DNA from: Bacillota bacterium
GTDB taxonomy: Bacteria > Bacillota > Negativicutes > CTSoil-072
NCBI GenBank assembly: GCA_017889545.1
Contig: JAGFZV010000008.1
Location: forward strand, 70,874 to 134,873
DNA length: 64,000 nt
Reading direction: 5' to 3'
The notes under the pieces were generated by a model. That model searched no databases. It was not told where the DNA came from and saw only the letters and a program-made list of their open reading frames with translations. This document shows, piece by piece, positions 1 to 64,000 of the stretch (within the stretch, counting starts at the first letter, position 1; every line of letters begins with the position of its first letter). A program made the position numbers and the translations under genes.

Positions 1-783
1 ATGTTCTTTTTTGGATAAAAACTGGATATCGTCAACTAAGAGAACATCAATCGTTCGATATTTTTGACGAAAGCTTTCCGGATTACCATCACGAATGGAA
101 TTGATTAATTCATTTGTGAATTTTTCACTTGAGATATAAAGAACTCGCATTTTGGGATTATTTCGTAAGATTGTATGGCCGATTGCATGCATTAGGTGAG
201 TTTTTCCCAAACCTACGCCGCCATACATAAAAAAAGGATTATAGACTTTTGCCGGGACTTCAGCTACGGCTAATGAGGCGGCATGAGCAAAACGATTGGA
301 ATTGCCGATAACAAAATTGTCAAATTTATATTTTGGATTTAAATTCGACAAAATTAACGGAGAGGAATCGATAGTTTGACTTGGAATATTTCTCTCCGGC
401 AGAGTTGGTGTGTTTTCAACCGGGGATGAAGTATTTTTTATAGTTATTTCCACATTATTGATCAGTGGAGACGCAACGATAGCGGACGGAATTTCGATAT
501 CAGGCTGGGGTTGTTCTTTTATATTTAAGTTGATTAATTTTACAGGAACTGGTTTTCCAAGAACATTTTCTACTGTTTGTTGGATCGTTGAAAGATAGCG
601 AGTTTCGATCCACTCCTTGGTAAATTGGCTCGGAGCTCCGATTTCTACTAATGTATCCGTAATTGACAAGGGGATCGTTGATTTGATCCATGTATCAAAA
701 ATAGGCTTGATAATACCTTTTTCTAATTGTTCTAGAATTTGATCCCATATGGAAGCCATTTCACTGCTATTCACCTGTTTCAT
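1..783 (-). CDS. dnaA: Chromosomal replication initiator DnaA (partial; C-terminal part lies beyond the window edge)
   Basis: Minus-strand frame from ATG at 783 (alternative ATG 759 with AGGTG upstream) reads [22 protein letters not shown]...[55 protein letters not shown] (DnaA N-terminal domains and Walker A). Frame stays open toward position 1; absent from ORF track because no in-window stop. Confidence 0.9.
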
Positions 784-898
784 TCCTTCCTGTAGCATTT
801 TAACTTTGTCATTCGTCTGCTATATTCTGGCCAAATGGACCAGGATGATGAGTGATAAAACCTACTGATATTCACAGTCCGGACAAAGAAAAAATAAA

Positions 899-1085
899 TT
901 ATCCACACAGTTATCCACAGATGTTAATAATAAAATACAAAAAAAGTGAATTTGACGAAAAAAAATACAATTACGGCTTTTTTAAAAATCCCGTACCATT
1001 GTATTTGGACTGATAAAATAGATACATCTGCTGATAAATAAAATTGTGGATAAACTTGTGTATAAATAGGTATAATTGTGGATAA
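899..1085. promoter_or_regulatory. oriC DnaA-box cluster between divergent dnaA and rpmH
   Basis: Four perfect TTATCCACA 9-mers: 899-907 and 911-919 (forward), 1045-1053 and 1077-1085 (TGTGGATAA, reverse); AT-rich stretch about 920-1000 as possible unwinding element; location between dnaA and rpmH. Confidence 0.8.
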
Positions 1086-1357
1086 CAGGTGTTTATTTCC
1101 CTTTATGAAAAGGATTTTTTCTGTTAATCACTATTCCATGATACCAAAATATGGACAGGTTATCAACAAATTGATTCAAAAATGTGACCCTCCAGCACAA
1201 AAAAATAACTGGTAAATAGTGGTGTTCAATTGGCGTGTGGATATCTTCTTTCAAATTTCTTGACACTGGGTATAGGAGTGGTCTATAATCTTTATAGTTA
1301 GGGTAATAGTCGATTATTTTGAATGTTGCTGTTTGGATGCAAGGAGGTGTTGGGCTA

Positions 1358-1492
1358 ATGAAACGGACTTACCAACCGAATACGTTGTGGAAAAAAAGAA
1401 CTCATGGTTTTCGTGAGAGGATGTTAACTCTAGGTGGTCGTATGGTTTTAAAAAGAAGGCGTGCACGGGGCAGAAGGAAGCTTTCTGCGTAA
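1358..1492 (+). CDS. rpmH: 50S ribosomal protein L34
   Basis: 44-codon [58 protein letters not shown] at 1341-1349; below ORF-track size cutoff. Confidence 0.95.
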
Positions 1493-1493
1493 T

Positions 1494-1519
1494 AGGCCGG
1501 TATATTGGCCTATTTTTTC
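1494..1519 (+). terminator. Putative intrinsic terminator after rpmH
   Basis: aggccggtatattggcct hairpin followed by ATTTTTTC; a second hairpin ggcttccg..cggaagcc (about 1573-1605) is followed by a T-rich run. Confidence 0.45.
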
Positions 1520-1786
1520 AATCTGGTGGAAGTTACAGCTGCGGCTTGATATATGGGCAGTTAGGTCCGCCTTCGTGGTTCTGGCTTCCGACGGCGCCTA
1601 TGCGTAGCGGAAGCCATGTTTACTTTTGGTTATTTTATTTTTGTACAGTCTGCAACCCCTATTTAGGGATTAGTGGGTTGTATATTGATTAAGTAAGGCT
1701 ATAGCCTTCGGGGCAGAGGGATCCAGTAGGAGCGAAAACTCCACCTGACCGAGAAGTACTTTGTCAGGTCAGGATGATGGTTTAAC

Positions 1787-2149
1787 GTGAGCTATAAATT
1801 GAAAAAAAAGTATATTTTGCGAAAAAGTACTCATTTTCAGGAAGTATATCGTATTGGTAAATCTTATGCGAACCGTTTGGTCGTGTTATATATAGCGCCC
1901 AATGAAGAGTCGGTTCGGCGCATTGGTTTTGCTGCCGGTAAGAAGTTGGGTAATGCGGTCATTCGCAATCGGGTTAAAAGATTATTACGTGAAGCCTATC
2001 GATTGCAGCAAAATGAATTGCCTGTCGGCTATAATTTTCTTTTAGTAGGCCGCAAGGGTATGATTGAGGCAGGATTTGAGCAAGCCAAATCCGCTGTACG
2101 TGATTTATTTAAAAGATCGAAAATGATAATAGGGCAGGATCAAAAATAA
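1787..2149 (+). CDS. rnpA: Ribonuclease P protein component
   Basis: ORF with RnpA-like sequence ...[56 protein letters not shown]; GTG start (TTG at 1799 possible); position after rpmH. Confidence 0.85.
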
Positions 2150-2355
2150 TGAAATGGCTTTTATTAGGCATGATTCAGTTTTATCGGATATTTTTGTCGC
2201 CATTGAAGCCGCCATCTTGTCGATTTGTGCCAACTTGTTCTCAATATGCGTTTTCAGCAATTGAAAAATATGGCGCTATTCGCGGGGCGTATCTAGCGGT
2301 ACGTCGAATCTTACGCTGTCACCCGTTTCATCCAGGCGGGTATGATCCTGTTTAA
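2149..2355 (+). CDS. yidD: Membrane protein insertion efficiency factor YidD
   Basis: 68 aa, ...[32 protein letters not shown]... conserved YidD core; overlaps rnpA stop. Confidence 0.9.
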
Positions 2356-2392
2356 ATATAAAGGTGTTCAAAATTAGGAGGAGTGATTTTAG

Positions 2393-3040
2393 TTGGATTT
2401 TTTGAGCGGCATAATGCAGGCCGGTTTAACTTTTTTTTATGATATAACGATAATGATGGGATTACCAAATTATGGTTTAGCGATTATTCTTTTGACAGTC
2501 GTTATTAAAATGGCGTTATATCCGCTCACTGTGAAACAAGTTAAGTCCATGAAGGGTTTGCAGGACCTTCAACCTAAAATGAAGGAATTGCAAGAGAAGT
2601 ATAAGGGTAATAAAGAAAAATTAAATAAAGAGATGGCGCAATTTTATAAAGAGGCCGGAGTTAATCCTTTGGCGGGCTGTTTGCCTTTACTTGTGCAAAT
2701 GCCAATTTTGATTGCAATCTTTTTTGCAATTCGCGACTACAATTATGTAAATGAGCCAAGCTTTTTTTGGCTAGCGAATCTTTCCCAGGCAAATCCGAGC
2801 GATCCATACTATATTATTCCGGTATTGGCGGCAGTAACCACATATATCCAGTCTAAACAGACTATGACGGATACAAGTAATGCACAAAGCAAGATGATGT
2901 TAAATATCATGCCACTGTTTATTGGGTATATTACGATTACTTTTCCAGCCGGGCTCGGCTTATATTGGGTAACCAGCAATATTATTCAAATATTGCAGCA
3001 ATGGTTTATGTATCGAAAGCCGGCAAAGGCTAAGGTTTAG
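2393..3040 (+). CDS. yidC: YidC/Oxa1 family membrane protein insertase (short SpoIIIJ-type)
   Basis: 215 aa multi-TM protein with YidC-like C-terminal region; synteny rnpA-yidD-yidC-jag; TTG start with SD AGGAGGAG (ATG at 2414 possible). Confidence 0.8.
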   Translation: MDFLSGIMQAGLTFFYDITIMMGLPNYGLAIILLTVVIKMALYPLTVKQVKSMKGLQDLQPKMKELQEKYKGNKEKLNKEMAQFYKEAGVNPLAGCLPLLVQMPILIAIFFAIRDYNYVNEPSFFWLANLSQANPSDPYYIIPVLAAVTTYIQSKQTMTDTSNAQSKMMLNIMPLFIGYITITFPAGLGLYWVTSNIIQILQQWFMYRKPAKAKV

Positions 3041-3059
3041 GAGGAGGTACAGCTATACC

Positions 3060-3692
3060 ATGGATTCGAAAGAATTTACTGCTAAAACGATCGAAGAAGC
3101 GGTGGCAGCGGCTCTAACTGAGTTGCAAGTTACAGAGGACCAAATTGAATATGAGATTTTAGATGTGCCAAGTAAAGGATTGTTTGGTATTATCGGTAAT
3201 AAGCCTGCACGTATTCAAGTTTCTGTAAAAATTGCCAAAAAAATTGATCCGCTTACCGTAGCCCATGATTTTCTGAGTCAAGTATTCGATGCGATGCATA
3301 TTGATGTAAAGATTGAAATTTTGGATAATGATGAGTGTAAAATGATTCATCTGCATGGGGATAATTTAGGAGTGTTGATTGGGAAACATGGTCAGACGCT
3401 TGACGCACTTCAATATTTAACGAATTTGGCCGCCAATCATGATGCGGAAGAACGGGTTCGCATTGTTATTGACATAGAAGACTACCGGAAACGGCGTGAG
3501 GAGACTTTATCGCGCTTAGCGTTTCGATTGGCGGATAAAGTGAAACGTCATCACGAACGAGTAGTGTTGGAACCTATGAGTGCGCATGAAAGAAAGATTA
3601 TCCATATGGCTCTACAGGACGATGCCCGCATATCTACTTACAGTGAAGGGGAAGAGCCTTACCGAAAAGTGGTTATAGCGTTAAAAAGATAA
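3060..3692 (+). CDS. jag: Jag/KhpB RNA-binding protein (KH and R3H domains)
   Basis: 210 aa; C-terminal ...RHHERVVLEPMSAHERKIIHMALQDDARISTYSEGEEPYRKVVI R3H-like motif; synteny after yidC. Confidence 0.85.
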   Translation: MDSKEFTAKTIEEAVAAALTELQVTEDQIEYEILDVPSKGLFGIIGNKPARIQVSVKIAKKIDPLTVAHDFLSQVFDAMHIDVKIEILDNDECKMIHLHGDNLGVLIGKHGQTLDALQYLTNLAANHDAEERVRIVIDIEDYRKRREETLSRLAFRLADKVKRHHERVVLEPMSAHERKIIHMALQDDARISTYSEGEEPYRKVVIALKR

Positions 3693-3709
3693 TTTTCGGA
3701 TATGCTAGA

Positions 3710-3748
3710 CCCCAGTAGTAATGGCTATTATTACTGGGGTTTCTTTAT
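3710..3748 (+). terminator. Intrinsic terminator after jag
   Basis: ccccagtagtaatggctattattactgggg hairpin followed by TTTCTTTAT. Confidence 0.7.
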
Positions 3749-3788
3749 ATGAACTATTTTTGATTTTAGAGGAAGGCGGCGGAGCCTG

Positions 3789-5171
3789 ATGCAGGAAGAT
3801 ACAATTAGTGCGGTTGCTACCGCTGTTGGCGAAGGCGGAATTGGTGTTGTCAGGCTGAGCGGCAAGAACGCGCTAAACGTTGCTGCTCGTTTATTTCAAA
3901 GTTCCACGCAAAAAGACATCGAGCGGTCCATTAAAAGCCAAATTTATTATGGGCATATTGTTGATCCAAAAGACAATTCTTTAGTGGATGAAGTGTTGTT
4001 GCTTGTAATGAAAGCTCCGCATTCTTATACCAGAGAAGATGTAGTTGAAATTCAATGTCATGGCGGTTCGGTTGTGTTGCGTCGTATATTGGGACTGACT
4101 TTGCGATCAGGCGCGCGTTTAGCTGAACCAGGTGAATTTACAAAACGGGCTTTTTTAAACGGACGCCTTGATTTAACGCAGGCAGAAGCGGTTATTGATA
4201 TTATTCGTGCGAAAACGGATGCCTCTTTGAAAATGGCGATCGGGCATTTAGAGGGCGAATTAGCAGGTAAAATTAATCAACTTCGAGGTCGAATTTTAGA
4301 GATGATCGCTCAGCTGGAAGCGACCATTGATTTTCCTGAGGAAAATATTGAGGAATTGCCGGCAGAAAGCGTCAATGCGTCTTTACAAAAAATAGTGGAC
4401 GAAATAGAGTCTCTACTATCCACATCAGCGGCCGGGCGGATTTTGCAGGATGGCTTGCAGACCGTAATTATTGGCAAACCGAATGTCGGAAAATCTAGTT
4501 TGTTGAATGCATTGTTGCGGGAAAATAGGGCAATTGTTACGGATGTTCCGGGAACTACACGTGATAGCATCGAAGAGTTTGTTAATCTTCGCGGGATTCC
4601 GCTTCGCATTGTTGACACTGCCGGCATACGTGATACGAGTGATGAAGTTGAAAAAATTGGCGTTGACCGCAGCCGCGCTTTTGTAGAGAGAGCGGACTTG
4701 GTGTTGGTGCTGTTGGATGCTTCGCAGCCATTATCGCAGGAAGATCACCAAGTTTTGAGTTTGCTGGCGGATCGTAAGGCGATCATATTGATTAATAAAT
4801 CGGATTTACCGGAAAAACTCGTAAGAGATGAATTGGCGGGCTATGTCGGTGAGCGTCAAATTATTACGATTTCTGTTGCCGCCGGTCTCGGATTGGATGT
4901 TTTGGAACAATGCATTGCCGAAATGGTATTTCAGGGAAGTGTGGGTGTAAGCGAAGGCGCATTTATTAATAATGTACGGCAGGAAAATATTTTACGGCTA
5001 GCGTTGCAAAACCTTATGGAGGCAAAAAATACGATTGTCGCCGGCTTACCTGCGGACTTTCAAGTGATTGATTTGCGTAGTGCCTGGGAAAAACTAGGTG
5101 AATTATCGGGCGAAACGGTTAGCGAAGATATTATTAATGAAATCTTTAGTCGCTTTTGTATTGGAAAATGA
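3789..5171 (+). CDS. mnmE: tRNA modification GTPase MnmE
   Basis: 460 aa; G-domain GKPNVGKSSLLNAL, DTAGIR, NKSDL; C-terminal CIGK; synteny. Confidence 0.95.
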   Translation: MQEDTISAVATAVGEGGIGVVRLSGKNALNVAARLFQSSTQKDIERSIKSQIYYGHIVDPKDNSLVDEVLLLVMKAPHSYTREDVVEIQCHGGSVVLRRILGLTLRSGARLAEPGEFTKRAFLNGRLDLTQAEAVIDIIRAKTDASLKMAIGHLEGELAGKINQLRGRILEMIAQLEATIDFPEENIEELPAESVNASLQKIVDEIESLLSTSAAGRILQDGLQTVIIGKPNVGKSSLLNALLRENRAIVTDVPGTTRDSIEEFVNLRGIPLRIVDTAGIRDTSDEVEKIGVDRSRAFVERADLVLVLLDASQPLSQEDHQVLSLLADRKAIILINKSDLPEKLVRDELAGYVGERQIITISVAAGLGLDVLEQCIAEMVFQGSVGVSEGAFINNVRQENILRLALQNLMEAKNTIVAGLPADFQVIDLRSAWEKLGELSGETVSEDIINEIFSRFCIGK

Positions 5172-5213
5172 TCAAATTACGAATGAAGAGTTGATTGCAG
5201 GAGATGAAACAAA

Positions 5214-7085
5214 TTGTTCAGTGTAAGTTCTTATGATGTCATAGTAATTGGCGCTGGTCACGCTGGTTGTGAAGCAGGCTTGGCTGCAGCTAGAATGGGC
5301 TGTAGAACGTTGGTCGCTACTTTAAATCTGGATAACATTGCGCTGATGCCGTGTAATCCTTCGGTAGGCGGTCCAGCGAAGGGTCATTTGGTGCGTGAAA
5401 TTGACGCTTTGGGCGGAGAAATGGGACTGAATGCGGACTATACTTGCATTCAGATGAGGATGCTAAATACGGCAAAGGGACCGGCGGTACATGCCCTGCG
5501 GGCTCAGTCGGATAAAAAACTTTATCAGGATAGAATGAAGCAGGTATTGGAAAATCAGTCCAATTTGTCAGTTAAGCAGGTTCTTGTTACCAAAATTTTG
5601 GCTGAAAATGGCCAAGTATGTGGCGTACAAGGCGAAAATGGAGATATATATCATTGCAGATGTGTTATTTTAGCCAGTGGAACCTATTTGCGAGCGAAGA
5701 TTATTCTCGGTGATCTTGCATATCCTGGCGGACCAAACGGGCAAAGATCTGCGGATCATCTGACGGATTCGCTGCGGGATTTGGGGATTGAATTAATGCG
5801 TTTTAAGACGGGTACTCCGGCGCGTGTTGATTGTCATTCGCTTGATTTTTCGAAAATGTCTATTCAACCCGGGGATGAGCAAACAAGAAATTTTTCCTTT
5901 ATGAGTGATATTGCTGTCCGGGAGCAAATCCCCTGTTGGCTGACTTACACAAATCAAACGACTCATCAAATCATTCGGGACAATTTGCATCGTGCGCCGC
6001 TGTATTCAGGAAAAATTGAGGGGACAGGACCGCGGTATTGTCCGTCTATTGAAGATAAAGTGGTCCGGTTTGCTGAAAAGGAAGCCCATCAACTGTTTAT
6101 CGAGCCGGAAGGCCGCTCGACCAGTGAAATGTATGTTCAAGGGATGTCCACCAGCTTGCCGTTGGATGTCCAACTTGCTTTTTTACGGACTATTCCTGGG
6201 ATGGAAAAGGTTGAAATCATGCGCCCAGGGTATGCGATTGAATATGACTGCATTGATCCTACCCAGTTGACGCCATCGTTGGAATGTAAATTTTTGCGTG
6301 GTTTTTTCTCGGCTGGACAAATGAATGGAACGTCAGGTTATGAAGAAGCGGCCGCTCAGGGGCTAATTGCTGGGATTAATGCAGCATTAACGGTGCAAGG
6401 AAAACCGGCATTTACCTTGTCGAGGGCAGAGGCTTATATTGGCGTTCTGATCGACGATTTAGTCACCAAAGGGACTCCGGAGCCATATCGCATTATGACA
6501 TCCAGAGCAGAATACCGCCTTCTTTTACGGCAGGATAATGCAGACATGCGGTTAACCGAAAAAGGCCGGAAGCTTGCGTTGGTGAATGAGCTCCGTTATG
6601 AACGTTTCTGCAAAAAGCGCGATGCATTGTCAGAGGTTGTTCTGATGTTGCGCAATACCACCATTTCCCCGACTCCGGAGAACCAGCAGATTTTACTTTC
6701 CATGGGATCATCTGAGTTAAGAAGCGGATCGACGTTATATGATTTATTGCGGCGAACCGAGATCAGCTACGAGGCTCTTCGTGCTTCCTTTACATTGCCT
6801 GAATTGGCGGAAGAAGTGAGAGAGCAAGTGGAGATTTTAGCTAAGTATGAAGGATATATTCGAAAACAGCAGGAACAGGTAGAACGGTTGGCGAAGTTGG
6901 AAGCGAAGCAGTTGCCGCTGGATATTGATTATCAAATAATTGCCGGATTGGCTTTAGAGGCACGGCAAAAACTCAATAAAATCAAACCGGCTTCCGTAGG
7001 GCAGGCAACAAGGATCTCTGGGGTATCTCCGGCGGACATTTCAATTTTACTGGTATATCTTGAACAGCGGCGGCGAGGTGAGTAA
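5214..7085 (+). CDS. mnmG: tRNA uridine 5-carboxymethylaminomethyl modification enzyme MnmG (GidA)
   Basis: 623 aa; N-terminal FAD motif [15 protein letters not shown]; synteny after mnmE; TTG start. Confidence 0.95.
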
Positions 7086-7088
7086 TAA

Positions 7089-7805
7089 GTGAGTTTTTCG
7101 GATCACCTAAAAACGGCGGCAGCTGATTTTGGGATGCCACTTTCTGACGAGCAAGTTCGTATGTTTTTTCATTACCAGGAAGTTCTCTTGGAATGGAACC
7201 AGAAAATGAATTTAACAGCGATTACTGATCCGCAGGAAATCGCTGTTAAACATTTTATTGATTCATTATCTTGTCTGGATTCGGATGTCTTTCCGGTTGG
7301 CTGTTCGGTCGTTGATGTAGGAACAGGCGCTGGCTTTCCAGGGCTGCCGCTAAAAATATATCGACCGGATATTTATCTTTGCTTGATTGATTCTTTGCAG
7401 AAGAGGACAAACTTTTTACAAACGGTAGTCAAAGACCTCGGAATGAAGAACGTAGAGATCCATCATTTGCGGGCGGAAGAAGCCGGGAGGCAGAAGATTC
7501 GCCGCGCTCGATTTGATGTTGCTGTATCGAGAGCTGTTGCGCGTCTAAGCGTTCTATGCGAGCTTTGCTTGCCATTAGTGCGTGTTGGCGGTTATTTTGT
7601 TGCGATGAAGGGTGCGAAATTCCGGGAAGAAATTTCTGAAGCCGAGGGTGCTGTAAAGTTATTGGGAGGGCGTATCCGGCGTGTGAAAGAGGTTTGTTTG
7701 CCGGGACTGGAAGATGTGAGAGCGGTTATCTTCATTGAAAAACAAAAAGCGACACCGGAAAAATATCCACGGAGACCAGGAATACCGGAAAAAGATCCAT
7801 TATGA
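7089..7805 (+). CDS. rsmG: 16S rRNA (guanine527-N7)-methyltransferase RsmG (GidB)
   Basis: 238 aa; SAM-MTase motif VVDVGTGAGFPGLPLKI; GTG start with SD; synteny. Confidence 0.9.
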   Translation: MSFSDHLKTAAADFGMPLSDEQVRMFFHYQEVLLEWNQKMNLTAITDPQEIAVKHFIDSLSCLDSDVFPVGCSVVDVGTGAGFPGLPLKIYRPDIYLCLIDSLQKRTNFLQTVVKDLGMKNVEIHHLRAEEAGRQKIRRARFDVAVSRAVARLSVLCELCLPLVRVGGYFVAMKGAKFREEISEAEGAVKLLGGRIRRVKEVCLPGLEDVRAVIFIEKQKATPEKYPRRPGIPEKDPL

Positions 7806-7843
7806 TATAGTATATTAGAGGATTGCGAGAAGGCGGTGCAGAG

Positions 7844-8719
7844 ATGAAACGATTTGCACAATTGATCGGGTTTGGCGGAGGGAAGTCAATACCTAGTCAG
7901 GAAAAAGAGTTACCGATTGATGCGGCTGTAGTTTCTGATGATGAGCTTGCGAATATTCAGGAAATTGCGGTAGATTTAATTGTGCCAAACCCATATCAAC
8001 CCAGGAAACTATTTGATGACGATGCGTTAGAGGAACTGGCATCTTCCATTCGTGAATTTGGAATTATTCAACCGTTGCTTCTTCGGCCAATTTCTGCTGG
8101 GTTTGAATTGATTGCCGGCGAACGTCGACTGAGAGCAGCAAAGCTGGCTGAATTATCATCGGTGCCGGCAATAATAAAGAATTTTAGTGACAAGGAAGCG
8201 GCTGAGTTAGCGATGATTGAAAACCTTCAGCGGGAGGATCTTCATTATCTTGATGAAGCACTGGGTTTTCAGCAATTGTTGGCTAATTTTGGGTTTACTC
8301 AAGAAGAATTAGCGCGACGGGTCGGCAAAAATCAATCGACAATTGCAAATAAGCTACGATTGCTTAAATTATCTGAGGATATACGCAAAGTGATCCTTGA
8401 ATACAATCTTACTGAGCGTCACGCCCGTGCTCTATTAAAATTGGATACTGAACAGATACAGTTTGGTGTTTTGCGTGATATCCAGGCAAAAAAGCTCAAT
8501 GTACGTGAAACAGAAGAATTGGTGGAGCGTGTATCACGCCAGGCTGAACCGGCGAAACCGAAGCAGAATATAGTGCGTATGATTAAGGATGTTCGTATTT
8601 TTCTTAATACCATTAATAGCGTGATCAGCCAAATGAAGAAGGCCGGGATGAAGATAAAAGTAGAGCAAACGCAGGATGACGAAGCCGTTTATCTGAAGTT
8701 AAAAATCCCTAAACGCTAG
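7844..8719 (+). CDS. noc: Nucleoid occlusion protein Noc (ParB family)
   Basis: ParB-like N-terminal domain (...GIIQPLLLRP...LIAGERRLRAAKLA...) and HTH; first ParB paralog directly after rsmG as in Bacillus; ATG 7844 preferred over track start 7823. Confidence 0.75.
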   Translation: MKRFAQLIGFGGGKSIPSQEKELPIDAAVVSDDELANIQEIAVDLIVPNPYQPRKLFDDDALEELASSIREFGIIQPLLLRPISAGFELIAGERRLRAAKLAELSSVPAIIKNFSDKEAAELAMIENLQREDLHYLDEALGFQQLLANFGFTQEELARRVGKNQSTIANKLRLLKLSEDIRKVILEYNLTERHARALLKLDTEQIQFGVLRDIQAKKLNVRETEELVERVSRQAEPAKPKQNIVRMIKDVRIFLNTINSVISQMKKAGMKIKVEQTQDDEAVYLKLKIPKR

Positions 8720-8860
8720 CTAGCACAGTTTTTGCTTATTAAGAGCTGCATCATTTTAAACTCAACGAATCTCATTATGAAGATCCTCGGCAAAGTTCAT
8801 GGAATGCATGGGGTTTGCACCAATTTTAAATGAATTCCCTAGCGTTTAGCAGCGAAGATA

Positions 8861-8890
8861 AAAGGACCCCATCAGCGATGGGGTCCTTTT
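8861..8890. terminator. Bidirectional intrinsic terminator between noc (+) and metH (-)
   Basis: aaaaggaccccatcagcgatggggtcctttt: GC stem flanked by A-run and T-run. Confidence 0.75.
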
Positions 8891-8899
8891 ATCTGTAAA

Positions 8900-11284
8900 T
8901 TACAAATGTGATAGTAGACCTTTGGCAATATTTACCGCTTGAACGCCGTCGGGGGCATACGCATCGGCTCCGGCGTGTTCAGCGTATTCGGCAGTAAGGA
9001 CTGCTCCCCCGACGATGATTCGTGCGGCAGTATTCACCGCATGGAGTTTTTTGATGGTTTCATCGAGAGCAGGCAATGTAGTTGTCATTAAGGCACATAG
9101 ACCGATGATATCCGGTTTGTGTGTCTGCGCTGCATCAACAATCACTTGGGGAGAAACGTCTTTCCCAAGGTCAATGACACAAAAACCATTATTTTCCATA
9201 AGCGCAGCTACAATGTTTTTTCCAAGATCATGGATATCACCTTCCACTGTGGCAAGAAGAATGGTCCCAAGGCTGTCCATTGAGTGTGAAGGTAATGCTT
9301 CTTTAATTGTCAAAAAGGCTGCTCGCATGGTTTCCGCGGCTAGCATGACTTGCGGCAAATAGCAGCGTCCGGCGCCAAATTCCGTGCCAACTTCATTCAT
9401 GGCCGAAGTGAGGGCTTTATCTGTAATTTCGACCGGTGAATGCCCGGCCTGTAAGGCGGCTTTTATTAAAGGGATCACGCTTTCTTTTTCACCGTTGAGG
9501 ACTGTTTGCCGTATTGCTTCGATCGGACCGGAAGGGAGGGGCGTATTTGCAGAAGAGAGGAGCGTTTCTTTAACACCGTGCCGTTTGATATAAAGTTTGC
9601 TGCCAACGTCATGACCGAGTAAGACGGCTGAGGTTGCCAAAGCATCTTGCATCAGAGGATCATATGGATTTAGTATTGGCGCATCCAATCCGGATGCCAG
9701 ACACATCGAGCAAAAAGCTGCATTTAATAAGTCGCGGCGAGGCAGGCCATAAGAAATGTTGCTTAATCCCATGGTCGTTGGATAACCAAAGTGCTTCCGG
9801 TATTCTCTCAAGGTTTCTAAAATACCTTGGCCAGCTTCCGGGTTGGCTGCCAAAGTTAATACCAACGCATCAAGAATGAAATCCGTATCTTTTAAGCCGA
9901 CCTTACGAGCTGCGTCGATCATCCTCTGAATAGTAGCGATTTTTTCAGAAGTAGATGCAGGTAATCCGGCGCCAGAGACTGGAAGGCATATTACTGCAGC
10001 GCCGTATTTTTTTGCCAGCGGTAAAAACTGCTCAAGACGTTTGGGTTCGGCCGTTAAAGAATTAATCAAAGCTCGTCCTGGATAATGCCGTAATCCTGCT
10101 TCTAAGGCAAATGGATCTGTTGTGTCGATGGAAAGAGGGGCAGCGACCAGCATCGACAGCGATTCAACAGCCTGTTTCATTATAGCTGACTGGTCGATAC
10201 CTGGCACGCCTAGATTGACATCCAGTATTTGCGCCCCAGCTTGGAGTTGCGCCAGCGCTTCTTTTTTTATTGAGGTAAAGTCTTTGGCCCGGATGTCAGC
10301 TGCCAATGCTTTTCGCCCCGTCGGATTAATACGTTCGCCTATAACAGCGGTCGGATAGTTTGCTCCCAGATAAACGGTCTTTGTCCGGCTTGTTAAGGCG
10401 GTTGCAATGAGATGCTGTGGGCGAGCCGGCGGTGTAGTCAGGTAGCCTCTGGCCTGCAATGCATCGCGAACCGCTTTGATATGTGCGGGAGTAGAGCCGC
10501 AGCATGCGCCAATATAGGATGCCCCTGCTTCTACTAATTGTGGCGCCCATAGTGCCATTTGGCTTGGTGTCATGGGAAAGACCGTGTGTCCATTCTCCAG
10601 ATGAGGCATGCCTGCATTCGGCTGTATGATAATTGGCAGATCCGTTGCGCGGGCAAACTTGGAGACGACATCCAAGAGCTGCTCCGGGCCGAGCGAGCAA
10701 TTAGCACCAACTACGCTTGCGCCAAGAGAGAAAAGGGTGATCGCTGCTGTTGTAGGATCGGTGCCGGTAACCGTACGGCCGTCTGAGCCGAATGAAAATT
10801 GGCAGATTATCGGCTTTTTTGTGGCTGCTTTTGCAGCTAATAAGGCAGCTCGCATTTCCTGTATATCGATGATCGTTTCGATGATGATCATGTCAACACC
10901 GGCGGTATCGAGACTTTTGATTTGTTCATAATATACATCAACGGTTGTTTCAAAAGGTTGCTCGCCCAGCGGTGTTATGAATTTGCCAGTAGGGCCAATG
11001 GAACCGGCAATTTGCGTATTCGTTCCGCATGCGTATCGCGCCGCTTGCACGGCCGCAGTATTCAGTTGAGCGACTTTATCTTGCAGGTTGTAATGGCTTA
11101 ATTTTATCCGGTTTGCTCCGAAGGTATTTGTTGTAATGATATCTGCTCCGGCAAGGACGTATTGTCGATGAATGTCTATTAATATTTGCGGTTGCTCGAT
11201 GTTCCATAATTCAGGGCAATAGCCTGCCGGCAGGCCTGCGTCTTGAAGCATCGTGCCCAGTCCGCCGTCAAAAATCTTTATCAT
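8900..11284 (-). CDS. metH: Methionine synthase, short form (homocysteine S-methyltransferase + pterin-binding + B12-binding domains; no activation domain)
   Basis: 794 aa; N-terminal Hcy-binding region, central pterin-binding barrel, C-terminal B12 motif GDIHDLGKN...; no AdoMet/reactivation domain in this ORF. Confidence 0.85.
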   Translation of the reverse strand: MIKIFDGGLGTMLQDAGLPAGYCPELWNIEQPQILIDIHRQYVLAGADIITTNTFGANRIKLSHYNLQDKVAQLNTAAVQAARYACGTNTQIAGSIGPTGKFITPLGEQPFETTVDVYYEQIKSLDTAGVDMIIIETIIDIQEMRAALLAAKAATKKPIICQFSFGSDGRTVTGTDPTTAAITLFSLGASVVGANCSLGPEQLLDVVSKFARATDLPIIIQPNAGMPHLENGHTVFPMTPSQMALWAPQLVEAGASYIGACCGSTPAHIKAVRDALQARGYLTTPPARPQHLIATALTSRTKTVYLGANYPTAVIGERINPTGRKALAADIRAKDFTSIKKEALAQLQAGAQILDVNLGVPGIDQSAIMKQAVESLSMLVAAPLSIDTTDPFALEAGLRHYPGRALINSLTAEPKRLEQFLPLAKKYGAAVICLPVSGAGLPASTSEKIATIQRMIDAARKVGLKDTDFILDALVLTLAANPEAGQGILETLREYRKHFGYPTTMGLSNISYGLPRRDLLNAAFCSMCLASGLDAPILNPYDPLMQDALATSAVLLGHDVGSKLYIKRHGVKETLLSSANTPLPSGPIEAIRQTVLNGEKESVIPLIKAALQAGHSPVEITDKALTSAMNEVGTEFGAGRCYLPQVMLAAETMRAAFLTIKEALPSHSMDSLGTILLATVEGDIHDLGKNIVAALMENNGFCVIDLGKDVSPQVIVDAAQTHKPDIIGLCALMTTTLPALDETIKKLHAVNTAARIIVGGAVLTAEYAEHAGADAYAPDGVQAVNIAKGLLSHL

Positions 11285-11969
11285 GCGGCATAGTCTCCTT
11301 TCGTGCTAAACAAGGCTCCTGCGTGCAATCTTGACAACTGAGATGATTTGAATTAATTGGATAACATTCGCTTTGCGTAGGATATAAGCCAATAATTGCG
11401 GTCACTGACTTACGCGGAACCAGCATGGCGGCGGCGGTTAAGCTGATGCCAAGAGTCGATCCGCCAGACAAGGGCAAAATTTCTTTTTGTGCCAAAATAT
11501 CCCAATCCCCATATCCAGGGCTGAAGCGGTTCCCGGTTGCCAGTCCTGCGGCAGCAGACTTGTGGCGAATCATCCGGCAGACTTCATCCGCTGTTTGCTC
11601 AACGGCTGCAGTACCGGCTGCATCAAGTAACAGCGCAGATGTATAAGCGTTATCGGTAAACCTCCGGGTAACTTCTTCTTCAAGTGCTGTGCCGATTGTT
11701 ACGGCTACAATAGCGACTTGCACTGCGCCGATAAGAAACCTTTGTATATTTTTCCCTTGCAATGGAACCGGCTCCGGCGTCAAAATTACATGCGAGATAT
11801 CGTCATAGACATATGTATTCCATACTGTCTGCGGGTTGACCAGTAACACGGCATCTCGCATTGCGGACTGAAGCATTTCTTCTGAAAATCCGGTTTTTGG
11901 GCCGAGGCCTGCGTAGCGGCGTACTTCGGAAAAATTTAAGTTTGTTATGGTTGGATAATAGGTTTGCAT
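11268..11969 (-). CDS. Putative stand-alone methionine synthase activation-domain protein
   Basis: 233 aa ORF directly upstream of and overlapping metH by 17 nt; good SD (AAGGAG); resemblance to MetH reactivation domain is from memory, not confirmed. Confidence 0.55.
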   Translation of the reverse strand: MQTYYPTITNLNFSEVRRYAGLGPKTGFSEEMLQSAMRDAVLLVNPQTVWNTYVYDDISHVILTPEPVPLQGKNIQRFLIGAVQVAIVAVTIGTALEEEVTRRFTDNAYTSALLLDAAGTAAVEQTADEVCRMIRHKSAAAGLATGNRFSPGYGDWDILAQKEILPLSGGSTLGISLTAAAMLVPRKSVTAIIGLYPTQSECYPINSNHLSCQDCTQEPCLARKETMPHDKDF

Positions 11970-12069
11970 TACGATCTCCTTTTGCAGTTCGTTTTTGGAT
12001 CGTAGTCTGAATAGACCCAGAGATCTTTAAGTTCTGTAACTTGCAAGAACAGAAGAATGTTTGAATTTA

Positions 12070-12106
12070 ATGATAGACTGCGGAGTCTTTTCTGTCAAGA
12101 AAAGAC
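12070..12106 (-). promoter_or_regulatory. Putative sigma-A promoter of the metH operon with overlapping 8-6-8 inverted repeat (operator candidate)
   Basis: Minus strand: TTGACA (12098-12093), 17-nt spacer, TATCAT (12075-12070). Inverted repeat GTCTTTTC-N6-GAAAAGAC at 12085-12106 overlaps the -35. Confidence 0.45.
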
Positions 12107-12310
12107 ATATGTTTCATGAGTTTGAAATGAATGGTCACATAGAATGTCGATTTTTAAGAACTTTTGTGAATTCATTGTTGAAATTTGATCAATGTAAAAT
12201 GAATATAATTACGAAACAAACAGTTAGAGGGCAGGATTTTATTGTCGTGCTAGGGAAACTACATTATAATATAATGATGGTTGTTGGATGTTTTATATGA
12301 GGTGAAAAAT

Positions 12311-13072
12311 GTGGTCAAAATAATTGCTATTGCCAATCAAAAAGGTGGTGTGGGAAAAACCACAACAGCGGTAAACTTGGGAGCATGTCTGGCACAGCTA
12401 GGGAAAAAAGTGTTATTAGTCGATATTGATCCACAAGGTAATTCTACCAGCGGACTGGGGTTCAATAAATCTAGTATGAAACGATGCACATACGATGTTT
12501 TGGTCAATGATGTTGACATGTCAGAAATTATCGTGCAAACAGAAATACAAAAATTATTTTTAGCGCCGGCCACAATTCAGTTGGCTGGAGCGGAAATTGA
12601 ATTGGTTTCTATTATGTCGCGCGAGACTCGCCTGAAGAGAGCGTTGGAGCAACTAAAATATCAGTATGAATTTGTGATTATCGATTGTCCTCCATCACTG
12701 GGGCTTCTTACGTTGAACGCTTTAACGGCGGCATCATCGGTTTTGGTTCCAATCCAATGCGAATTTTATGCTTTGGAAGGAGTTTCTCAGCTAATGAATA
12801 CAATTTCGTTAGTGCAGCGGAACTTGAACCCGGCATTGACATTGGAAGGAGTCTTAATGACAATGTTTGATGCGAGGACGAATTTATCTATTCAGGTGGT
12901 TGATGAAGTAAAAAAACATTTCCGTAATAAAGTATATCAAACGATTATTCCTCGTAACGTACGTTTAAGTGAAGCACCAAGTCATGGTCAGCCAGTTATC
13001 ATTTATGACTCAAAATCGAAAGGTGCGGAAGTTTATTTAGAACTGGCCAAGGAGGTGATCGGGGATGAGTAA
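12311..13072 (+). CDS. soj: Chromosome partitioning ATPase Soj/ParA
   Basis: Deviant Walker [18 protein letters not shown]; GTG start 12311 with SD GAGGTG (track start 12281 is upstream extension). Confidence 0.95.
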
Positions 13073-13961
13073 GCGCGGTTTAGGACGTGGTTTGGATGCG
13101 TTGATTCCTTCTGCAGGAGATCAGGGAATGGATCAGGATAATATCAATGAAGTCGCTGTAAGGGATATTGTTGCGAACCGCTTCCAGCCCCGGAAAATTT
13201 TTGAACCGGAAAAATTGACAGAGTTGGCAGAGTCAATTAAACAGCATGGAATTTTACAGCCGGTTGTTGTTCGCAGAATGGCTCAGGGTTTTGAACTTGT
13301 CGCCGGTGAACGCCGTTGGCGCGCATCGCAGTTAGCGGGATTGAAAAATATTCCGGCAGTGATCCGTGATTATACAGATACGCAAATGATGGAGATTGCT
13401 TTGATTGAAAACCTGCAACGTCAGGATTTGAACCCTATTGAAGAAGCGGTGGCTTATCGACGGTTAATGGATGAATTTAATCTCACACAAGATATTGTAG
13501 CTCATCGTGTTGGGCGCAGCAGATCATATGTAGCAAATATGGTAAGGCTTATTCATTTGCCGGATACGATCCAGGATTTTGTTTCACGTGGAACATTAAC
13601 GATGGGACAAACAAGGCCGTTATTGGCATTAGAAAATGCCGATCTTCAGATGCAAGCTGCAAGGCGGATTATTGATGAAGATTTATCGGCTCGAGATGCG
13701 GAAGAACTGGTTCGTAATTTGGTAGATAGCCCGCCGGCACGAAAGGCTCCTCGGGCCATGCAAAAAGAATTTTTCATGGCGGATGCAGAAGATCGTCTTA
13801 AGATGTTATTGGGCACGAAGGTGCACATAAAACCAGGTAAGCTAAAGAGCAAGATAGAAATTGAATTCCATTCTGCAGAGGAACTGGACCGTATTATTGA
13901 AACGATGTCATCGTCAGCCTGTGTACCAACCCATAAGGTGAGGGCTACATTTGTTGTATAA
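13065..13961 (+). CDS. spo0J: Chromosome partitioning protein Spo0J/ParB
   Basis: ParB N-terminal domain ([10 protein letters not shown]...[14 protein letters not shown]) and HTH; overlaps soj stop; contains a parS site internally. Confidence 0.9.
13581..13596. promoter_or_regulatory. parS site inside spo0J
   Basis: TGTTTCACGTGGAACA; its reverse complement TGTTCCACGTGAAACA matches the canonical parS consensus TGTTNCACGTGAAACA. Confidence 0.8.
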
Positions 13962-14322
13962 AATCGCTATCAAGACGGGGCCTATCCTCGCTAGGTGAAA
14001 TAGGCTGTAGTTCGAAGCCAACAAAAAAATAGCATCGCGAAATTAGTGATTTCAAGCCTCAGACTAAATTTATCAAAAATTCAGTTGTTCTCTATTTCCC
14101 CCCACTTAAATAAGTGGGGGGCTTCTTGGGACTTAGTGGCTGAAACTGCCAGGATTTTTTGATCTTCCGGCTCCGGCGTTTCCTTTGCTTGATTGTCAGG
14201 TTGGATATTCAGATTCGTGCCCCATTAGATTTTGCACAGTATCGAAATTTTAGCTGAGGTCTACGTAAATTCTATCGATGTATATGACGGAAGTTTTAGT
14301 GCGGGTTAGTTATTGTGCATAT

Positions 14323-14338
14323 TGTTTCACGTGAAACA
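14323..14338. promoter_or_regulatory. parS site (perfect palindrome) in aspA 5' region
   Basis: TGTTTCACGTGAAACA within the 20-bp perfect palindrome ATTGTTTCACGTGAAACAAT (14321-14340), 28 nt upstream of the aspA start. Confidence 0.8.
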
Positions 14339-14365
14339 ATATGCAACAACAAGGGGAGTGGCGCA

Positions 14366-15763
14366 ATGCGCATAGAAGAAGACTTGCTTGGCGAACGGGA
14401 AATTCCAGCAGAAGCTTATTACGGGATACATACGGCAAGAGCTGTCGAAAATTTCCCGCTGACTCCTTATCGTGTCCATCCAAAATTAATCCGAGCAATC
14501 GCGTTAATCAAAAAAGCCGCAGCCGAAGTAAACTGTGAATTAAAATTCTTGCCAAAGGCAATTGCGGATCCGATAGTCCAGGCCGCTGAGGAAGTCTTAC
14601 AGGGGCAATGGCAGGATCAGTTTATTGTGGATGCCTTACAAGGCGGTGCAGGAACATCAACAAATATGAATGTCAATGAAGTTTTGGCGAACCGGGCGTT
14701 AGAGATTTTGGGAAAAGCAAGAGGCGAATACTCGGTTGTCCATCCTTTAAATCATGTTAATTTACAGCAATCAACAAATGATGTTTATCCCACCGGACTG
14801 CGGATTGCGGCCTTATGGTTGTTAAAATTGCTTAGTGAAGAATGTGCAGCACTACAGGAAGCATTACAAGAAAAAGAAGCGCAGTTTGCACACGTTATAA
14901 AGGTGGGTCGTACGGAAATGCAAGACGCCGTGCCAATAATGCTTGGACAGGAATTTAGCGCATATGCGCAAGCGATCGCACGCGATCGATGGCGTCTGTA
15001 TAAGGTAGAAGAGCGATTGCGCCAGGTAAACCTTGGAGGAACAGCCATCGGCACGGGGATCAACGCAGATAAAAAGTACATTTATATGGTGAATGACCGG
15101 GTTCGTATGCATGTCGGTTTTGGGCTGTCGAGAGCCGAAAATATGATTGATGCAACACAGAATGCCGATGTATTTGTAGAAGTATCGGGGCTTGTAAAAA
15201 CATTAGCGGTCAATTTGAGCAAAATTGCTCATGATTTGCGATTGCTATCATCCGGCCCATTCGCTGGATTGGGAGAAATCAGCCTGCCAGAGCGCCAAGC
15301 CGGGTCGTCCATTATGCCTGGAAAGGTTAACCCGGTTATCCCGGAAGCTGTTAACCAGGCGGCCTTTCACGTAATTGCCGGCGATGTTGCAATTACTCTG
15401 GCTGCACAATCCGGGCAATTGGAATTGAATTCTTTCATGCCGCTAATCGCACATCATTTGCTGGGAAATTTGGAACTATTAACGAACAGCGTTCGTGTTT
15501 TTCGTGTGTACTGTATTCAGGGGATTGTTGCGAATGAAGAACAATGCCGCTATTTGTTGGCGAATAGTCTTGCGTCAATTACTGCCTTGGTTCCATATAT
15601 TGGTTACGACCGTGTGTCGCATATCGCTCACTTAGTCGGAAAAGACGGACGATCGCTTGAGGAAATTGTCGTGGCCGAAAGTGGATTAACCTCTGAGGAA
15701 CTGGATAAGATACTCAATCCTAAGCGAATGACCAGCCCGGGAATAGCTCGTTTGCCGGATTAA
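14366..15763 (+). CDS. aspA: Aspartate ammonia-lyase (fumarase/aspartase family)
   Basis: N-terminus MRIEEDLLGEREIPAEAYYGIHTARAVENF (aspartase-like) and signature AGSSIMPGKVNPVIPE; ATG 14366 with SD AAGGGGAG. Confidence 0.8.
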   Translation: MRIEEDLLGEREIPAEAYYGIHTARAVENFPLTPYRVHPKLIRAIALIKKAAAEVNCELKFLPKAIADPIVQAAEEVLQGQWQDQFIVDALQGGAGTSTNMNVNEVLANRALEILGKARGEYSVVHPLNHVNLQQSTNDVYPTGLRIAALWLLKLLSEECAALQEALQEKEAQFAHVIKVGRTEMQDAVPIMLGQEFSAYAQAIARDRWRLYKVEERLRQVNLGGTAIGTGINADKKYIYMVNDRVRMHVGFGLSRAENMIDATQNADVFVEVSGLVKTLAVNLSKIAHDLRLLSSGPFAGLGEISLPERQAGSSIMPGKVNPVIPEAVNQAAFHVIAGDVAITLAAQSGQLELNSFMPLIAHHLLGNLELLTNSVRVFRVYCIQGIVANEEQCRYLLANSLASITALVPYIGYDRVSHIAHLVGKDGRSLEEIVVAESGLTSEELDKILNPKRMTSPGIARLPD

Positions 15764-15831
15764 TTTCTGCCGCTTTAATTCGAGACCGTATTATATGAGG
15801 CCATCATGAAAAGGCCGGATAGGAGCATAGA

Positions 15832-17058
15832 ATGGAAGAAACTCCAAAAGGATCAAGGCTGCACATTGCAATTTTTGGCCGCCGCAACGCTGGAAAGTCA
15901 AGTTTGATCAATGCATTAACTAACCAGGAAATCGCGTTAGTCTCCGATGTTCCAGGCACAACGACCGACCCGGTGTATAAGGCGATGGAGATATTGCCGA
16001 TCGGGCCGGTTATGATCATTGATACTGCAGGGATTGATGACGTCGGCGAATTAGGCGGTTTACGCGTGGAACGGACCATGCAAGTATTGAATAAGGCAGA
16101 TTTGGCGATCATTGTCATTGAACCGACCACGGGAATTGGCGATGCGGAAAAAGAACTTTTGAATTCAATCCGTAAACGCAGTATTCCAGTAGTGGGGGTT
16201 ATCAATAAAATTGACATCGACAGTGATAGTCAAAAACATTGTGAAGAATGGGGAACTATTTTAGGGTTACCGCTATTGCCCGTAAGTGCAAAAGAGCGGC
16301 GAGGGATCGAAGAACTAAAAACAATATTGATCAAGAATGCACCCGATGATTGGGAGGGGCCACCGATAATCGGTGATTTGGTTCAACCGGGCGATGCCGT
16401 TGTATTGGTCGTTCCAATTGATTTGGCAGCGCCAAAAGGCCGCCTGATTTTGCCGCAAGTTCAAACGATCAGGGATCTGCTTGACCATGATGCATATAGT
16501 ATCGTAGTAAAAGAGCGGGAATTGCGGGAAGCGTTGGATAATTTACGCAGGCCCCCTCGCTTGGTAGTTACGGATTCGCAGGAATTTCTGAAAGCTGCAG
16601 CAGATACCCCTCCGGACGTATTGTTGACTTCGTTTTCGATCCTGATGGCTCGTTATAAGGGCGATCTCAACACGTTAGTCGCAGGTGCGAAAGCGGTTGA
16701 TCATTTGCAGCCTGGGGATAAAATTCTTATTGCAGAGGGATGCACGCATCATCGGCAGGCGGATGATATCGGTCATGTAAAGATTCCGCGCTGGCTTCGG
16801 CAGCTTGTGGGCGGCGAACTTGATTTTCATTGGGTATCTGGCGGGACTTTCCCTCAGAACATTCAGCAATACAAACTCATTATCCATTGCGGTTCATGTA
16901 TGCTGAATAGACGGGAAATGTTATTCCGTTTGGCGACAGCACGGGAAGCAGGCGTTCCTATAGTAAACTACGGCGTGTTGATTGCTCACGTACATGGCAT
17001 CCTTAAACGAGCGCTATCACCGTTCCCTTTAGCTAAAATGATTCTGGAGGAGAATTAG
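15832..17058 (+). CDS. hydF: [FeFe]-hydrogenase maturation GTPase HydF
   Basis: N-terminal GTPase (GRRNAGKSSLINAL, DTAGID, NKID) and C-terminal cluster motif EGCTHH...HCGSCM. Confidence 0.8.
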   Translation: MEETPKGSRLHIAIFGRRNAGKSSLINALTNQEIALVSDVPGTTTDPVYKAMEILPIGPVMIIDTAGIDDVGELGGLRVERTMQVLNKADLAIIVIEPTTGIGDAEKELLNSIRKRSIPVVGVINKIDIDSDSQKHCEEWGTILGLPLLPVSAKERRGIEELKTILIKNAPDDWEGPPIIGDLVQPGDAVVLVVPIDLAAPKGRLILPQVQTIRDLLDHDAYSIVVKERELREALDNLRRPPRLVVTDSQEFLKAAADTPPDVLLTSFSILMARYKGDLNTLVAGAKAVDHLQPGDKILIAEGCTHHRQADDIGHVKIPRWLRQLVGGELDFHWVSGGTFPQNIQQYKLIIHCGSCMLNRREMLFRLATAREAGVPIVNYGVLIAHVHGILKRALSPFPLAKMILEEN

Positions 17059-17154
17059 GGACCTGTAAACGAAAACAAGAAAACTTAGGTGCGATAGTTG
17101 CCTTATTGCAATACGGTAGTTGGAGAAAACAGAAGACGAAAGGTGTGCAGGGAA

Positions 17155-17664
17155 ATGGAGATGAAAGCGCAACTCATCGCTTTGATCGTTAATAATTGGG
17201 AGTATGTTATCATTTCGATCTTTTTTATGTTGGTTTTTACACTAGTACTCTTTACATACAACTTGATGAAAATGAATAAGATGAAGAAGCGTTACCGGGC
17301 GATGATGCATGGAATGGAGCAAGCCAATTTAGAAGAAACATTGGTTGCACACGTTGAGGAACTTCGCAGGGCGTTGGTACAAGTAAAAAGTCTCCAGGAA
17401 GATTGCCAACGTTTGAATGCAACCACAAGCCATTGCCTGCAAAAGATAAATCTGGTGCGATATAATGCATTTGAAAATACCGGTAGTGATTTAAGTTTTG
17501 CGTTGGCGATGTTGGATTCTCATAATGATGGAGTCGTTGTTTCAAGTTTGTTTGGCCGCAATGAGTCACGGGTGTATGCAAAACCAATCGTCAAGGGACA
17601 ATCGACCTACTTTTTAACGGAAGAAGAACAACAGGCATTGCGGCAAGCTGGAGAAAAAAAATAA
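17155..17664 (+). CDS. DUF4446 family protein
   Basis: About 170 aa, N-terminal TM helix, coiled-coil, C-terminal region; start ATG 17155 or 17161. Confidence 0.6.
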   Translation: MEMKAQLIALIVNNWEYVIISIFFMLVFTLVLFTYNLMKMNKMKKRYRAMMHGMEQANLEETLVAHVEELRRALVQVKSLQEDCQRLNATTSHCLQKINLVRYNAFENTGSDLSFALAMLDSHNDGVVVSSLFGRNESRVYAKPIVKGQSTYFLTEEEQQALRQAGEKK

Positions 17665-17757
17665 TTCGCTAGGAAGGATTATTGGCAAACACAACGAATT
17701 ATTAATCTTGGCTAACGTAACGCACATTATACCGGTAAAGAAGGTGATCATATAGAT

Positions 17758-18678
17758 ATGATGAGACCGCGCAAGGCGGATAACCGTGAATATACCTTGA
17801 TGATTGTGCCCCATCAAGGGCAGTCGGTTATCAGTATGAAGATTCCAATTAAAGTGATAAAGGGCATGGCAGTCGCATTAAGCATTTTGATTTTGTTTTT
17901 TATGGGCGCTTTTGCGAATTATCGACATACAATCAACACAGCCAGCGCTGAAAAAGCGGAATTAGAAAGTTTGCGACAAACCAATGGCATGCAGCATCAG
18001 CAAATAGAACAAATTGCAAAAGAAACGGCTGTACTGCAGGAAGACCTGCGCCGGCTAAATCAGCTCGATAATGATGTTCGACGAATGATGAGCATGGAGG
18101 AGCAGCCGGAAGCATCGCGCTCAGGAACCGTAAGACCCAATGGCGCATTCAATGGGCAGGGCGGTCCAACGATTAAACCGGGAATCGATAATCTTGCCAA
18201 TTTGGTTCGGGAGATGCAGGCAAATGCAAAAGAACGGGAAAGTAGTCTTGAGGATCTTCGCGTTCGGATTATTGACCGTAATGCACGAGCAGCAGCTATG
18301 CCTTCAATTTGGCCGGCGAGCGGAGATGTTACTTCCCGCTTTGGCTGGCGATCCTCGCCTTGGGGATGGGGAAGCGATTGGCACCCGGGCATTGATATAG
18401 CAAATGACTATGGAACGCCGATCACCGCAACGGCTGACGGAAGAGTAATGTTTGCCGATTGGTACGGCGGATATGGAAAATTAATACAAATTGACCATGG
18501 GAATGGGATTGTAACTTTATACGGCCATAATTCCACAATGCTTGTTTCTCCAGGACAACAAGTGCGAAAAGGAGATATTATTGCGGAGATGGGAAGTACC
18601 GGCGCTAGCACCGGATCACACTGCCACTACGAAGTGCAAGTTAATGGAACTGCTGTGAACCCAGCTAGTTTTCTGTAA
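17758..18678 (+). CDS. M23 family metallopeptidase with N-terminal TM anchor and coiled-coil
   Basis: C-terminal LytM/M23 motifs HPGIDIA...GHNS...SHCHYEV; N-terminal hydrophobic segment and coiled-coil. Confidence 0.85.
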   Translation: MMRPRKADNREYTLMIVPHQGQSVISMKIPIKVIKGMAVALSILILFFMGAFANYRHTINTASAEKAELESLRQTNGMQHQQIEQIAKETAVLQEDLRRLNQLDNDVRRMMSMEEQPEASRSGTVRPNGAFNGQGGPTIKPGIDNLANLVREMQANAKERESSLEDLRVRIIDRNARAAAMPSIWPASGDVTSRFGWRSSPWGWGSDWHPGIDIANDYGTPITATADGRVMFADWYGGYGKLIQIDHGNGIVTLYGHNSTMLVSPGQQVRKGDIIAEMGSTGASTGSHCHYEVQVNGTAVNPASFL

Positions 18679-18698
18679 GGCTTATTTTAGTTCGGAAG

Positions 18699-18770
18699 GA
18701 AGTATAAAGTAAGACTAAGCTTCAGATGAGGTTAAAACTTCATCTGAAGCTTAGTCGCACTTATTTTAGT
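18699..18770 (-). repeat. Intergenic repeat copy A (modules M1+M2, inverted relative to copy C)
   Basis: gaagtataaagtaagact + hairpin aagcttcagatgagg/ttaaaa/cttcatctgaagctt + agtcgcacttattt; reverse complement matches aaataagtgcgactaaacttcagatgg...ccatctgaagc at 45623-45667. Confidence 0.7.
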
Positions 18771-18807
18771 CCAAAGGAAATATAATACCTGACGGGGAGA
18801 GTGAAGC

Positions 18808-19200
18808 ATGTTTGGCAGCAAAAGCGCATCGCAAAACACAGTTGAACAGGTAGAGACAATCGTTGGGAAAGGAACATGCTTGAAGGGCGTAATCAATGTC
18901 AAAGGGTCGATACGCATTGATGGCCAGCTTGATGGAGAGATTGAAGCAGAAGGCGATGTCGTTGTTGGTCCGACCGGAATTTTGCAAGCGAATATTAAAG
19001 CCCGCAAGGCTACGTTGGCCGGAAGGGTGAATGGCAATGTCAACGTAAATGATAAACTGGAACTCTTGCCGACTGCAAAACTGATTGGCGATGTCAGTGT
19101 TGGTTCGATTATCATTGGGGAAGGCGCTATATTTCAAGGGGCTTGCGAAATGAAACGATCTGAACAGGGAAGCGCCAATTCTTCGCCAAAGAGTAAATAA
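18808..19200 (+). CDS. Bactofilin (DUF583) cytoskeletal protein
   Basis: 130 aa; repetitive beta-helical bactofilin-like core (...IDGQLDGEIEAEGDVVVGPTGILQANIKARKATLAGRVNGNVNV...). Confidence 0.8.
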   Translation: MFGSKSASQNTVEQVETIVGKGTCLKGVINVKGSIRIDGQLDGEIEAEGDVVVGPTGILQANIKARKATLAGRVNGNVNVNDKLELLPTAKLIGDVSVGSIIIGEGAIFQGACEMKRSEQGSANSSPKSK

Positions 19201-19297
19201 TCAGAGGTTGCCATTTTGGTACCATTTTGGACAAGTAAAGTTTCACGGGCTGTGCGAAGATAATATCTGAACAAATTGTAAAACGAGGAGCAGACAG

Positions 19298-19340
19298 ATG
19301 CCCGCAGCAGTGATCAAATTGATACACTGCTGCGGGCATT
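19298..19340 (+). other. Long perfect inverted repeat (15-bp stem) downstream of the bactofilin gene
   Basis: atgcccgcagcagtg / 13-nt loop / cactgctgcgggcat; followed by TCTTCC rather than a clean U-tract, so terminator function uncertain. Confidence 0.4.
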
Positions 19341-19451
19341 CTTCCATCACTTGGTTTTGGGCTAAAGCGACAGTATGAAAGGGTAAAGTTTTATAATAAA
19401 TATAACACGATCATCCGAGTAGATTACATTTGGCAGAAGGGAGCTGGAGAT

Positions 19452-20849
19452 ATGCAGAATATGTTGCGTACAATACCAGCGGTAGATCAAATATTGTCAG
19501 AAGCGCAAGCCGACCCCGGATTATCCGCCTATCCACGGCCAATTCTCGTCGAAGCAATTCGAACAGCGGTTCAGGCGATCCGTATGGAAATGCTGGCAGG
19601 TCACAGCGCAGATATTGCTGTACCCAGCTTACTATATGCCGTAAAAAAAATATTATTGCAACAAACGACCATGAATCTGAAGCGGATAATCAATGCAACT
19701 GGAGTGATCATCCACACCAATTTAGGTCGGGCGCCGTTCAGCTTACGGGCTAAAGCGGCAGTAGACGGGGTTTTAGAAGGGTATAGCACAGTGGAATTTG
19801 ATTTGCAGCATGGTGTTCGCGGCGAACGCAACAGTCTGGTAGAATCAAAGCTTTGTGCGTTAACCGGAGCAGAAGCGGCTCTTGTCGTAAATAATAATGC
19901 CGCTGCGGTAATGTTAGTATTGTCTTCTTTGGCGAAAGAACAAGAAGTGATTATTAGCCGGGGACAGTTAGTAGAAATTGGAGGATCTTTTCGCATTCCG
20001 GAGGTGCTGCGCCAGAGCGGCGCAAGATTAGTGGAAGTTGGCACTACCAATAGAACAAATTTGGCAGATTATGAACAAGCGATATCCGGACAAACAGCAG
20101 CAATCATGAAAGTGCACACGAGCAATTACCGGATCATAGGTTTTGTTTCACAACCAGAGGAAAAACAACTCACTGACTTGGCCAGACAGCATGGAATTGT
20201 GAGCATCAACGACTTGGGAAGCGGAACGCTATTGCCAATGAATGTAAACGGATATCAAGAAAAAACGGTTCAAGAAGCAGTAAAAGAGGGATTTGACATC
20301 GTTACTTTTAGTGGTGATAAACTGCTTGGCGGCGGACAAGCCGGCATTATTGTCGGCAAGGAAAAATACTTGAAAAAAATGAAAGCGAACCATCTTTTGC
20401 GGGCATTGCGCATGGACAAACTTTGTTTAGCCGCCTTAGAGGGAACATTATTGGATTATTTAATCGGTTTTCCCGCAATCGATATCCCCGTACAAGCAAT
20501 GCTGCGCCGTGAGACAGAGGAATTACGGCAACAGGCGATGGATTTTGCAAAGCGGCTTGCGCCGTTAATTGAACTTGGCTGGAAAGTGGACACTATTGAA
20601 CTCGAATCATGGACTGGAGGCGGGGCGTTCCCCGCAGTGGAGCTACGAAGCTATGGACTTCGTCTTTGTGCAATACAGGTTGGGTTAAGCGCAAGCCAGC
20701 TGGAAAAATATTTCCGAAATTGGACGATACCGATTATTGCTCGCGTTCACAATGATGAGGTAGTGATTGATGTACGATGCTTACTTGACAGTGATGAAGA
20801 AGAAATTATTGCTGCCTGTCAGCAAGCGGGAAAGGAAATGAACAAATGA
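19452..20849 (+). CDS. selA: L-seryl-tRNA(Sec) selenium transferase
   Basis: 465 aa; SelA-like N-terminus (...IPAVDQIL...) and PLP-enzyme core; overlaps selB start. Confidence 0.9.
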   Translation: MQNMLRTIPAVDQILSEAQADPGLSAYPRPILVEAIRTAVQAIRMEMLAGHSADIAVPSLLYAVKKILLQQTTMNLKRIINATGVIIHTNLGRAPFSLRAKAAVDGVLEGYSTVEFDLQHGVRGERNSLVESKLCALTGAEAALVVNNNAAAVMLVLSSLAKEQEVIISRGQLVEIGGSFRIPEVLRQSGARLVEVGTTNRTNLADYEQAISGQTAAIMKVHTSNYRIIGFVSQPEEKQLTDLARQHGIVSINDLGSGTLLPMNVNGYQEKTVQEAVKEGFDIVTFSGDKLLGGGQAGIIVGKEKYLKKMKANHLLRALRMDKLCLAALEGTLLDYLIGFPAIDIPVQAMLRRETEELRQQAMDFAKRLAPLIELGWKVDTIELESWTGGGAFPAVELRSYGLRLCAIQVGLSASQLEKYFRNWTIPIIARVHNDEVVIDVRCLLDSDEEEIIAACQQAGKEMNK

Positions 20850-22729
20850 AACATGTCATTATTGGAACGGCAGGACATGTCGATCATGGGAAAACAGCAT
20901 TAATTTATGCACTAACAGGCACAGATACAGATCGCTTAAAGGAAGAAAAACGACGGGGTATTTCTATCGATCTGGGTTTCGCTGCATTCGAATTGGCTGA
21001 AGATATAAAAGCAGGATTTGTGGATGTGCCGGGGCATGAACGGTTCTTAAAAAATATGTTGGCCGGAACAGGCGGCATTGACGCAGCGGTATTGGTTATA
21101 GCAGCTGATGAGAGTGTGATGCCACAGACCAGGGAGCACTTAGCAATGTTGCAATTATACGGAGTTCAGCATGGGATCGTTGTTATCAATAAAATAGACA
21201 AGGTTGACAGCGAGTGGCTGGATTTAGTTGAGGAAGAGATTCGAGCGCTATTGCGGGATACTTTTTTAGCGACAGCGCCGCTGTGCAGAGTCTCTGCGCT
21301 TACTGGCGTTGGGTTGGAACAATTTCACAGAGAACTGGTAAGTATGGCGCGGATCATTCCGGCGAGGGACACGGCAGCGCCGTTTCGGATGTGGATCGAT
21401 CGGGTTTTTGTTTCGAAAGGGCACGGAGTCATTGCAACTGGTTCTGTGTTGAGTGGAACAGCGATGAGTGGAGACACGCTAAAATTATTGCCGTCCGAAA
21501 CGGTGTTTCGCGTCCGTGGACTGGAGGTACATGGCGTGAAGACCGATTCCGTCTGTGCCGGGCAAAGAGCGGCCATCAACCTCTCTGGGCCAGAAATTAA
21601 GACGATCAATAGGGGAATGGTGTTAACTGCAAAAGAGTATGGTCAAGTCAGTGCGAACTGGGATGCGGAAGCAAAGTGGTATCAGGATCTTCCGACCGCC
21701 GGCTTGCGGATACGATTACATATAGGAACCGCTGAGTATATTGGCCGAATTCATCATTATAAAGATGCACCGGAAAATATCATCCGGCTGCTTCTGGAAA
21801 AACCACTGGGCGCGGCAGCCGGAGATCGGGGCATTATCCGCTTGTATTCGCCGCAGATTCTGATAGGGGCCGTTTCATTGATTTCTCCCGGAGGCAGAGC
21901 AAGGAGATTGCCGCAATGTACTCATGAATTGGCTCAAGCGCAATCCGCACGTGACTTGTCGCAAATTGTAAGGTTGCTGCCGGCTCGCGAAGAGCGATTA
22001 TTATTAAAGGGTGAAATAAGATGCATGGCAGGCTATTTTTCGCCAGAGAAAGTAGACGTTGATTTGCAAAAGGCCGTAGAGACAGATTGGCTGCTGACGA
22101 TAGGTGATTATTACTGTGCAACGACAGTGGCAGACCGACTGATACAAACTATGCAAAAATTAATAGGGGAGTATCATCGGCGCCAACCGTATCGAGCGGG
22201 AATTCCCCGGGAAATATTGAGACAAAAATTGCGGTTATCCGAAAGAGAATTTGAAGCATTCATCCATCTGTGGAAAGGCAAAGAGCAGATACAATTGGAT
22301 GGAGCGGAAATAGCTTTGATTGAGCATGCGGAAAAATACAATACTTGGCGGCGAAAAATCGAGGTGCAAATGGAAACGGTATTGTCAGAAACGGATGTAA
22401 CAACGATAACAATAGAGCTGTTGGCAGAAAAATTAATAGTGCCAAAAGAAGACGTTTGCGCAGCATACGAGGCGTTATTGTCGGCGGGGACATTGGTTCG
22501 TGTTGGCGATATTATTGTATACAGAAAAACAATTCAATACATTGCGAAAATTATACACCAACACTTTGCCGAAAAACCAACCTTAACAGTCGCAGAATTC
22601 CGTGACAAACTTAACACTTCTCGCAAAACAGCCATGACATTTCTAGAATACTTTGATATGCATAAATATACAATTAGGGAAGGTGACACTCGCCGTAAAG
22701 GCAGGGAAGTAAAACATTTATCAGAATAA
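20846..22729 (+). CDS. selB: Selenocysteine-specific translation elongation factor
   Basis: 627 aa; N-terminal GTPase [23 protein letters not shown]-Tu-like domains, long C-terminal winged-helix extension. Confidence 0.9.
22202..22215. promoter_or_regulatory. Noc-binding-site-like palindrome inside selB
   Basis: ATTCCCCGGGAAAT, 13/14 match to the Noc-binding consensus ATTTCCCGGGAAAT as I recall it. Confidence 0.3.
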
Positions 22730-22749
22730 ACTTTCTTTTAATATTCATA

Positions 22750-22778
22750 TTGACAGTATAAGCTTTCGTTTTTATAAT
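22750..22778 (+). promoter_or_regulatory. Consensus sigma-A promoter for the glutamate-synthase-like operon
   Basis: TTGACA, 17-nt spacer, TATAAT; followed by a GC-richer leader of about 175 nt. Confidence 0.6.
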
Positions 22779-22958
22779 AAAGTACAGTGACTTTATGTAA
22801 TTAAAAGTCTACTGGAAAAAGACATGTGTATGTGGGAGAGTGCCTAGGGTTCCGTACGTAAGTAGTCTGGACCGAGCGGCACTGGTGCAAAGTCGCACAG
22901 CACCACACCGTGGGTATAAAAAACCCTAGCGGAAGATCCCGGTTACAATACCTGGTCT

Positions 22959-24065
22959 TTGTGCAGAATTGGTGCGATTAAAAGTAAAACGCCCTTTTTC
23001 CCTTCAAAAGCATTGTATTTAATGCTTCCGCAGCAAGAAGGACACGACAATTCAGGCTTTGCAATGGTGATGCAGGATTTATACGGCGAATTTGCCGAGT
23101 ATAAAGATAAACCGCTATTGTCCTTGGCGTGTACGCAAAAAGGCGCTAAACTTGTGGAAGACTATATGGAAAACAATAGTTTTGTTCAAGTCCATGAATG
23201 GATACCGAAAGTAAACAAGCAACCGGGGTTGGACATAAAAGCAATGCCCTATTACATCTTCCGCAATTATGATTATCCGGATTATTTGGCAAAAGCGTCC
23301 AAAGAAGCAAAGGAAGAGTTGCTGTTGTCGACCCGACTGGCTATTCGTGAATTATTGGAAAAAAATGATCAGGGGTATGCGTTTTCCTTTTGGCCGGATG
23401 TGTTGACACTGAAAGAAATCGGCGATCCTCGCGACATAGCTACATATTTTGGATTATGGAACGACAGCGGTGAATTGTTGGCCAAAAACATTGTTGTCCA
23501 ATGCAGACAAAATACAAACTATGAAATAGTTCGCTATGCTGCTCACCCGTTCTTTATCCAAGGTTATACCTTATGTGCAAACGGGGAAAATACTTTTTAT
23601 ACAAAAAACAAAGAGTTCCAAAAATCCTTAAATAAAGGGTATATTGGCTTTGAATCTGATTCGCAAAACTTCCTATATACTTTGCATTATGTGCTGCATG
23701 AGTTAAAGTGGCCAATTAAGTACTATAAGCATGTCATTACGCCTCTTCAATTTGAAGAATTGGAAAATCGGCCGGATCAGGCTGCATTGCAAGCCATCCG
23801 CCAATCGTTGGGGCACTTGGAGATCAATGGCCCAAATACAATTATCGGAATGTTGCCGGATAATAGCATGATGACCTGCTGCGATTCGAAGAAATTGCGG
23901 CCGGTAGTCGTTGGCGGCGATGAAGAAACAATTGCGATTTCATCTGAAGTCTGTGGACTCAACGTTATTCTTCCTGATCGGGATAAGACCAAAGATATAT
24001 ACCCCAACGAGCGAGAAGTAGTGGTCATCAATGAGGAATTGGAGGTGCAACGATGGAAACAATGA
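22959..24065 (+). CDS. Class-II glutamine amidotransferase domain protein (archaeal-type glutamate synthase subunit)
   Basis: 368 aa; N-terminal Cys directly after initiator Met (MCRIG...), as in Ntn amidotransferases; first gene of three-gene GltS-like set. Confidence 0.6.
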   Translation: MCRIGAIKSKTPFFPSKALYLMLPQQEGHDNSGFAMVMQDLYGEFAEYKDKPLLSLACTQKGAKLVEDYMENNSFVQVHEWIPKVNKQPGLDIKAMPYYIFRNYDYPDYLAKASKEAKEELLLSTRLAIRELLEKNDQGYAFSFWPDVLTLKEIGDPRDIATYFGLWNDSGELLAKNIVVQCRQNTNYEIVRYAAHPFFIQGYTLCANGENTFYTKNKEFQKSLNKGYIGFESDSQNFLYTLHYVLHELKWPIKYYKHVITPLQFEELENRPDQAALQAIRQSLGHLEINGPNTIIGMLPDNSMMTCCDSKKLRPVVVGGDEETIAISSEVCGLNVILPDRDKTKDIYPNEREVVVINEELEVQRWKQ

Positions 24066-25687
24066 GAACCCAAGAAGTAACCGTGAACGATTTGCCGTGG
24101 AAAATTGAACACAGCACCATTCGTTGCACAATGTGCGGCAGTTGCGTTGCTGCCTGTACTTTTAATGCGATTGAAGCAAAAATGGAACGTCGTTCTGTTA
24201 CGATATCCACGGGCCATCAACCGGAACCTATGCAGCAGCACAAGGCAATACCGGTCATCCTGCAAAAAAATAGCATAGCGCATGCTTGTGTTGGCTGCGG
24301 GATGTGCGAAAAAATATGTCCGAACAAGGCAATTAAGCCTGTTCGTAACCTTGATAGCCGGTACAATGTATTGGCCCGGTCCGGAGGAACGACCATTAAA
24401 CGGGGCGGCCGGAATAATCTGATCCAGGAGAGGACGCTCGATAAAATTGTAGTGGGCCGGATTTCTCAAATGACGGACCCGTCACTTGATGCCGAGCGGC
24501 ATGTTTTTGACATTTTAGCGCCGTTTGGAAGAGTGTTGCCGGCAAATAAACTGCCTTTTGCGCAAGAAAATGGCGAATTGCGTTTGACAGCACAAACTCC
24601 GCCAGTCAATTGGATTTATCCGTTGATCTTCAGTGATATGTCTATCGGCGCGTTATCGACAAGGGCGTGGGAAGCAATTGCATTAGCAGTTGGTTATTTG
24701 AATGAAAAACATCATCTGCCGGTACGGATGAGTTCCGGTGAAGGCGGTATGCCGGTTAATTTGATGAAATCGGATTTTCTGAAATATACAATGATCCAGA
24801 TTGCATCCGGACATTTTGGCTGGAACCGAATCGTTCGAGCCATGCCGCATATGAACGTCGATCCGGCAGGGATTATCATTAAGATTGGTCAAGGAGCAAA
24901 GCCTGGAGACGGCGGACTATTGCCGGCTGCGAAAGTAGCGGAACATGTTCAAGCGATCCGGGGCGTACCGAAGGCTGACTTAATGTCGCCGCCTAACCAC
25001 CAGGGCCTCTATTCCATAGAAGAATCTGTACAGAAGATGTTCATGTCCATGAACGCCGCCTTCAAGTTTCGTGTGCCTGTGGCTATTAAATGCGCTGCAT
25101 CAGCTACTTCGGTATCCGTGTATAATAACTTGCTGCGCGACCCCTACTTGATTTGCGGTGGATTCTTTATTGATGGTATTCAAGGGGGGACAGGAGCGGC
25201 AAATGAAGTCTCTCTTGACCACACTGGCCATCCGATCGTTTCTAAAACTCGTGAATGCTATTTAGCGGCTGTTAAACAAGGGCTTCAGGGTCAAATTCCG
25301 TTATGGGCCGGCGGGGGCGTTGGCTTGACGGGCAATGCCGCTGCGGATGCATTTAAAATGATCTGTCTGGGCGCAAATGGCGTATTTCTTGGCAAACTTC
25401 TTATCCAGTTGTGTGGCTGCGTTGGTAATGAACATGGACGCTGCAATGCTTGTAGTACAGGGCATTGTCCTACGGGGATCTGCACGCAAGACCCACGCTT
25501 GGTAAAACGCCTGGATATTGATAAGGCAGCTCAAAATATTGTCGATTACACCCTGGCGTTCGATATGGAAATGCGAAAATTAATGGCGCCGGTTGGCAAT
25601 AGCACATTGCCGGTTGGCCGGTCTGATGCACTGGTTACGACTGATCGGGCGATTGCAGAAAAATTGGGCATCCAATATGCCTGTTAG
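24053..25687 (+). CDS. Glutamate synthase FMN-binding central-domain protein with N-terminal 2x[4Fe-4S] ferredoxin
   Basis: 544 aa; Cys motifs CTMCGSCVAAC and CVGCGMCEKICP, then GltS-type FMN domain and C-terminal Cys cluster. Confidence 0.7.
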   Translation: METMRTQEVTVNDLPWKIEHSTIRCTMCGSCVAACTFNAIEAKMERRSVTISTGHQPEPMQQHKAIPVILQKNSIAHACVGCGMCEKICPNKAIKPVRNLDSRYNVLARSGGTTIKRGGRNNLIQERTLDKIVVGRISQMTDPSLDAERHVFDILAPFGRVLPANKLPFAQENGELRLTAQTPPVNWIYPLIFSDMSIGALSTRAWEAIALAVGYLNEKHHLPVRMSSGEGGMPVNLMKSDFLKYTMIQIASGHFGWNRIVRAMPHMNVDPAGIIIKIGQGAKPGDGGLLPAAKVAEHVQAIRGVPKADLMSPPNHQGLYSIEESVQKMFMSMNAAFKFRVPVAIKCAASATSVSVYNNLLRDPYLICGGFFIDGIQGGTGAANEVSLDHTGHPIVSKTRECYLAAVKQGLQGQIPLWAGGGVGLTGNAAADAFKMICLGANGVFLGKLLIQLCGCVGNEHGRCNACSTGHCPTGICTQDPRLVKRLDIDKAAQNIVDYTLAFDMEMRKLMAPVGNSTLPVGRSDALVTTDRAIAEKLGIQYAC

Positions 25688-25699
25688 GAGGGAAGCGAA

Positions 25700-28015
25700 A
25701 TGAAAAAGATTATTACTTTTAATGATCACAACCGAATGTCAACGCAGGATTTGCTGCAAGAGATTAATGAAGCGTTAGCTGGCGGCGAAACCGAATTTCA
25801 GATAGAAGCTTCCGGACAGCATGATATTGGCGGCCCACTATGGCACCCGGAAGGAAAACCGTTAAAATTTGTGGTAACGAACCCAGGCCAACGGGTTGGC
25901 TCAATGTGTTTGCCAGGAACAGAAATTATCGTTGATGGTCCGGCACCGGCCGATGTGGGCTGGTTGAATGCAGGCGGAAAAATTGTTGTCCTCGGTGATG
26001 GCGGCGATACGACAGCGCATTGTGCCGCATCAGGAACGATTTACGTCGGTGGACGGGCCGGAACTCGCTCCGGATCGATGATGAAGCATGATCCGTTATA
26101 CGAAAAGCCGGAATTTTGGGTGCTTAAAAACTGCGGCAGTTTCTCGTTTGAATTTATGTCCGGCGGGATTGCTGTAGTTTGCGGGGTTGACAGTGAGCAA
26201 TTCGAGTCCATCCTCGGATCACGGTCTTGCGTAGGTATGGTCGGCGGAACGTTATATTTCCGGGGACCCGTGAGCGGCATCTCTTTAAAAGACGTAAAAG
26301 TAGGGCCGTTGGAAGAACGTGATATTGCTTATTTAGACGGAAAAATGGATGATTTCCTGGGATCAATTCAACGTCCCGAATTGAGGAAAGAATTATCCAA
26401 TTGGAGTGATTGGAAGAAAGTAGCGCCGTTAACATACGATGAGCGTCCTAAAAAGGCGAATACGGATACATGGTCCTTCCGGACGAATGAGTGGGTTAAA
26501 AACGGAATTTTTGGCGATGTTTGCAATGATGATTTTGCTGTGTATGGCTTAGTATCAACAGGGACATATCGGCAGAGGGTTCCTCTCTGGGAAAATGCCC
26601 GTTATGCGGCGCCGTGTGAGTTTAATTGTCCGGCATCGATCCCTTCACAGCAGCGCTTTAATTTTCTCCGGGAAGGAAAAATTGACGAAGCATACCGGAT
26701 GGTATTGGAATACACTCCCTTCCCTGGATCGGTTTGCGGTGCAGTTTGCCCGAATTTGTGCATGGATGAATGTTCGAGGGGCAAGATTGACATTTCTGCC
26801 CAAATTGGCAAGTTAGGCCTGTATTCAATTGATTCAGCCTTGCCGGGACCGGAGTCAAAAACGGGGAAAAAGGTAGCGGTCATCGGTGGCGGTCCGGCCG
26901 GGCTGACAGCAGCTTGGCAGCTGGCTCGCCTTGGTCACGAAGTGTCTGTCTATGAAGCGGACGCAAAAATGGGTGGTAAATTGGAGCAGGTTATCCCTCG
27001 CGGACGATTGCCTCACACCACTCTTGAAAAAGAATTGCAGCGGATTGCCGATATGGGAGTGCAATTTTTCCCGAACACAAAAGTGGATGCCCCTAAATTC
27101 GCTGAATTGCGAAACAGCTACGATGCAGTCGTGGTAACAACCGGCGCTCATGTTCCGCGGATCATTCCGGTTCCGGGTAAAGAGAGAATAGTGCCCGGGC
27201 TGGAGTTTTTAAAAGCGATCAATCGCGGCGAAAAACCTGCTATTGGGCGGAGAGTCATTGTTATCGGCTGCGGAAACTCCGGTATGGACGTTGCAGTTGG
27301 AGCATACCAACTGGGTGCAGAACAGGTAACTTGTATAGATGTTCAGCAACCGGCAGCGTTTGAAAAAGAAATTGCTCACGTCGAAGAACTCGGCGGGGTA
27401 TTGCAATGGCCGGTGTTTACCAAAGAAATTACGCCGGAGGGGATTATTACCCAGAACGGGGATTTGATCAAAGGCGACATGGTCATCATCGCGATTGGCG
27501 AGAGTCCGGAGCTGGACTATTTGCCGGCTGACCTGAAACTATTCAGAGGCTGTCTGGTGACGGGCAGCGACTATCAGATTGGTGAAGGATTGTTTACTGC
27601 CGGTGATACAATAAAACCGGGACGGATGGTTGACGCGATCGGTGCAGGGCGCCAAGCCGCCTTGTCCGCAGATGCTTATTTGCGCGGTGAAGAGTTTACC
27701 GGCGAAAGCAAAACAAAAATTCCGGCTGAACGATTGTCAACGGCATATTTTAAAAAATGTCATACCTGTGATGTGCCTGAAGCTAAGGAAGATTATTTGC
27801 GCTGTATCAGCTGCGGAACTTGCCGTGATTGCCATATGTGCATGAAATCTTGCCCGGAAAATGCGATTGAGCGAAAGACGTTGGATGATGGTGGATATGA
27901 ATACGTTTCCGATCCGCAAAAATGTATCGGGTGTGGGATTTGTGCAGGAGTTTGTCCTTGCGGAATTTGGACATTGCGGGAAAATGCCGAACCGATTGCA
28001 ATGTATAAGACCTGA
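25700..28015 (+). CDS. Fusion protein: GXGXG domain (GltS C-terminal) + GltD-like NAD(P)H oxidoreductase + C-terminal 2x[4Fe-4S] ferredoxin
   Basis: 771 aa; N-terminal repetitive GXGXG segment, Rossmann motifs VAVIGGGPAGLTAA and VIVIGCGNSGMDVA, C-terminal CISCGTCRDC...CIGCGICAGVCPCG. Confidence 0.7.
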   Translation: MKKIITFNDHNRMSTQDLLQEINEALAGGETEFQIEASGQHDIGGPLWHPEGKPLKFVVTNPGQRVGSMCLPGTEIIVDGPAPADVGWLNAGGKIVVLGDGGDTTAHCAASGTIYVGGRAGTRSGSMMKHDPLYEKPEFWVLKNCGSFSFEFMSGGIAVVCGVDSEQFESILGSRSCVGMVGGTLYFRGPVSGISLKDVKVGPLEERDIAYLDGKMDDFLGSIQRPELRKELSNWSDWKKVAPLTYDERPKKANTDTWSFRTNEWVKNGIFGDVCNDDFAVYGLVSTGTYRQRVPLWENARYAAPCEFNCPASIPSQQRFNFLREGKIDEAYRMVLEYTPFPGSVCGAVCPNLCMDECSRGKIDISAQIGKLGLYSIDSALPGPESKTGKKVAVIGGGPAGLTAAWQLARLGHEVSVYEADAKMGGKLEQVIPRGRLPHTTLEKELQRIADMGVQFFPNTKVDAPKFAELRNSYDAVVVTTGAHVPRIIPVPGKERIVPGLEFLKAINRGEKPAIGRRVIVIGCGNSGMDVAVGAYQLGAEQVTCIDVQQPAAFEKEIAHVEELGGVLQWPVFTKEITPEGIITQNGDLIKGDMVIIAIGESPELDYLPADLKLFRGCLVTGSDYQIGEGLFTAGDTIKPGRMVDAIGAGRQAALSADAYLRGEEFTGESKTKIPAERLSTAYFKKCHTCDVPEAKEDYLRCISCGTCRDCHMCMKSCPENAIERKTLDDGGYEYVSDPQKCIGCGICAGVCPCGIWTLRENAEPIAMYKT

Positions 28016-28028
28016 TATAAAAAAATAC

Positions 28029-28080
28029 AAATATACAAAACCCGTTCCAGAAAATGGAGCGGGTTTTGTATATTTTTTTA
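28029..28080. terminator. Intrinsic terminator after the glutamate-synthase-like operon
   Basis: atatacaaaacccgttccagaaaatggagcgggttttgtatattttttt: long stem with T-run. Confidence 0.8.
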
Positions 28081-28384
28081 CCAATAAAGAATGAAAGAAA
28101 AAACATTTGTCCTTTGTAGCTAGACGTTTTCATATCTATTTCCAAATGTGTTTTTGAACAGGACAGATGACGATAAAAATACCAAATACTATTGACATGG
28201 CAGATTAGATCCACATATAATAATAGCCAGAAAGAAATTCGTGCCATATGGAAAAAATTCCAAAAAAGGTGTCGTTTGGGAAGGGGGATTGTGATTATTC
28301 CTTTTTACAAATTGTAATTGTGCAAAAAAGATAATTTAAGAAATAGTGATAAAGCAAAATGAACAAAATAAGGGAGGACCAGTT

Positions 28385-29557
28385 ATGTCAAAAAAATGGC
28401 TGTCTTTAATCAGTATGGTATTGGCTATCGGTATGGTTGCTGTTTTGGCTGTTGGATGCGGTGGACCTGCTAAAACAGATTCTACAGAGATAAAGATCGG
28501 CGGCGATTTTGAAATTACCGGTGGTGTTGCAAATTTTGGAAAATCGACTGTAAACGGAATTCAATTAGCATTTAAAGAAGTCAATGCAAAGGGCGGCATA
28601 CTTGGCAAAAAAATTGTTCTTGTTTTAGCGGACAACAAATCAGAACCGTCTGAAGCCGCAAATGCGATTACCAAATTAATCACCCAAGACAAAGTAGTTA
28701 CAGTGCTTGGTCCGGTAGCAAGTTCGAATGTTTTGGCAGCTTCGCAGATTGCCATTGACAATAAAATTCCTCTTTTAACGGCGACAGCTACGGCATCAAA
28801 AGTTACTGTAGGCGATGACGGAAAAGTTAAAGATTATATTTTCCGGGCTTGCTTCATTGATCCGTTCCAAGGCGAAGTTATGGCGAATTTTGCTGCGAAA
28901 TCCTTAAAAGTCAAAACGGCGGCAATTTATGTTGACAATGCTTCCGATTATTCGAAAGGGTTAGCACAAGTTTTTGAAGAAAAATTCATCAAGAATGGCG
29001 GACAAATCGTTGCCAGGGAAGCATTCCTGGCCAAGGATACCGATTTTAAATCAGCATTAACAAAGATGAAAGCTTCTAATCCGGACGTTATTTTCATTCC
29101 GGCATATTATCAAGAAGTGGGCTTGATTGTAAAACAAGCGCGCGAACTTGGGATGAACACTCCGATGATTGGTACGGATGGCTGGGATTCACCCAAAGTC
29201 GTTGAGATTGCCGGGGCGGCAGCGTTGAATAATACGTTTTTTAGCAATCATTATTCACCTGAAGACAAAGATCCGCATGTTACTTCTTTTGTGGAAGCGT
29301 ATAAGAAAGAATATGGCCAAGTTCCTGATGCTTTGGCAGCGCTGGGCTATGATGCGGCGCTTATGCTGATTGATGCGATCAAACGCGCTAATAGCGCAGA
29401 ACCAGCCAAAATCAAAGATGCGCTGGCACAAACAAAAAACTTGCAGGTCAGCACAGGGATTTTAACTTTGGATGCCAGCCACAACCCGGTTAAGAGTGCA
29501 GTTGTTATTGAACTTAAAGACGGAAAACAAACATTCAAAGAAAAAATCAACCCTTAA
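28385..29557 (+). CDS. Branched-chain amino acid ABC transporter substrate-binding lipoprotein (LivK/LivJ family)
   Basis: Lipoprotein signal MSKKWLSLISMVLAIGMVAVLAVGCGG; periplasmic binding protein type I fold; SD AAGGGAGG; track start 28346 is upstream extension. Confidence 0.85.
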   Translation: MSKKWLSLISMVLAIGMVAVLAVGCGGPAKTDSTEIKIGGDFEITGGVANFGKSTVNGIQLAFKEVNAKGGILGKKIVLVLADNKSEPSEAANAITKLITQDKVVTVLGPVASSNVLAASQIAIDNKIPLLTATATASKVTVGDDGKVKDYIFRACFIDPFQGEVMANFAAKSLKVKTAAIYVDNASDYSKGLAQVFEEKFIKNGGQIVAREAFLAKDTDFKSALTKMKASNPDVIFIPAYYQEVGLIVKQARELGMNTPMIGTDGWDSPKVVEIAGAAALNNTFFSNHYSPEDKDPHVTSFVEAYKKEYGQVPDALAALGYDAALMLIDAIKRANSAEPAKIKDALAQTKNLQVSTGILTLDASHNPVKSAVVIELKDGKQTFKEKINP

Positions 29558-29651
29558 TCTACGACAACGAGGTCCGGGGATAAGGCATAAGTCTTATCCC
29601 TTTTTCCCTGTTTATATACATATGAGAAGGATTATGAAGGAGGTGGGGCGC

Positions 29652-30548
29652 ATGGACTCTTCATCATTTTTAATGCAATTTGCTCAACAACTGATTAACG
29701 GAGTGTCACTAGGCAGCATATATGCGCTCATTGCGTTAGGGTATACGATGGTATACGGGACCATCAAGCTGATCAACTTTGCGCATGGTGATGTGTATAT
29801 GGTGGGAGCTTATATCGGTTTTTTTGCTACAACGGTGTTGGGACTGGGTTTTCTTCCGGCTCTGTTGCTGGCCATGGTGGGAGCAGGAATCCTGGGGATG
29901 TTTATTGAAAGGGCAGCTTACCGGCCGCTGCGGAATGCTCCGAAAATTGCGGTGCTGATTACCGCGATTGGTGTTTCGCTGTTTTTGGAGTATGGAAGTA
30001 TGTTACTGGTTACACCGCAGCCGCGAACGTTTCCGGCAGTGCTGTCTTCTACCCCAATCCATATTGGCGGATTGATCATCAATAGCCAGCAAGTATTAAT
30101 TTTAGGAGTATCGCTGTTCCTGATGGTTGTGCTTACTTACGTTGTCAATTATACCAAGCTGGGCAAAGCCATGCGGGCAGTATCCTTTGACACGGATACG
30201 GCCCGGTTAATGGGGATTGATGTCGACAAAGTGATATCCTATACCTTTGCGGTCGGATCGGCTCTGGCTGCCGCGGCAGGCGTCTTGGTCGGCGTGTATT
30301 ATAATTCGATTGACCCGTTAATGGGCATTATGCCGGGCTTGAAGGCTTTTGTCGCGGCGGTTCTAGGAGGTATTGGCGTTATCCCGGGAGCCATGCTTGG
30401 CGGAGTTCTTATGGGCGTCATTGAGGCATTGGTCAGCGGATTCATTTCTTCGACTTTTCGCGATGCCGCAGCCTTTGGGATATTGATTATTATTTTGCTG
30501 TTCAAGCCGGCCGGGTTGCTGGGAAAAAATATACGAGAGAAAGTGTAG
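29652..30548 (+). CDS. livH: Branched-chain amino acid ABC transporter permease
   Basis: Multi-TM permease; ATG 29652 with SD GGAGGTGG (track start 29472 is upstream extension). Confidence 0.85.
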   Translation: MDSSSFLMQFAQQLINGVSLGSIYALIALGYTMVYGTIKLINFAHGDVYMVGAYIGFFATTVLGLGFLPALLLAMVGAGILGMFIERAAYRPLRNAPKIAVLITAIGVSLFLEYGSMLLVTPQPRTFPAVLSSTPIHIGGLIINSQQVLILGVSLFLMVVLTYVVNYTKLGKAMRAVSFDTDTARLMGIDVDKVISYTFAVGSALAAAAGVLVGVYYNSIDPLMGIMPGLKAFVAAVLGGIGVIPGAMLGGVLMGVIEALVSGFISSTFRDAAAFGILIIILLFKPAGLLGKNIREKV

Positions 30549-30557
30549 GTGACAGAT

Positions 30558-31511
30558 ATGCGTGTAAAAGCAAAGAGAGACTTGCTGTCACTGGGCGCAT
30601 GCCTGCTCTTGTATGCGATTATTCAGCTGCTGATTGAGGTAGATGTGATTGGCCAATTTTGGGTGCTGAATATTGTTTTGATCGGGATCAATATCATCTT
30701 GGGAGTTAGCCTGAACCTAATCAATGGGTTTACAGGCCAATTTTCCATCGGACATGCCGGCTTTATGGCGGTAGGCGCTTACGTTGGCGCTGTCATGACG
30801 GTTAAGCTGCACTTGCCGTTTATCGTGGCGATTTTGGCCGGGGCCGCCGGTGCTGGTATCCTTGGCTTTGCGATTGGCTTGCCTACGCTGCGCTTGAGCG
30901 GTGACTACTTGGCGATTGCAACGTTGGGACTCGGAGAAATTATCCGCATCACCATTCTCAATATTCCTTATGTGGGTGGTGCTTCCGGATTAATGGGAAT
31001 ACCCCGCTTAACCAATTTCACATGGGTATTTTTTGCTACCGTATTTACTGTGTTTTTCATTAAGAATTTTATTAATTCATCGCACGGCAGGGCATGCATA
31101 TCAGTACGTGAAAATGAGATTGCTGCAGAAGCGATGGGCGTGGATACGACAAAATATAAGGTTATGGCGTTTACAATCGGCGCAGCGTTTGCTGGTGTAG
31201 CAGGCGCTTTATTCGCTCATTATTTTTACATCGTTCACCCTGCATCTTTCACGTTTATGAAGTCGTTTGACTTGCTGACGATTGTTGTTCTTGGCGGATT
31301 GGGCAGCATTACCGGTTCAATTACCGCTGCGATATTGTTAACCTTTGTTTCCGCGGCACTGGCCGGCTATCCGGAAATGCGGATGGTTATTTATTCTTTA
31401 ATGTTGATTGGACTGATGTTGTTCCGGCCGCAAGGTTTGTTTGGCAACAAAGAAATCAGCCTGAAATTCTTTAATCGCCTGAAGGGAGGCTCGCCACGTG
31501 ACGCTGCTTAA
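30558..31511 (+). CDS. livM: Branched-chain amino acid ABC transporter permease
   Basis: Multi-TM permease following livH. Confidence 0.85.
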   Translation: MRVKAKRDLLSLGACLLLYAIIQLLIEVDVIGQFWVLNIVLIGINIILGVSLNLINGFTGQFSIGHAGFMAVGAYVGAVMTVKLHLPFIVAILAGAAGAGILGFAIGLPTLRLSGDYLAIATLGLGEIIRITILNIPYVGGASGLMGIPRLTNFTWVFFATVFTVFFIKNFINSSHGRACISVRENEIAAEAMGVDTTKYKVMAFTIGAAFAGVAGALFAHYFYIVHPASFTFMKSFDLLTIVVLGGLGSITGSITAAILLTFVSAALAGYPEMRMVIYSLMLIGLMLFRPQGLFGNKEISLKFFNRLKGGSPRDAA

Positions 31512-32265
31512 AACATCAAAACTGGGGATCATGTTTGGCGGATTACGAGCCGTCTCCAATTTAAACCTGGAGATTTCTTCCGGAGAATTGGTTGGCTTGA
31601 TTGGGCCGAATGGCGCAGGGAAGACAACCGCATTTAATTTATTGACGGGCGTGTATCAGCCGACGGAAGGAACAATTGAATTTGACGGCGACAGTATTGT
31701 CGGACTGAAACCATATCAGGTTACGCAGCGGGGGATTGCCCGTACGTTTCAGAATATCCGGTTGTTTTCCGATTTGAGCGTGCTTGATAATGTTAAGATT
31801 GCCTATCATTTTCATGTGAAATACGGCCTTTTGGAAACGGTCGTGCGAATGGGCCGGTATTATCCGGAAGAAGAAGAGTTGGAACATAAGGCGATTCAAT
31901 TCTTAAAAATTTTTAATTTAGACGGCAAGAAAGACGAGATTGCTAAAAATTTGCCGTATGGAGAACAGCGCCGGCTGGAAATCGCACGTGCGTTAGCGGC
32001 ACAGCCCAAACTCCTGCTTCTTGATGAGCCGGCAGCTGGAATGAATCCACAGGAAACTCATCAACTGATGGAGATGATCCGCTGGATACGGAAAGAATTT
32101 GACTTGACAATTCTCTTGATTGAACACGATATGAGCTTGGTTATGGGAGTTTGCGAACGGATTTATGTGCTTGACTACGGAATGGTTATCGCCACCGGTA
32201 CTCCTCAGGAAATTAAAAACAATCCGAAAGTTATTGAAGCGTATCTTGGGGAGGAGGTGCAGTAA
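31498..32265 (+). CDS. livG: Branched-chain amino acid ABC transporter ATP-binding protein
   Basis: Walker A GPNGAGKTT, ABC signature, Walker B LLLDEP. Confidence 0.9.
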   Translation: MTLLKTSKLGIMFGGLRAVSNLNLEISSGELVGLIGPNGAGKTTAFNLLTGVYQPTEGTIEFDGDSIVGLKPYQVTQRGIARTFQNIRLFSDLSVLDNVKIAYHFHVKYGLLETVVRMGRYYPEEEELEHKAIQFLKIFNLDGKKDEIAKNLPYGEQRRLEIARALAAQPKLLLLDEPAAGMNPQETHQLMEMIRWIRKEFDLTILLIEHDMSLVMGVCERIYVLDYGMVIATGTPQEIKNNPKVIEAYLGEEVQ

Positions 32266-32969
32266 TGTTATTAGTGGAAAATATTAATGTGTATTATGGA
32301 GCAATCCACGCACTGAAAGGCGTCAGCGTAGAGGTGAAAGAAGGAGAAATCGTAACGCTGATCGGTGCCAACGGAGCAGGAAAAAGCACCACATTGCGCA
32401 CAATCTCCGGAATGTTAAAGCCTAAAACCGGGAAAATTTTATTTGAAGGACAGGATATAGCCGGGATGGCAGCGCAGAATATTGTCAAACTTGGCCTTTC
32501 GCAGGTTCCGGAAGGACGACGGATTTTCGCAAATATGTCTGTGCTGGAAAATCTTGAGTTAGGCGCTTATATTCGCAATGACTCAAAAGAGATAAAAGAA
32601 GATTTAGAGAAAATTTTCAAGCGGTTTCCGCGGTTGGCAGAAAGAAAAACCCAAATGGCCGGAACGTTAAGCGGCGGGGAGCAGCAGATGCTGGCCATGG
32701 GGCGCGCGATGATGAGCCGTCCCCGGATATTATTGCTGGATGAACCTTCTATGGGGTTGGCTCCTTTGTTGGTAAAGGAGATATTTTCGATTATTCAAGA
32801 TATTAATGCAACGGGAACAACGATTTTATTAGTTGAGCAAAACGCACACATGGCGCTATCGATTGCGCATAAGGCATATGTGCTTGAAACCGGCCGCATT
32901 TCGTTGTCCGGAACCGCGAAAGAGTTAGCTGCAAGCGAGGAAGTGCGGAAAGCATATCTGGGAGCCTAA
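32265..32969 (+). CDS. livF: Branched-chain amino acid ABC transporter ATP-binding protein
   Basis: Walker A GANGAGKST, signature LSGGEQQ, Walker B LLLDEP. Confidence 0.9.
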   Translation: MLLVENINVYYGAIHALKGVSVEVKEGEIVTLIGANGAGKSTTLRTISGMLKPKTGKILFEGQDIAGMAAQNIVKLGLSQVPEGRRIFANMSVLENLELGAYIRNDSKEIKEDLEKIFKRFPRLAERKTQMAGTLSGGEQQMLAMGRAMMSRPRILLLDEPSMGLAPLLVKEIFSIIQDINATGTTILLVEQNAHMALSIAHKAYVLETGRISLSGTAKELAASEEVRKAYLGA

Positions 32970-33050
32970 GATCATGCGGCGGACAATCGCTCACAGGCTG
33001 TTAACGAAAAGAAAATGAGCAGAAAATAAGACGAGAGGGAGTGACAGTGC

Positions 33051-33701
33051 ATGTTTGTGAAAACACGGATGACCGCTAACCCAGTCACCATTAAATCGAC
33101 GGCGACAATAGCCGATGCTTCGGAAATTATGCGTGCGAATAAATTCCGCCGTCTGCCGATCGTTGATGATGGCCGTCTAGTCGGGATTGTAACCGACCGT
33201 GACTTGAGAGAAGTCTCTGCATCGCCGGCTACGACACTTTCTATTTTTGAATTGAATTATTTGCTGGCCAAAATGAAAGTGAAGGATATCATGAAACGCA
33301 ATGTAATCACTATTTCTGCAGAGGCGACAATTGAAGAAGCTGCTTTAAGCATGTATAATAACCGGATTGGCGGTTTGGTTGTTGTTGATGATCAGGGCAA
33401 AGTCACGGGGGTCTTAACAGAAACAGATATTTTTAAATCTTTTGTCGATGTGATGGGTTTAACGGAAGGCCGGACCCGCTTGACCATTGAAGTGCAGGAA
33501 GATCAAATTGGCGTTTTACATGAAATAACCGGCGTTTTCAAAGACTTGGGAATCAATATATGCAGTTTGGCAAGTTATACGCAACCGGATGGGAAATTTG
33601 AAATCATTATTCGTGCGGTCGTGAATGATGTGCCGGCCCTGACGGATCGTTTGGCGGCAAAAGGTTATCCAGTGCAGCATGTAGCGCAAATCGGCAAATA
33701 A
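33051..33701 (+). CDS. CBS-pair + ACT domain protein (AcuB-like)
   Basis: 216 aa; two CBS motifs followed by ACT-like C-terminal domain. Confidence 0.7.
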   Translation: MFVKTRMTANPVTIKSTATIADASEIMRANKFRRLPIVDDGRLVGIVTDRDLREVSASPATTLSIFELNYLLAKMKVKDIMKRNVITISAEATIEEAALSMYNNRIGGLVVVDDQGKVTGVLTETDIFKSFVDVMGLTEGRTRLTIEVQEDQIGVLHEITGVFKDLGINICSLASYTQPDGKFEIIIRAVVNDVPALTDRLAAKGYPVQHVAQIGK

Positions 33702-33759
33702 CAATGAATATGCAATAAAACCCTTGTGCGGCAAACGAACACTATGCTAAGATAGTACC

Positions 33760-33850
33760 ATGGACCAGGCGGCTGAAGTATTTCAGCGCAGCCGGATAAA
33801 ACCGCAGAGTGCTAAACCTGCGAGACCGTAAAAGGCCGCGCAGGTTTTTT
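33760..33850 (+). ncRNA. Riboswitch-like 5' leader with intrinsic terminator upstream of the CDF gene (class unassigned)
   Basis: Hairpin gctgaa/gtat/ttcagc (33772-33787); terminator cctgcg...cgcagg + TTTTTT (33817-33850); upstream cgcaga could pair alternatively with the terminator 5' arm. Confidence 0.45.
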
Positions 33851-33873
33851 CATGTACAAAGAAGGAGTTAACA

Positions 33874-34821
33874 ATGGATCAGACAGTGAATGGCAAAAAA
33901 CAAAAAACAGCAAGATTATCTGTTATTTCCAACAGCTTTCTGATTATCATAAAACTGGTTGTCGGCTTTTACAGCGGGGCAGTCAGCATTATTTCCGAAG
34001 CAGCACACTCCGGAGTCGATTTGATTGCTGCCTTGGTAGCGTTTTATGCCGTGCGTAAATCTGGAAAACCCCCGGATAATAATCACGATTACGGGCATGG
34101 AAAAATTGAAAATTTATCGGGAGCGATCGAAGCCGTTCTTATTATTATTGCTGCGCTTTGGATTGTATATGAGGCAATTCAAAAAATTTCTGCAGCCGAA
34201 AAGCCGGAATATCTTGAATATGGTATTATCGTCATGCTGATTTCTATAGCAGTCAATTATTGGGTATCAGAAAAGTTGTTTTCTGTTGCTAAGGAAACCG
34301 GGTCACAAGCATTAGAAGCGGATGCCTTGCATTTGCGAGCTGACATTTGGACTTCCGCCGGTGTGTTAAGCGGATTGGCGGCAATCAAGCTAACCGGATA
34401 TTATTGGCTGGATCCGGTGATCGCGATTCTGGTTGCGGGGATTGTTTTTCGGGCCGGCTATAAAATGACGAGAAAAAGTTTTTTGGAATTGACCGATATT
34501 AGTTTGCCGGATTCAGAGGCTGAGAAAATTGCCGGGATTGTTGACGCCCATGTTGAAGTGATTGCGTTTCATCGTCTGCGAACCCGCCGGTCAGGCAGTT
34601 ATCGACTGATAGACATGCATGTGGTATTAGACAAAAATATGCACCTGGATAAGGCGCATTCCGTGTGCGATTCCATTGAAATTGAGATAGAGCAAAGCCT
34701 TGGTCATTGTGATGTAGTCATTCATTTAGAACCATGCAATGCGCATTGTCAAGGAGAAGCTTGCCAATTGTTTGTCAGCGAAGAAAAGGACGAAGAAACT
34801 CAAATAAAATGCACTCGCTAA
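33874..34821 (+). CDS. Cation diffusion facilitator (CDF) family divalent-metal efflux transporter
   Basis: 315 aa; six TM helices plus cytoplasmic C-terminal domain; His/Asp-rich metal-site residues. Confidence 0.85.
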   Translation: MDQTVNGKKQKTARLSVISNSFLIIIKLVVGFYSGAVSIISEAAHSGVDLIAALVAFYAVRKSGKPPDNNHDYGHGKIENLSGAIEAVLIIIAALWIVYEAIQKISAAEKPEYLEYGIIVMLISIAVNYWVSEKLFSVAKETGSQALEADALHLRADIWTSAGVLSGLAAIKLTGYYWLDPVIAILVAGIVFRAGYKMTRKSFLELTDISLPDSEAEKIAGIVDAHVEVIAFHRLRTRRSGSYRLIDMHVVLDKNMHLDKAHSVCDSIEIEIEQSLGHCDVVIHLEPCNAHCQGEACQLFVSEEKDEETQIKCTR

Positions 34822-34995
34822 CCAGTTATTACAGAAATCGAATGTTATAGGGCATCCCTTTTCAGTGGAGACGAGGTTTAAAATCTGCTGAGGAAGGGAA
34901 AAGAGGATTTTGAATTCCGTAAGTATAATATACAGATGCATAGATATATTGAATAGCAGTATTAAAAATTGCTTGCAAGAAAGGGGGATTGAAGC

Positions 34996-36024
34996 ATGGT
35001 GAAATTGACGCAGTACACCAAAAGCGGCGGTTGAGCGGCTAAAATCGGGCCAGGGGCCCTGGCACACGTGTTGTGCCAATTGACACCACAGAATGATCCC
35101 CGCTTACTGGTCGGGCTCGGCACCTCAGACGATGCAGGGGTTTACAAATTGAATGATACGACGGCGTTAATTCAAACAGTTGATTTTTTTACGCCGATTG
35201 TGGATGATCCATACCTATTTGGGCAAATTGCCGCTGCGAATAGTTTAAGCGATGTATACGCGATGGGCGGAGTGCCATTAACGGCCATGAACATCGTCGG
35301 ATTTCCAATCGGAGTTCTTGACAAGGAAGTCCTCCTGGCGATTCTTCAAGGAGGGCAGAGCAAGGTAAATGAGGCGGGAGCGCTGATTGTTGGCGGGCAT
35401 ACGATTGATGATCCAGAGCCCAAATATGGATTAAGCGTTACCGGAACGGTTCATCCGGATAAAGTGTTAACGAATGCCGGTGCAAAACCGGGAGACCGTT
35501 TGATTTTGACAAAACCGCTTGGTACAGGTATTTTGGCAACGGCAGCCCGGGCGGAGATGTTTCCGGGCGGCGTCTGTGCTGCTATGGCAAGCATGGCGAT
35601 GTTAAACCGCCTGGCGGCTGAAACGGCAACCGCGTTTTCTGTCCATGCCTGCACGGACATCACCGGGTTTGGTCTGTTGGGGCATCTATATGAAATGACA
35701 TCTGCCAGCCAAGTCCAGGCAGAAATTGATTCTCAGGCGTTGCCATTATTGCCGGAGGCCTTGGCAGCGGCCGCATACGGTCTGGTTCCAGTCGGTGCTT
35801 ATACCAATCGAGCCTATTTGAAACAGGTGACCTTTGCAGCTAATGTGCCGGAAGCACTACGCGATGTTGCTTTTGATCCACAGACTTCCGGCGGACTTTT
35901 GTACAGCTTGGCGGAACAAGAAGCGGAAAAATTATTGGCTTCTCTATGGGCGGCAGGATTAAAGCAATCCGCAATCATTGGGAAAATTTCGGAGGAAGGA
36001 ACAGGGGGAATTTATGTTTACTAA
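34996..36024 (+). CDS. selD: Selenide, water dikinase (selenophosphate synthetase), selenoprotein with in-frame UGA (Sec) at 35032-35034
   Basis: ATG 34996 (SD AAGGGGGA) gives MVKLTQYTKSGG-U-AAKIGPGALAHVL..., matching the E. coli SelD N-terminus LTQYSHGAGCGCKISP with Sec replacing the Cys; ORF track only reports 35068..36024. Confidence 0.85.
35047..35077 (+). promoter_or_regulatory. SECIS-like stem-loop(s) downstream of the selD UGA
   Basis: Inverted repeats gccagg..cctggc (35050-35064) and ggcaca..tgtgcc (35061-35077) begin 15-30 nt after the UGA. Confidence 0.45.
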
Positions 36025-36616
36025 TGTAGATGCCCGAGGATTATCGTGTCCACAGCCGGTTATCGCAACGAAGAAGGCGCTGGATTCGATTAATGAAGGC
36101 GTTATTGTTACTATTGTTGATAATGAAATCTCAAAAGAAAACGTGATAAAGTTTGCCACTGCAAACCAATGTGATGCAAGTTGTGAAGAGAAAAACGGCG
36201 CGTTTTATATTCGGATTACCAAAGCCAAAACGGCTGGATTGACAGTGAGTCTGCCGACGGAGGCCGTGATCAATGCACCTGCGGGAAAAGTAGTGTATTT
36301 CATCAATCAGGATGTTTTGGGCCAAGGAAGCATGGATTTAGGTGCCGTCTTGATGAAATCCTTTTTTTATACTCTGACTGAAATGGATGAGTTACCGCGC
36401 AGCATACTTTTTGTGAATTCCAGTGTTCATTTAACTGTTACGGGTTCGCCGGTACTGGAATTAATTCAAAATTTAGCAACGCGCGGGGTAACGATTTTAT
36501 CCTGCGGAACATGTTTGGATTATTACAAGATCAAGGATAAGCTTGCCGTCGGCAGCGTTTCTAATATGTACACGATCGTTGCCGAAATGAATGCGGGACC
36601 TGTAGTTACGCTGTAA
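36014..36616 (+). CDS. yedF: YedF-like selenium metabolism protein (TusA-like + DsrE-like domains)
   Basis: TusA-type motif RGLSCPQPV at N-terminus; DsrE-like C-terminus; overlaps selD stop; SD AGGGGGAA before ATG 36014. Confidence 0.7.
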   Translation: MFTNVDARGLSCPQPVIATKKALDSINEGVIVTIVDNEISKENVIKFATANQCDASCEEKNGAFYIRITKAKTAGLTVSLPTEAVINAPAGKVVYFINQDVLGQGSMDLGAVLMKSFFYTLTEMDELPRSILFVNSSVHLTVTGSPVLELIQNLATRGVTILSCGTCLDYYKIKDKLAVGSVSNMYTIVAEMNAGPVVTL

Positions 36617-36664
36617 AAAAACCAGCATTGCCAGGGTAATAATGACATAAAAAACAAGGAGATT

Positions 36665-37519
36665 ATGATGTTTGGCATGAGCGACCTTCTGACAACTGCT
36701 TTTCTTCTTGAAGCAGGTAAAAAAATTATAAAACTTGGCGTAATTATCGTTGGCGCTGAATTAGCATTGCATTTTTCGCGCCTCTTGATCGAACGCTTTT
36801 TCTTCTCAACGACAGGGGCTCGTGCTTTCTACTTTGAAGAGAAGCGGGCCAATACGCTTAGCAGCTTACTGAAAAATATCATTCGCTATGCCCTCTATTT
36901 CATGGTCTTAGTCATGATTTTGCAGGAATTTTCGATTGATACCACGTCCATCATCGCTGGGGCCGGGGTGATCGGGCTGGCTCTCGGCGTGGGCGCGCAA
37001 AGTTTGATAAAAGATGTGATCACTGGGTTTTTTATCATTTTTGAGGATCAATACGCTGTTGGAGATTATATTGTTGCCGGTGACATGGCAGGAACGGTGG
37101 AAGACATGGGTCTTCGGATCACGAAGCTGAGAGACGGCAACGGAGTTCTCCATATTATTCCTAATGGAGCTATTTCTCGCCTGAGCAACTACACTCGAGG
37201 ACATATGCAAGCTGTGATCAATGTACCGGTTCCTTATGAGGCCGATATCGGCAAGGTATTTAGCGTTTTGGAAAGAGCGTGCCGGGAAATTGGCGCTGAA
37301 TATCCGGAAGTGATTGATATTCCGAAAGTCCTTGGGGTAGTGGATTTTCATAATGGAGAAGTGATTATTCGACTGATCGCCAAGACTCGGGCTTTGGAGC
37401 AAGTAAAAGTGGAAACAGCATTGCGTCGCCGGATCAAGGTTCTGTTTGATGCTGAAAATATTCCTCAGTCAACAATAGCGCGGCCGACTGGTTACCAGTC
37501 GCCAAACGTGCAGGAATAA
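36665..37519 (+). CDS. Small-conductance mechanosensitive channel (MscS family)
   Basis: 284 aa; N-terminal TM helices and MscS core (...IAGAGVIGLALGVGAQSLIKDVITGFFIIFEDQYAVGDYI...). Confidence 0.8.
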   Translation: MMFGMSDLLTTAFLLEAGKKIIKLGVIIVGAELALHFSRLLIERFFFSTTGARAFYFEEKRANTLSSLLKNIIRYALYFMVLVMILQEFSIDTTSIIAGAGVIGLALGVGAQSLIKDVITGFFIIFEDQYAVGDYIVAGDMAGTVEDMGLRITKLRDGNGVLHIIPNGAISRLSNYTRGHMQAVINVPVPYEADIGKVFSVLERACREIGAEYPEVIDIPKVLGVVDFHNGEVIIRLIAKTRALEQVKVETALRRRIKVLFDAENIPQSTIARPTGYQSPNVQE

Positions 37520-37554
37520 TTGCTTAGGAAGAGTCTCATAAGGGAGGCAAAAAT

Positions 37555-37755
37555 ATGCTGGTTTGTTCAGTCGGTGATATCGTAAAAATGAAAAAAACAC
37601 ATCCCTGCGGCTCTGATCGGTGGGAAATTACCCGTACGGGAATGGATTTTGGCTTGAAATGCTTGGGCTGTGGGCGACGGGTAATGATTCCAAGGCCCAA
37701 GTTTGAAAAAGCGGTAAAACAGGTCTTGCAATCGGCCAACGAAAACAAGGTGTGA
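37555..37755 (+). CDS. DUF951 family small zinc-ribbon protein
   Basis: 66 aa with HPCGSD...CLGCGRR motif pair. Confidence 0.65.
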   Translation: MLVCSVGDIVKMKKTHPCGSDRWEITRTGMDFGLKCLGCGRRVMIPRPKFEKAVKQVLQSANENKV

Positions 37756-37906
37756 TTGACGATTTTATGCGAATACGGTATAATATAACACATAAGCACA
37801 TACACAACAGGTATGGAACTGGCGGATCAGTGGAAATAACCACATGAACCATATCTGAAAAAGCCGACCGCCTGGGCATAATTTTATGACCCAGGCGGTC
37901 TTTTTA
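37756..37906 (+). ncRNA. Candidate small RNA or attenuator: sigma-A promoter + 115-nt transcript + intrinsic terminator upstream of pflB
   Basis: TTGACG (37756-37761), 17-nt spacer, TATAAT (37779-37784); terminator gaccgcctgggcataattttatgacccaggcggtc + TTTTT (37866-37905); no ORF with SD in between. Confidence 0.4.
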
Positions 37907-37992
37907 CGTTTAAAAACCAACGAACACTGCCTGAGTCAAAGGACCGGATAACCGGAAAAGCAAAATGATTATGACTTGGGAGGGAAAAACAC

Positions 37993-40221
37993 ATGAGAGA
38001 ATGGAAAAATTTTAGAGGCGGAGTTTGGGAGACAACAATTCAGGTGAGTGATTTTATTCAGCAGAATTATACCCCGTACACAGGTGACGATCAATTTTTA
38101 ACCGGCATCAGCCCCAAAACGCAAACTCTCTGGGAACGCTGCACAGAATTACTGAGCAATGAACGTAAAAAAGGCGGCGTTTTGGCAGTTGATTTCAAGA
38201 CGGTATCGTCTATTACGGCTCATCAGCCGGGCTATATTGATAAAGAACTGGAAGAAATTGTAGGATTGCAGACGGATCAACCATTAAAGCGCAGTGTTAT
38301 TGTAAACGGCGGCATCCGGATGGCGGAGCAGGCTTGCCAGGCATATGGTTATGAACTTGATCCAACAATTAGCGCTATCTATCATAACCATCGAACGACG
38401 CATAATACAGCCGTATTTCATGCTTATACGGAAGAGATGAAGCAAGCCCGACGTTTGGGCATTATTACAGGTCTCCCGGACGCCTATGGGCGTGGCCGTA
38501 TTATTGGAGACTATCGCCGGGTTGCACTATATGGAACAGACCGGCTGATTGTCGGAAAGCAAAATGATTTAAAAGCCTTGGCGAATAAACCGATGAGTGA
38601 AGAAGTCGTCAAGCTGCGCGAAGAAGTAGCGGCTCAAATTTCGGCGTTGGAGGATATGACCAAAATGGCGGCATCCTATGGATGTGCGATTGATCAGCCT
38701 GCTGCCGATGCACAGCAAGCGGTACAATGGGTCTACTTCGGTTATTTGGCAGCGATAAAAGAGCAAAACGGTGCGGCGATGTCCTTGGGCAGGGTCTCGA
38801 CCTTCCTGGATATTTATTTGGAACGTGATTTAGCTGCCGGAAAAATTTCCGAAGAACAAGCACAGGCATTAATCGACCAACTGATCATTAAGTTGCGGCT
38901 GGCACGGCATTTAAGGACTCCTGAATACAACGAATTATATGCCGGCGACCCTTTGTGGGTCACGGAAGCAATTGGCGGGATGGGCTTGGACGGGCGTACC
39001 TTAGTGACTCGCACCTCATACCGTATCCTGCAAACCTTGTACAATTTAGGCCCTGCTCCGGAGCCGAACCTGACGGTGCTATGGTCTGTGAATTTGCCGG
39101 AACAATTCAAGCAATACTGTGCGCAAGTTTCCATCAAGACCAGTGCAATTCAATATGAAAATGACGATATTATGCGTCCGGTCTATGGAGATGATTACGC
39201 AATTGCCTGTTGCGTATCGGCCATGAAAGTCGGCAAACAGATGCAGTTTTTTGGCGCCCGGGCCAATCTTGCAAAAGCGTTGTTATTGGCAATCAACGGC
39301 GGGATCGATGAAAAAAGCGGCGAACAGCTTGGTCCCAAGATGCCGCTTCCACCAGATGGAGCACTGAACTATGAACAAGTACGCGCCAATTATTCTACGG
39401 TTATAGACTGGCTGGCGGGTTTGTATGTGAATACATTGAATTTAATTCATTTCATGCATGACAAATATGCGTACGAAAGAGCCCAAATGGCGCTCCACGA
39501 TACCGAAGTCGAACGGTTAATGGCGTTTGGGGCGGCCGGATTGTCTGTAGCCGCCGATTCTCTCAGCGCGATACGTCATGCAAAAGTGAAACCCGTTCGC
39601 GACGAGCGAGGAATTGCCGTCGATTTTGCCGTAGAAGGCCAATTTCCCTGTTACGGTAACAATGATGAGCGGGTAGACGCGCTGGCCGCTGAGCTAAGCG
39701 CCGAGTTTTCCGACAAACTAAAGCAACATGCAACTTACCGCCAGGCTCGTCACACGCTGTCAATATTGACAATCACCTCGAATGTGATGTATGGCAAAAA
39801 GACCGGCGCAACCCCAGACGGTCGGGCAGCCGGTGAAGCATTTGCCCCAGGCGCCAATCCCATGCATGGGCGCGATAAGAATGGCGCATTGGCAGCGATT
39901 GCCTCCATTACCAATTTATCTTATGATGATTGCCGTGATGGGATTTCCTACACTTTTTCCATTGTGCCCGGTGCATTGGGGAAATCAAATATTGCCCGCG
40001 TTGGCAATTTGACAGCGATGCTGGATGGGTATGCAATACAGGCGGGTCACCATATCAATGTGAATGTTCTTGATCGGGCTGTGCTGAAAGATGCCATGGC
40101 TCATCCGGAAAAATACCCGCAATTGACTATTCGTGTTTCCGGCTATGCAGTTCATTTTACAAAACTGACGCCAACACAACAGGCGGAAGTGCTCAACCGG
40201 ACCTTTTATCAGGCGGTGTAA
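37993..40221 (+). CDS. pflB: Formate C-acetyltransferase (pyruvate formate-lyase, glycyl radical enzyme)
   Basis: 742 aa; C-terminal glycyl-radical motif RVSGYAVHF; adjacent activating enzyme. Confidence 0.9.
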
Positions 40222-40953
40222 ATGATGCGCGGATATTATCATTCCAGAGAAACGTTCGGAACCGTTGACGGAAAAGGGATTCGGTATGTGTTATTTTTGG
40301 CAGGATGTTCTTTAAGCTGTGTTTTTTGTCATAATCCAGATACCTGGCAACGTGGCGGTAAAACCATTACGGTGGAAGAGGTCATGGCTGATGTACTGAA
40401 ATACCAGCATTATTACAAAGCTTCCGGCGGCGGCATCACAGTAAGCGGCGGCGAACCGCTGCTGCAGCCGGAGTTTGTTGCCGCTCTTTTTCAGGAATGC
40501 CGGAAACAAGGGATCCACACCACGCTTGATACGGCCGGGTTTTGCCCGCAAGACAATCTTGAGCAGGTATTGCCGTACACGGATGAGGTATTGTTTTGTC
40601 TAAAAGTGATGGATGAAAAAAAGCATCGCCTGCTGACTGGCGCTGATAACCGTTGCATTCAGTCGAACCTGCGATTGGCAGCGGCGCAGGTTCCGACTGT
40701 CATACGCTATGTCGTGATTCCTGAGATCAATGACGAATCAGCGGATATTCAACAATTGGCCGCTTTTATCGTATCGCTTCCGCAGACGGTATCCGTCGAA
40801 TTACTCGGATATCACATTATGGGAAAGAGAAAATGGGAGGATCTCGGAATTCCGTATCGGCTTTCGTCTGTTCCTCCCGCAAATCAAAAGCATTTGGAAG
40901 CGGTATATCATTGGCTTGCAAAGAAAGAAATCGACGTTCAACCAATGCAATAG
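40222..40953 (+). CDS. pflA: Pyruvate formate-lyase activating enzyme (radical SAM)
   Basis: 243 aa; radical-SAM cluster motif CSLSCVFCHNPD; follows pflB. Confidence 0.9.
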   Translation: MMRGYYHSRETFGTVDGKGIRYVLFLAGCSLSCVFCHNPDTWQRGGKTITVEEVMADVLKYQHYYKASGGGITVSGGEPLLQPEFVAALFQECRKQGIHTTLDTAGFCPQDNLEQVLPYTDEVLFCLKVMDEKKHRLLTGADNRCIQSNLRLAAAQVPTVIRYVVIPEINDESADIQQLAAFIVSLPQTVSVELLGYHIMGKRKWEDLGIPYRLSSVPPANQKHLEAVYHWLAKKEIDVQPMQ

Positions 40954-41072
40954 AGAGTAACAAGAAATGGTCTTGCCGGCAAAATTGGGCGATTTCAAAG
41001 CAAAAACTACACGCCAGAGACGATATCTGTTATAATAGCTATACGTGAATTTTTCTTGAAGGTGGCGTGGAT

Positions 41073-42182
41073 ATGAGTACAAGTCTCGAAGTAGGGATTG
41101 TCGGTCTTCCGAATGTCGGTAAAAGCACACTATTTAATGCAATAACCAAGGCTGGAGCAGAAGCGGCCAATTATCCTTTTTGTACAATTGAACCCAATGT
41201 AGGCGTAGTGGAAGTTCCCGATGAACGCCTGGCTCGTTTGGCTGAAATATACAAGTCTAAAAAAATTATCCCAGCAACAATGCGGTTTGTGGATATTGCC
41301 GGGTTGGTAAAAGGCGCTTCCTGTGGAGAAGGCTTGGGCAATAAATTTTTATCCCATATTCGCGAAGTCGATGCTGTAGCACAGGTCGTTCGTTGCTTTT
41401 CAGACGAAAACGTAACTCATGTAGAAGGATCACTTGATCCGTTACGGGACATTGAGATTATCAATACGGAGCTATGCTTGGCAGATCTGGATACGTTGCA
41501 GAAACGGTTCGACCGCTTAAAAAAGATGCTGAAAGGCGGCGACAAGAAGGCGATCGAAGCGGAACTCGATCTTTTGGAAAGAATTAAAGTTTTGCTCGAA
41601 CAGGCGTTGCCGGCACGGCGTGTCGAGATGACGCCGGAAGAAGCGGTATTGATCCGCGACCTTAATCTGCTAACCCTCAAGCCGGCGTTATTTATTGCTA
41701 ATGTCAGCGAAGAAGAAGCGGCAGATTCTTCAGCAAATCCCCATGTTCAGGCAATCCGGGAGTATGCCGCCCAAGAGGGAGCGGAAGTGATTGTGGTCTC
41801 GGCAAAAGTAGAATCAGAGATTGCAGAGCTGACAGAAGAAGAAGCAAAAGAATTTTTACAGGAAATGGGCCTGGAAGAGTCCGGCTTGGATAAATTAATC
41901 AGGTCGAGTTTTAAACTATTAGGGTTGATGACTTTTTTGACAGCCGGGGAACAGGAAGTACGTGCATGGACAATTCGCCGGGAAACGAAGGCGCCGCAAG
42001 CAGCCGGCAAAATTCACAGCGATATTGAGCGTGGTTTTATCAGGGCTGAAATTGTTTCTTTCGCCGACTTGACTGCGTGCGGGAGCTTGAATGCAGCACG
42101 CGAAAAAGGCTTAGTCCGTCTGGAAGGCAAAGAATACATCATGCAGGATGGCGATGTGACTAATTTCCGCTTTAATGTCTAA
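41073..42182 (+). CDS. ychF: Redox-regulated ATPase YchF (Obg-family GTPase)
   Basis: [22 protein letters not shown]; C-terminal TGS domain; ATG 41073 with SD AAGGTGG. Confidence 0.9.
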
Positions 42183-42224
42183 CTCGAAAAAGTTACAATA
42201 GATCAATAATTTGGTGAAAAACAA

Positions 42225-42254
42225 TTGACAAGTGTATACTTGCGAGACTATAAT
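42225..42254 (+). promoter_or_regulatory. Sigma-A promoter of the aroF-pheA leader
   Basis: TTGACA (42225-42230), 18-nt spacer, TATAAT (42249-42254). Confidence 0.6.
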
Positions 42255-42289
42255 TACATCATCATCAGGTAAGGTTAGGTGTTCACGAT

Positions 42290-42448
42290 ATGAATAACAT
42301 CAAACAAGTTTGCCAACTGAATACAGTTTCTGTGTTTAACTTTTTTAGCCAAGGCTGGTTTTTTAGCGTTGGTTATTTTGCGTTTACATGGAAAACTGAA
42401 TATGGCGCAAATTTTTTGAAGTTCCTCCGTGTGGATCCTTTAACATGA
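42290..42448 (+). CDS. Putative aromatic-rich leader peptide (52 aa) of the aroF-pheA operon
   Basis: ATG 42290 preceded by SD AGGTG; MNNIKQVCQLNTVSVFNFFSQGWFFSVGYFAFTWKTEYGANFLKFLRVDPLT: 9 Phe, 2 Trp, 2 Tyr; stop TGA 42446-42448; terminator follows. Confidence 0.45.
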   Translation: MNNIKQVCQLNTVSVFNFFSQGWFFSVGYFAFTWKTEYGANFLKFLRVDPLT

Positions 42449-42477
42449 TCATTACGTAATATGAATGACATACAAGG

Positions 42478-42516
42478 CGAGGTTCTTTGGAAAAAGAACT
42501 TCGTCTTTTCTTTTGG
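42478..42516 (+). terminator. Attenuator-type intrinsic terminator in the aroF leader
   Basis: cgaggttcttt / ggaa / aaagaacttcg stem followed by TCTTTTCTTTTGG; 30 nt downstream of the leader ORF stop. Confidence 0.6.
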
Positions 42517-42608
42517 TCTTATAGAAAGTATAAATACTTTCTATGACATAAGCGCAACCAGCGGCGTATGCCGTCGCTAAAAGCTCGGCACAAGCCGGGT
42601 TTTCTAAT
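42517..42608 (+). repeat. Intergenic repeat copy B (modules M1+M3) immediately upstream of aroF
   Basis: Palindrome atagaaagtataaatactttctat (42521-42544) + acataagcgcaaccagcggcgtatgccgtcgctaaaagctcggcacaagccgggttttctaat (42546-42608), near-identical to 45687-45751. Confidence 0.7.
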
Positions 42609-42637
42609 ATCGAAAAAAATTTTAAAGGAGGATTATT

Positions 42638-43639
42638 ATGTTAGTCGTTATGAAACCCGGCGCGCCGCAAAGCGAGGTAGACAAAATGTATACGAGGTTG
42701 ATGCAAACGGGAACGGAAGTTTCGGTCATTGAAGGAACGCAGCAGAGTGTGTTCGCGTTGGTAGGAGATACGAGCAAAATAGAGGTCGGCACTTACGCTG
42801 CAAACCAGCATGTCGAAAAAATTATGCGTGTACAGCAACCGTATAAGATGGCCAGCCGGATTTTTCAGCCCCAAGATACGGTTGTTGAAATCGGCAGCTG
42901 CAAAGTTGGCGGTGGTCACAAGGCTGTGATTGCCGGGCCCTGCTCTGTTGAAAGCATTGAGCAAATGGTTCAGACCGCGATCCTGGTGAAGCAATACGGA
43001 GCAACGATGCTGCGTGGAGGCGCATACAAGCCCCGGTCATCTCCCTATAGTTTTCAGGGAACAGGAGAAGAAGGGTTGCAAATGTTGGTGAAGGCCAGAG
43101 AAGCCACCGGCCTGCCGTTTGTTACGGAAGTGATGAGCGTGGAAACGTTTGACCTAATTGAAGATTGTGCTGACCTCATACAAATTGGAACCAGAAATAT
43201 GCAAAATTTCCCACTATTAAAGCGAGCGGGCAAAAGCTCAAAGCCGATCCTTTTAAAACGCGGGATGAGTGCAACGTTGGAAGAATTTTTGATGGCGGCG
43301 GAATATATTATCGCCGGCGGAAATCGGCAAGTTATTTTGTGCGAACGCGGTATCCGGACGTTTGATAATTATACGCGCAACACGTTGGATCTTAGTGTTA
43401 TCCCGGCGATCAAAGAAGTGAGCCATCTGCCGATTATTGTTGATCCAAGCCATGCATGCGGCAAATGGTCAATGGTTGAACCGCTTGCCAAAGCGGCTAT
43501 GGCGGTTGGAGCCGATGGACTGATTATTGAAGTTCACCATCAGCCGGAAAAAGCGCTTTGTGACGGAGCGCAATCTCTCAAGCCAGAGAAATTCGGAAAA
43601 TTGATGACTTCCGTACAGCGAATTATGGAAGCGGTATAA
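42638..43639 (+). CDS. aroF: 3-deoxy-7-phosphoheptulonate (DAHP) synthase, type I-beta with N-terminal regulatory domain
   Basis: 333 aa; N-terminal ferredoxin-like regulatory domain, then KDO8P/DAHP synthase TIM barrel (...[11 protein letters not shown]..., ...IVDPSHA...). Confidence 0.85.
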
Positions 43640-43677
43640 GTTAAAAGAAACGCACAGGCATGAGATTGGGGATATTT

Positions 43678-44559
43678 ATGAAAATAGGATATTTAGGACC
43701 TGTTGGAACTTACAGTTATGAAGCTGCTTGCTTATATGCCGAGAGCCTGGATGGAAAATTTGATTGCGTTGCATTGCCGAACTTTCTTGCCATTATCGAC
43801 GGCGTCGAAAAAAAAACGATTGATAGAGGGATTATTCCAGTGGAGAACTCGACGCATGGAGCGGTTGCAACTGCAATGGATACATTGCTTCATGTTCGCA
43901 AAAGTAAAGTTTGCGGTGAAATAACATTAAAAATTGAACATTGTTTGTTGGGGCGTGCGAAAAAGATGGAAGAGATCCGATGTGTTTATTCGCACGAACA
44001 AGCATTGGAGCAATGCAGTCAATTTTTTTACAAAACGAATCCTCACATGGAAATCATTTATTGTGCCAGTACTTCGCAAGCCTGTGCACTGGCATTGAAA
44101 AATGGCAGTGCATATGGCGCAGTAGCCAGTAAATCAGCAGCCCAGCGTTACAATCTTACTATATTAGCGCAAAAAATCCAGGACAATCCCTTCAATCAGA
44201 CTCGCTTTTTAATCATCGGCGATGCATCTCCGGGAATTACGGGTTTCGATAAAACGTCGATTATTTTGGCTTTCTCCGATGACCGTCCCGGAAGCCTATA
44301 CGGTGTTCTCCGCTCTTTTGCTAGCAGAGGGATTAATCTGACACGGATCGAATCCCGGCCGGCAAAACATAATGTTGGCCAGTACATCTTTTATATCGAC
44401 TTTCAGGGACATCAGCACGAAGATAAGGGACATGACGTACTAATTGAGTTGGAAACACAAGTCAGCTGTCTGAAGGTGCTAGGGTCCTATCCAATGGACA
44501 ATTGGCAAAAGCAAAAAACAGGAAGTGCGAATGATCGCTTGGAGAAATCCTCATTTTGA
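43678..44559 (+). CDS. pheA: Prephenate dehydratase (PDT + ACT domains)
   Basis: PDT domain with TRF and ESRP motifs, C-terminal ACT; ATG 43678 (track start 43660 is extension). Confidence 0.85.
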   Translation: MKIGYLGPVGTYSYEAACLYAESLDGKFDCVALPNFLAIIDGVEKKTIDRGIIPVENSTHGAVATAMDTLLHVRKSKVCGEITLKIEHCLLGRAKKMEEIRCVYSHEQALEQCSQFFYKTNPHMEIIYCASTSQACALALKNGSAYGAVASKSAAQRYNLTILAQKIQDNPFNQTRFLIIGDASPGITGFDKTSIILAFSDDRPGSLYGVLRSFASRGINLTRIESRPAKHNVGQYIFYIDFQGHQHEDKGHDVLIELETQVSCLKVLGSYPMDNWQKQKTGSANDRLEKSSF

Positions 44560-44598
44560 GATATAATTGGGTTATTCTGTAGTCGAATGAGGAAAACA

Positions 44599-45483
44599 AT
44601 GATAAAAGACAACAAGAGCCTGGTATATTTTGTGATGATTTTTGTGACGTTTATCTGGGGTGTGAATATGCCGATTATGAAAATCGGATTGCTTTATCTT
44701 CCGCCCATGCCGTATAATGCTGCCAGAATGCTGTGCGCTTTGGTTGCAACACTACTGTTTACAGTCATTACGAAAAGTTATCGGCCGCTTGACCGGAAGG
44801 ATATCAAAACAATTTTATTGGTCAGTATTGGCGGTTTTTTTGTCTTTCAGTTATTTCTTACCGCCGGCGTCCAAAAAACGACTGCTGGGAATGGTTCATT
44901 AATCATGGCCTTGCTGCCTGTTAGTGTGGCGATAATCAATAAGATTTGCAAAATTGAAGAGATTTCGCGGTTTGCAATGGCTGGAATTATTTGTTCTTTA
45001 CTGGGTATTGTTTTAATTGTGGCGGGATCCAGCAAAGAAATCAGCTTTGCTGATGAACATATCTATGGCGCGCTTCTCCTTTTGGGGGCACAGGCAAGTT
45101 ACGGATATTATACGGTTTTTTCAAAGGATTTGTTACAGAAATATTCTACTTATCAGATCACAATGTACATTGTTTTGATTTCGACGGCATTGTTTTGTCT
45201 GACGGCCTGGCCCAGCATTGCTGCAACAAGTTGGCGAGAAGTCCCATTGGCAGCTTGGGGCAGCATTCTTTATTCCGGTGTGTTTGCTCTATGCATCTGT
45301 AATTTTTTGTGGATTTGGAGCGTGGGGAAGGCAGGAAGCATAAAAGCTTCCATCTATAATAATCTTTCGCCGATATTTGCGATTATTGGCGGTTATTTGT
45401 TATTAGGCGAAACGTTTAGCTTACTCCAGTTTTTTGGCGCAGCAATTATTTTCTTAGGAATATATCTAGCCCGAAAAAAGTAA
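44599..45483 (+). CDS. EamA/DMT family transporter
   Basis: About 10 TM helices, two EamA-like repeats. Confidence 0.8.
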   Translation: MIKDNKSLVYFVMIFVTFIWGVNMPIMKIGLLYLPPMPYNAARMLCALVATLLFTVITKSYRPLDRKDIKTILLVSIGGFFVFQLFLTAGVQKTTAGNGSLIMALLPVSVAIINKICKIEEISRFAMAGIICSLLGIVLIVAGSSKEISFADEHIYGALLLLGAQASYGYYTVFSKDLLQKYSTYQITMYIVLISTALFCLTAWPSIAATSWREVPLAAWGSILYSGVFALCICNFLWIWSVGKAGSIKASIYNNLSPIFAIIGGYLLLGETFSLLQFFGAAIIFLGIYLARKK

Positions 45484-45490
45484 AACAAAA

Positions 45491-45540
45491 GCAAAACCGC
45501 GAGAGCATATCAATAGGATGCTCTCGCGGTTTTGCTTTTG
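45491..45540. terminator. Bidirectional intrinsic terminator after eamA
   Basis: aaaaccgcgagagcat / loop / atgctctcgcggtttt followed by GCTTTTG. Confidence 0.8.
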
Positions 45541-45544
45541 TTTA

Positions 45545-45751
45545 GTACACCAGAAAGTATAAATTTTCCTCTACGCACAGACTGTAAGATCCCTTACGAA
45601 GGGATCAACAGTCTGTAACTCGAAATAAGTGCGACTAAACTTCAGATGGCGGTAACCATCTGAAGCAAGCCTTCTATATCTGGTGTACATAAGTGCAACC
45701 AGCGGCTTCCGCCATCGCTATAAAAGCTCGGCGCAAGCCGGGTTTTCTAAT
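45545..45751 (+). repeat. Composite intergenic repeat copy C (10-bp inverted ends, M1, 40-nt palindrome, M2 hairpin, M3 with terminator-like hairpin)
   Basis: GTACACCAGA (45545-45554) and TCTGGTGTAC (45679-45688); palindrome acagactgtaagatcccttacgaagggatcaacagtctgt (45577-45616); M2 hairpin cttcagatgg/cggtaa/ccatctgaag (45640-45665); M3 45687-45751. Confidence 0.7.
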
Positions 45752-45768
45752 GAGAAGTATTTTGCGAA

Positions 45769-46701
45769 TCAACGCTCTTCGCGGTCATATGGAAGACCAA
45801 GCGCTCCGGGTGCCGTTAAGCGTCCGTGCTGACGAATCATAACAAATACTAAAACCAGGATAGTAAATAAATAGGGCAGCATGTTTAAGAAAAAAGGAGA
45901 AACAGTTACGCCGGAAACCTGGAGGTGAAAGCCAAGCGCATCAATTCCGCCGAACAAATAAGAGCCGACTAATGCCCGCCAAGGGTTCCAAAGCGCAAAA
46001 ATCACTAGTGCCACAGCAATCCAGCCTCGGCCTGCGGTCATGTTCTCCAACCAGCTTGGCGCATATGCCAGCGATAAATAAGCGCCGCCGACGCCGCACA
46101 GCATTCCGCCAAGGACAATGTACAAATACCGCAAGGCAAAAACGTTACTGCCAAGAGAATCTGCGGCTGCGGGATTCTCGCCCAATGCCCGCAAAAATAA
46201 CCCGGGCCGTGTACGGTATAAAAACAACCAGAGAAAAACAACCAGGCCATAACTTGCATAGACTAAAATATCATGCCGGAACAATACAGGCCCTAGAACT
46301 GGAATATCCGTTAGAAAACCAAGCGGCTGGATAGTGAATGGACTGGGAACGGGGATCCCAATATACGATTTTCCCAGATAGCCGCTCAAACCAGTCCCAA
46401 ACAAGGTAAGCGCCAAACCGCTGACCACTTGATTTGCCCGCAGGGTAACTGTTAATACTGCATGAATTAATGCAATTGCTCCTCCGGCAAACATTGCGGC
46501 GGCTAAGCCGAACCAACTATTGCCGGTCACTACCGCAATAATGAAACCGCTTACAGCTCCAATCAGCATGATTCCCTCTACCCCGAGGTTTAGAATTCCG
46601 GCTCGTTCTGTTAATAGTTCACCGAGCGCTGCGTACAAAATTGGTGTGCCGGCAGTGATAGCGGCAGCTAAAATAGAAATAACCAGAGTGGAGTCACTCA
46701 C
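45769..46701 (-). CDS. ABC transporter permease (BMP/nucleoside-type system)
   Basis: 310 aa multi-TM permease; last gene of a four-gene minus-strand operon. Confidence 0.85.
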   Translation of the reverse strand: MSDSTLVISILAAAITAGTPILYAALGELLTERAGILNLGVEGIMLIGAVSGFIIAVVTGNSWFGLAAAMFAGGAIALIHAVLTVTLRANQVVSGLALTLFGTGLSGYLGKSYIGIPVPSPFTIQPLGFLTDIPVLGPVLFRHDILVYASYGLVVFLWLFLYRTRPGLFLRALGENPAAADSLGSNVFALRYLYIVLGGMLCGVGGAYLSLAYAPSWLENMTAGRGWIAVALVIFALWNPWRALVGSYLFGGIDALGFHLQVSGVTVSPFFLNMLPYLFTILVLVFVMIRQHGRLTAPGALGLPYDREER

Positions 46702-47788
46702 GATCAGAACGACCTCCTTTACAACCCGTGTAAGAAATCCGATAGCGGGTTAAAATTTCTGCTCCGATTACAAAAAACAAGATAGATCCTTGAATCATGG
46801 AAGCGACTGCAGCCGGCACACCAAGGGTCTGGACCATATAGCCCCCAACCTGTAATGCACCAAAAAGGAAAGACATAATAACGATTGCGAGAGGATTGAG
46901 TTGTCCCAACCAAGCAATGATAATTCCGGTATAACCGTAGCCAGGGCTTAATCCGGGTTGAAGGCGGCCGATAATACCACTGACTTCCGTCATGCCGGCC
47001 AGTCCGCAAATGGCGCCGCTGAGAAGCATTGCCAAGCAAATGTTGCGAGTGATATTCATCCCCGCATAGCGGGCGGCCTTGGGACTCGAGCCAATGACTT
47101 TCAATTCGTATCCCCAGCGGGAATTATTGAACAGCACATAAAGGAAGGCAACAATTGCCAGTGCCAATAGTAAACCAATATGAATGCGAGATGTGCCCCA
47201 AAAAGGCAAGATTGCTGCATCGGGAAATTGGGCGGTTAAGGGAAAATTAAGACCTTTCGGATCGCGCCAGGGACCGTAAACGAGGTAGCTAACCCAGAGA
47301 ATACCAATATAATTCAGCATCAAAGTTGTTATGATCTCATTCACTTGCCAGCGAGCACGCAGAATGCCAGGGACAAAAGCCCACAGGGCGCCGCCAGCCA
47401 TGCCGAGACAGACCATTAGCGGCAGCATGACCCAAGCTGGTAAAGCAGGGAACGTAAGCGGCAGCCAAGTAGCGGCAAGTGCTCCCACGTATAATTGGCC
47501 TTCGGCGCCAATATTCCAAAGCTGCATGCGAAAAGCGACAGAAATACCGAGTCCGCATAACATCAGGGGAATCGCTTTAACAATCGTTTCGGATAAGCCA
47601 TAAGTGGATCCCAGCGCTCCGCTGATCATCGCAACGTAAATTTCGACAGGATCCCGTCCGGTTATGAGTAAAAAAACGCCGCAAAAAAGCAGAGATAATA
47701 AAAGAGCGATGCAAGGAACCGCCAACAGCATGAACTTGGATGGAGTTAGTCTTTTTTCCCAGCTAAATGGCATTTGGTTCACCTCCAT
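46694..47788 (-). CDS. ABC transporter permease (BMP/nucleoside-type system)
   Basis: 364 aa multi-TM permease; overlaps neighbours. Confidence 0.85.
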   Translation of the reverse strand: MEVNQMPFSWEKRLTPSKFMLLAVPCIALLLSLLFCGVFLLITGRDPVEIYVAMISGALGSTYGLSETIVKAIPLMLCGLGISVAFRMQLWNIGAEGQLYVGALAATWLPLTFPALPAWVMLPLMVCLGMAGGALWAFVPGILRARWQVNEIITTLMLNYIGILWVSYLVYGPWRDPKGLNFPLTAQFPDAAILPFWGTSRIHIGLLLALAIVAFLYVLFNNSRWGYELKVIGSSPKAARYAGMNITRNICLAMLLSGAICGLAGMTEVSGIIGRLQPGLSPGYGYTGIIIAWLGQLNPLAIVIMSFLFGALQVGGYMVQTLGVPAAVASMIQGSILFFVIGAEILTRYRISYTGCKGGRSDRE

Positions 47789-49298
47789 TTGTTTGGCCGG
47801 AACCTGCCATCAATAGGCCCAATTCGTCAAGATCGACTTCATTGGCCGGAAATTCACCTGCCAGGCGGCCGTCGAACAAAACGCCAATTCGGTCGGAAAG
47901 AGCCACCAGTTCATCGAGGTCTTCAGAAATCAGTAAAATGGCAGTATGGTTGGCTTTCAAATCTAACAGCAGTTGGTGGATATCATTTGTTGCGCCGATA
48001 TCCAAGCCCCGGGCAGGATACACAACAATCATCAAGCGGGGAATGGTCGCAATTTCCCGCGCCAAAAGTAATCGCTGTAAATTTCCGCCGGATAAAATTT
48101 TGACCGGTTGATGAAGGCTGGGTGTTTTGACATTATATTTTTCGACGAGTGCAGCGGCATTTTCTTCAATCGCCTTTGCATGAAGCAGCCATCGGCCCGA
48201 ATATTTGGGCTGCTGATAATTTTTCAACAATAAGTTTTCTATAATCGTTAAGTCCGGGACCAAACCCATTCCCAAACGGTCTTCCGGAACATAGCTGACG
48301 CCTTGATCCAGTATGGCAGAAGGGTTTAAATTTGTAATATCCTCGCCATGCAGGTGAATCGAACCTTTTTCTATATGGCGGAGTCCACAAATTGCTTCAG
48401 CCAGCTCGCGTTGCCCATTCCCAGTTACACCAGCCAAACCAAGAATCTCTCCTTCTCGCAGCGAAAGCGATAAGGCACGCAAGCCAAGACGGCCCATATC
48501 ATTGAGGACTTCGATCTGATCGACGTTTAATACGACTGGTCCAAGTTCAGTTTGTATTGGTTTCGAACGGCCGGCTAGATCGCGGCCGACCATTAGCTGC
48601 ACAAGTTGGTTGGGATTCAATTGGCTGCGTTCCATGCTGCCGGTTACTCGTCCTGCACGCAGGACCGTGACCCGATCAGCCAATTCCATTACTTCATTTA
48701 ATTTATGGGTAATAAAAATCACAGCACAGCCTTGCTCGGTCATTCGCCGCAAATTGCTGAATAACTCAGCCGTTTCCGGCGGAGTGAGAACCGCTGTCGG
48801 TTCGTCCATGATTAAAAGGCGGGAGCCTTGGTAAAGAATCCGCAAGATTTCTACCCGCTGTTTTTCGCCGACGGATAATTGCCAGACGTAAGCATTCGGA
48901 TTGACATGCAAACCGTATTTCGCTCCGAAACCGATAATTTCTTGCTTGATTTTTTCGGTTGATAGCCAAAAATCACCATTCTTTGCTCCCATGGTGATAT
49001 TTTCTGCGACAGTAAACGGCTCCACCAGCTTAAAATGTTGATGAATCATGCCGATGCCGCAGGCAATAGCATCACGGGGGGAACCGAATTTATGCTCTTC
49101 GCCGTCAATGATGATCCGTCCTGCGTTGGGCTGGTACAATCCATCCAGTACCGACATCAAAGTGCTTTTTCCGGATCCGTTTTCGCCTAGAAGGGCATGA
49201 ATTTCCCCGGGATAAATGGTCAGGTCAACCTGATCATTGGCAATTACGCCCGGGAAGCGTTTCACTATGCCTTGCATTTGAATAAAAGGTGTTGCCAT
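47763..49298 (-). CDS. ABC transporter ATP-binding protein with duplicated ATPase domains
   Basis: 511 aa; two Walker A motifs (GENGSGKST, GVTGNGQRE) and two ABC domains. Confidence 0.9.
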   Translation of the reverse strand: MATPFIQMQGIVKRFPGVIANDQVDLTIYPGEIHALLGENGSGKSTLMSVLDGLYQPNAGRIIIDGEEHKFGSPRDAIACGIGMIHQHFKLVEPFTVAENITMGAKNGDFWLSTEKIKQEIIGFGAKYGLHVNPNAYVWQLSVGEKQRVEILRILYQGSRLLIMDEPTAVLTPPETAELFSNLRRMTEQGCAVIFITHKLNEVMELADRVTVLRAGRVTGSMERSQLNPNQLVQLMVGRDLAGRSKPIQTELGPVVLNVDQIEVLNDMGRLGLRALSLSLREGEILGLAGVTGNGQRELAEAICGLRHIEKGSIHLHGEDITNLNPSAILDQGVSYVPEDRLGMGLVPDLTIIENLLLKNYQQPKYSGRWLLHAKAIEENAAALVEKYNVKTPSLHQPVKILSGGNLQRLLLAREIATIPRLMIVVYPARGLDIGATNDIHQLLLDLKANHTAILLISEDLDELVALSDRIGVLFDGRLAGEFPANEVDLDELGLLMAGSGQTNGGEPNAI

Positions 49299-49326
49299 TG
49301 TTTCCTCCAGTGTGCTTGAAATCGGG

Positions 49327-49376
49327 TTAAAAAATTAAAAAGAGAGCGACGGCAGGCGTATGCCTGCCTGCTCTCT
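49327..49376 (-). terminator. Intercistronic stem-loop between binding-protein and ATPase genes
   Basis: gagagcaggcaggcatacgcctgccgtcgctctc hairpin followed on the minus strand by a T-rich run. Confidence 0.5.
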
Positions 49377-49408
49377 GCAACCTCTGCAACGTAGGTAGGG
49401 ATAAAAAA

Positions 49409-50512
49409 CTATTTTGCAATCGTTCCTTCTACACCTTCCACAAACCAGTTAAACTGCAGCATATCTTGGTCGGACATTTTTGTACCTTCAGCAATTCGTA
49501 TTGCGCCGGATTGATCTTTTATCGGGCCGGTGAAAACATCCCATTGCCCGCTCAGGATTTTTTGTTTGGCGTCTTCAACAGCTTTTTTTGTTTCTTCAGT
49601 TACCATCGGTCCATATGGCGCTAAGCCGACGATGTTGTCTTTCATTGGGCCCCAGTACTGCTCAGATTTCCAAGTGCCTTTCTTCACAGCATCAACGACA
49701 TTGACATAATAAGGTCCCCAGTTCCAGACGGCAGAAGTCAAAACAGCTTTTGGCGCCATTTTGCTCATATCGGTATTATAGCCGATGCTAAACTTTCCAC
49801 GTTCTTCAGCGGCTTGCTGCGGCCCCGGAGTATCCTGGTGCTGTGCGATGACATCAGCACCGGCATCAAGCAAACTAAGTCCGGCTTGTTTTTCTTTTGC
49901 CGGATCATACCAGGTATTGGTCCAAATCACTTTTACTTTTGCATCCGGGTTTACAGAACGCACGCCAAGAGTGAAGGCGTTAATTCCGCGGATTACTTCC
50001 GGAATAGGATGTGCGGCAACGTAGCCGATTACATTCGATTTTGTCGCTTTACCGGCAACAATCCCGGAAAGGTACCGTGCTTGATAGATACGGCCAAAGT
50101 AGGTGCCAACGTTCGGTGCCGTTTTAAATCCGGAACAGTGCATGAATACAACATTGGGATATTTTTTGGAAACATTAATTGTTGGGTCCATATAGCCGAA
50201 ACTGGTGGTGAAAATAATTTTGTGGCCCTGTTCGGCAAGCTGCGTAATAACGCGCTCGGAATCAGCGCCTTCAGGGACGGATTCAATGATTGTCGTTTGG
50301 ACATCCGGCATTTTTTCCATTAAATATTTCCGGCCTTGATCATGTGCATAGGACCAACCGGCATCACCGACCGGACCAACATACACGAAAGCTACTTTTG
50401 TTTTTTCTGCTGCCGGCGCAGATGTTTTTTTGTCTGTGCCGCCGCAACCGGCCAGCAACAGAGCGGTTGACAGCAAACCAACCAGCATGACGAGCAGGTA
50501 CTTACTTTTCAT
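49409..50512 (-). CDS. BMP family ABC transporter substrate-binding lipoprotein
   Basis: Lipoprotein signal ...LLVMLVGLLSTALLLAGCGG; start 50512 preferred (track start 50539 also possible). Confidence 0.85.
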   Translation of the reverse strand: MKSKYLLVMLVGLLSTALLLAGCGGTDKKTSAPAAEKTKVAFVYVGPVGDAGWSYAHDQGRKYLMEKMPDVQTTIIESVPEGADSERVITQLAEQGHKIIFTTSFGYMDPTINVSKKYPNVVFMHCSGFKTAPNVGTYFGRIYQARYLSGIVAGKATKSNVIGYVAAHPIPEVIRGINAFTLGVRSVNPDAKVKVIWTNTWYDPAKEKQAGLSLLDAGADVIAQHQDTPGPQQAAEERGKFSIGYNTDMSKMAPKAVLTSAVWNWGPYYVNVVDAVKKGTWKSEQYWGPMKDNIVGLAPYGPMVTEETKKAVEDAKQKILSGQWDVFTGPIKDQSGAIRIAEGTKMSDQDMLQFNWFVEGVEGTIAK

Positions 50513-50713
50513 TATCGTCATTACCCTCCTAAGTTTCATTTTTTAAAACGCATTAATAAGCATGTATTCCATCTTATCTTGTTATTTACCTGCCAAAAAG
50601 GATGAAATTTTCGATAAAAACAGCGATTTTTACGAAGAAAAATTCAAAAAAAACTGGCTCAGGCATTTTGCGCAGAACCAGCGAAGCGATAGGTTATCAT
50701 CTTTTACTACAAG

Positions 50714-51562
50714 TCACACACTTAAAATGATATTATCGATTAAACGTGTTTTTCCAAAGCGAACCGCCAGAGCCAGCAATGCTTTGTTCGCCAGCACGTC
50801 AGTTGCTTGTAAATCCGGATACTGATAAATTTCAACATAATCAATTTCTGCTTTAGGCTCAGACTGGATTTTATTTCGCACCATGTCCCGAATTGCGGCA
50901 ATGTTACGCTCGCCGGCTTTTACAGCATGATCAGCCAATCGCATGCTTTGGGCAAGAACCAGCGCTGCCTGGATTTCTTCCGGCGATAAATAGGCGTTGC
51001 GCGAGCTAAGCGCCAGACCATTCGCGTCACGGACGGTCGGAACCATAACAATCTGAATATCCATGTTCAAATCAGCGGTCATTCGCTGAATAACCAGACA
51101 TTGCTGGGCATCTTTTTGGCCAAAGAATGCAGTGTCCGGCTGCACAATATTAAATAATTTGGTGACGACGGTGGCAACACCCTGAAAATGTCCTGGACGG
51201 GATTGTCCGCAAAGTTTATCGGTAATTCCGCTCACATTTACATAGGTTGAATAACCAGGCGGATACATCTCGGAAGGCTGCGGATGAAAAATGGCATCCA
51301 CGCCAACTCCTTGTGCCAGACGGCAATCATTTTCGAATTTGCGGGGATAAGCGGCAAAGTCTTCGTTTGGGCCAAACTGCGTGGGATTAACAAAGATGCT
51401 TGCAACCACAACGTCACAGACGGCCTTTGCTTCCCGCATTAACGTAAGATGACCTTCATGCAGGGCGCCCATTGTTGGGACCAGTCCGATCTTCTTGCCG
51501 GCAAACCGGGCTTCTTTAATGTAAGCGCGCATGACATCAATCGTTTCAATGACTTTGATCAT
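50714..51562 (-). CDS. panC: Pantoate--beta-alanine ligase
   Basis: MIKVIETIDVMRAYIKEAR...GLVPTMGALHEGHLTLM (HIGH-type motif); ATG 51562 with SD AAAGGAG. Confidence 0.9.
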   Translation of the reverse strand: MIKVIETIDVMRAYIKEARFAGKKIGLVPTMGALHEGHLTLMREAKAVCDVVVASIFVNPTQFGPNEDFAAYPRKFENDCRLAQGVGVDAIFHPQPSEMYPPGYSTYVNVSGITDKLCGQSRPGHFQGVATVVTKLFNIVQPDTAFFGQKDAQQCLVIQRMTADLNMDIQIVMVPTVRDANGLALSSRNAYLSPEEIQAALVLAQSMRLADHAVKAGERNIAAIRDMVRNKIQSEPKAEIDYVEIYQYPDLQATDVLANKALLALAVRFGKTRLIDNIILSV

Positions 51563-51573
51563 AATGGCTCCTT

Positions 51574-52456
51574 TCATTTTCCCAGTGTAATGGATAGGTC
51601 CATAGCTTGTTGCTCAGTGATGGAGGCTTTCTCAAGCGCAATTTGGAGTGTATATAAACCAAGAACTTTATACAATTCCGTTTCACCGTTGTTGAATTCA
51701 GATAACGCTTTAAAATGGCCTTCAATTGTCGGGAGATCACCGCGGCTGATCGGTCCGGTCAATGCATCCGGCAGCCCGACTTTTTGCAAATTGGCGAGAG
51801 TTCCCTGAATTAAAGGCGCTAACGCGTGCAAGGCATTTGTAGAAGACAGTCCGAATTTTTCATACATTTTTGCTGCGCAATAGGTCAGAGAAACCAAATA
51901 ATTTGAAGCCACACAAGCTGCTGCATGATAGAGCGCCCGGTCTTTGGCGGGGACAAAAAAGCTATGCCCGCCTAAAACGGCGATAATTTTCTGGCCGCAA
52001 GCGATTGCTTGTTCATCACCGTCCAGCGCAAAGTAGGAACCGGGAAGATTTGTCTTTGCCGTTTCAATATCCGCAAAGGACTGCAATGGATGGATTGACC
52101 CGGTAAAGGCGCCAAGAAGCTGTGCCGGCTTAAGAACTTCGGCAGACATGGATCCGCAGGTATGAAAGACAGATTGTTCCGGGCGAAAACCGCCACCCGC
52201 GGCAATCGCCGAGACAACTTCACCGATGAAACGATCCGGCACGGTAAGAAAGACCAGATCAGCGTCAAGCGTGACAGCTTCAGGCGAGACAGCTGCAATG
52301 GCTCCAGGAAACTGGTCCGCCAGACGGGATGCGGATTGCTGTGTCCGGCTGGCAATTCCGGTGATTGGATATCCTCGGCAATAAAGCAGCGTTGCCAAAG
52401 CACTGCCAACTTTGCCTGCGCCAATGATGGCAATAGAAGGTTTTTTCAGACGTCAT
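51574..52456 (-). CDS. DUF2520 Rossmann-fold oxidoreductase-like protein (possible ketopantoate reductase); apparent frameshift or non-AUG start near N-terminus
   Basis: Main frame encodes ...KKPSIAIIGAGKVGSALATLLYCRGYP... with C-terminal DUF2520-like domain; ATG 52456 with SD GGAGGG is in +1 frame and merges only if the A6 run 52441-52446 is read as A5. Confidence 0.6.
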
Positions 52457-52492
52457 CCCTCCTCTTGCAGGGAACCGTCGACTGCTGGAAGT

Positions 52493-52523
52493 AAAAAAGC
52501 CTTTCGGACAAAATCCGAAAGGC
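52493..52523 (-). terminator. Terminator-like hairpin in the 5' leader of the DUF2520-panC operon
   Basis: Minus strand: gcctttcgg/attttgt/ccgaaaggc followed by TTTTTT, about 40 nt upstream of the SD. Confidence 0.45.
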
Positions 52524-52852
52524 AGGGGAATCCCTTCAAGCCCTTCCGTCTCAGTCACTTCGGATCCAAGCGGATAAAAAATTTCCAGATTACCATATGA
52601 TCAGATATGGCGTACCGTACATTGTGCAGCTCGCATGGATGCCGCCAAAATACACCAATATCAGCCTAAAAGTAACATGGGTAAAGTATTTTGTCAATAC
52701 AATCGCGAAAGATCAGAAAAAAATTTGCATTTTCTTTTCTGATGGTGCTATAATAATTAAGTCTAGGACAACATTATAGGTTTCAAATTTCGGTTTGTGA
52801 ACCTTCCCTGCCCCGCTTGAGGGGCCATTAGTCCAGAGGAGGAGGTGATTTC

Positions 52853-53137
52853 GTGAAAAATTACGAAATTATGTTTATTGTAAAACCGTTGGAAGAAGAA
52901 GCGACAAATGCGGTGATTACCAAATTTGAAACGCTGATTACTGTAAACGGCGGGACTGTCGAAAAAATTGACCGGTGGGGCAAACGTCGTTTGGCCTATG
53001 AAGTCAAAGACTTCATCGATGGTTTCTATGTTCTGATGCATTTTGCGTGTGAACCGAAAGTGATTGCAGAACTTGACCGTGTAATGAAAATTACCGAAGA
53101 TATCATTAAACACATGATTATTCGCAAGGAAGAATAG
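52853..53137 (+). CDS. rpsF: 30S ribosomal protein S6
   Basis: MKNYEIMFIVKP... 94 aa; GTG start with SD GGAGGAGGTG; followed by ssb and rpsR. Confidence 0.95.
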   Translation: MKNYEIMFIVKPLEEEATNAVITKFETLITVNGGTVEKIDRWGKRRLAYEVKDFIDGFYVLMHFACEPKVIAELDRVMKITEDIIKHMIIRKEE

Positions 53138-53155
53138 TCCAGGGGGAATGATTCC

Positions 53156-53572
53156 GTGAACAAGGTGATCTTGGTAGGGCGTTTAACCAGAGATCCTGAT
53201 GTCAGAACGACTCAAACGGGTAGATTTGTGGCTTCTTTTACGTTAGCTGTTGATCGGATCGTGGCAAAAGGCGCTGAACAGCAGACCGACTTCATTCCAG
53301 TGGTGGCATGGGGTCAGTTGGCCGAACTTATTGGTAATCATGTGGCCAAAGGGCACAGATTGCTGGTGGATGGTCGTATGCAGGTTCGGACTTATGAAAA
53401 AGACGGTCAGAAACGATGGGTAACGGAAGTTATTGCTCAGAACGTTGAGTTTTTAGAACGAAAAGGCCAAGCCCCTGTGGGAGGCGGTCTGTCCGATTCG
53501 CAATCAAGCGGTTCGGATGATATCAGTTCTTTTGGCAAGGATGTTTTCCCGGGAGAGGAAATACCATTTTAA
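53156..53572 (+). CDS. ssb: Single-stranded DNA-binding protein
   Basis: OB-fold N-terminus MNKVILVGRLTRDPDVR...; acidic C-terminal tail ...DDISSFGKDVFPGEEIPF. Confidence 0.95.
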   Translation: MNKVILVGRLTRDPDVRTTQTGRFVASFTLAVDRIVAKGAEQQTDFIPVVAWGQLAELIGNHVAKGHRLLVDGRMQVRTYEKDGQKRWVTEVIAQNVEFLERKGQAPVGGGLSDSQSSGSDDISSFGKDVFPGEEIPF

Positions 53573-53585
53573 TAGGAGGTAAATC

Positions 53586-53819
53586 TTGGTGAAACGAGAA
53601 AGAGGCAGAAAACCGAAAAAGAAAGTCTGTAGTTTCTGCGTTGACAAAGTTGAAGCCATTGATTATAAAGATGTTCCCAAATTGCGCCGTTATGTTACGG
53701 AACGCGGAAAAATTTTACCGCGCCGTATTTCCGGTAATTGCGCAAAACATCAACGTCAATTGACTTTAGCTATTAAACGGGCGCGCAATATTGCGTTGCT
53801 GCCGTTTACTGCAGAATAA
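53586..53819 (+). CDS. rpsR: 30S ribosomal protein S18
   Basis: 77 aa, ...[60 protein letters not shown]. Confidence 0.95.
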
Positions 53820-53848
53820 ACACAGCGACAATGTTTTATCAGTTCTAA

Positions 53849-53890
53849 AGGGCAGGAATGCAGAGATTATCTGTGTTCTTGCCCTTTGTT
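53849..53890 (+). terminator. Intrinsic terminator after rpsR
   Basis: aagggcaggaa / loop / ttcttgccctt followed by TGTTC. Confidence 0.65.
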
Positions 53891-53977
53891 CGCATTCATG
53901 GCCATAAAACTCAAACGCATGGTCTTATTGCTTATCAATAACATTCTGCAAATAATTACGGCCTATTTAGAAGGAAA

Positions 53978-55210
53978 ATGCTTCATCACGCTGGAATTTT
54001 ATTAACACATAGGCTAGCATTGCAGCTAGCTGTATTTCTTTTGGTTCGCAGGACGGTGATTGAGTTGGGGCAATACCGAACGTTTTTATTCGGCCTTGTT
54101 GTTGGTCTGTGTTGGTTTTCTTTATATGCTTGCATCCCGGTATTAGCTCCTTATGCGCAAGAAATGGGAGCCTCCTATGAAATGATTGGTCTGATCATTG
54201 GCGGTTATGGCTTATCGCAGATGTTAATGCGAATCCCTTTGGGCATTTTATCAGATAGACTGAATCAACGGAAAATTTTTGTCATCATCAGTATGTTGCT
54301 GTGTATGATCAGCAGCATGGGGATATGGTTTTTCCCTGATGTTCAGGCGTTGTTGATTTTTCGTTCGATTGCAGGCCTTGCGGCATCCGTTTGGGTAATT
54401 CAGTCTGTGCTGTACGCAAGCTACTTTCCTGTCGCGCAACTGTCCCGGGCAATGGGCAATATTTCGGCGATCTGTTATGCTGGTCAGATGATAGGATTTC
54501 TATTTGGCGGAATAACAGCCTATTATTTGGGCGCTGCTGCCATTTTTTTGGTGGGAACGATTTCCGGAGCGCTTGGTTTCGTCTTAAGTTGTTTTATTGT
54601 AGAGACTAAGTCTGATAGCCGCCAGACGATCCGCTGGATAGACCTATTGGCGACAGCCCGTGACAAGCGACTGAATTTAACGGCATTGCTTGCCGCTTTG
54701 CTGCAGTTCATGGCTTTCGCGACAGTGTTTGGCTTCACCTCACTGGTTGCTAAGAAGATTGGCGCGAATGATTTGGAATTAGGAATGATGACGACCTTGT
54801 ATATTTTGCCGGGCATCGTGGCTTCCGTGCTGAGCGGACCATTTTTTGCCGCACGTTTTGGCGAAAAGAAACCGTTGACGATCAGCTTTGTTGTTTCTGC
54901 AGTTTCTTGTGTCGTCACGCCGTTTATCAGTAGTATCCCTGTTTTGTATCTTTGGCAGATTATCGGCGGCTTTGCCCGTGGGTTGGCCTTTCCGCTGCTG
55001 ATGAGTCTCAGTATCCAGCACATCGCAAATGAAAAGAGAGCAACGGCGATGGGGTATTTTCAGGCTATTTATGGTTTGGGAATGTTTCTCGGGCCAATGA
55101 CAGCAGGATGGACAGGCGCTCACTTAGGACTCGACTGGGTTTTCGTGATTATTGGCGGGATTACGCTAACTGGCGCGGCGATAACGAAGGCTTACTTGAA
55201 GGAAACATAA
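53978..55210 (+). CDS. MFS transporter
   Basis: 410 aa, about 12 TM helices; exact start uncertain. Confidence 0.8.
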   Translation: MLHHAGILLTHRLALQLAVFLLVRRTVIELGQYRTFLFGLVVGLCWFSLYACIPVLAPYAQEMGASYEMIGLIIGGYGLSQMLMRIPLGILSDRLNQRKIFVIISMLLCMISSMGIWFFPDVQALLIFRSIAGLAASVWVIQSVLYASYFPVAQLSRAMGNISAICYAGQMIGFLFGGITAYYLGAAAIFLVGTISGALGFVLSCFIVETKSDSRQTIRWIDLLATARDKRLNLTALLAALLQFMAFATVFGFTSLVAKKIGANDLELGMMTTLYILPGIVASVLSGPFFAARFGEKKPLTISFVVSAVSCVVTPFISSIPVLYLWQIIGGFARGLAFPLLMSLSIQHIANEKRATAMGYFQAIYGLGMFLGPMTAGWTGAHLGLDWVFVIIGGITLTGAAITKAYLKET

Positions 55211-55226
55211 AGGAAGGGGCACGCTG

Positions 55227-56384
55227 ATGAAGCCGTTGTTAAAATGGCCGGGCGGAAAGACGGGGGAAATGAAAGTGATTGAGCAATTCATTCCCCGCTA
55301 TGAACGATATATTGAACCTTTTTTCGGCGGCGGCGCTGTTTTTTTTCATCTGCCACCGGGAAAAGCTGTTCTCAACGATATATCAAAAAACCTAACGGAT
55401 TTTTATACTTTGGTCAAGAAACAGGATTCGCAGTTTGAACGTGCATTGTATTCTTATAATCAATCCTGGAAGTTGGTTGGCGATTATTTTGACTCCGTAT
55501 TCCCGGAGCTTTCCACAGCTTATCAAAAATTCCGGAGAGGAACCTTAGCTGACGAGGAGTTAAATTCAGAAATTATAAGCGCACTGGCCAGATCGTATTC
55601 ATTATTCGTAACGCTTTTTTCGCAATCGGTGATTGGGGACAGTGAAAAATTATTCGGGGAAATACAACACAATTGCATAGATAAGATAAGACGAATGATT
55701 CAATTGGAACATAAAATGCAGCAAGAATTGCATGCCGGCGACTTGAAAGATAATATGGAAACGGGGTTTCGGAGAGGATTTTATGTTCATGCCCGTAATC
55801 TCTATAATGCCATTGCCTTACGCGCAGAAATTGCGGATCAGATATCGGCTGAGGAGAAAGCGGCCAATTTTTATTTTATCAGGGAATATTGTTATGGATC
55901 CATGTTTCGGTATAATCGCAGCGGAGAATTTAACATACCGTATGGCGGCATTGCATACAATAAAAAAAATTTTACCAGGAAGATTGACCGTTTATTTCAA
56001 CCGGAAACAAAAACCTATTTTCAGCAAGCAGATATTTACAATATGGACTTTGAGTCTTTTCTCATGTCAATTGACCCCTCGGAAGAAGATTTTATTTTTT
56101 TAGATCCCCCGTATGATTCCGATTTTTCCGATTATGAAGGCTTGTCGTTTGGCAGGAACGATCAACTCAGATTAGCCAACTTATTGGGAAAAATGCAGGC
56201 GAAGTTTATTCTGGTGATAAAAAATACGGATTATATTATTGATTTGTACCAACCCAGAAGACACCTGATGATCCTGGATTTTGACAAACAATATGCTTAT
56301 AATGTCAAAAGCAGGAATAATCGGGATGTGAACCACCTGATCATTACGAATTGTCATGCACCAACAAAACGGAACGGATGGTGA
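55227..56384 (+). CDS. Dam-like (D12 class) N6-adenine DNA methyltransferase, orphan
   Basis: 385 aa; motifs LLKWPGGK, EPFFGGGAVFF and FLDPPYDS in D12 order; about 100-aa insert between motif I and DPPY; gene visibly more AT-rich than neighbours; no nuclease gene adjacent. Confidence 0.8.
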   Translation: MKPLLKWPGGKTGEMKVIEQFIPRYERYIEPFFGGGAVFFHLPPGKAVLNDISKNLTDFYTLVKKQDSQFERALYSYNQSWKLVGDYFDSVFPELSTAYQKFRRGTLADEELNSEIISALARSYSLFVTLFSQSVIGDSEKLFGEIQHNCIDKIRRMIQLEHKMQQELHAGDLKDNMETGFRRGFYVHARNLYNAIALRAEIADQISAEEKAANFYFIREYCYGSMFRYNRSGEFNIPYGGIAYNKKNFTRKIDRLFQPETKTYFQQADIYNMDFESFLMSIDPSEEDFIFLDPPYDSDFSDYEGLSFGRNDQLRLANLLGKMQAKFILVIKNTDYIIDLYQPRRHLMILDFDKQYAYNVKSRNNRDVNHLIITNCHAPTKRNGW

Positions 56385-56477
56385 TCATTGTTTTAAATAT
56401 TCGGATAATTAGAGGAATTCTTGCTTTCCTAGCGAAAAGATGAATTACAATGGTAAAATGATAAGGAGGTAGGTTGT

Positions 56478-56966
56478 ATGCCGGAAGAATCCTTGTCGAT
56501 CCTGGACGCCATCGGGTTTGCTGTAGAACTGGAGGCGCGCGGAGTCCAATTCTATCGGGAAGCTGCCAAGCGAACGGAGAATGATGATCAGCGGAACCTG
56601 GTTTTGTTTTTGATGGGCCAAACGAATCACCATTTGGAGGGCGTCAAAAAAATTCTAGAACATGTTCGGTCGCAACGTCAGGATGTTGGCGCGTTAGATT
56701 TGGAAACGGCCCGCTATCTTTCTTCGATCGGTCATAACATCAGTTTTCCTTCCGAGGCCAAGGCCGCAGAGCGGATTGCTGAGTGCACATCGATTTCGCA
56801 GATTTTGGGCGTGGCGATACAAGGTGAAAAAGATTCTTTGTCTTTATACAAAGAAATTGCTGATAAGGCAATTGATGCTGAAGTAAAGAAAGTTTTTCGG
56901 GCATTAAAAGCGGAAGAACAGGTTCACGTAGAGAAGCTGAGCGAGATGCTGTCAGGCTGGGGATGA
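56478..56966 (+). CDS. Ferritin-like/rubrerythrin-like four-helix-bundle protein
   Basis: 162 aa, helical, E-x-x-H motif (EEQVHVEKL) in second half; first-half motif degenerate. Confidence 0.5.
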
Positions 56967-57051
56967 TGTGACAATCTAATTTAAAAGGGTTTTCGCTGGA
57001 CAAAAGCACAAAAGAATGGTTTAATATTTCATGAAGCTCTGAGTCAGTGGT

Positions 57052-57085
57052 GACTCTCCTGGAAAATTATCAGGAGAGTCTTTTC
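57052..57085 (+). terminator. Intrinsic terminator after the ferritin-like gene
   Basis: gactctcctg / gaaaattat / caggagagtc followed by TTTTCG. Confidence 0.75.
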
Positions 57086-57163
57086 GTATGTAGTGCAGGC
57101 AACGGCGCAAGAGTTAAGTTTGATTATTCTACAGTAGGTCAGTGAGTGGAGGGGATGATAGGC

Positions 57164-57940
57164 GTGGGGAAAAAAGTATTTCAACTGGCTAAGGTGGAGG
57201 ATAACCGGGCAGTAAATCCGGGAGTGTTTCAATTAATTTTACATTCGCCTGACGTAGCTGCAGAAGCGTTGCCGGGCCAATTCGTCATGTTAGGGTTGAG
57301 TGGTTTGAACCGGGACCCGCTTTTAAAAAGGCCGTACAGCATCGCCGGTGCGGAAAAAGGGACGGGTAAGGTGAGAATCATTTACCGGGTTGTCGGGCGC
57401 GGAACGGAAGGCTTGTCGCATAAACAGCCTGGAGAAATGTTGGAAATCATTGGGCCGCTTGGCCATGGCTTCGATATTGCCGGCAAGAAAACGCTGCTGG
57501 TTGGCGGTGGGATGGGGCTGGCGCCGCTTCTTTTTGCCGCGCAAACCATCTGCCCTGGTTCGCTGGAAGTGCTGGCTGGAGGAAGAAGCAAAAATGAGAT
57601 GTTTTGGCAGGACCTTTTCCAGAGCTCTTGCAATAAAATCCATATTACTACGGATGACGGCACATTCGGAGCATGTGGAACGTGTGTTGATATTTTACCG
57701 CAAATCGCCAGGGGCGGCGAGTTTGATTCGATTTTGACTTGCGGACCATTGCCAATGCTAAGGGGTGTAGCCGCCTACGCAATAGAACATAATATCCCCT
57801 GTCAAGTGTCGTTGGAACAGCATATGGCATGCGGGTTTGGCGCTTGCCTAACTTGTACCTGCGCTACAAAAAATGGTGGGAATGCCCAGGTATGCAAACA
57901 TGGGCCGGTATTTAAAGCCGGGGAGGTGGATTTATGTTAA
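57164..57940 (+). CDS. pyrK: Dihydroorotate dehydrogenase electron-transfer subunit
   Basis: FAD/NAD-binding fold plus C-terminal 2Fe-2S motif CGFGACLTCTC...C; GTG 57164 preferred (SD GGAGGGG); track start 57146. Confidence 0.8.
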   Translation: MGKKVFQLAKVEDNRAVNPGVFQLILHSPDVAAEALPGQFVMLGLSGLNRDPLLKRPYSIAGAEKGTGKVRIIYRVVGRGTEGLSHKQPGEMLEIIGPLGHGFDIAGKKTLLVGGGMGLAPLLFAAQTICPGSLEVLAGGRSKNEMFWQDLFQSSCNKIHITTDDGTFGACGTCVDILPQIARGGEFDSILTCGPLPMLRGVAAYAIEHNIPCQVSLEQHMACGFGACLTCTCATKNGGNAQVCKHGPVFKAGEVDLC

Positions 57941-58845
57941 ACGTCAATATTGCCGGCATTGAAATGAAGACACCCATTATTGCCGCCTCCGGGACGTTTG
58001 GCTTTGGTGAAGAGTATGAAGACTTTGTCGATTGGTCCACGGTTGGGGCGATTAGTGTCAAAGGGCTCACGCTGGAGCCTCGTCTGGGGAATCCCGGCCG
58101 GCGGGTTGCAGAGACGCCGGCTGGAATGCTGAATTCCGTTGGCCTGCAAAATCCCGGCATAGCAGTTTTTATCCGCGAAATAATGCCACGGATAAAAAAG
58201 TATGGTGTTCCGGTCGTTGTCAATATTAACGGTAACACCGTGGAAGATTATGCCCGCATTACCGAATTACTCGAGGATGTCGACATTGCCGGGATCGAAG
58301 TGAATATTTCCTGCCCCAATACGAAACATGGGTGCATGGCCTTTGGCGTTGTTCCCGAAACCGCGGCCGAAGTAGTAGCCGAGGTGAAACGTCGGGCTCG
58401 TGTGCCCATTATCGTAAAATTATCTCCTAATGTAACCGATATTGTTTCTATTGCGCGCGCCGTAGAGGAAGCAGGCGCAGATGCCATTTCATTAATTAAC
58501 ACGCTTCTGGGGATGGCGATTGATACAAAAACCTGGAAACCAATACTGGGAAATATTACCGGAGGCTTGTCCGGACCGGCTGTCAAGCCCGTTGCAGTAA
58601 GAATGGTTTGGCAAACGGCTCAGGCAGTAACCATCCCTGTCATTGGGATGGGTGGAATCACCAGCGTTCAAGATGCAGTGGAATTTTTTCTGGCAGGCGC
58701 CAGTGCCGTACAGGTTGGTACTGGAAATTTTCTAAATCCCCGGCTGATCAATGATATCGCACAGCAGTTGCCTGATTATCTGGCTTCTCATAAGCTGGAT
58801 CACATTACTCGGCTTGTTGGCCAGATGCAAAAGGAAGGTTATTAA
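57934..58845 (+). CDS. pyrD: Dihydroorotate dehydrogenase catalytic subunit (class 1B)
   Basis: 303 aa; TIM-barrel motifs ...IAASGTFGFG...GAISVKGLTLEPR...GLQNPG...; overlaps pyrK stop. Confidence 0.85.
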   Translation: MLNVNIAGIEMKTPIIAASGTFGFGEEYEDFVDWSTVGAISVKGLTLEPRLGNPGRRVAETPAGMLNSVGLQNPGIAVFIREIMPRIKKYGVPVVVNINGNTVEDYARITELLEDVDIAGIEVNISCPNTKHGCMAFGVVPETAAEVVAEVKRRARVPIIVKLSPNVTDIVSIARAVEEAGADAISLINTLLGMAIDTKTWKPILGNITGGLSGPAVKPVAVRMVWQTAQAVTIPVIGMGGITSVQDAVEFFLAGASAVQVGTGNFLNPRLINDIAQQLPDYLASHKLDHITRLVGQMQKEGY

Positions 58846-58847
58846 GG

Positions 58848-60164
58848 ATGAACAGCGGAAGCCAGAATATCACACAGAATCTTTTTTCAGAAAACGATGA
58901 AGCTACATGGAAACGTCGGTGGAAAATGCTGTACGCAGCTGTCGCCGGATACGCAATGGACGGATTGGATATGTTGATCCTATCGTTTGCAATGGCGGCG
59001 ATTATCAAGGAATTCGGCATATCTTATGCAGAGGGCGGCTGGATTGCAACGTATACACTGATTGGCGCCGTTCTTGGGGGATATTTTTTTGGGATTGCCG
59101 CCGACTACATGGGCCGGGTCCGGGTGTTTGCTCTTACCATCGTTATTTTTTCTATTTTCACTGGATTATGTGCAGTTGCACAGTCCGTAAATGAATTGAA
59201 TATATACCGCTTTTTAGCCGGACTGGGGCTTGGCGGAGAATTTGGCATCGGTATGACTCTGGTAGCGGAAACCTGGCCTGCTGAGAAACGGGCCAGGGCG
59301 ACAGCCGGCGTAGCCATCGGCTGGCAGCTGGGAGTGGTAATGGCCGCAGTGCTGGCTGCGATTGTGATGCCGTTGTATGGCTGGCGGGGACTTTTCCTGG
59401 TAGGGGCATTGCCGGCCTTGTTTGCTGCCTGGTCGCGAAGAAATTTGCCGGAGCCGGACATTTGGGTTGAGCGTAAAGCGCGCACGAAAATAATTGCCGC
59501 CAAACAATCGGTCGGTGGAACTCTTTCCCCGGAAGAACAGGACTTATTGGCAAATGCCAGCAAATTTCCTTTAATGCATCTTTTTGTTGATGGCAGGAAA
59601 ACCATCATTACTTTTTCGCTCACTGTTATGACGAGCGTGCAAAATTTTGGGTATTACGGGATTATGATTTGGCTGCCGACAATACTGATGCAAAAGCATG
59701 GGTTATCATTAAATAAAACAACAACTTGGATGGTTGTCACTGTCCTTGGAATGATCGTGGGGATTTACTTATTTGGGTATTTGGCCGACCGCGTTGGCAG
59801 GCGACCGGTCTACATGACTTTTTACCTGGGTTCCGCGGCCTCTGTTTGGATCTATTCCGGTTTGACTGATCCCATGCAACTATTGGTTGGCGGAGCTGTC
59901 CTGGGCTTTTTTTGCAATGGAACGATGGCTGGCTTTGGAGCATTATTATCCGAGCATTACACGACAGATGCGCGTTCCACCGCACAAAATTTTATTTTTA
60001 ATTCCGGCCGTGCTGTAGGCGGTTTTGCTCCGGTAATCATTGGCATGCTGGCGCAGCAATATACGTTGAGCGGTGCGCTTGCCGTGCTTGCCTTCATTTA
60101 TATTGCTGCTGCTGTAAACTTGTTCTTCCTGGTACCGGAAACGAAAGGCGCAGCGTTGAAATAA
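58848..60164 (+). CDS. MFS transporter
   Basis: 438 aa, 12 TM helices; starts 2 nt after pyrD stop. Confidence 0.8.
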   Translation: MNSGSQNITQNLFSENDEATWKRRWKMLYAAVAGYAMDGLDMLILSFAMAAIIKEFGISYAEGGWIATYTLIGAVLGGYFFGIAADYMGRVRVFALTIVIFSIFTGLCAVAQSVNELNIYRFLAGLGLGGEFGIGMTLVAETWPAEKRARATAGVAIGWQLGVVMAAVLAAIVMPLYGWRGLFLVGALPALFAAWSRRNLPEPDIWVERKARTKIIAAKQSVGGTLSPEEQDLLANASKFPLMHLFVDGRKTIITFSLTVMTSVQNFGYYGIMIWLPTILMQKHGLSLNKTTTWMVVTVLGMIVGIYLFGYLADRVGRRPVYMTFYLGSAASVWIYSGLTDPMQLLVGGAVLGFFCNGTMAGFGALLSEHYTTDARSTAQNFIFNSGRAVGGFAPVIIGMLAQQYTLSGALAVLAFIYIAAAVNLFFLVPETKGAALK

Positions 60165-60195
60165 TGGGAAATTAAGAATTCAAGAGGATGAAGGA

Positions 60196-60789
60196 ATGAA
60201 ACTGGAGCGGTTGCATAAACAAATTGCGTTTATTGTACAAATTGACCGGCTAAAGCAAATTTTCCGCCAGAATATCATCACCGGCAGCAGCCGCAATGAG
60301 AATGATGCGGAACATTCCTGGCATTTGGCCGTGATGGCTGTCATGCTGGTAGAATATGTTGAAGAACCGGAAATTGATGTTCTTAAAGTGATCAAAATGG
60401 TTCTTATTCATGATCTCGTAGAAATTGAAGCCGGAGATACTTTTTGTTACGACGAAGAAGCAAACCGCGATAAAGATATGCGCGAAAAGCGAGCGGCAGA
60501 AAAGCTCTTCGGGTTGCTTCCGGCGGATCAGTCCTGTGAAATTTGGCAATTGTGGCGTGAATTTGAAGAAATGGCATCCCCGGAAGCTTGTTTCGCAGCC
60601 TGTCTTGACCGGCTGCAGCCGCTGCTGCTAAACATCAATACGAATGGCCATACCTGGAAGAAACCAGGGGTGACCAGCGAAAAAGTATTGAACCGAAATA
60701 AGATCTTGGAAAAACATGCGCCAATGCTGTGGGAATATGCAAAAAAAGTAATCGCCGAATCGATAGAGAAAGGGTTGCTGCAACCATAG
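60196..60789 (+). CDS. HD-domain phosphohydrolase (YfbR-like 5'-nucleotidase family)
   Basis: 197 aa; HD motif ...AEHSWHLAVMA...LIHDLVEIEAGD. Confidence 0.7.
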   Translation: MKLERLHKQIAFIVQIDRLKQIFRQNIITGSSRNENDAEHSWHLAVMAVMLVEYVEEPEIDVLKVIKMVLIHDLVEIEAGDTFCYDEEANRDKDMREKRAAEKLFGLLPADQSCEIWQLWREFEEMASPEACFAACLDRLQPLLLNINTNGHTWKKPGVTSEKVLNRNKILEKHAPMLWEYAKKVIAESIEKGLLQP

Positions 60790-61102
60790 ATTTATGGAAA
60801 GGTTCTGCGCTCTTTGATCCTTCCGTGAAGTAGCAGGTGTTTTGCAAAAAAATGCGGCTTTGTCTCAATTTTTTCACATAGGCCTGGTATAATGGAACTA
60901 AGTTTGCTTGGCAGAGCTCCTTGATGTTTTGCGGGAAGCTCCTGATAAAGAGTTGGCTATAAAAATGTCGCTCTTTATCGGGGAGGCTTCTTTTTTCGTT
61001 CCGGTTTTGCCCGTTCTTTGACGGCAAACCGATTCATCAGTGGCTAAATTTTCGGGATATGATAGAATGAATTATAGGCATGTGGAGGTTGGAGGAAAAA
61101 AG

Positions 61103-62740
61103 ATGAAAGAAAAGCAAGACGCAATTTATATTATAGGCCATCGAAATCCGGATACGGATTCGATTTGTTCGGCGATTGGATATGCTCATCTTAAGGAAGC
61201 GATGGGTCAGCCCGCAAAACCGATGCGGGCCGGAAAGATCAATGCGGAAACGAAATTTGTCCTGGACTATTTTCGCGTTGAGGCGCCGACGTTGCTTACG
61301 GATCTCTATCCCCGCGTGAAGGACATCATGAGCAGTGAAATCGTCAGCGTATCGCCTGCGGATACCCTCAGGGATCTGGGGCGGGTCATGAAAAAAAACG
61401 GAATCAAATCGGCGCCGGTTCTTCATGGCAAACAGCAATTGGCTGGAATTGTGACGGTAGGCGACTTGGCTCAGCTTTATTTTGACGAAATGGAAATGCA
61501 GGATTTAAGTTTGGCTGGGGTGGATTTTGCCGGTCTTTTACGGGCTCTTGACGGTGTTTTGGTGTGCGGGCCGGATCTGCAGCGCAAAGTAACGGGTAAA
61601 GTGCGCATTGCAGCCGGCAGCCCCCAAATGATCCGTGAAGTGGTTCAGGCCGGCGATGTCGTTCTGGTAAGCGATCGGGCCAATGCGCAAGAAGCCTGCA
61701 TCGAAAAGAAGGCAGCGTGTGTAGTGCTTACCGGCGATGTCCGGCTGGCTAATGAAGTGCAGCGAGCTGCCGAAAAACAAAATATCATTATCATCAAGGC
61801 GCCATATGACACGTATACATGCGCCCGTCTGATCAACCAAAGCATTCCGGTTGAAGCGATTATGCACAATCAAGTGGTTGGCTTTAAGCCGACAGATTTG
61901 GTAAGCGATGTTAAAAATATCGTGGCTGCCAATAATTATCGTCTCTATCCGGTCGTGGAAAATGAAAAATTGGTCGGGGCGATCTATCGTGATAAATTGT
62001 ATATGCAAGAACGTGTCAAGGTGATTTTGGTCGATCACAATGAACGCTCACAAGCTGTTGAGGGCATTGAAGAGGCCCAGATTGTTGAGATTGTTGACCA
62101 CCATCGTTTGGGAGGGCTACAGACGAGCGAGCCGATTTTTATTCGCCACGAACCGGTAGGCTGTACCGCAACAATTGTTGCCAATATGCATTGGCATCGC
62201 GGCGTTGATCTGCCGAAGACGATAGCCGGCCTCTTGTTAGCGGCGATTATTTCTGATACAGCATTTTTTAAGTCCCCGACGTGCACCGCGCAGGACCGGG
62301 AGACAGCAAAAAAATTAGCTGCGATTGCGGATCTGAATTTAGCGGAATTTGGTCTTAGCGTGTTAAAAGCAGGCGCCAGCCTGAAAGGAATGTCAACAGC
62401 GGATATTATTCGCAACGACATCAAGGAGTTTATCATTGGAGAATACCGGGTCGCCGTTTCACAGATATCGGTGATGGATTCCCAAGAAGCCTTGGCAATC
62501 AAAAAACAGTTGCAAGACGACATGGAAGTTATGCGTAGGAAAGAAGACTATGATATGGTATTATTGATGGTAACCGACATCATGGCGGAAGGGACGCACT
62601 TGTTTTACACCGGCCAGCCGGAGTTGCTTGTGCAGCAAGCTTTTGGAATGAATGGGTCAGATGGAAGCGTTTATCTGCCCGGCGTTTTGTCCCGCAAGAA
62701 ACAGGTGATACCGCCGCTGATAGAGGCAACGAGGGTATAG
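61103..62740 (+). CDS. CBS-domain-containing family II (DHH/DHHA2) inorganic pyrophosphatase
   Basis: DHH motifs IIGHRNPDTDSICS and VDHNE...DHHRLG, CBS pair and DRTGG-like insert, C-terminal DHHA2; ATG 61103 with SD GGAGG. Confidence 0.8.
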   Translation: MKEKQDAIYIIGHRNPDTDSICSAIGYAHLKEAMGQPAKPMRAGKINAETKFVLDYFRVEAPTLLTDLYPRVKDIMSSEIVSVSPADTLRDLGRVMKKNGIKSAPVLHGKQQLAGIVTVGDLAQLYFDEMEMQDLSLAGVDFAGLLRALDGVLVCGPDLQRKVTGKVRIAAGSPQMIREVVQAGDVVLVSDRANAQEACIEKKAACVVLTGDVRLANEVQRAAEKQNIIIIKAPYDTYTCARLINQSIPVEAIMHNQVVGFKPTDLVSDVKNIVAANNYRLYPVVENEKLVGAIYRDKLYMQERVKVILVDHNERSQAVEGIEEAQIVEIVDHHRLGGLQTSEPIFIRHEPVGCTATIVANMHWHRGVDLPKTIAGLLLAAIISDTAFFKSPTCTAQDRETAKKLAAIADLNLAEFGLSVLKAGASLKGMSTADIIRNDIKEFIIGEYRVAVSQISVMDSQEALAIKKQLQDDMEVMRRKEDYDMVLLMVTDIMAEGTHLFYTGQPELLVQQAFGMNGSDGSVYLPGVLSRKKQVIPPLIEATRV

Positions 62741-62803
62741 TGGATCAGTTTAACATGGTAATAGCTTTATAACAGCTGTTAACAGATAGTGCAGGAGGGT
62801 ATT

Positions 62804-63982
62804 GTGCGTAGTCCATCAATTTTGTTTATATCGATGGTACTGGTGATTGAGGTTTTGGTCAGTTGGTCTGTGTATTTTTTATTAAACCGGCTTTTGCCGT
62901 TGTTTGATAACCGCTGGGTGCATATCAGCTATTGGGTGGTAACTGTATTAATGATCAGTGCTACCCTGGCTAGTTGGACCTTTTATGCGGCGGGGATTCC
63001 GATTGAAGGGCTCATTCTGGGATTTGCCTGGATCCTGGGATTGTTTTTTATGCTGCCGCTTCTCTTGTTTTGCCAAGGTGTTATTTTTTGTAAAAATCAA
63101 ATCAAGAGCAAACAAGCAGTGGAAACAAATGGTGGCAGCGGAATAACCCGGCGAGATTTTTTGCAGCGGGCGGTTACCACCGTGCCGGTTTTAGGAATGG
63201 GAATGAGTGTGAATGGCGTTTATGATGCATCGGACATTGTAATCCGGCGTCATAAACTTGCGTTGCCGACGTTTCCAGCGCATATCGGGCAATTGAAAAT
63301 AGCGCAAATTAGCGATACCCATATCGGTCCGTTTTTCGGCATTGAAAAGTTGGATCAGGTATTGTCGATGCTGCAGCGTGAAAAACCGGACATGCTGGTG
63401 ATCACTGGGGACTTAATCGATAATTTGGATGAATTGACGGCAACGATGGAGCGATTGGAGAAATTTCATGCCGCTTTGCCGCAAGGCGTCTATTTTTGCT
63501 TGGGGAACCATGAATATTTCCGGGATTTAACGCGGATTCGACGGGCATGGAATAATAGCCCGGCTACTTTGCTGGATAACAGCAGTCAATTGATTTTCGC
63601 CGGGGCGCAACCGCTGTATTTGTTGGGCGTTGATTTTCCTTGGGTCCCCAGGGGCGCTTCGACGGATGAAAAACGCCAGCAATATTTGCAAAAAGCATGC
63701 AGTGCTGTTCCAGAAGGCGCTTTTTCCATATTGGCGAGTCATCACCCGGATTTTATCGAAAATGCGTTTCAAGCCGGAATTCCTTTGACATTGTCCGGAC
63801 ATACGCATGGTGGACAGATTGGGTTGTTCGGCCGATCCGTTTTGCCGCTCCGGTATAAGTTTGTACGCGGGCTGTATCAGCAGGAAAAATCCTACGCTTA
63901 TGTCAGCACCGGTACTGGGCAATGGCTGCCGTTCCGGTTGGGATGTCCGGCGGAAATTTCACTGTTCACTCTTTCAGCGTAA
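62804..63982 (+). CDS. Membrane-anchored calcineurin-like metallophosphoesterase (YkuE-like)
   Basis: N-terminal TM helices, RRDFLQRAV Tat-like motif, motifs GDLID, GNHE, GHTHGGQ; GTG 62804 with SD AGGAGG preferred over track start 62789. Confidence 0.75.
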   Translation: MRSPSILFISMVLVIEVLVSWSVYFLLNRLLPLFDNRWVHISYWVVTVLMISATLASWTFYAAGIPIEGLILGFAWILGLFFMLPLLLFCQGVIFCKNQIKSKQAVETNGGSGITRRDFLQRAVTTVPVLGMGMSVNGVYDASDIVIRRHKLALPTFPAHIGQLKIAQISDTHIGPFFGIEKLDQVLSMLQREKPDMLVITGDLIDNLDELTATMERLEKFHAALPQGVYFCLGNHEYFRDLTRIRRAWNNSPATLLDNSSQLIFAGAQPLYLLGVDFPWVPRGASTDEKRQQYLQKACSAVPEGAFSILASHHPDFIENAFQAGIPLTLSGHTHGGQIGLFGRSVLPLRYKFVRGLYQQEKSYAYVSTGTGQWLPFRLGCPAEISLFTLSA

Positions 63983-64000
63983 TGAGGAAAGCTTGAGTGG

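Follow-up and report, generated by a model that had tools for sequence, protein, structure and literature searches.

A segment of 206 nt at positions 45545–45750 of the window, by which we mean the whole 64,000-nt stretch of DNA analysed here, is a real insertion relative to the close relative L097. This segment, which we call copy C, is a member of a composite subfamily and not a one-off. We put at roughly 0.7 the probability that copy C is an inserted composite of a family of terminator-docked hairpin repeats, undescribed in Rfam and in the literature searched, non-autonomous and probably moved in trans. Copy C is found in a metagenome-assembled genome of the Negativicutes (Sporomusaceae-like), whose G+C content is 45.6%.

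An insertion and its exact ends

The segment sits in a 285-nt spacer between eamA, a DMT/EamA transporter gene (44587–45483, plus strand), and the last permease gene of an ABC/Bmp transporter operon (45769–46701, minus strand). An intrinsic terminator, shared with the convergent permease gene, starts directly at the eamA stop codon. Its hairpin, with perfect 26-nt arms (45483–45508 and 45518–45543), and its T-rich tail occupy 45483–45544 of the plus strand. The ORFs and the terminator arms bear out the preliminary description, which had placed the segment between convergent genes and directly behind the eamA terminator. This terminator is kept in L097; it is the docking site and lies outside the element. 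The neighbouring genes are housekeeping genes and, as had been remarked, none of them encodes a transposase. The segment itself contains no ORF.

If the segment has been inserted, what does the site look like without it? In four relatives the spacer downstream of eamA measures 65, 79, 78 and 72 nt, as against 285 nt here. The JGI contig L097, at ~87% nucleotide identity, is collinear with window positions 39480–52701 (13 kb), and the BLAST blocks between the two are interrupted at two places only, 42517/42615 and 45544/45750. The empty site of L097 reads ...GCTATTGTTT^ATGAGAAG (TTGTTT^ATGAG). Aligned with it, the filled site of the window reads ...GCTTTTGTTT-A[GTACACC...GGGTTTTCTA]ATGAGAAG. 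Exactly 206 nt are absent from L097, with a 1-nt ambiguity (the A) at the junction, and the comparison of relatives that the preliminary description had proposed thus yields an empty site. At the single-base resolution of this alignment copy C has no target-site duplication, in agreement with that description; nor has copy B, a second unit of the window to which we return below.

The empty site also redraws the anatomy. The preliminary description had taken a 10-bp inverted repeat (GTACACCAGA, 45545–45554, and its exact reverse complement TCTGGTGTAC, 45679–45688) for the ends of a MITE-like element at 45545–45688, with module M3 outside the right end. It had placed the repeat, a 40-nt palindrome and the M2 hairpin correctly, and the hairpin of M3 does lie near the permease stop codon, some 19–25 nt away. 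The boundaries, on the other hand, are different. By the empty site of L097 the element ends on the right at 45750, 62 nt beyond the right arm of the repeat, and includes M3; family homology in loci L018, L082, L092 and L095 likewise extends to 45749–45751. The element in fact starts with GTACACC... and finishes with ...TTTTCTAA, which do not form an inverted repeat; what had been read as inverted ends is an internal stem, P1. We therefore retain a non-autonomous insertion, as the short spacers of the relatives and the missing ORF indicate, and abandon both the proposed anatomy and the MITE-like type.

Copy C is also where two independent assemblies of the same species stop, one (L001, ending at 4857) in the M2 hairpin and the other (L003, ending at 3064) in the palindrome. 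Such endings are expected, because multicopy sequence breaks assemblies.

Architecture of the unit

The basic unit of the family is ~95 nt long. It opens with a hairpin, P1, continues with ATAAGTGCAACC and another hairpin, P2, and closes with P3, a terminator-like hairpin that ends in TTTTCTAA. The 5′ part of a canonical example reads GTACACCAGA-AAGTATAACATTTTA-TCTGGTGTAC / ATAAGTGCAACC, and its 3′ part AGCGGC-TTCCGCC-GTCGCT / AAAAAG / CTCGGC-GCAA-GCCGGG / TTTTCTAA. The P1 arms of canonical members are only 15 nt apart and P2–P3 always follow. Across the family the unit ranges from 92 to 206 nt, and P1 begins with GTAC, GTCC or GTCT.

Copy C follows this plan on the plus strand, with ~110 extra nt in the P1 loop. 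The 5′ arm of P1 (GTACACCAGA, 45545–45554) is overlapped at its end by the motif AGAAAGTATAAAT (45552–45564), which runs into the start of the loop, has exact copies at 42523 and 45552 and is kept by almost every member of the family, whatever the taxon; in the basic unit the motif conserved at the start of the loop is AGAAAGTATAA. Two modules are nested in the loop. One is the palindrome (45577–45616), a hairpin of the form ACAGNCTGT...ACAGNCTGT whose perfect arms of 9 bp and 8 bp are separated by an AA/AA mismatch and which forms in the minimum-energy fold. The other is M2 (45625–45678), comprising a leader (ATAAGTGCGAC, 45625–45635), a 10-bp hairpin (45640–45665, with arms at 45640–45649 and 45656–45665) and a tail. 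The 3′ arm of P1 (TCTGGTGTAC, 45679–45688) is followed by the single-stranded leader ATAAGTGCAACC (45689–45700), largely invariant in the alignment, and by P2, AGCGGC-TTCCGCC-ATCGCT (45701–45719), which is ~85% paired, an alternative tetraloop pairing being equally supported. P3, AGCTCGGC-GCAA-GCCGGGTT and then TTCTAA (45725–45750), forms the right end of the element. The sequence ATAAGYGCRAC heads both M2 and M3, occurring four times in the window where 0.09 occurrences are expected, and resembles the P1-loop motif AAAGTATAAC.

In the predicted fold of the composite, two hairpins are enclosed by P1; z is −7.2 for the plus strand and −8.3 for the minus strand. P1 is variable and AT-rich, while P3 is GC-rich with a GCAA loop; P2 and P3 are alike, but both stand at the right end. 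A consensus scan of the unit detected no sigma-70 promoter, the TATAA of the P1 loop being without a usable −35 element.

Covariation in the P1 stem

Is the 10-bp repeat more than a coincidence? Within the whole 64-kb window the 10-mer has exact matches at those two places only. By a rough estimate the chance of one 10-bp inverted repeat per ~200 nt is ~0.02, which is only mildly unlikely. What makes us count the repeat as real is that dozens of related copies contain it in the form of a conserved hairpin. The stem sequences vary between copies, even in one genome, yet stay complementary; examples are GTCCATCAGA/TCTGATGGAC, GCACATCAG/CTGATGTGC, GTAGATAAGA/TCTTATCTAC and TACTATC/GATAGTA. Because the arms vary in this way while remaining complementary, the repeat is unlike the terminal inverted repeats that a transposase binds. 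The expectation of further copies holds in that the family is multicopy and includes four other composites.

A covariance model was built from 17 copies, and 52 hits were aligned to it. Among the 49 distinct copies both members of each of the 10 P1 pairs vary, with compensation, and the cells are paired in 94%. The covariation score of P1 is 0.278; shuffling gives 0.112, and sliding the partner columns gives no more than 0.053. An alignment to a covariance model is biased towards the modelled structure; the compensations in P1 are nonetheless plain in the raw sequences. RNAalifold, applied to a plain MAFFT alignment, recovers P3 alone. It misses P1 because the P1 subfamilies are out of register, and an alignment to the covariance model is needed.

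Which strand do the pairs favour? The wobble pairs of P1 show no strand bias (14 G–T, 11 A–C). Those of P2 favour the plus strand, with 45 G–T against 26 A–C mismatches; both registers of P2 are ~85% paired and neither is preferred. In P3 two fixed G–T pairs favour folding of the plus strand, its bases being partly fixed by the scan pattern: the loci were selected by an exact P3 pattern, and the invariance of P3 is in part an artefact of this.

At L095 (2057–2276) a composite copy carries P1 arms that do not match, GTCCATCAGA with TCTGGTGTAC. Subfamilies may have recombined here, or composites may be under a looser demand for pairing. Inspection by eye disclosed no link between P1 sequence and flanking sequence of the kind that a guide-like role would produce.

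Insertion sites, arrays and copy B

What distinguishes the sites at which the units are found? Sufficient flanking sequence was available for 47 copies, and 35 of these follow a stable hairpin with a T-run at a distance of a few bases. The left flank has T at 65–86% over positions −8 to −2, and then A (57%) or G (24%); this flank is T-rich and shows no fixed word of 4–5 nt. A crude ORF call gives the upstream gene the orientation of the unit in 42 of 54 cases.

Units also occur in head-to-tail arrays of two or three (L036 1570–1803, L039, L026/L028, L033 and L060), whose junctions, for example GGGTTTTCTAA|GTCCATC, set the ends of the unit independently of the empty site. Tandem arrays would be expected if the P3 and T-run of a unit themselves re-create a docking site. 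When the flanking ORFs of 70 loci were clustered, no function shared among the neighbouring genes was apparent.

Copy B (42516–42607, plus strand; 82 bits with the covariance model) is of canonical length, with a short P1, ATAGAAAGTAT/ATACTTTCTAT. It lies directly after the terminator of a DAHP-synthase operon leader. L097 lacks it, window positions 42518–42614 being missing there (the blocks break at 42517/42615), and it is present at the equivalent place in the more distant CAYUNV genome (L075). Either L097 has therefore undergone a precise loss, or the same site has been occupied repeatedly. Since copy B is inside the leader, transcription must read through it if the operon is to be expressed.

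The leader has features of its own. A consensus promoter, TTGACA-17-TATAAT (42226–42256), stands upstream of the DAHP-synthase/prephenate-dehydratase operon and is followed by a 52-codon ORF rich in Phe, Trp and Tyr (42290–42448, MNNIKQVCQLNTVSVFNFFSQGWFFSVGYFAFTWKTEYGANFLKF...) and by a hairpin with a T-run at about 42465–42514. The 52-codon peptide is conserved in L097 and L075, and the region has no Rfam match. Positions 42226–42514 look like a leader-peptide attenuator for aromatic amino acids.

Members and modules in other genomes

The core of M3 (P3), CTCGGCNCAAGCCGGGTTTTCT, was sought in 185,579 species-representative genomes, which yielded 70 loci. About 38 of these are in one related Negativicutes genome, CAYUNV (EamA identity 77%), and about 10 in a Veillonellaceae genome; the remainder are in Sporomusa malonica, Desulfosporosinus, Desulfitobacterium, Syntrophomonas, a Peptococcaceae genome and Caproiciproducens. 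Most of the 70 loci show the ~95-nt unit in register, and the covariance model found full units there. Near-identical copies stand at many unrelated loci within one genome. In the 64-kb window only two full units were seen. BLAST against plasmids returned one divergent copy, on pSPTER of Sporomusa termitida (NZ_CP036260.1, ~18162–18247; L076 3995–4080; 37.8 bits), between an AraC regulator gene and an iron ABC transporter operon and at a position that bears no annotation. The same search against annotated phages gave no match.

The composite architecture, 201–207 nt long, recurs at L018, L082, L092 and L095, where it is 85–93% identical to copy C and has unrelated flanks. L018, in CAYUNV, lies between a dynamin-like GTPase gene and icd; the other three are metagenome contigs. 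A weaker BLAST hit (85%) suggests a second, candidate composite copy in L082.

The modules are also met apart from this arrangement. Variants of the palindrome are found in L012, L024, L044, L018, L082, L088, L092 and L095; in the first three of these they are placed between P2 and P3, and L088 has the palindrome and M2 without P1 arms or P2–P3. Expansions of ~75–125 nt in the P2 loop or the P2–P3 gap were seen at L026 1029–1198, L028 5975–6144, L065 847–1018 and L044 3903–4122. Beyond the P1 loop, then, there are further defined positions, several in all, at which the family tolerates or accumulates inserts.

M2 was matched in 20 metagenome loci. In the window a stand-alone M2-type hairpin unit (18692–18759, no strand assigned) stands between M23 peptidase and bactofilin genes; it is present as well in the 89%-identical relative L099, which hence offers no empty site there. 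An exact 11-nt direct repeat, CTTATTTTAGT, flanks this unit at 18681–18691 and 18760–18770 and is not conserved in L099. A different repeat of ~130 nt that shares M2, TTATCCGATGACTAACTCGCTCTAAG...GGATAAGTGCGACTAAGCTTCAGATGGAG...CTTACTTTAT, occurs on metagenome contigs from bioreactor organisms (L077–L081, L083–L087, L089–L091, L093, L094 and L096). In front of tuf, pyrB, cinA and other genes it precedes the ribosome-binding site by 10–30 nt and seems to lie within the 5′ UTR; no Rfam family matches it.

Comparison with known repeats

How does the unit compare with the repeats already described in bacteria? REP/BIME and REPIN–RAYT systems are similar in several respects: they are short, extragenic, structured hairpins in many copies, mosaic in their modules and often at the 3′ ends of genes, without classic terminal inverted repeats or target-site duplications, and are mobilised in trans. 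A REP, however, is an imperfect palindrome of 20–40 nt with a GTAG or CGTC head. The present units, of ~92–206 nt, have three distinct hairpins and conserved single-stranded motifs, lack either head, dock after the T-run of a terminator, and reside in Firmicutes; no RAYT was found in the fetched loci. The palindrome-associated elements (PATEs) derived from IS200/IS605 elements also have asymmetric hairpin ends, no terminal inverted repeats, no target duplication, precise presence or absence and a strand-specific orientation, without a gene of their own. But in IS200/IS605 the left and right hairpins are similar and stand some bases in from the ends, and the target is a fixed tetra- or pentanucleotide, whereas P1 and P3 are dissimilar, P1 starts at base 1, the left flank is T-rich and no TnpA was found in the fetched loci. 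In its junctions the unit is like an IS200/IS605 derivative; in its hairpins it is not.

Class C group II introns insert just after the stem-loops of intrinsic terminators, in the sense orientation and without target duplication, as the units do. The units, on the other hand, are about ten times smaller and have neither ribozyme domains I–VI nor a reverse transcriptase; no Rfam intron model matches them even at an E-value of 10. The bcr1 repeats of the Bacillus cereus group and BOX and RUP of pneumococcus are likewise intergenic, ~100–200 nt long, stably folded by prediction and located in transcribed regions, and BOX is modular as well. Bcr1 and RUP carry target duplications, TTTAT and TA respectively, and we know of no terminator docking by bcr1, BOX or RUP; it is by their descriptions, not by sequence, that the present units are set apart from these three. 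Classic MITEs with terminal inverted repeats share the small size, the absence of coding capacity, the multiple copies and the non-autonomy, and differ in their inverted ends and target-site duplications. By its defining features, then, the unit is not a MITE of that type, a REP element or a group II intron. We place it among the small non-autonomous bacterial repeats, its mechanism being a matter of inference.

Nature of the unit

What, then, is the unit? That copy C is a classic MITE of 45545–45688, with 10-bp ends recognised by a DDE transposase and M3 as a separate flank, is scarcely credible. Such an element would explain the perfect 10-bp inverted repeat and the small, multicopy sequence without an ORF. 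It does not explain a right boundary at 45750 with M3 inside, the lack of a target-site duplication, canonical arms a mere 15 nt apart and always followed by P2–P3, arms that differ between copies of one genome while staying complementary, or the arms of L095 that mismatch each other. Nor does it seem at all probable that the unit is an RNA-mediated (retro-)element which uses host retroelement machinery and homes to terminators in the manner of class C group II introns. Sense insertion just behind terminator hairpins without target duplication is what these introns do, and the terminator with which the unit closes would set the 3′ end of an RNA. Yet 95–206 nt is far below the size of a group II ribozyme, Rfam gives no intron match, no reverse transcriptase gene recurs in the loci, and no series of 5′-truncated copies was noticed in an unsystematic look at the loci.

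A functional structured RNA deserves more consideration, although we think it unlikely to be what the unit primarily is. The unit would be either a cis-acting 3′ UTR, terminator or leader or a small RNA gene, its copies kept by selection and its spread secondary or recombinational. The covariation of P1, the G–U pairs on the sense strand of P2 and P3, the resemblance of P3 with its U-run to an intrinsic terminator and the co-orientation of units with upstream genes all fit such an RNA, as do the persistence of copy B in the DAHP-synthase operon leader of two species, the related M2-containing repeats in the 5′ UTRs of tuf, pyrB and cinA, and the variable-length expansions of the P1 and P2 loops, which many structured RNAs display. 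Against it stand the clean gain or loss at two sites between genomes 87% identical, the near-identical copies at many unrelated loci of one genome and the tandem arrays, neighbouring genes without a common function, the lack of an Rfam match, and wobble pairs in P1 that show no strand bias. A non-autonomous mobile element that targets terminators is most likely, and its mode of movement is something that we infer. This reading has difficulties of its own: no mobilising enzyme was found in the fetched loci, and movement by the IS200/IS605 route has to contend with a P1 unlike P3, a P1 that starts at the first base and a left flank that is T-rich without a fixed word. The wobble pairs of P1, which favour neither strand, tell against movement as a folded single strand as well.

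How might such an element move? The unit may do so as a folded single strand, the shape of P1 and P3 being recognised by an enzyme encoded elsewhere. The best available analogy would be a peel-and-paste transposase of the HUH/Y1 type (IS200/IS605, REP–RAYT); for the choice of site, class C group II introns may be the nearest model. Docking behind a terminator would provide a safe site, and the inserted unit would add a second, partly bidirectional terminator or an RNA 3′ structure. The retention of copy B in a 5′ leader in two species could mean that the unit has a role as RNA rather than being merely selfish. A role of this kind is compatible with mobility and does not exclude it.

The search for the enzyme covered the fetched loci. 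A transposase with matching ends, which had been envisaged elsewhere in the genome, did not emerge from these: clustering of the ORFs flanking the 70 loci revealed no recurrent transposase-like ORF. For ~75 right ends a left-end motif was sought at distances above 250 nt, where a long autonomous version would have it, and none was found. A weak search, by phmmer with an IS608 TnpA query, gave no Y1 match in 790 kb of fetched loci. With Rfam 15 no relevant family was found for copy C, a canonical copy or the M2-type repeats, permissive scans giving weak chance matches. A literature search by keyword and by literal sequence, which took in a survey of REP elements (PMC3733652) and a Term-seq study of Sporomusa (PMC12456013), found no description of the unit.

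We suggest tentatively, at less than even odds, that the family may represent an undescribed mobile class, present in at least two classes of Firmicutes, which homes to intrinsic terminators by DNA or RNA shape, depends for its movement on an enzyme that has still to be connected with it, and has hairpin modules that nest into composites like copy C. Its enzyme could treat the units as a new type of substrate for HUH/Y1 transposases, or could work by another mechanism.

If our reading is confirmed, the Negativicutes and several Clostridia contain a widespread, unannotated repeat family. These repeats would break metagenome assemblies of Negativicutes and would add terminator-like hairpins at gene ends and in 5′ leaders, where the units could be misannotated as native terminators or small RNA genes. 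The pairs of filled and empty sites would serve the study of terminator-targeting transposition without target duplication. Divergent copies are present in cultivated Sporomusa (pSPTER of S. termitida, and S. malonica), and the question is therefore open to experiment.

Other RNA motifs of the window

An Rfam scan of the window at gathering thresholds reported only two motifs, both away from copy C. A ZTP riboswitch (37805–37884) precedes the genes for a glycyl-radical (PFL-like) enzyme and the activase of that enzyme, and a pan motif (52542–52648) precedes the pantoate-ligase operon. Both score above the Rfam thresholds, and both are known families in their expected contexts.

Follow-up and report, generated by a model that had tools for sequence, protein, structure and literature searches.

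A solitary long-form Dam-family DNA adenine methyltransferase gene of probable GAWTC specificity in an uncultured Negativicutes lineage

Introduction

Dam of E. coli, DpnM of S. pneumoniae and Dam of phage T4 are adenine methyltransferases of the sequence GATC, and the structures of all three have been solved (PDB 2g1p, 2dpm and 1yfj, respectively). DpnM is a component of the DpnII-type restriction-modification (R-M) cassettes, in which an alpha-class methyltransferase (DpnM) and a beta-class methyltransferase (DpnA) are found together with an endonuclease.

Not all relatives of these enzymes act on GATC. The methyltransferase of the pA3H9 type II R-M system (Psychrobacter sp. ANT_H3, WP_181716615) protected GAWTC in an assay (PMC10457243). 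In Moorella thermoacetica, a protein annotated as a 'DNA adenine methylase' (Moth_0026 / MothHH_00029) produces G(m6A)WTC, found at 99.7% of 4600 sites, while methylation of GATC is the work of a separate, shorter enzyme. The expression plasmid for Moth_0026 was 315 bp (~105 codons) larger than that for the GATC Dam of the same genome, and according to the same report REBASE had predicted GASTC as the target (PMC6700114).

Orphan m6A methyltransferases that act on GANTC or GAWTC are also known, in the form of CcrM and its GAWTC variants in SAR11 and Rhizobiales. The GAWTC variants are accompanied by genome-wide depletion of GAWTC, with no depletion of GASTC (PMC8919816).

Here, a solitary methyltransferase gene of the Dam family is described from an uncultured Negativicutes genome. 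The window, to which all positions refer, is the whole 64 kb stretch of DNA that was analysed.

The methyltransferase gene and its locus

In profile searches, the open reading frame matches MethyltransfD12 (PF02086) at 1.1e-37, with 130.6 bits against a cut-off of 22, and scores 162.5 bits against the 114.85-bit cut-off of the TIGR00571 dam model, which bears out its initial annotation as a Dam-like N6-adenine methyltransferase. It falls short of the E. coli Dam equivalog model (NF008152), scoring 85.5 bits where 441 are required. The D12-class motifs can be read from the translation in the order that had been claimed for them, K6-W-P-G-G-K11, F32-F-G-G-G36 and D293-P-P-Y296 (Table 1), and with the insert and hairpin (residues 68-245) lying between the second and third of these, the arrangement is that of the alpha class. 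K6 is the aligned counterpart of K9 in E. coli Dam, a residue that Horton et al. are said to have found in 2006 to read the first G of GATC.

All 73 of the residues that are invariant in a 66-member family alignment are present. An AF2 model of the protein (pLDDT 89, pTM 0.88) has E. coli Dam, DpnM and T4 Dam as its best Foldseek matches, with target-normalised TM scores of 0.77-0.82 and, for E. coli Dam, E = 1.6e-12. Judged by its sequence and predicted fold, this is a real and intact gene for a D12/Dam-family (alpha-class) m6A methyltransferase.

Table 1. Features of the methyltransferase locus, in window coordinates
Feature	Position	Strand	Basis
MFS transporter gene, upstream of methyltransferase	53978..55210	+	PF07690, 2e-51
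Shine-Dalgarno-like GGAAGGGG, 7 nt before ATG, inside 16-nt spacer	55212..55219	+	sequence
Solitary long-form D12/Dam-family N6-adenine DNA methyltransferase gene	55227..56384	+	ORF, 385 aa
KWPGGK, residues 6-11, N-terminal	55242..55259	+	translation; invariant in 66 family members
Motif I FFGGG, residues 32-36, predicted AdoMet binding	55320..55334	+	translation; F32, G34 and G36 invariant
Family-specific helical insert, target-recognition domain, residues 68-198	55428..55820	+	unmatched by PDB Dam/DpnM; gap in Dam alignment; AF2
Predicted DNA-contact hairpin region YGSMFRYNRSGEFNIPYGGIAYN, residues 223-245	55893..55961	+	alignment with Dam and pA3H9 enzyme
Motif IV DPPY, residues 293-296, predicted catalytic	56103..56114	+	translation; family-invariant

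The order of genes around the methyltransferase is rpsF, ssb, rpsR, MFS, methyltransferase, rubrerythrin-like ORF, pyrK, pyrD, MFS and an HD-domain gene, and there is no nuclease among these neighbours. The distance of 16 nt from the MFS gene, as first annotated, is exact, the MFS stop codon occupying 55208-55210 and the methyltransferase ATG starting at 55227. Because this spacer contains no terminator-like site, and no promoter-like site is seen directly upstream of the methyltransferase, the two genes are likely to be co-transcribed. Homologues of the genes that might be expected as partners (TdeIII-type endonuclease, beta-class methyltransferase, C-protein, HNH) were sought by tblastn across the 64 kb, and nothing was returned below E = 0.03. 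With an MFS gene and a rubrerythrin-like gene at its sides and no partner homologue in the window, the gene is rightly called an orphan without an adjacent endonuclease.

The helical insert and the DNA-contact hairpin

Matches between the protein and the PDB sequences of DpnM and E. coli Dam are split into two pieces, covering query residues 2-75 and ~198-375 and leaving ~120 residues between them unmatched. A MAFFT alignment with E. coli Dam (278 aa) places ~105 extra residues between R79 and V90 of Dam, in good agreement with the earlier estimate of about 100 additional residues between motif I and DPPY. In the AF2 model, helices are formed by residues 68-103, 109-121, 124-130, 139-164 and 170-198, with a mean pLDDT of 89-98 over 10-residue blocks. 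This all-helical insert has no counterpart in the solved structures of Dam, DpnM and T4 Dam and, as had been proposed, it lies in the target-recognition part of the enzyme, the helical domain.

The insert had, however, been presented as a special enlargement of one gene, whereas it is rather the hallmark of a subfamily: the best 120 of 6222 homologues are all 368-396 aa in length, with query coverage of 97-100%. Relatives of 370-395 aa that carry the insert number in the thousands, and residues 4-375 of the protein match positions 8-357 of 374 in the PADLOC type II methyltransferase profile PDLC03349, end to end. By these comparisons the long-form subfamily is large and already known, and the gene described here is an ordinary further case. 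When the insert was searched alone, weak matches were obtained to 23 representative clusters, in every case lying around residues 70-210 within D12-length proteins of <=407 aa; the idea of a borrowed domain is unsupported, there being no other domain architecture among these 23 matches.

The hairpin region is equivalent to residues 119-138 of Dam, with a two-residue insertion (GG-IA) in place of Dam R137. Across the family, Y223, M226, R228, N230, P238, G240, G241, Y244 and N245 do not vary, and the segment PYGGIAYN at residues 238-245 fits the signature PYGG[ILM][AS]YN, which was derived here from alignments and has no published definition behind it. Equivalents of Dam K9, Y119, R124, N126, P134 and Y138 are conserved in the alignment, and the window enzyme has both the contact residues of Dam and the hairpin signature in common with the GAWTC-tested pA3H9 enzyme. 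The model and these alignments suggest the helical insert and the two residues inserted in the hairpin as a candidate structural basis for the reading of GAWTC. To our knowledge, there is no solved structure for the long-form subfamily, and none that shows insert-based widening of a 4-bp site to a 5-bp site. A DNA-bound long-form structure would show how the Dam scaffold reads one more base pair, a question that belongs to the long-form family and not to one particular gene.

Relatives and their genomic context

The methyltransferase is 46-58% identical to its relatives at 80 genome loci. A TdeIII-family PD-ExK endonuclease adjoins the methyltransferase in 51 of 83 related loci, the neighbouring endonucleases scoring 38-122 bits with Pfam RE_TdeIII (PF09520, cut-off 27.2), and wherever an endonuclease is present it lies within a few kb. 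Most of the 51 loci add a CcrM-like beta-class methyltransferase, and many add a C-protein. Relatives are found in plasmids, a phage and integrative elements. It would appear from these arrangements that the long-form Dam subfamily normally provides the modification enzyme of type II R-M cassettes with TdeIII-family endonucleases. In a neighbour-joining tree, the pA3H9 enzyme forms the deepest branch, and the clade containing the window enzyme has as its sister an R-M-linked copy that is carried by a mobile element (L004).

The gene had been described as markedly AT-rich and, on that account, as horizontally acquired. Its GC content of 0.396 is indeed the second lowest in a set of 50 ORFs (mean 0.461, sd 0.032; z = -2.0), but its GC3 of 0.420 is near the average of 0.453 (z = -0.76). 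The deficit therefore sits in codon positions 1 and 2 (GC 0.446 and 0.324, respectively), reflecting amino-acid composition, and because GC3 is normal, composition is rejected as evidence of transfer. Transfer itself is favoured on other grounds, namely the phylogeny and the occurrence of relatives in mobile elements. Identity to Sporolituus is 50% for the methyltransferase vs 76% for MnmG.

The arrangement MFS-methyltransferase-rubrerythrin-pyrKD is kept in two sister species, L088 (80% identity) and L001 (77% identity), in which dS for the methyltransferase is comparable to that of neighbouring genes, and on both counts these sequences support an old acquisition. Relative to the syntenic orthologues, dN/dS is 0.13-0.18, which is 2-3x that of neighbouring genes, with values of 0.245 in the insert vs 0.058 in the N-terminal part and 0.162 in the C-terminal part. 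Among the three species that make up the sample (window, L088 and L001), the gene is thus conserved vertically, at a fixed chromosomal site and under purifying selection.

Target specificity and the distribution of sites

The specificity of the enzyme, given as unknown in the initial annotation, can now be narrowed, as an insert-bearing homologue with the same contact residues protects GAWTC (PMC10457243) and the Moorella enzyme makes G(m6A)WTC (PMC6700114). The pA3H9 enzyme is 37% identical to the window enzyme over 97% coverage, in a single tblastn piece, and from this relative at that identity we infer specificity for GAWTC. Moth_0026 also appears to be a long-form enzyme, its homology being drawn from annotation, size and primer-encoded termini only; no exact primer match to these termini was found in the metagenome collection, and none of the 382 proteins compared carries them. 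Given the GASTC prediction that REBASE had made for the Moorella enzyme, the preference at the central base may vary within the family. On present comparisons the most likely target is GAWTC, rather than GATC. This amounts to a prediction of G(m6A)WTC, not G(m6A)TC, as the modified motif in this uncultured Negativicutes genome, and automatic 'Dam' labels on D12 enzymes of ~375 aa are not to be taken as indicating GATC.

GAWTC occurs 97 times in the window against 135.7 expected (O/E 0.71, z = -3.3). The depletion is moderate: the z score is the second most negative of 512 5-mers, with a Markov-simulation p of about 0.002, and two unrelated 5-mers, TCCAA and GCCAC, are depleted equally. In L088 and L001 the bias has the same direction, with O/E 0.81 in both. 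GASTC is at expectation in the window (O/E 0.96), L088 and L001 (73 observed vs 72.7 expected), as is GATC in the window (285 observed, O/E 0.98). An unbiased k-mer depletion scan, covering ~1 Mb of flanks of related loci, has GAATC/GATTC as the second most depleted 5-mer (O/E 0.62) where the flanks belong to R-M-positive loci. R-M-positive loci differ weakly from R-M-negative ones in this respect (p = 0.058), and the scan is taken as supportive only. Many palindromes, CTAG, GGCC, CATG and GATC among them, are depleted in the flanks from gut Clostridia.

There is no intergenic enrichment of GAWTC, 9 of the 97 sites falling in non-coding DNA, which makes up 12% of the window, and so nothing points to a regulatory role. 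Clustering of sites at the origin or at promoters was not found in the window; DnaA boxes cluster at 899-1394, and this region has a single GAWTC site. It had been remarked that the oriC region (784-1357) contains no GATC, and this is literally true, there being none between 742 and 1719 and six at 460-741, just upstream. A connection between GATC and oriC was considered and rejected, however, since a stretch free of GATC is unremarkable where the tetranucleotide is at expectation overall; the remark is in any case irrelevant because the target, if GAWTC, differs.

Alternative explanations and proposed mechanism

Taken as a whole, these comparisons make it probable, though well short of certain, that the gene encodes an active, solitary, long-form alpha-class D12 m6A methyltransferase of R-M origin, with GAWTC its most likely target, which has been maintained by selection as an orphan. 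It is improbable that it is instead a canonical Dam orthologue that methylates GATC, with the insert a neutral decoration. The TIGR00571 result, the conserved equivalents of Dam K9, Y119, R124, N126, P134 and Y138, and the fact that the nearest solved structures are those of GATC enzymes would all fit such an orthologue, but the score lies far under the E. coli Dam equivalog cut-off, Dam R137 has given way to two inserted residues in the contact hairpin, and in the window it is GAWTC that is depleted while GATC is unbiased. Moreover, the long-form pA3H9 relative and the apparently long-form Moorella enzyme act on GAWTC, and Moorella makes its GATC methylation with a different, shorter protein. 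An active long-form enzyme with some other specificity (GANTC, GASTC, GADTC or another GA..TC variant) is rather unlikely. In its favour, identity to the best characterised relative is no more than 37%, the REBASE prediction for Moorella suggests that a GASTC relative may exist (PMC6700114), and highly identical members of the CcrM family interconvert between GANTC, GAWTC and GADTC specificity (PMC8919816); set against this are contact residues identical to those of the GAWTC enzyme, and the depletion of GAWTC alongside GASTC at expectation in all three species.

The remaining alternatives concern the solitary state of the gene. Most relatives are R-M-linked and the examined span is 64 kb, so that the enzyme might supply the modification in a working R-M system with its endonuclease outside the window. 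This is quite improbable, given that the endonucleases of related loci lie within a few kb of the methyltransferase, that no partner homologue is present in the 64 kb, and that the solitary arrangement is repeated in two sister species. If the gene were an inactive remnant, decaying after the loss of its R-M system, it might likewise be solitary and show a dN/dS raised 2-3x over neighbouring genes, yet three species keep an intact frame, every family-invariant residue is kept, dN/dS is well under 1 even in the insert, and the AF2 model is confident, all of which renders decay extremely unlikely.

For the favoured selected orphan, the following course of events may be proposed. An ancestor of this Negativicutes lineage would have acquired the methyltransferase without endonuclease genes, or would have lost them afterwards, and the methyltransferase would then have been kept by purifying selection between the MFS transporter and rubrerythrin-like genes, adding one more to the R-M methyltransferases that, once parted from their endonucleases, have persisted as conserved orphans. 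By analogy with Dam structures, and from the conserved residues, FFGGG would bind AdoMet, K6 and R228 would read the outer G:C pairs, and Y223 would intercalate while the target adenine flips into the DPPY pocket, where the methyl group would be passed to its N6. On each strand, methylation would fall on the second base of 5'-GAWTC-3', the Dam site being widened by a central A/T pair. In the absence of an endonuclease, the enzyme could serve in protection from incoming GAWTC-cutting R-M systems and phage-borne nucleases, or in genome-wide epigenetic marking. A bolder version, which must be considered unlikely, is that a vertically inherited solitary GAWTC methyltransferase acts as a genome-wide epigenetic regulator, a CcrM analogue on a Dam scaffold, in which the insert and hairpin insertion widen GATC to GAWTC.

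Comparison with known systems

The pattern of GAWTC but not GASTC depletion in the window resembles that of the CcrM GAWTC variants. CcrM, however, is a beta-class enzyme (N6_N4_Mtase) that is not homologous in domain order to the window enzyme, and a functional analogy between the two is speculative. Moth_0026 is a chromosomal, D12-annotated enzyme of the Bacillota, as is the window enzyme, and its C-terminus (...HLMITNY) resembles the family sequence HLIITN; its low locus number suggests a place near the start of chromosome numbering. The pA3H9 enzyme has the same helical insert, the PYGG-x-x-YN hairpin and the KW-GGK, F-GGG and DPPY motifs. It differs in having a TdeIII-family endonuclease upstream as its sole partner, a protein homologous to the TdeIII-family endonucleases of Clostridia, whereas the window gene is without an endonuclease.

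The cassettes of the relatives follow the same logic as those of the DpnII type, combining methyltransferases of both classes (alpha-class D12 and beta-class N6_N4) with an endonuclease. They differ in that the endonuclease comes from the TdeIII family instead of the DpnII family, there is often a C-protein as well, and the nearest match of the beta-class enzyme is CcrM (GANTC). The window contains none of these partners. With E. coli Dam, DpnM and T4 Dam, the window enzyme shares its fold and the order of its motifs, but its DNA-binding domain is longer by ~105-130 helical residues, and its likely site is one of 5 bp rather than 4 bp.

A long-form Dam-family methyltransferase

The methyltransferase gene of the window is an intact, conserved and solitary member of a known subfamily of long-form Dam enzymes (~370-395 aa), derived from TdeIII-type restriction-modification (R-M) cassettes. 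The D12-class motifs KWPGGK, FFGGG and DPPY are present in the order described by the initial annotation. In a profile search the protein matches Pfam PF02086 (MethyltransfD12) at 1.1e-37; it passes the cut-off of the TIGR00571 'dam' subfamily (162.5 vs 114.85 bits) and falls far short of that of the E. coli Dam equivalog (85.5 vs 441 bits). Among solved structures, a sequence search finds DpnM (1e-22) and E. coli Dam (1.4e-17), each match being split in two (residues 2-75 and ~198-375). It is very probably an active m6A methyltransferase of the long form.

MAFFT alignment with E. coli Dam places ~105 extra residues between Dam R79 and V90, bearing out the insert of about 100 aa noted earlier between motif I and DPPY. 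An AF2 model, made from an alignment of 66 family members, is of high confidence (pLDDT 89, pTM 0.88) and predicts five helices in residues 68-198 (68-103, 109-121, 124-130, 139-164 and 170-198). Foldseek matches to the model are limited to Dam, DpnM, T4 Dam and Mcbe1, with TM scores of ~0.8 when normalised to the target but ~0.52 when normalised to the query, so that the insert is left without an equivalent in the solved Dam structures. Nothing points to a borrowed domain: a search with the insert by itself against 1.84 billion representative proteins gives only 23 clusters, always at ~residues 70-210 of proteins no longer than 407 aa. The insert is instead a divergent elaboration, internal to the family, of the helical DNA-binding domain, and has a dN/dS of 0.245, compared with 0.058 for the N-terminal and 0.162 for the C-terminal part.

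The best 120 of 6222 database matches are all 368-396 aa long, with 97-100% query coverage and 46-99% identity, and come from Clostridia, Negativicutes, Vulcanimicrobiota, Synergistia, Aerococcus, Sneathia and others. A PADLOC type II methyltransferase profile of 374 positions spans residues 4-375 in one stretch. On these comparisons the insert is a family trait, not peculiar to this gene, and what had been singled out as an enlarged insert of unknown specificity is accounted for by what is already known of the long-form family.

Features of the window, the methyltransferase and related loci (handles beginning with L)
Feature	Position	Strand	Detail
DnaA boxes	899-1394		four perfect, four one-mismatch
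rpmH	1319-1492		
MFS ORF	53978-55210		410 aa as called
Shine-Dalgarno-like GGAAGGGG	7 nt before methyltransferase ATG		inside 16-nt spacer
D12/Dam-family methyltransferase gene	55227-56384	+	intact ORF, 385 aa
KWPGGK	residues 6-11		
FFGGG	residues 32-36		
DPPY	residues 293-296		
Equivalent of Dam K9	K6		alignment
Equivalent of Dam Y119	Y223		alignment
Equivalent of Dam L122	M226		alignment
Equivalent of Dam R124	R228		alignment
Equivalent of Dam P134	P238		alignment
Equivalent of Dam Y138	Y244		alignment
Second MFS gene	58848-60164		between pyrD and HD-domain gene
~248-aa Mrr_N-like/HNH-like ORF	L027 9153-9899	-	
~248-aa Mrr_N-like/HNH-like ORF	L087 4530-5282	-	also L030, L031, L035, L062, L068
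Second TdeIII-like ORF	L044 9148-10041	-	~297 aa
TdeIII-like/beta-class fusion	L041 4009-5658	-	549 aa
Uma2-type-endonuclease-like ORFs	L007 1643-2194 and 3426-5774 (with the other flanking ORFs)		by eye

Genomic surroundings and inheritance

The gene order is rpsF, ssb, rpsR, MFS transporter, methyltransferase, rubrerythrin-like 162-aa ORF, pyrK, pyrD, second MFS and HD-domain gene; as first reported, no nuclease is found among these neighbours. Orphan status holds throughout the window, since tblastn of the 64 kb with TdeIII-type endonucleases, the beta-class methyltransferase, the C-protein and the HNH ORF, which represent every partner type, returned nothing (best E = 0.036). The spacer of 16 nt that separates the MFS stop codon from the methyltransferase ATG was also recovered, and as no terminator-like site was found between the two genes, they are likely to be co-transcribed.

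The gene is indeed AT-richer than its neighbours (GC 0.396 vs a mean of 0.461, sd 0.032, z = -2.0, over 50 ORFs in the window), but the suggestion that this points to transfer did not survive. GC3 is 0.420 vs 0.453 (z = -0.76) for the same ORFs, the deficit lies in codon positions 1 and 2, and synonymous sites look native. The gene is AT-rich because its protein is rich in residues with AT-rich codons, as expected of a family found mostly in low-GC Clostridia. Composition by itself is weak evidence of recent transfer.

Older transfer is another matter. The host is an uncultured member of the Negativicutes. Its MnmG matches that of a 'Firmicutes bacterium' MAG at 100% identity, with 76% for Sporolituus and ~74% for Sporomusa, whereas the Sporolituus methyltransferase is just 50% identical to that of the window and lies in a different context, which supports independent horizontal acquisition of the two, as judged from sequence comparison. 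Two sister species (L088 and L001) keep the order from rpsF to pyrD, and their methyltransferases share 80% and 77% identity with that of the window. The dS of the methyltransferase gene (0.59-1.0) is in the range of its neighbours (0.69-1.16) and its dN/dS is low (0.13-0.18, vs 0.04-0.09 for neighbouring genes); together with the synteny, these values show vertical inheritance since before the species split, under purifying selection. The gene is not a relic.

Outside the genus, close orthologues of the MFS gene are lacking (next best 49%), and the two genes may therefore have arrived together. Translation of the MFS gene probably begins further downstream than 53978: an identical database protein (P0241) has 396 aa and the sister-species protein 381 aa. 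The window and L001 have the second MFS gene, which L088 lacks (13835) in an otherwise syntenic block.

The window begins at the replication origin, with DnaA boxes that run from just upstream of rpmH into its start, followed by rnpA, yidD, yidC, jag, mnmE and mnmG. The reported lack of GATC there was confirmed, with none at 742-1719 (a 979-bp stretch), but six sites lie at 460-741, and the overall count of 285 is close to expectation (observed/expected, O/E, 0.98). These six tie the window's densest 300-bp GATC cluster.

Relationship to restriction-modification cassettes

ORFs were called and clustered around 83 related loci. In 51 of them a ~287-aa PD-ExK protein passing the Pfam RE_TdeIII cut-off (38-113 vs 27.2 bits) is encoded no more than a few kb from the methyltransferase, in most cases convergently. 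Most of these cassettes add a ~232-aa beta-class N6_N4 methyltransferase (best NCBIfam match CcrM, 1.6e-39), and often a ~70-aa HTH C-protein. Some carry a second, paralogous TdeIII-like ORF, in one case fused to the beta-class methyltransferase, perhaps pointing to a heterodimer or to a two-enzyme arrangement. An ORF of ~248 aa, weakly Mrr_N-like at its N-terminus, with an HNH-like Cys/His motif at its C-terminus and matching no Pfam or PADLOC family above threshold, directly adjoins the long-form gene in 11 loci and recurs (58% identity) in a Monoglobales temperate phage that lacks a TdeIII-type endonuclease; it may be an alternative nuclease partner. In Vulcanimicrobiota relatives the context is different and defence-island-like: by eye, two Uma2-type-endonuclease-like ORFs flank the methyltransferase, together with a regulator-like ORF and another ORF bearing D12-like motifs.

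In ~20 loci with adequate flanks, including Sporolituus (L005) and L070, the methyltransferase is solitary or in other contexts. Solitary and R-M-linked copies are interspersed in an NJ tree, where the window clade is sister to L004, a 58% identical copy on an element carrying an integrase, a recombinase, a beta-class methyltransferase and a TdeIII-type endonuclease. Long-form enzymes are also plasmid-borne and occur in the Monoglobales phage (47.5% identity). The role of the orphan, in protection or regulation, and the relation of the insert to 5-bp recognition are family-level rather than locus-level questions.

Target specificity

An unbiased k-mer scan of R-M-positive flanks, which preceded the reading of the literature, ranked GAATC/GATTC (GAWTC; W = A/T, S = G/C) as the second most depleted 5-mer (O/E 0.62, z = -10). 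In the window GAWTC occurs 97 times vs 135.7 expected (O/E 0.71; GASTC 0.96), its z of -3.3 being the second most negative among 512 5-mers, and a count as low arose in 0.2% of 1000 third-order Markov simulations. O/E values for GAWTC, GASTC and GATC are 0.81, 1.22 and 1.06 in L088, and 0.81, 0.95 and 0.89 in L001; over all three loci GAWTC totals 147 vs 197.5 expected and GASTC 73 vs 72.7. The pattern matches depletion reported for SAR11 and Rhizobiales with GAWTC methylation (PMC8919816). The depletion is only suggestive of specificity, as two other 5-mers are equally depleted, R-M-positive and R-M-negative loci differ only weakly in the per-locus comparison (p = 0.058) and intergenic DNA of the window shows no GAWTC enrichment. 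The two 5-mers, TCCAA/TTGGA (O/E 0.76, z = -3.5) and GCCAC/GTGGC (O/E 0.64, z = -3.3; whole window), have no explanation; the most depleted 4-bp palindromes are CGCG, CTAG, GGCC and GTAC.

In Moorella thermoacetica, the product of Moth_0026 (annotation 'DNA adenine methylase') generates G(m6A)WTC, with 99.7% of 4600 genomic sites modified and confirmation by PfeI, while G(m6A)TC is the product of another enzyme, Moth_1737 (Jensen et al.; PMC6700114). For expression, Moth_0026 was carried on a plasmid 315 bp larger than the one used for Moth_1737 (PMC6700114), and the Moth_0026 reverse primer encodes ...HLMITNY*, resembling the HLIITN C-terminus of the long-form family, from which we infer that Moth_0026 is a long-form enzyme. 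The 8.6-kb Psychrobacter plasmid pA3H9 carries a minimal pair, a TdeIII-family endonuclease (122 bits), homologous to those of the Clostridia cassettes (E about 1e-14), followed by a 376-aa D12 methyltransferase. The latter, expressed in E. coli, recognises 5'-GAWTC-3' in a protection assay (PMC10457243).

The window protein aligns with the pA3H9 methyltransferase in one piece, end to end and insert included (37% identity, 97% coverage), and its own specificity is, on balance, probably GAWTC m6A. In E. coli Dam, K9 reportedly reads the first G and Y119 intercalates, while L122 and P134 are said to contact the third base pair and R124 the fourth. Equivalents of this DNA-reading set are conserved in the window enzyme, and all six aligned residues are identical in the GAWTC-verified pA3H9 enzyme. 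Both enzymes replace Dam R137 with a common two-residue insertion, PYGG-(I/L/M)(A/S)-YN. The conserved contacts and shared hairpin insertion fit a coherent model in which the outer G-A...T-C is read as in Dam, around one additional central pair, to which the helical insert would be tied.
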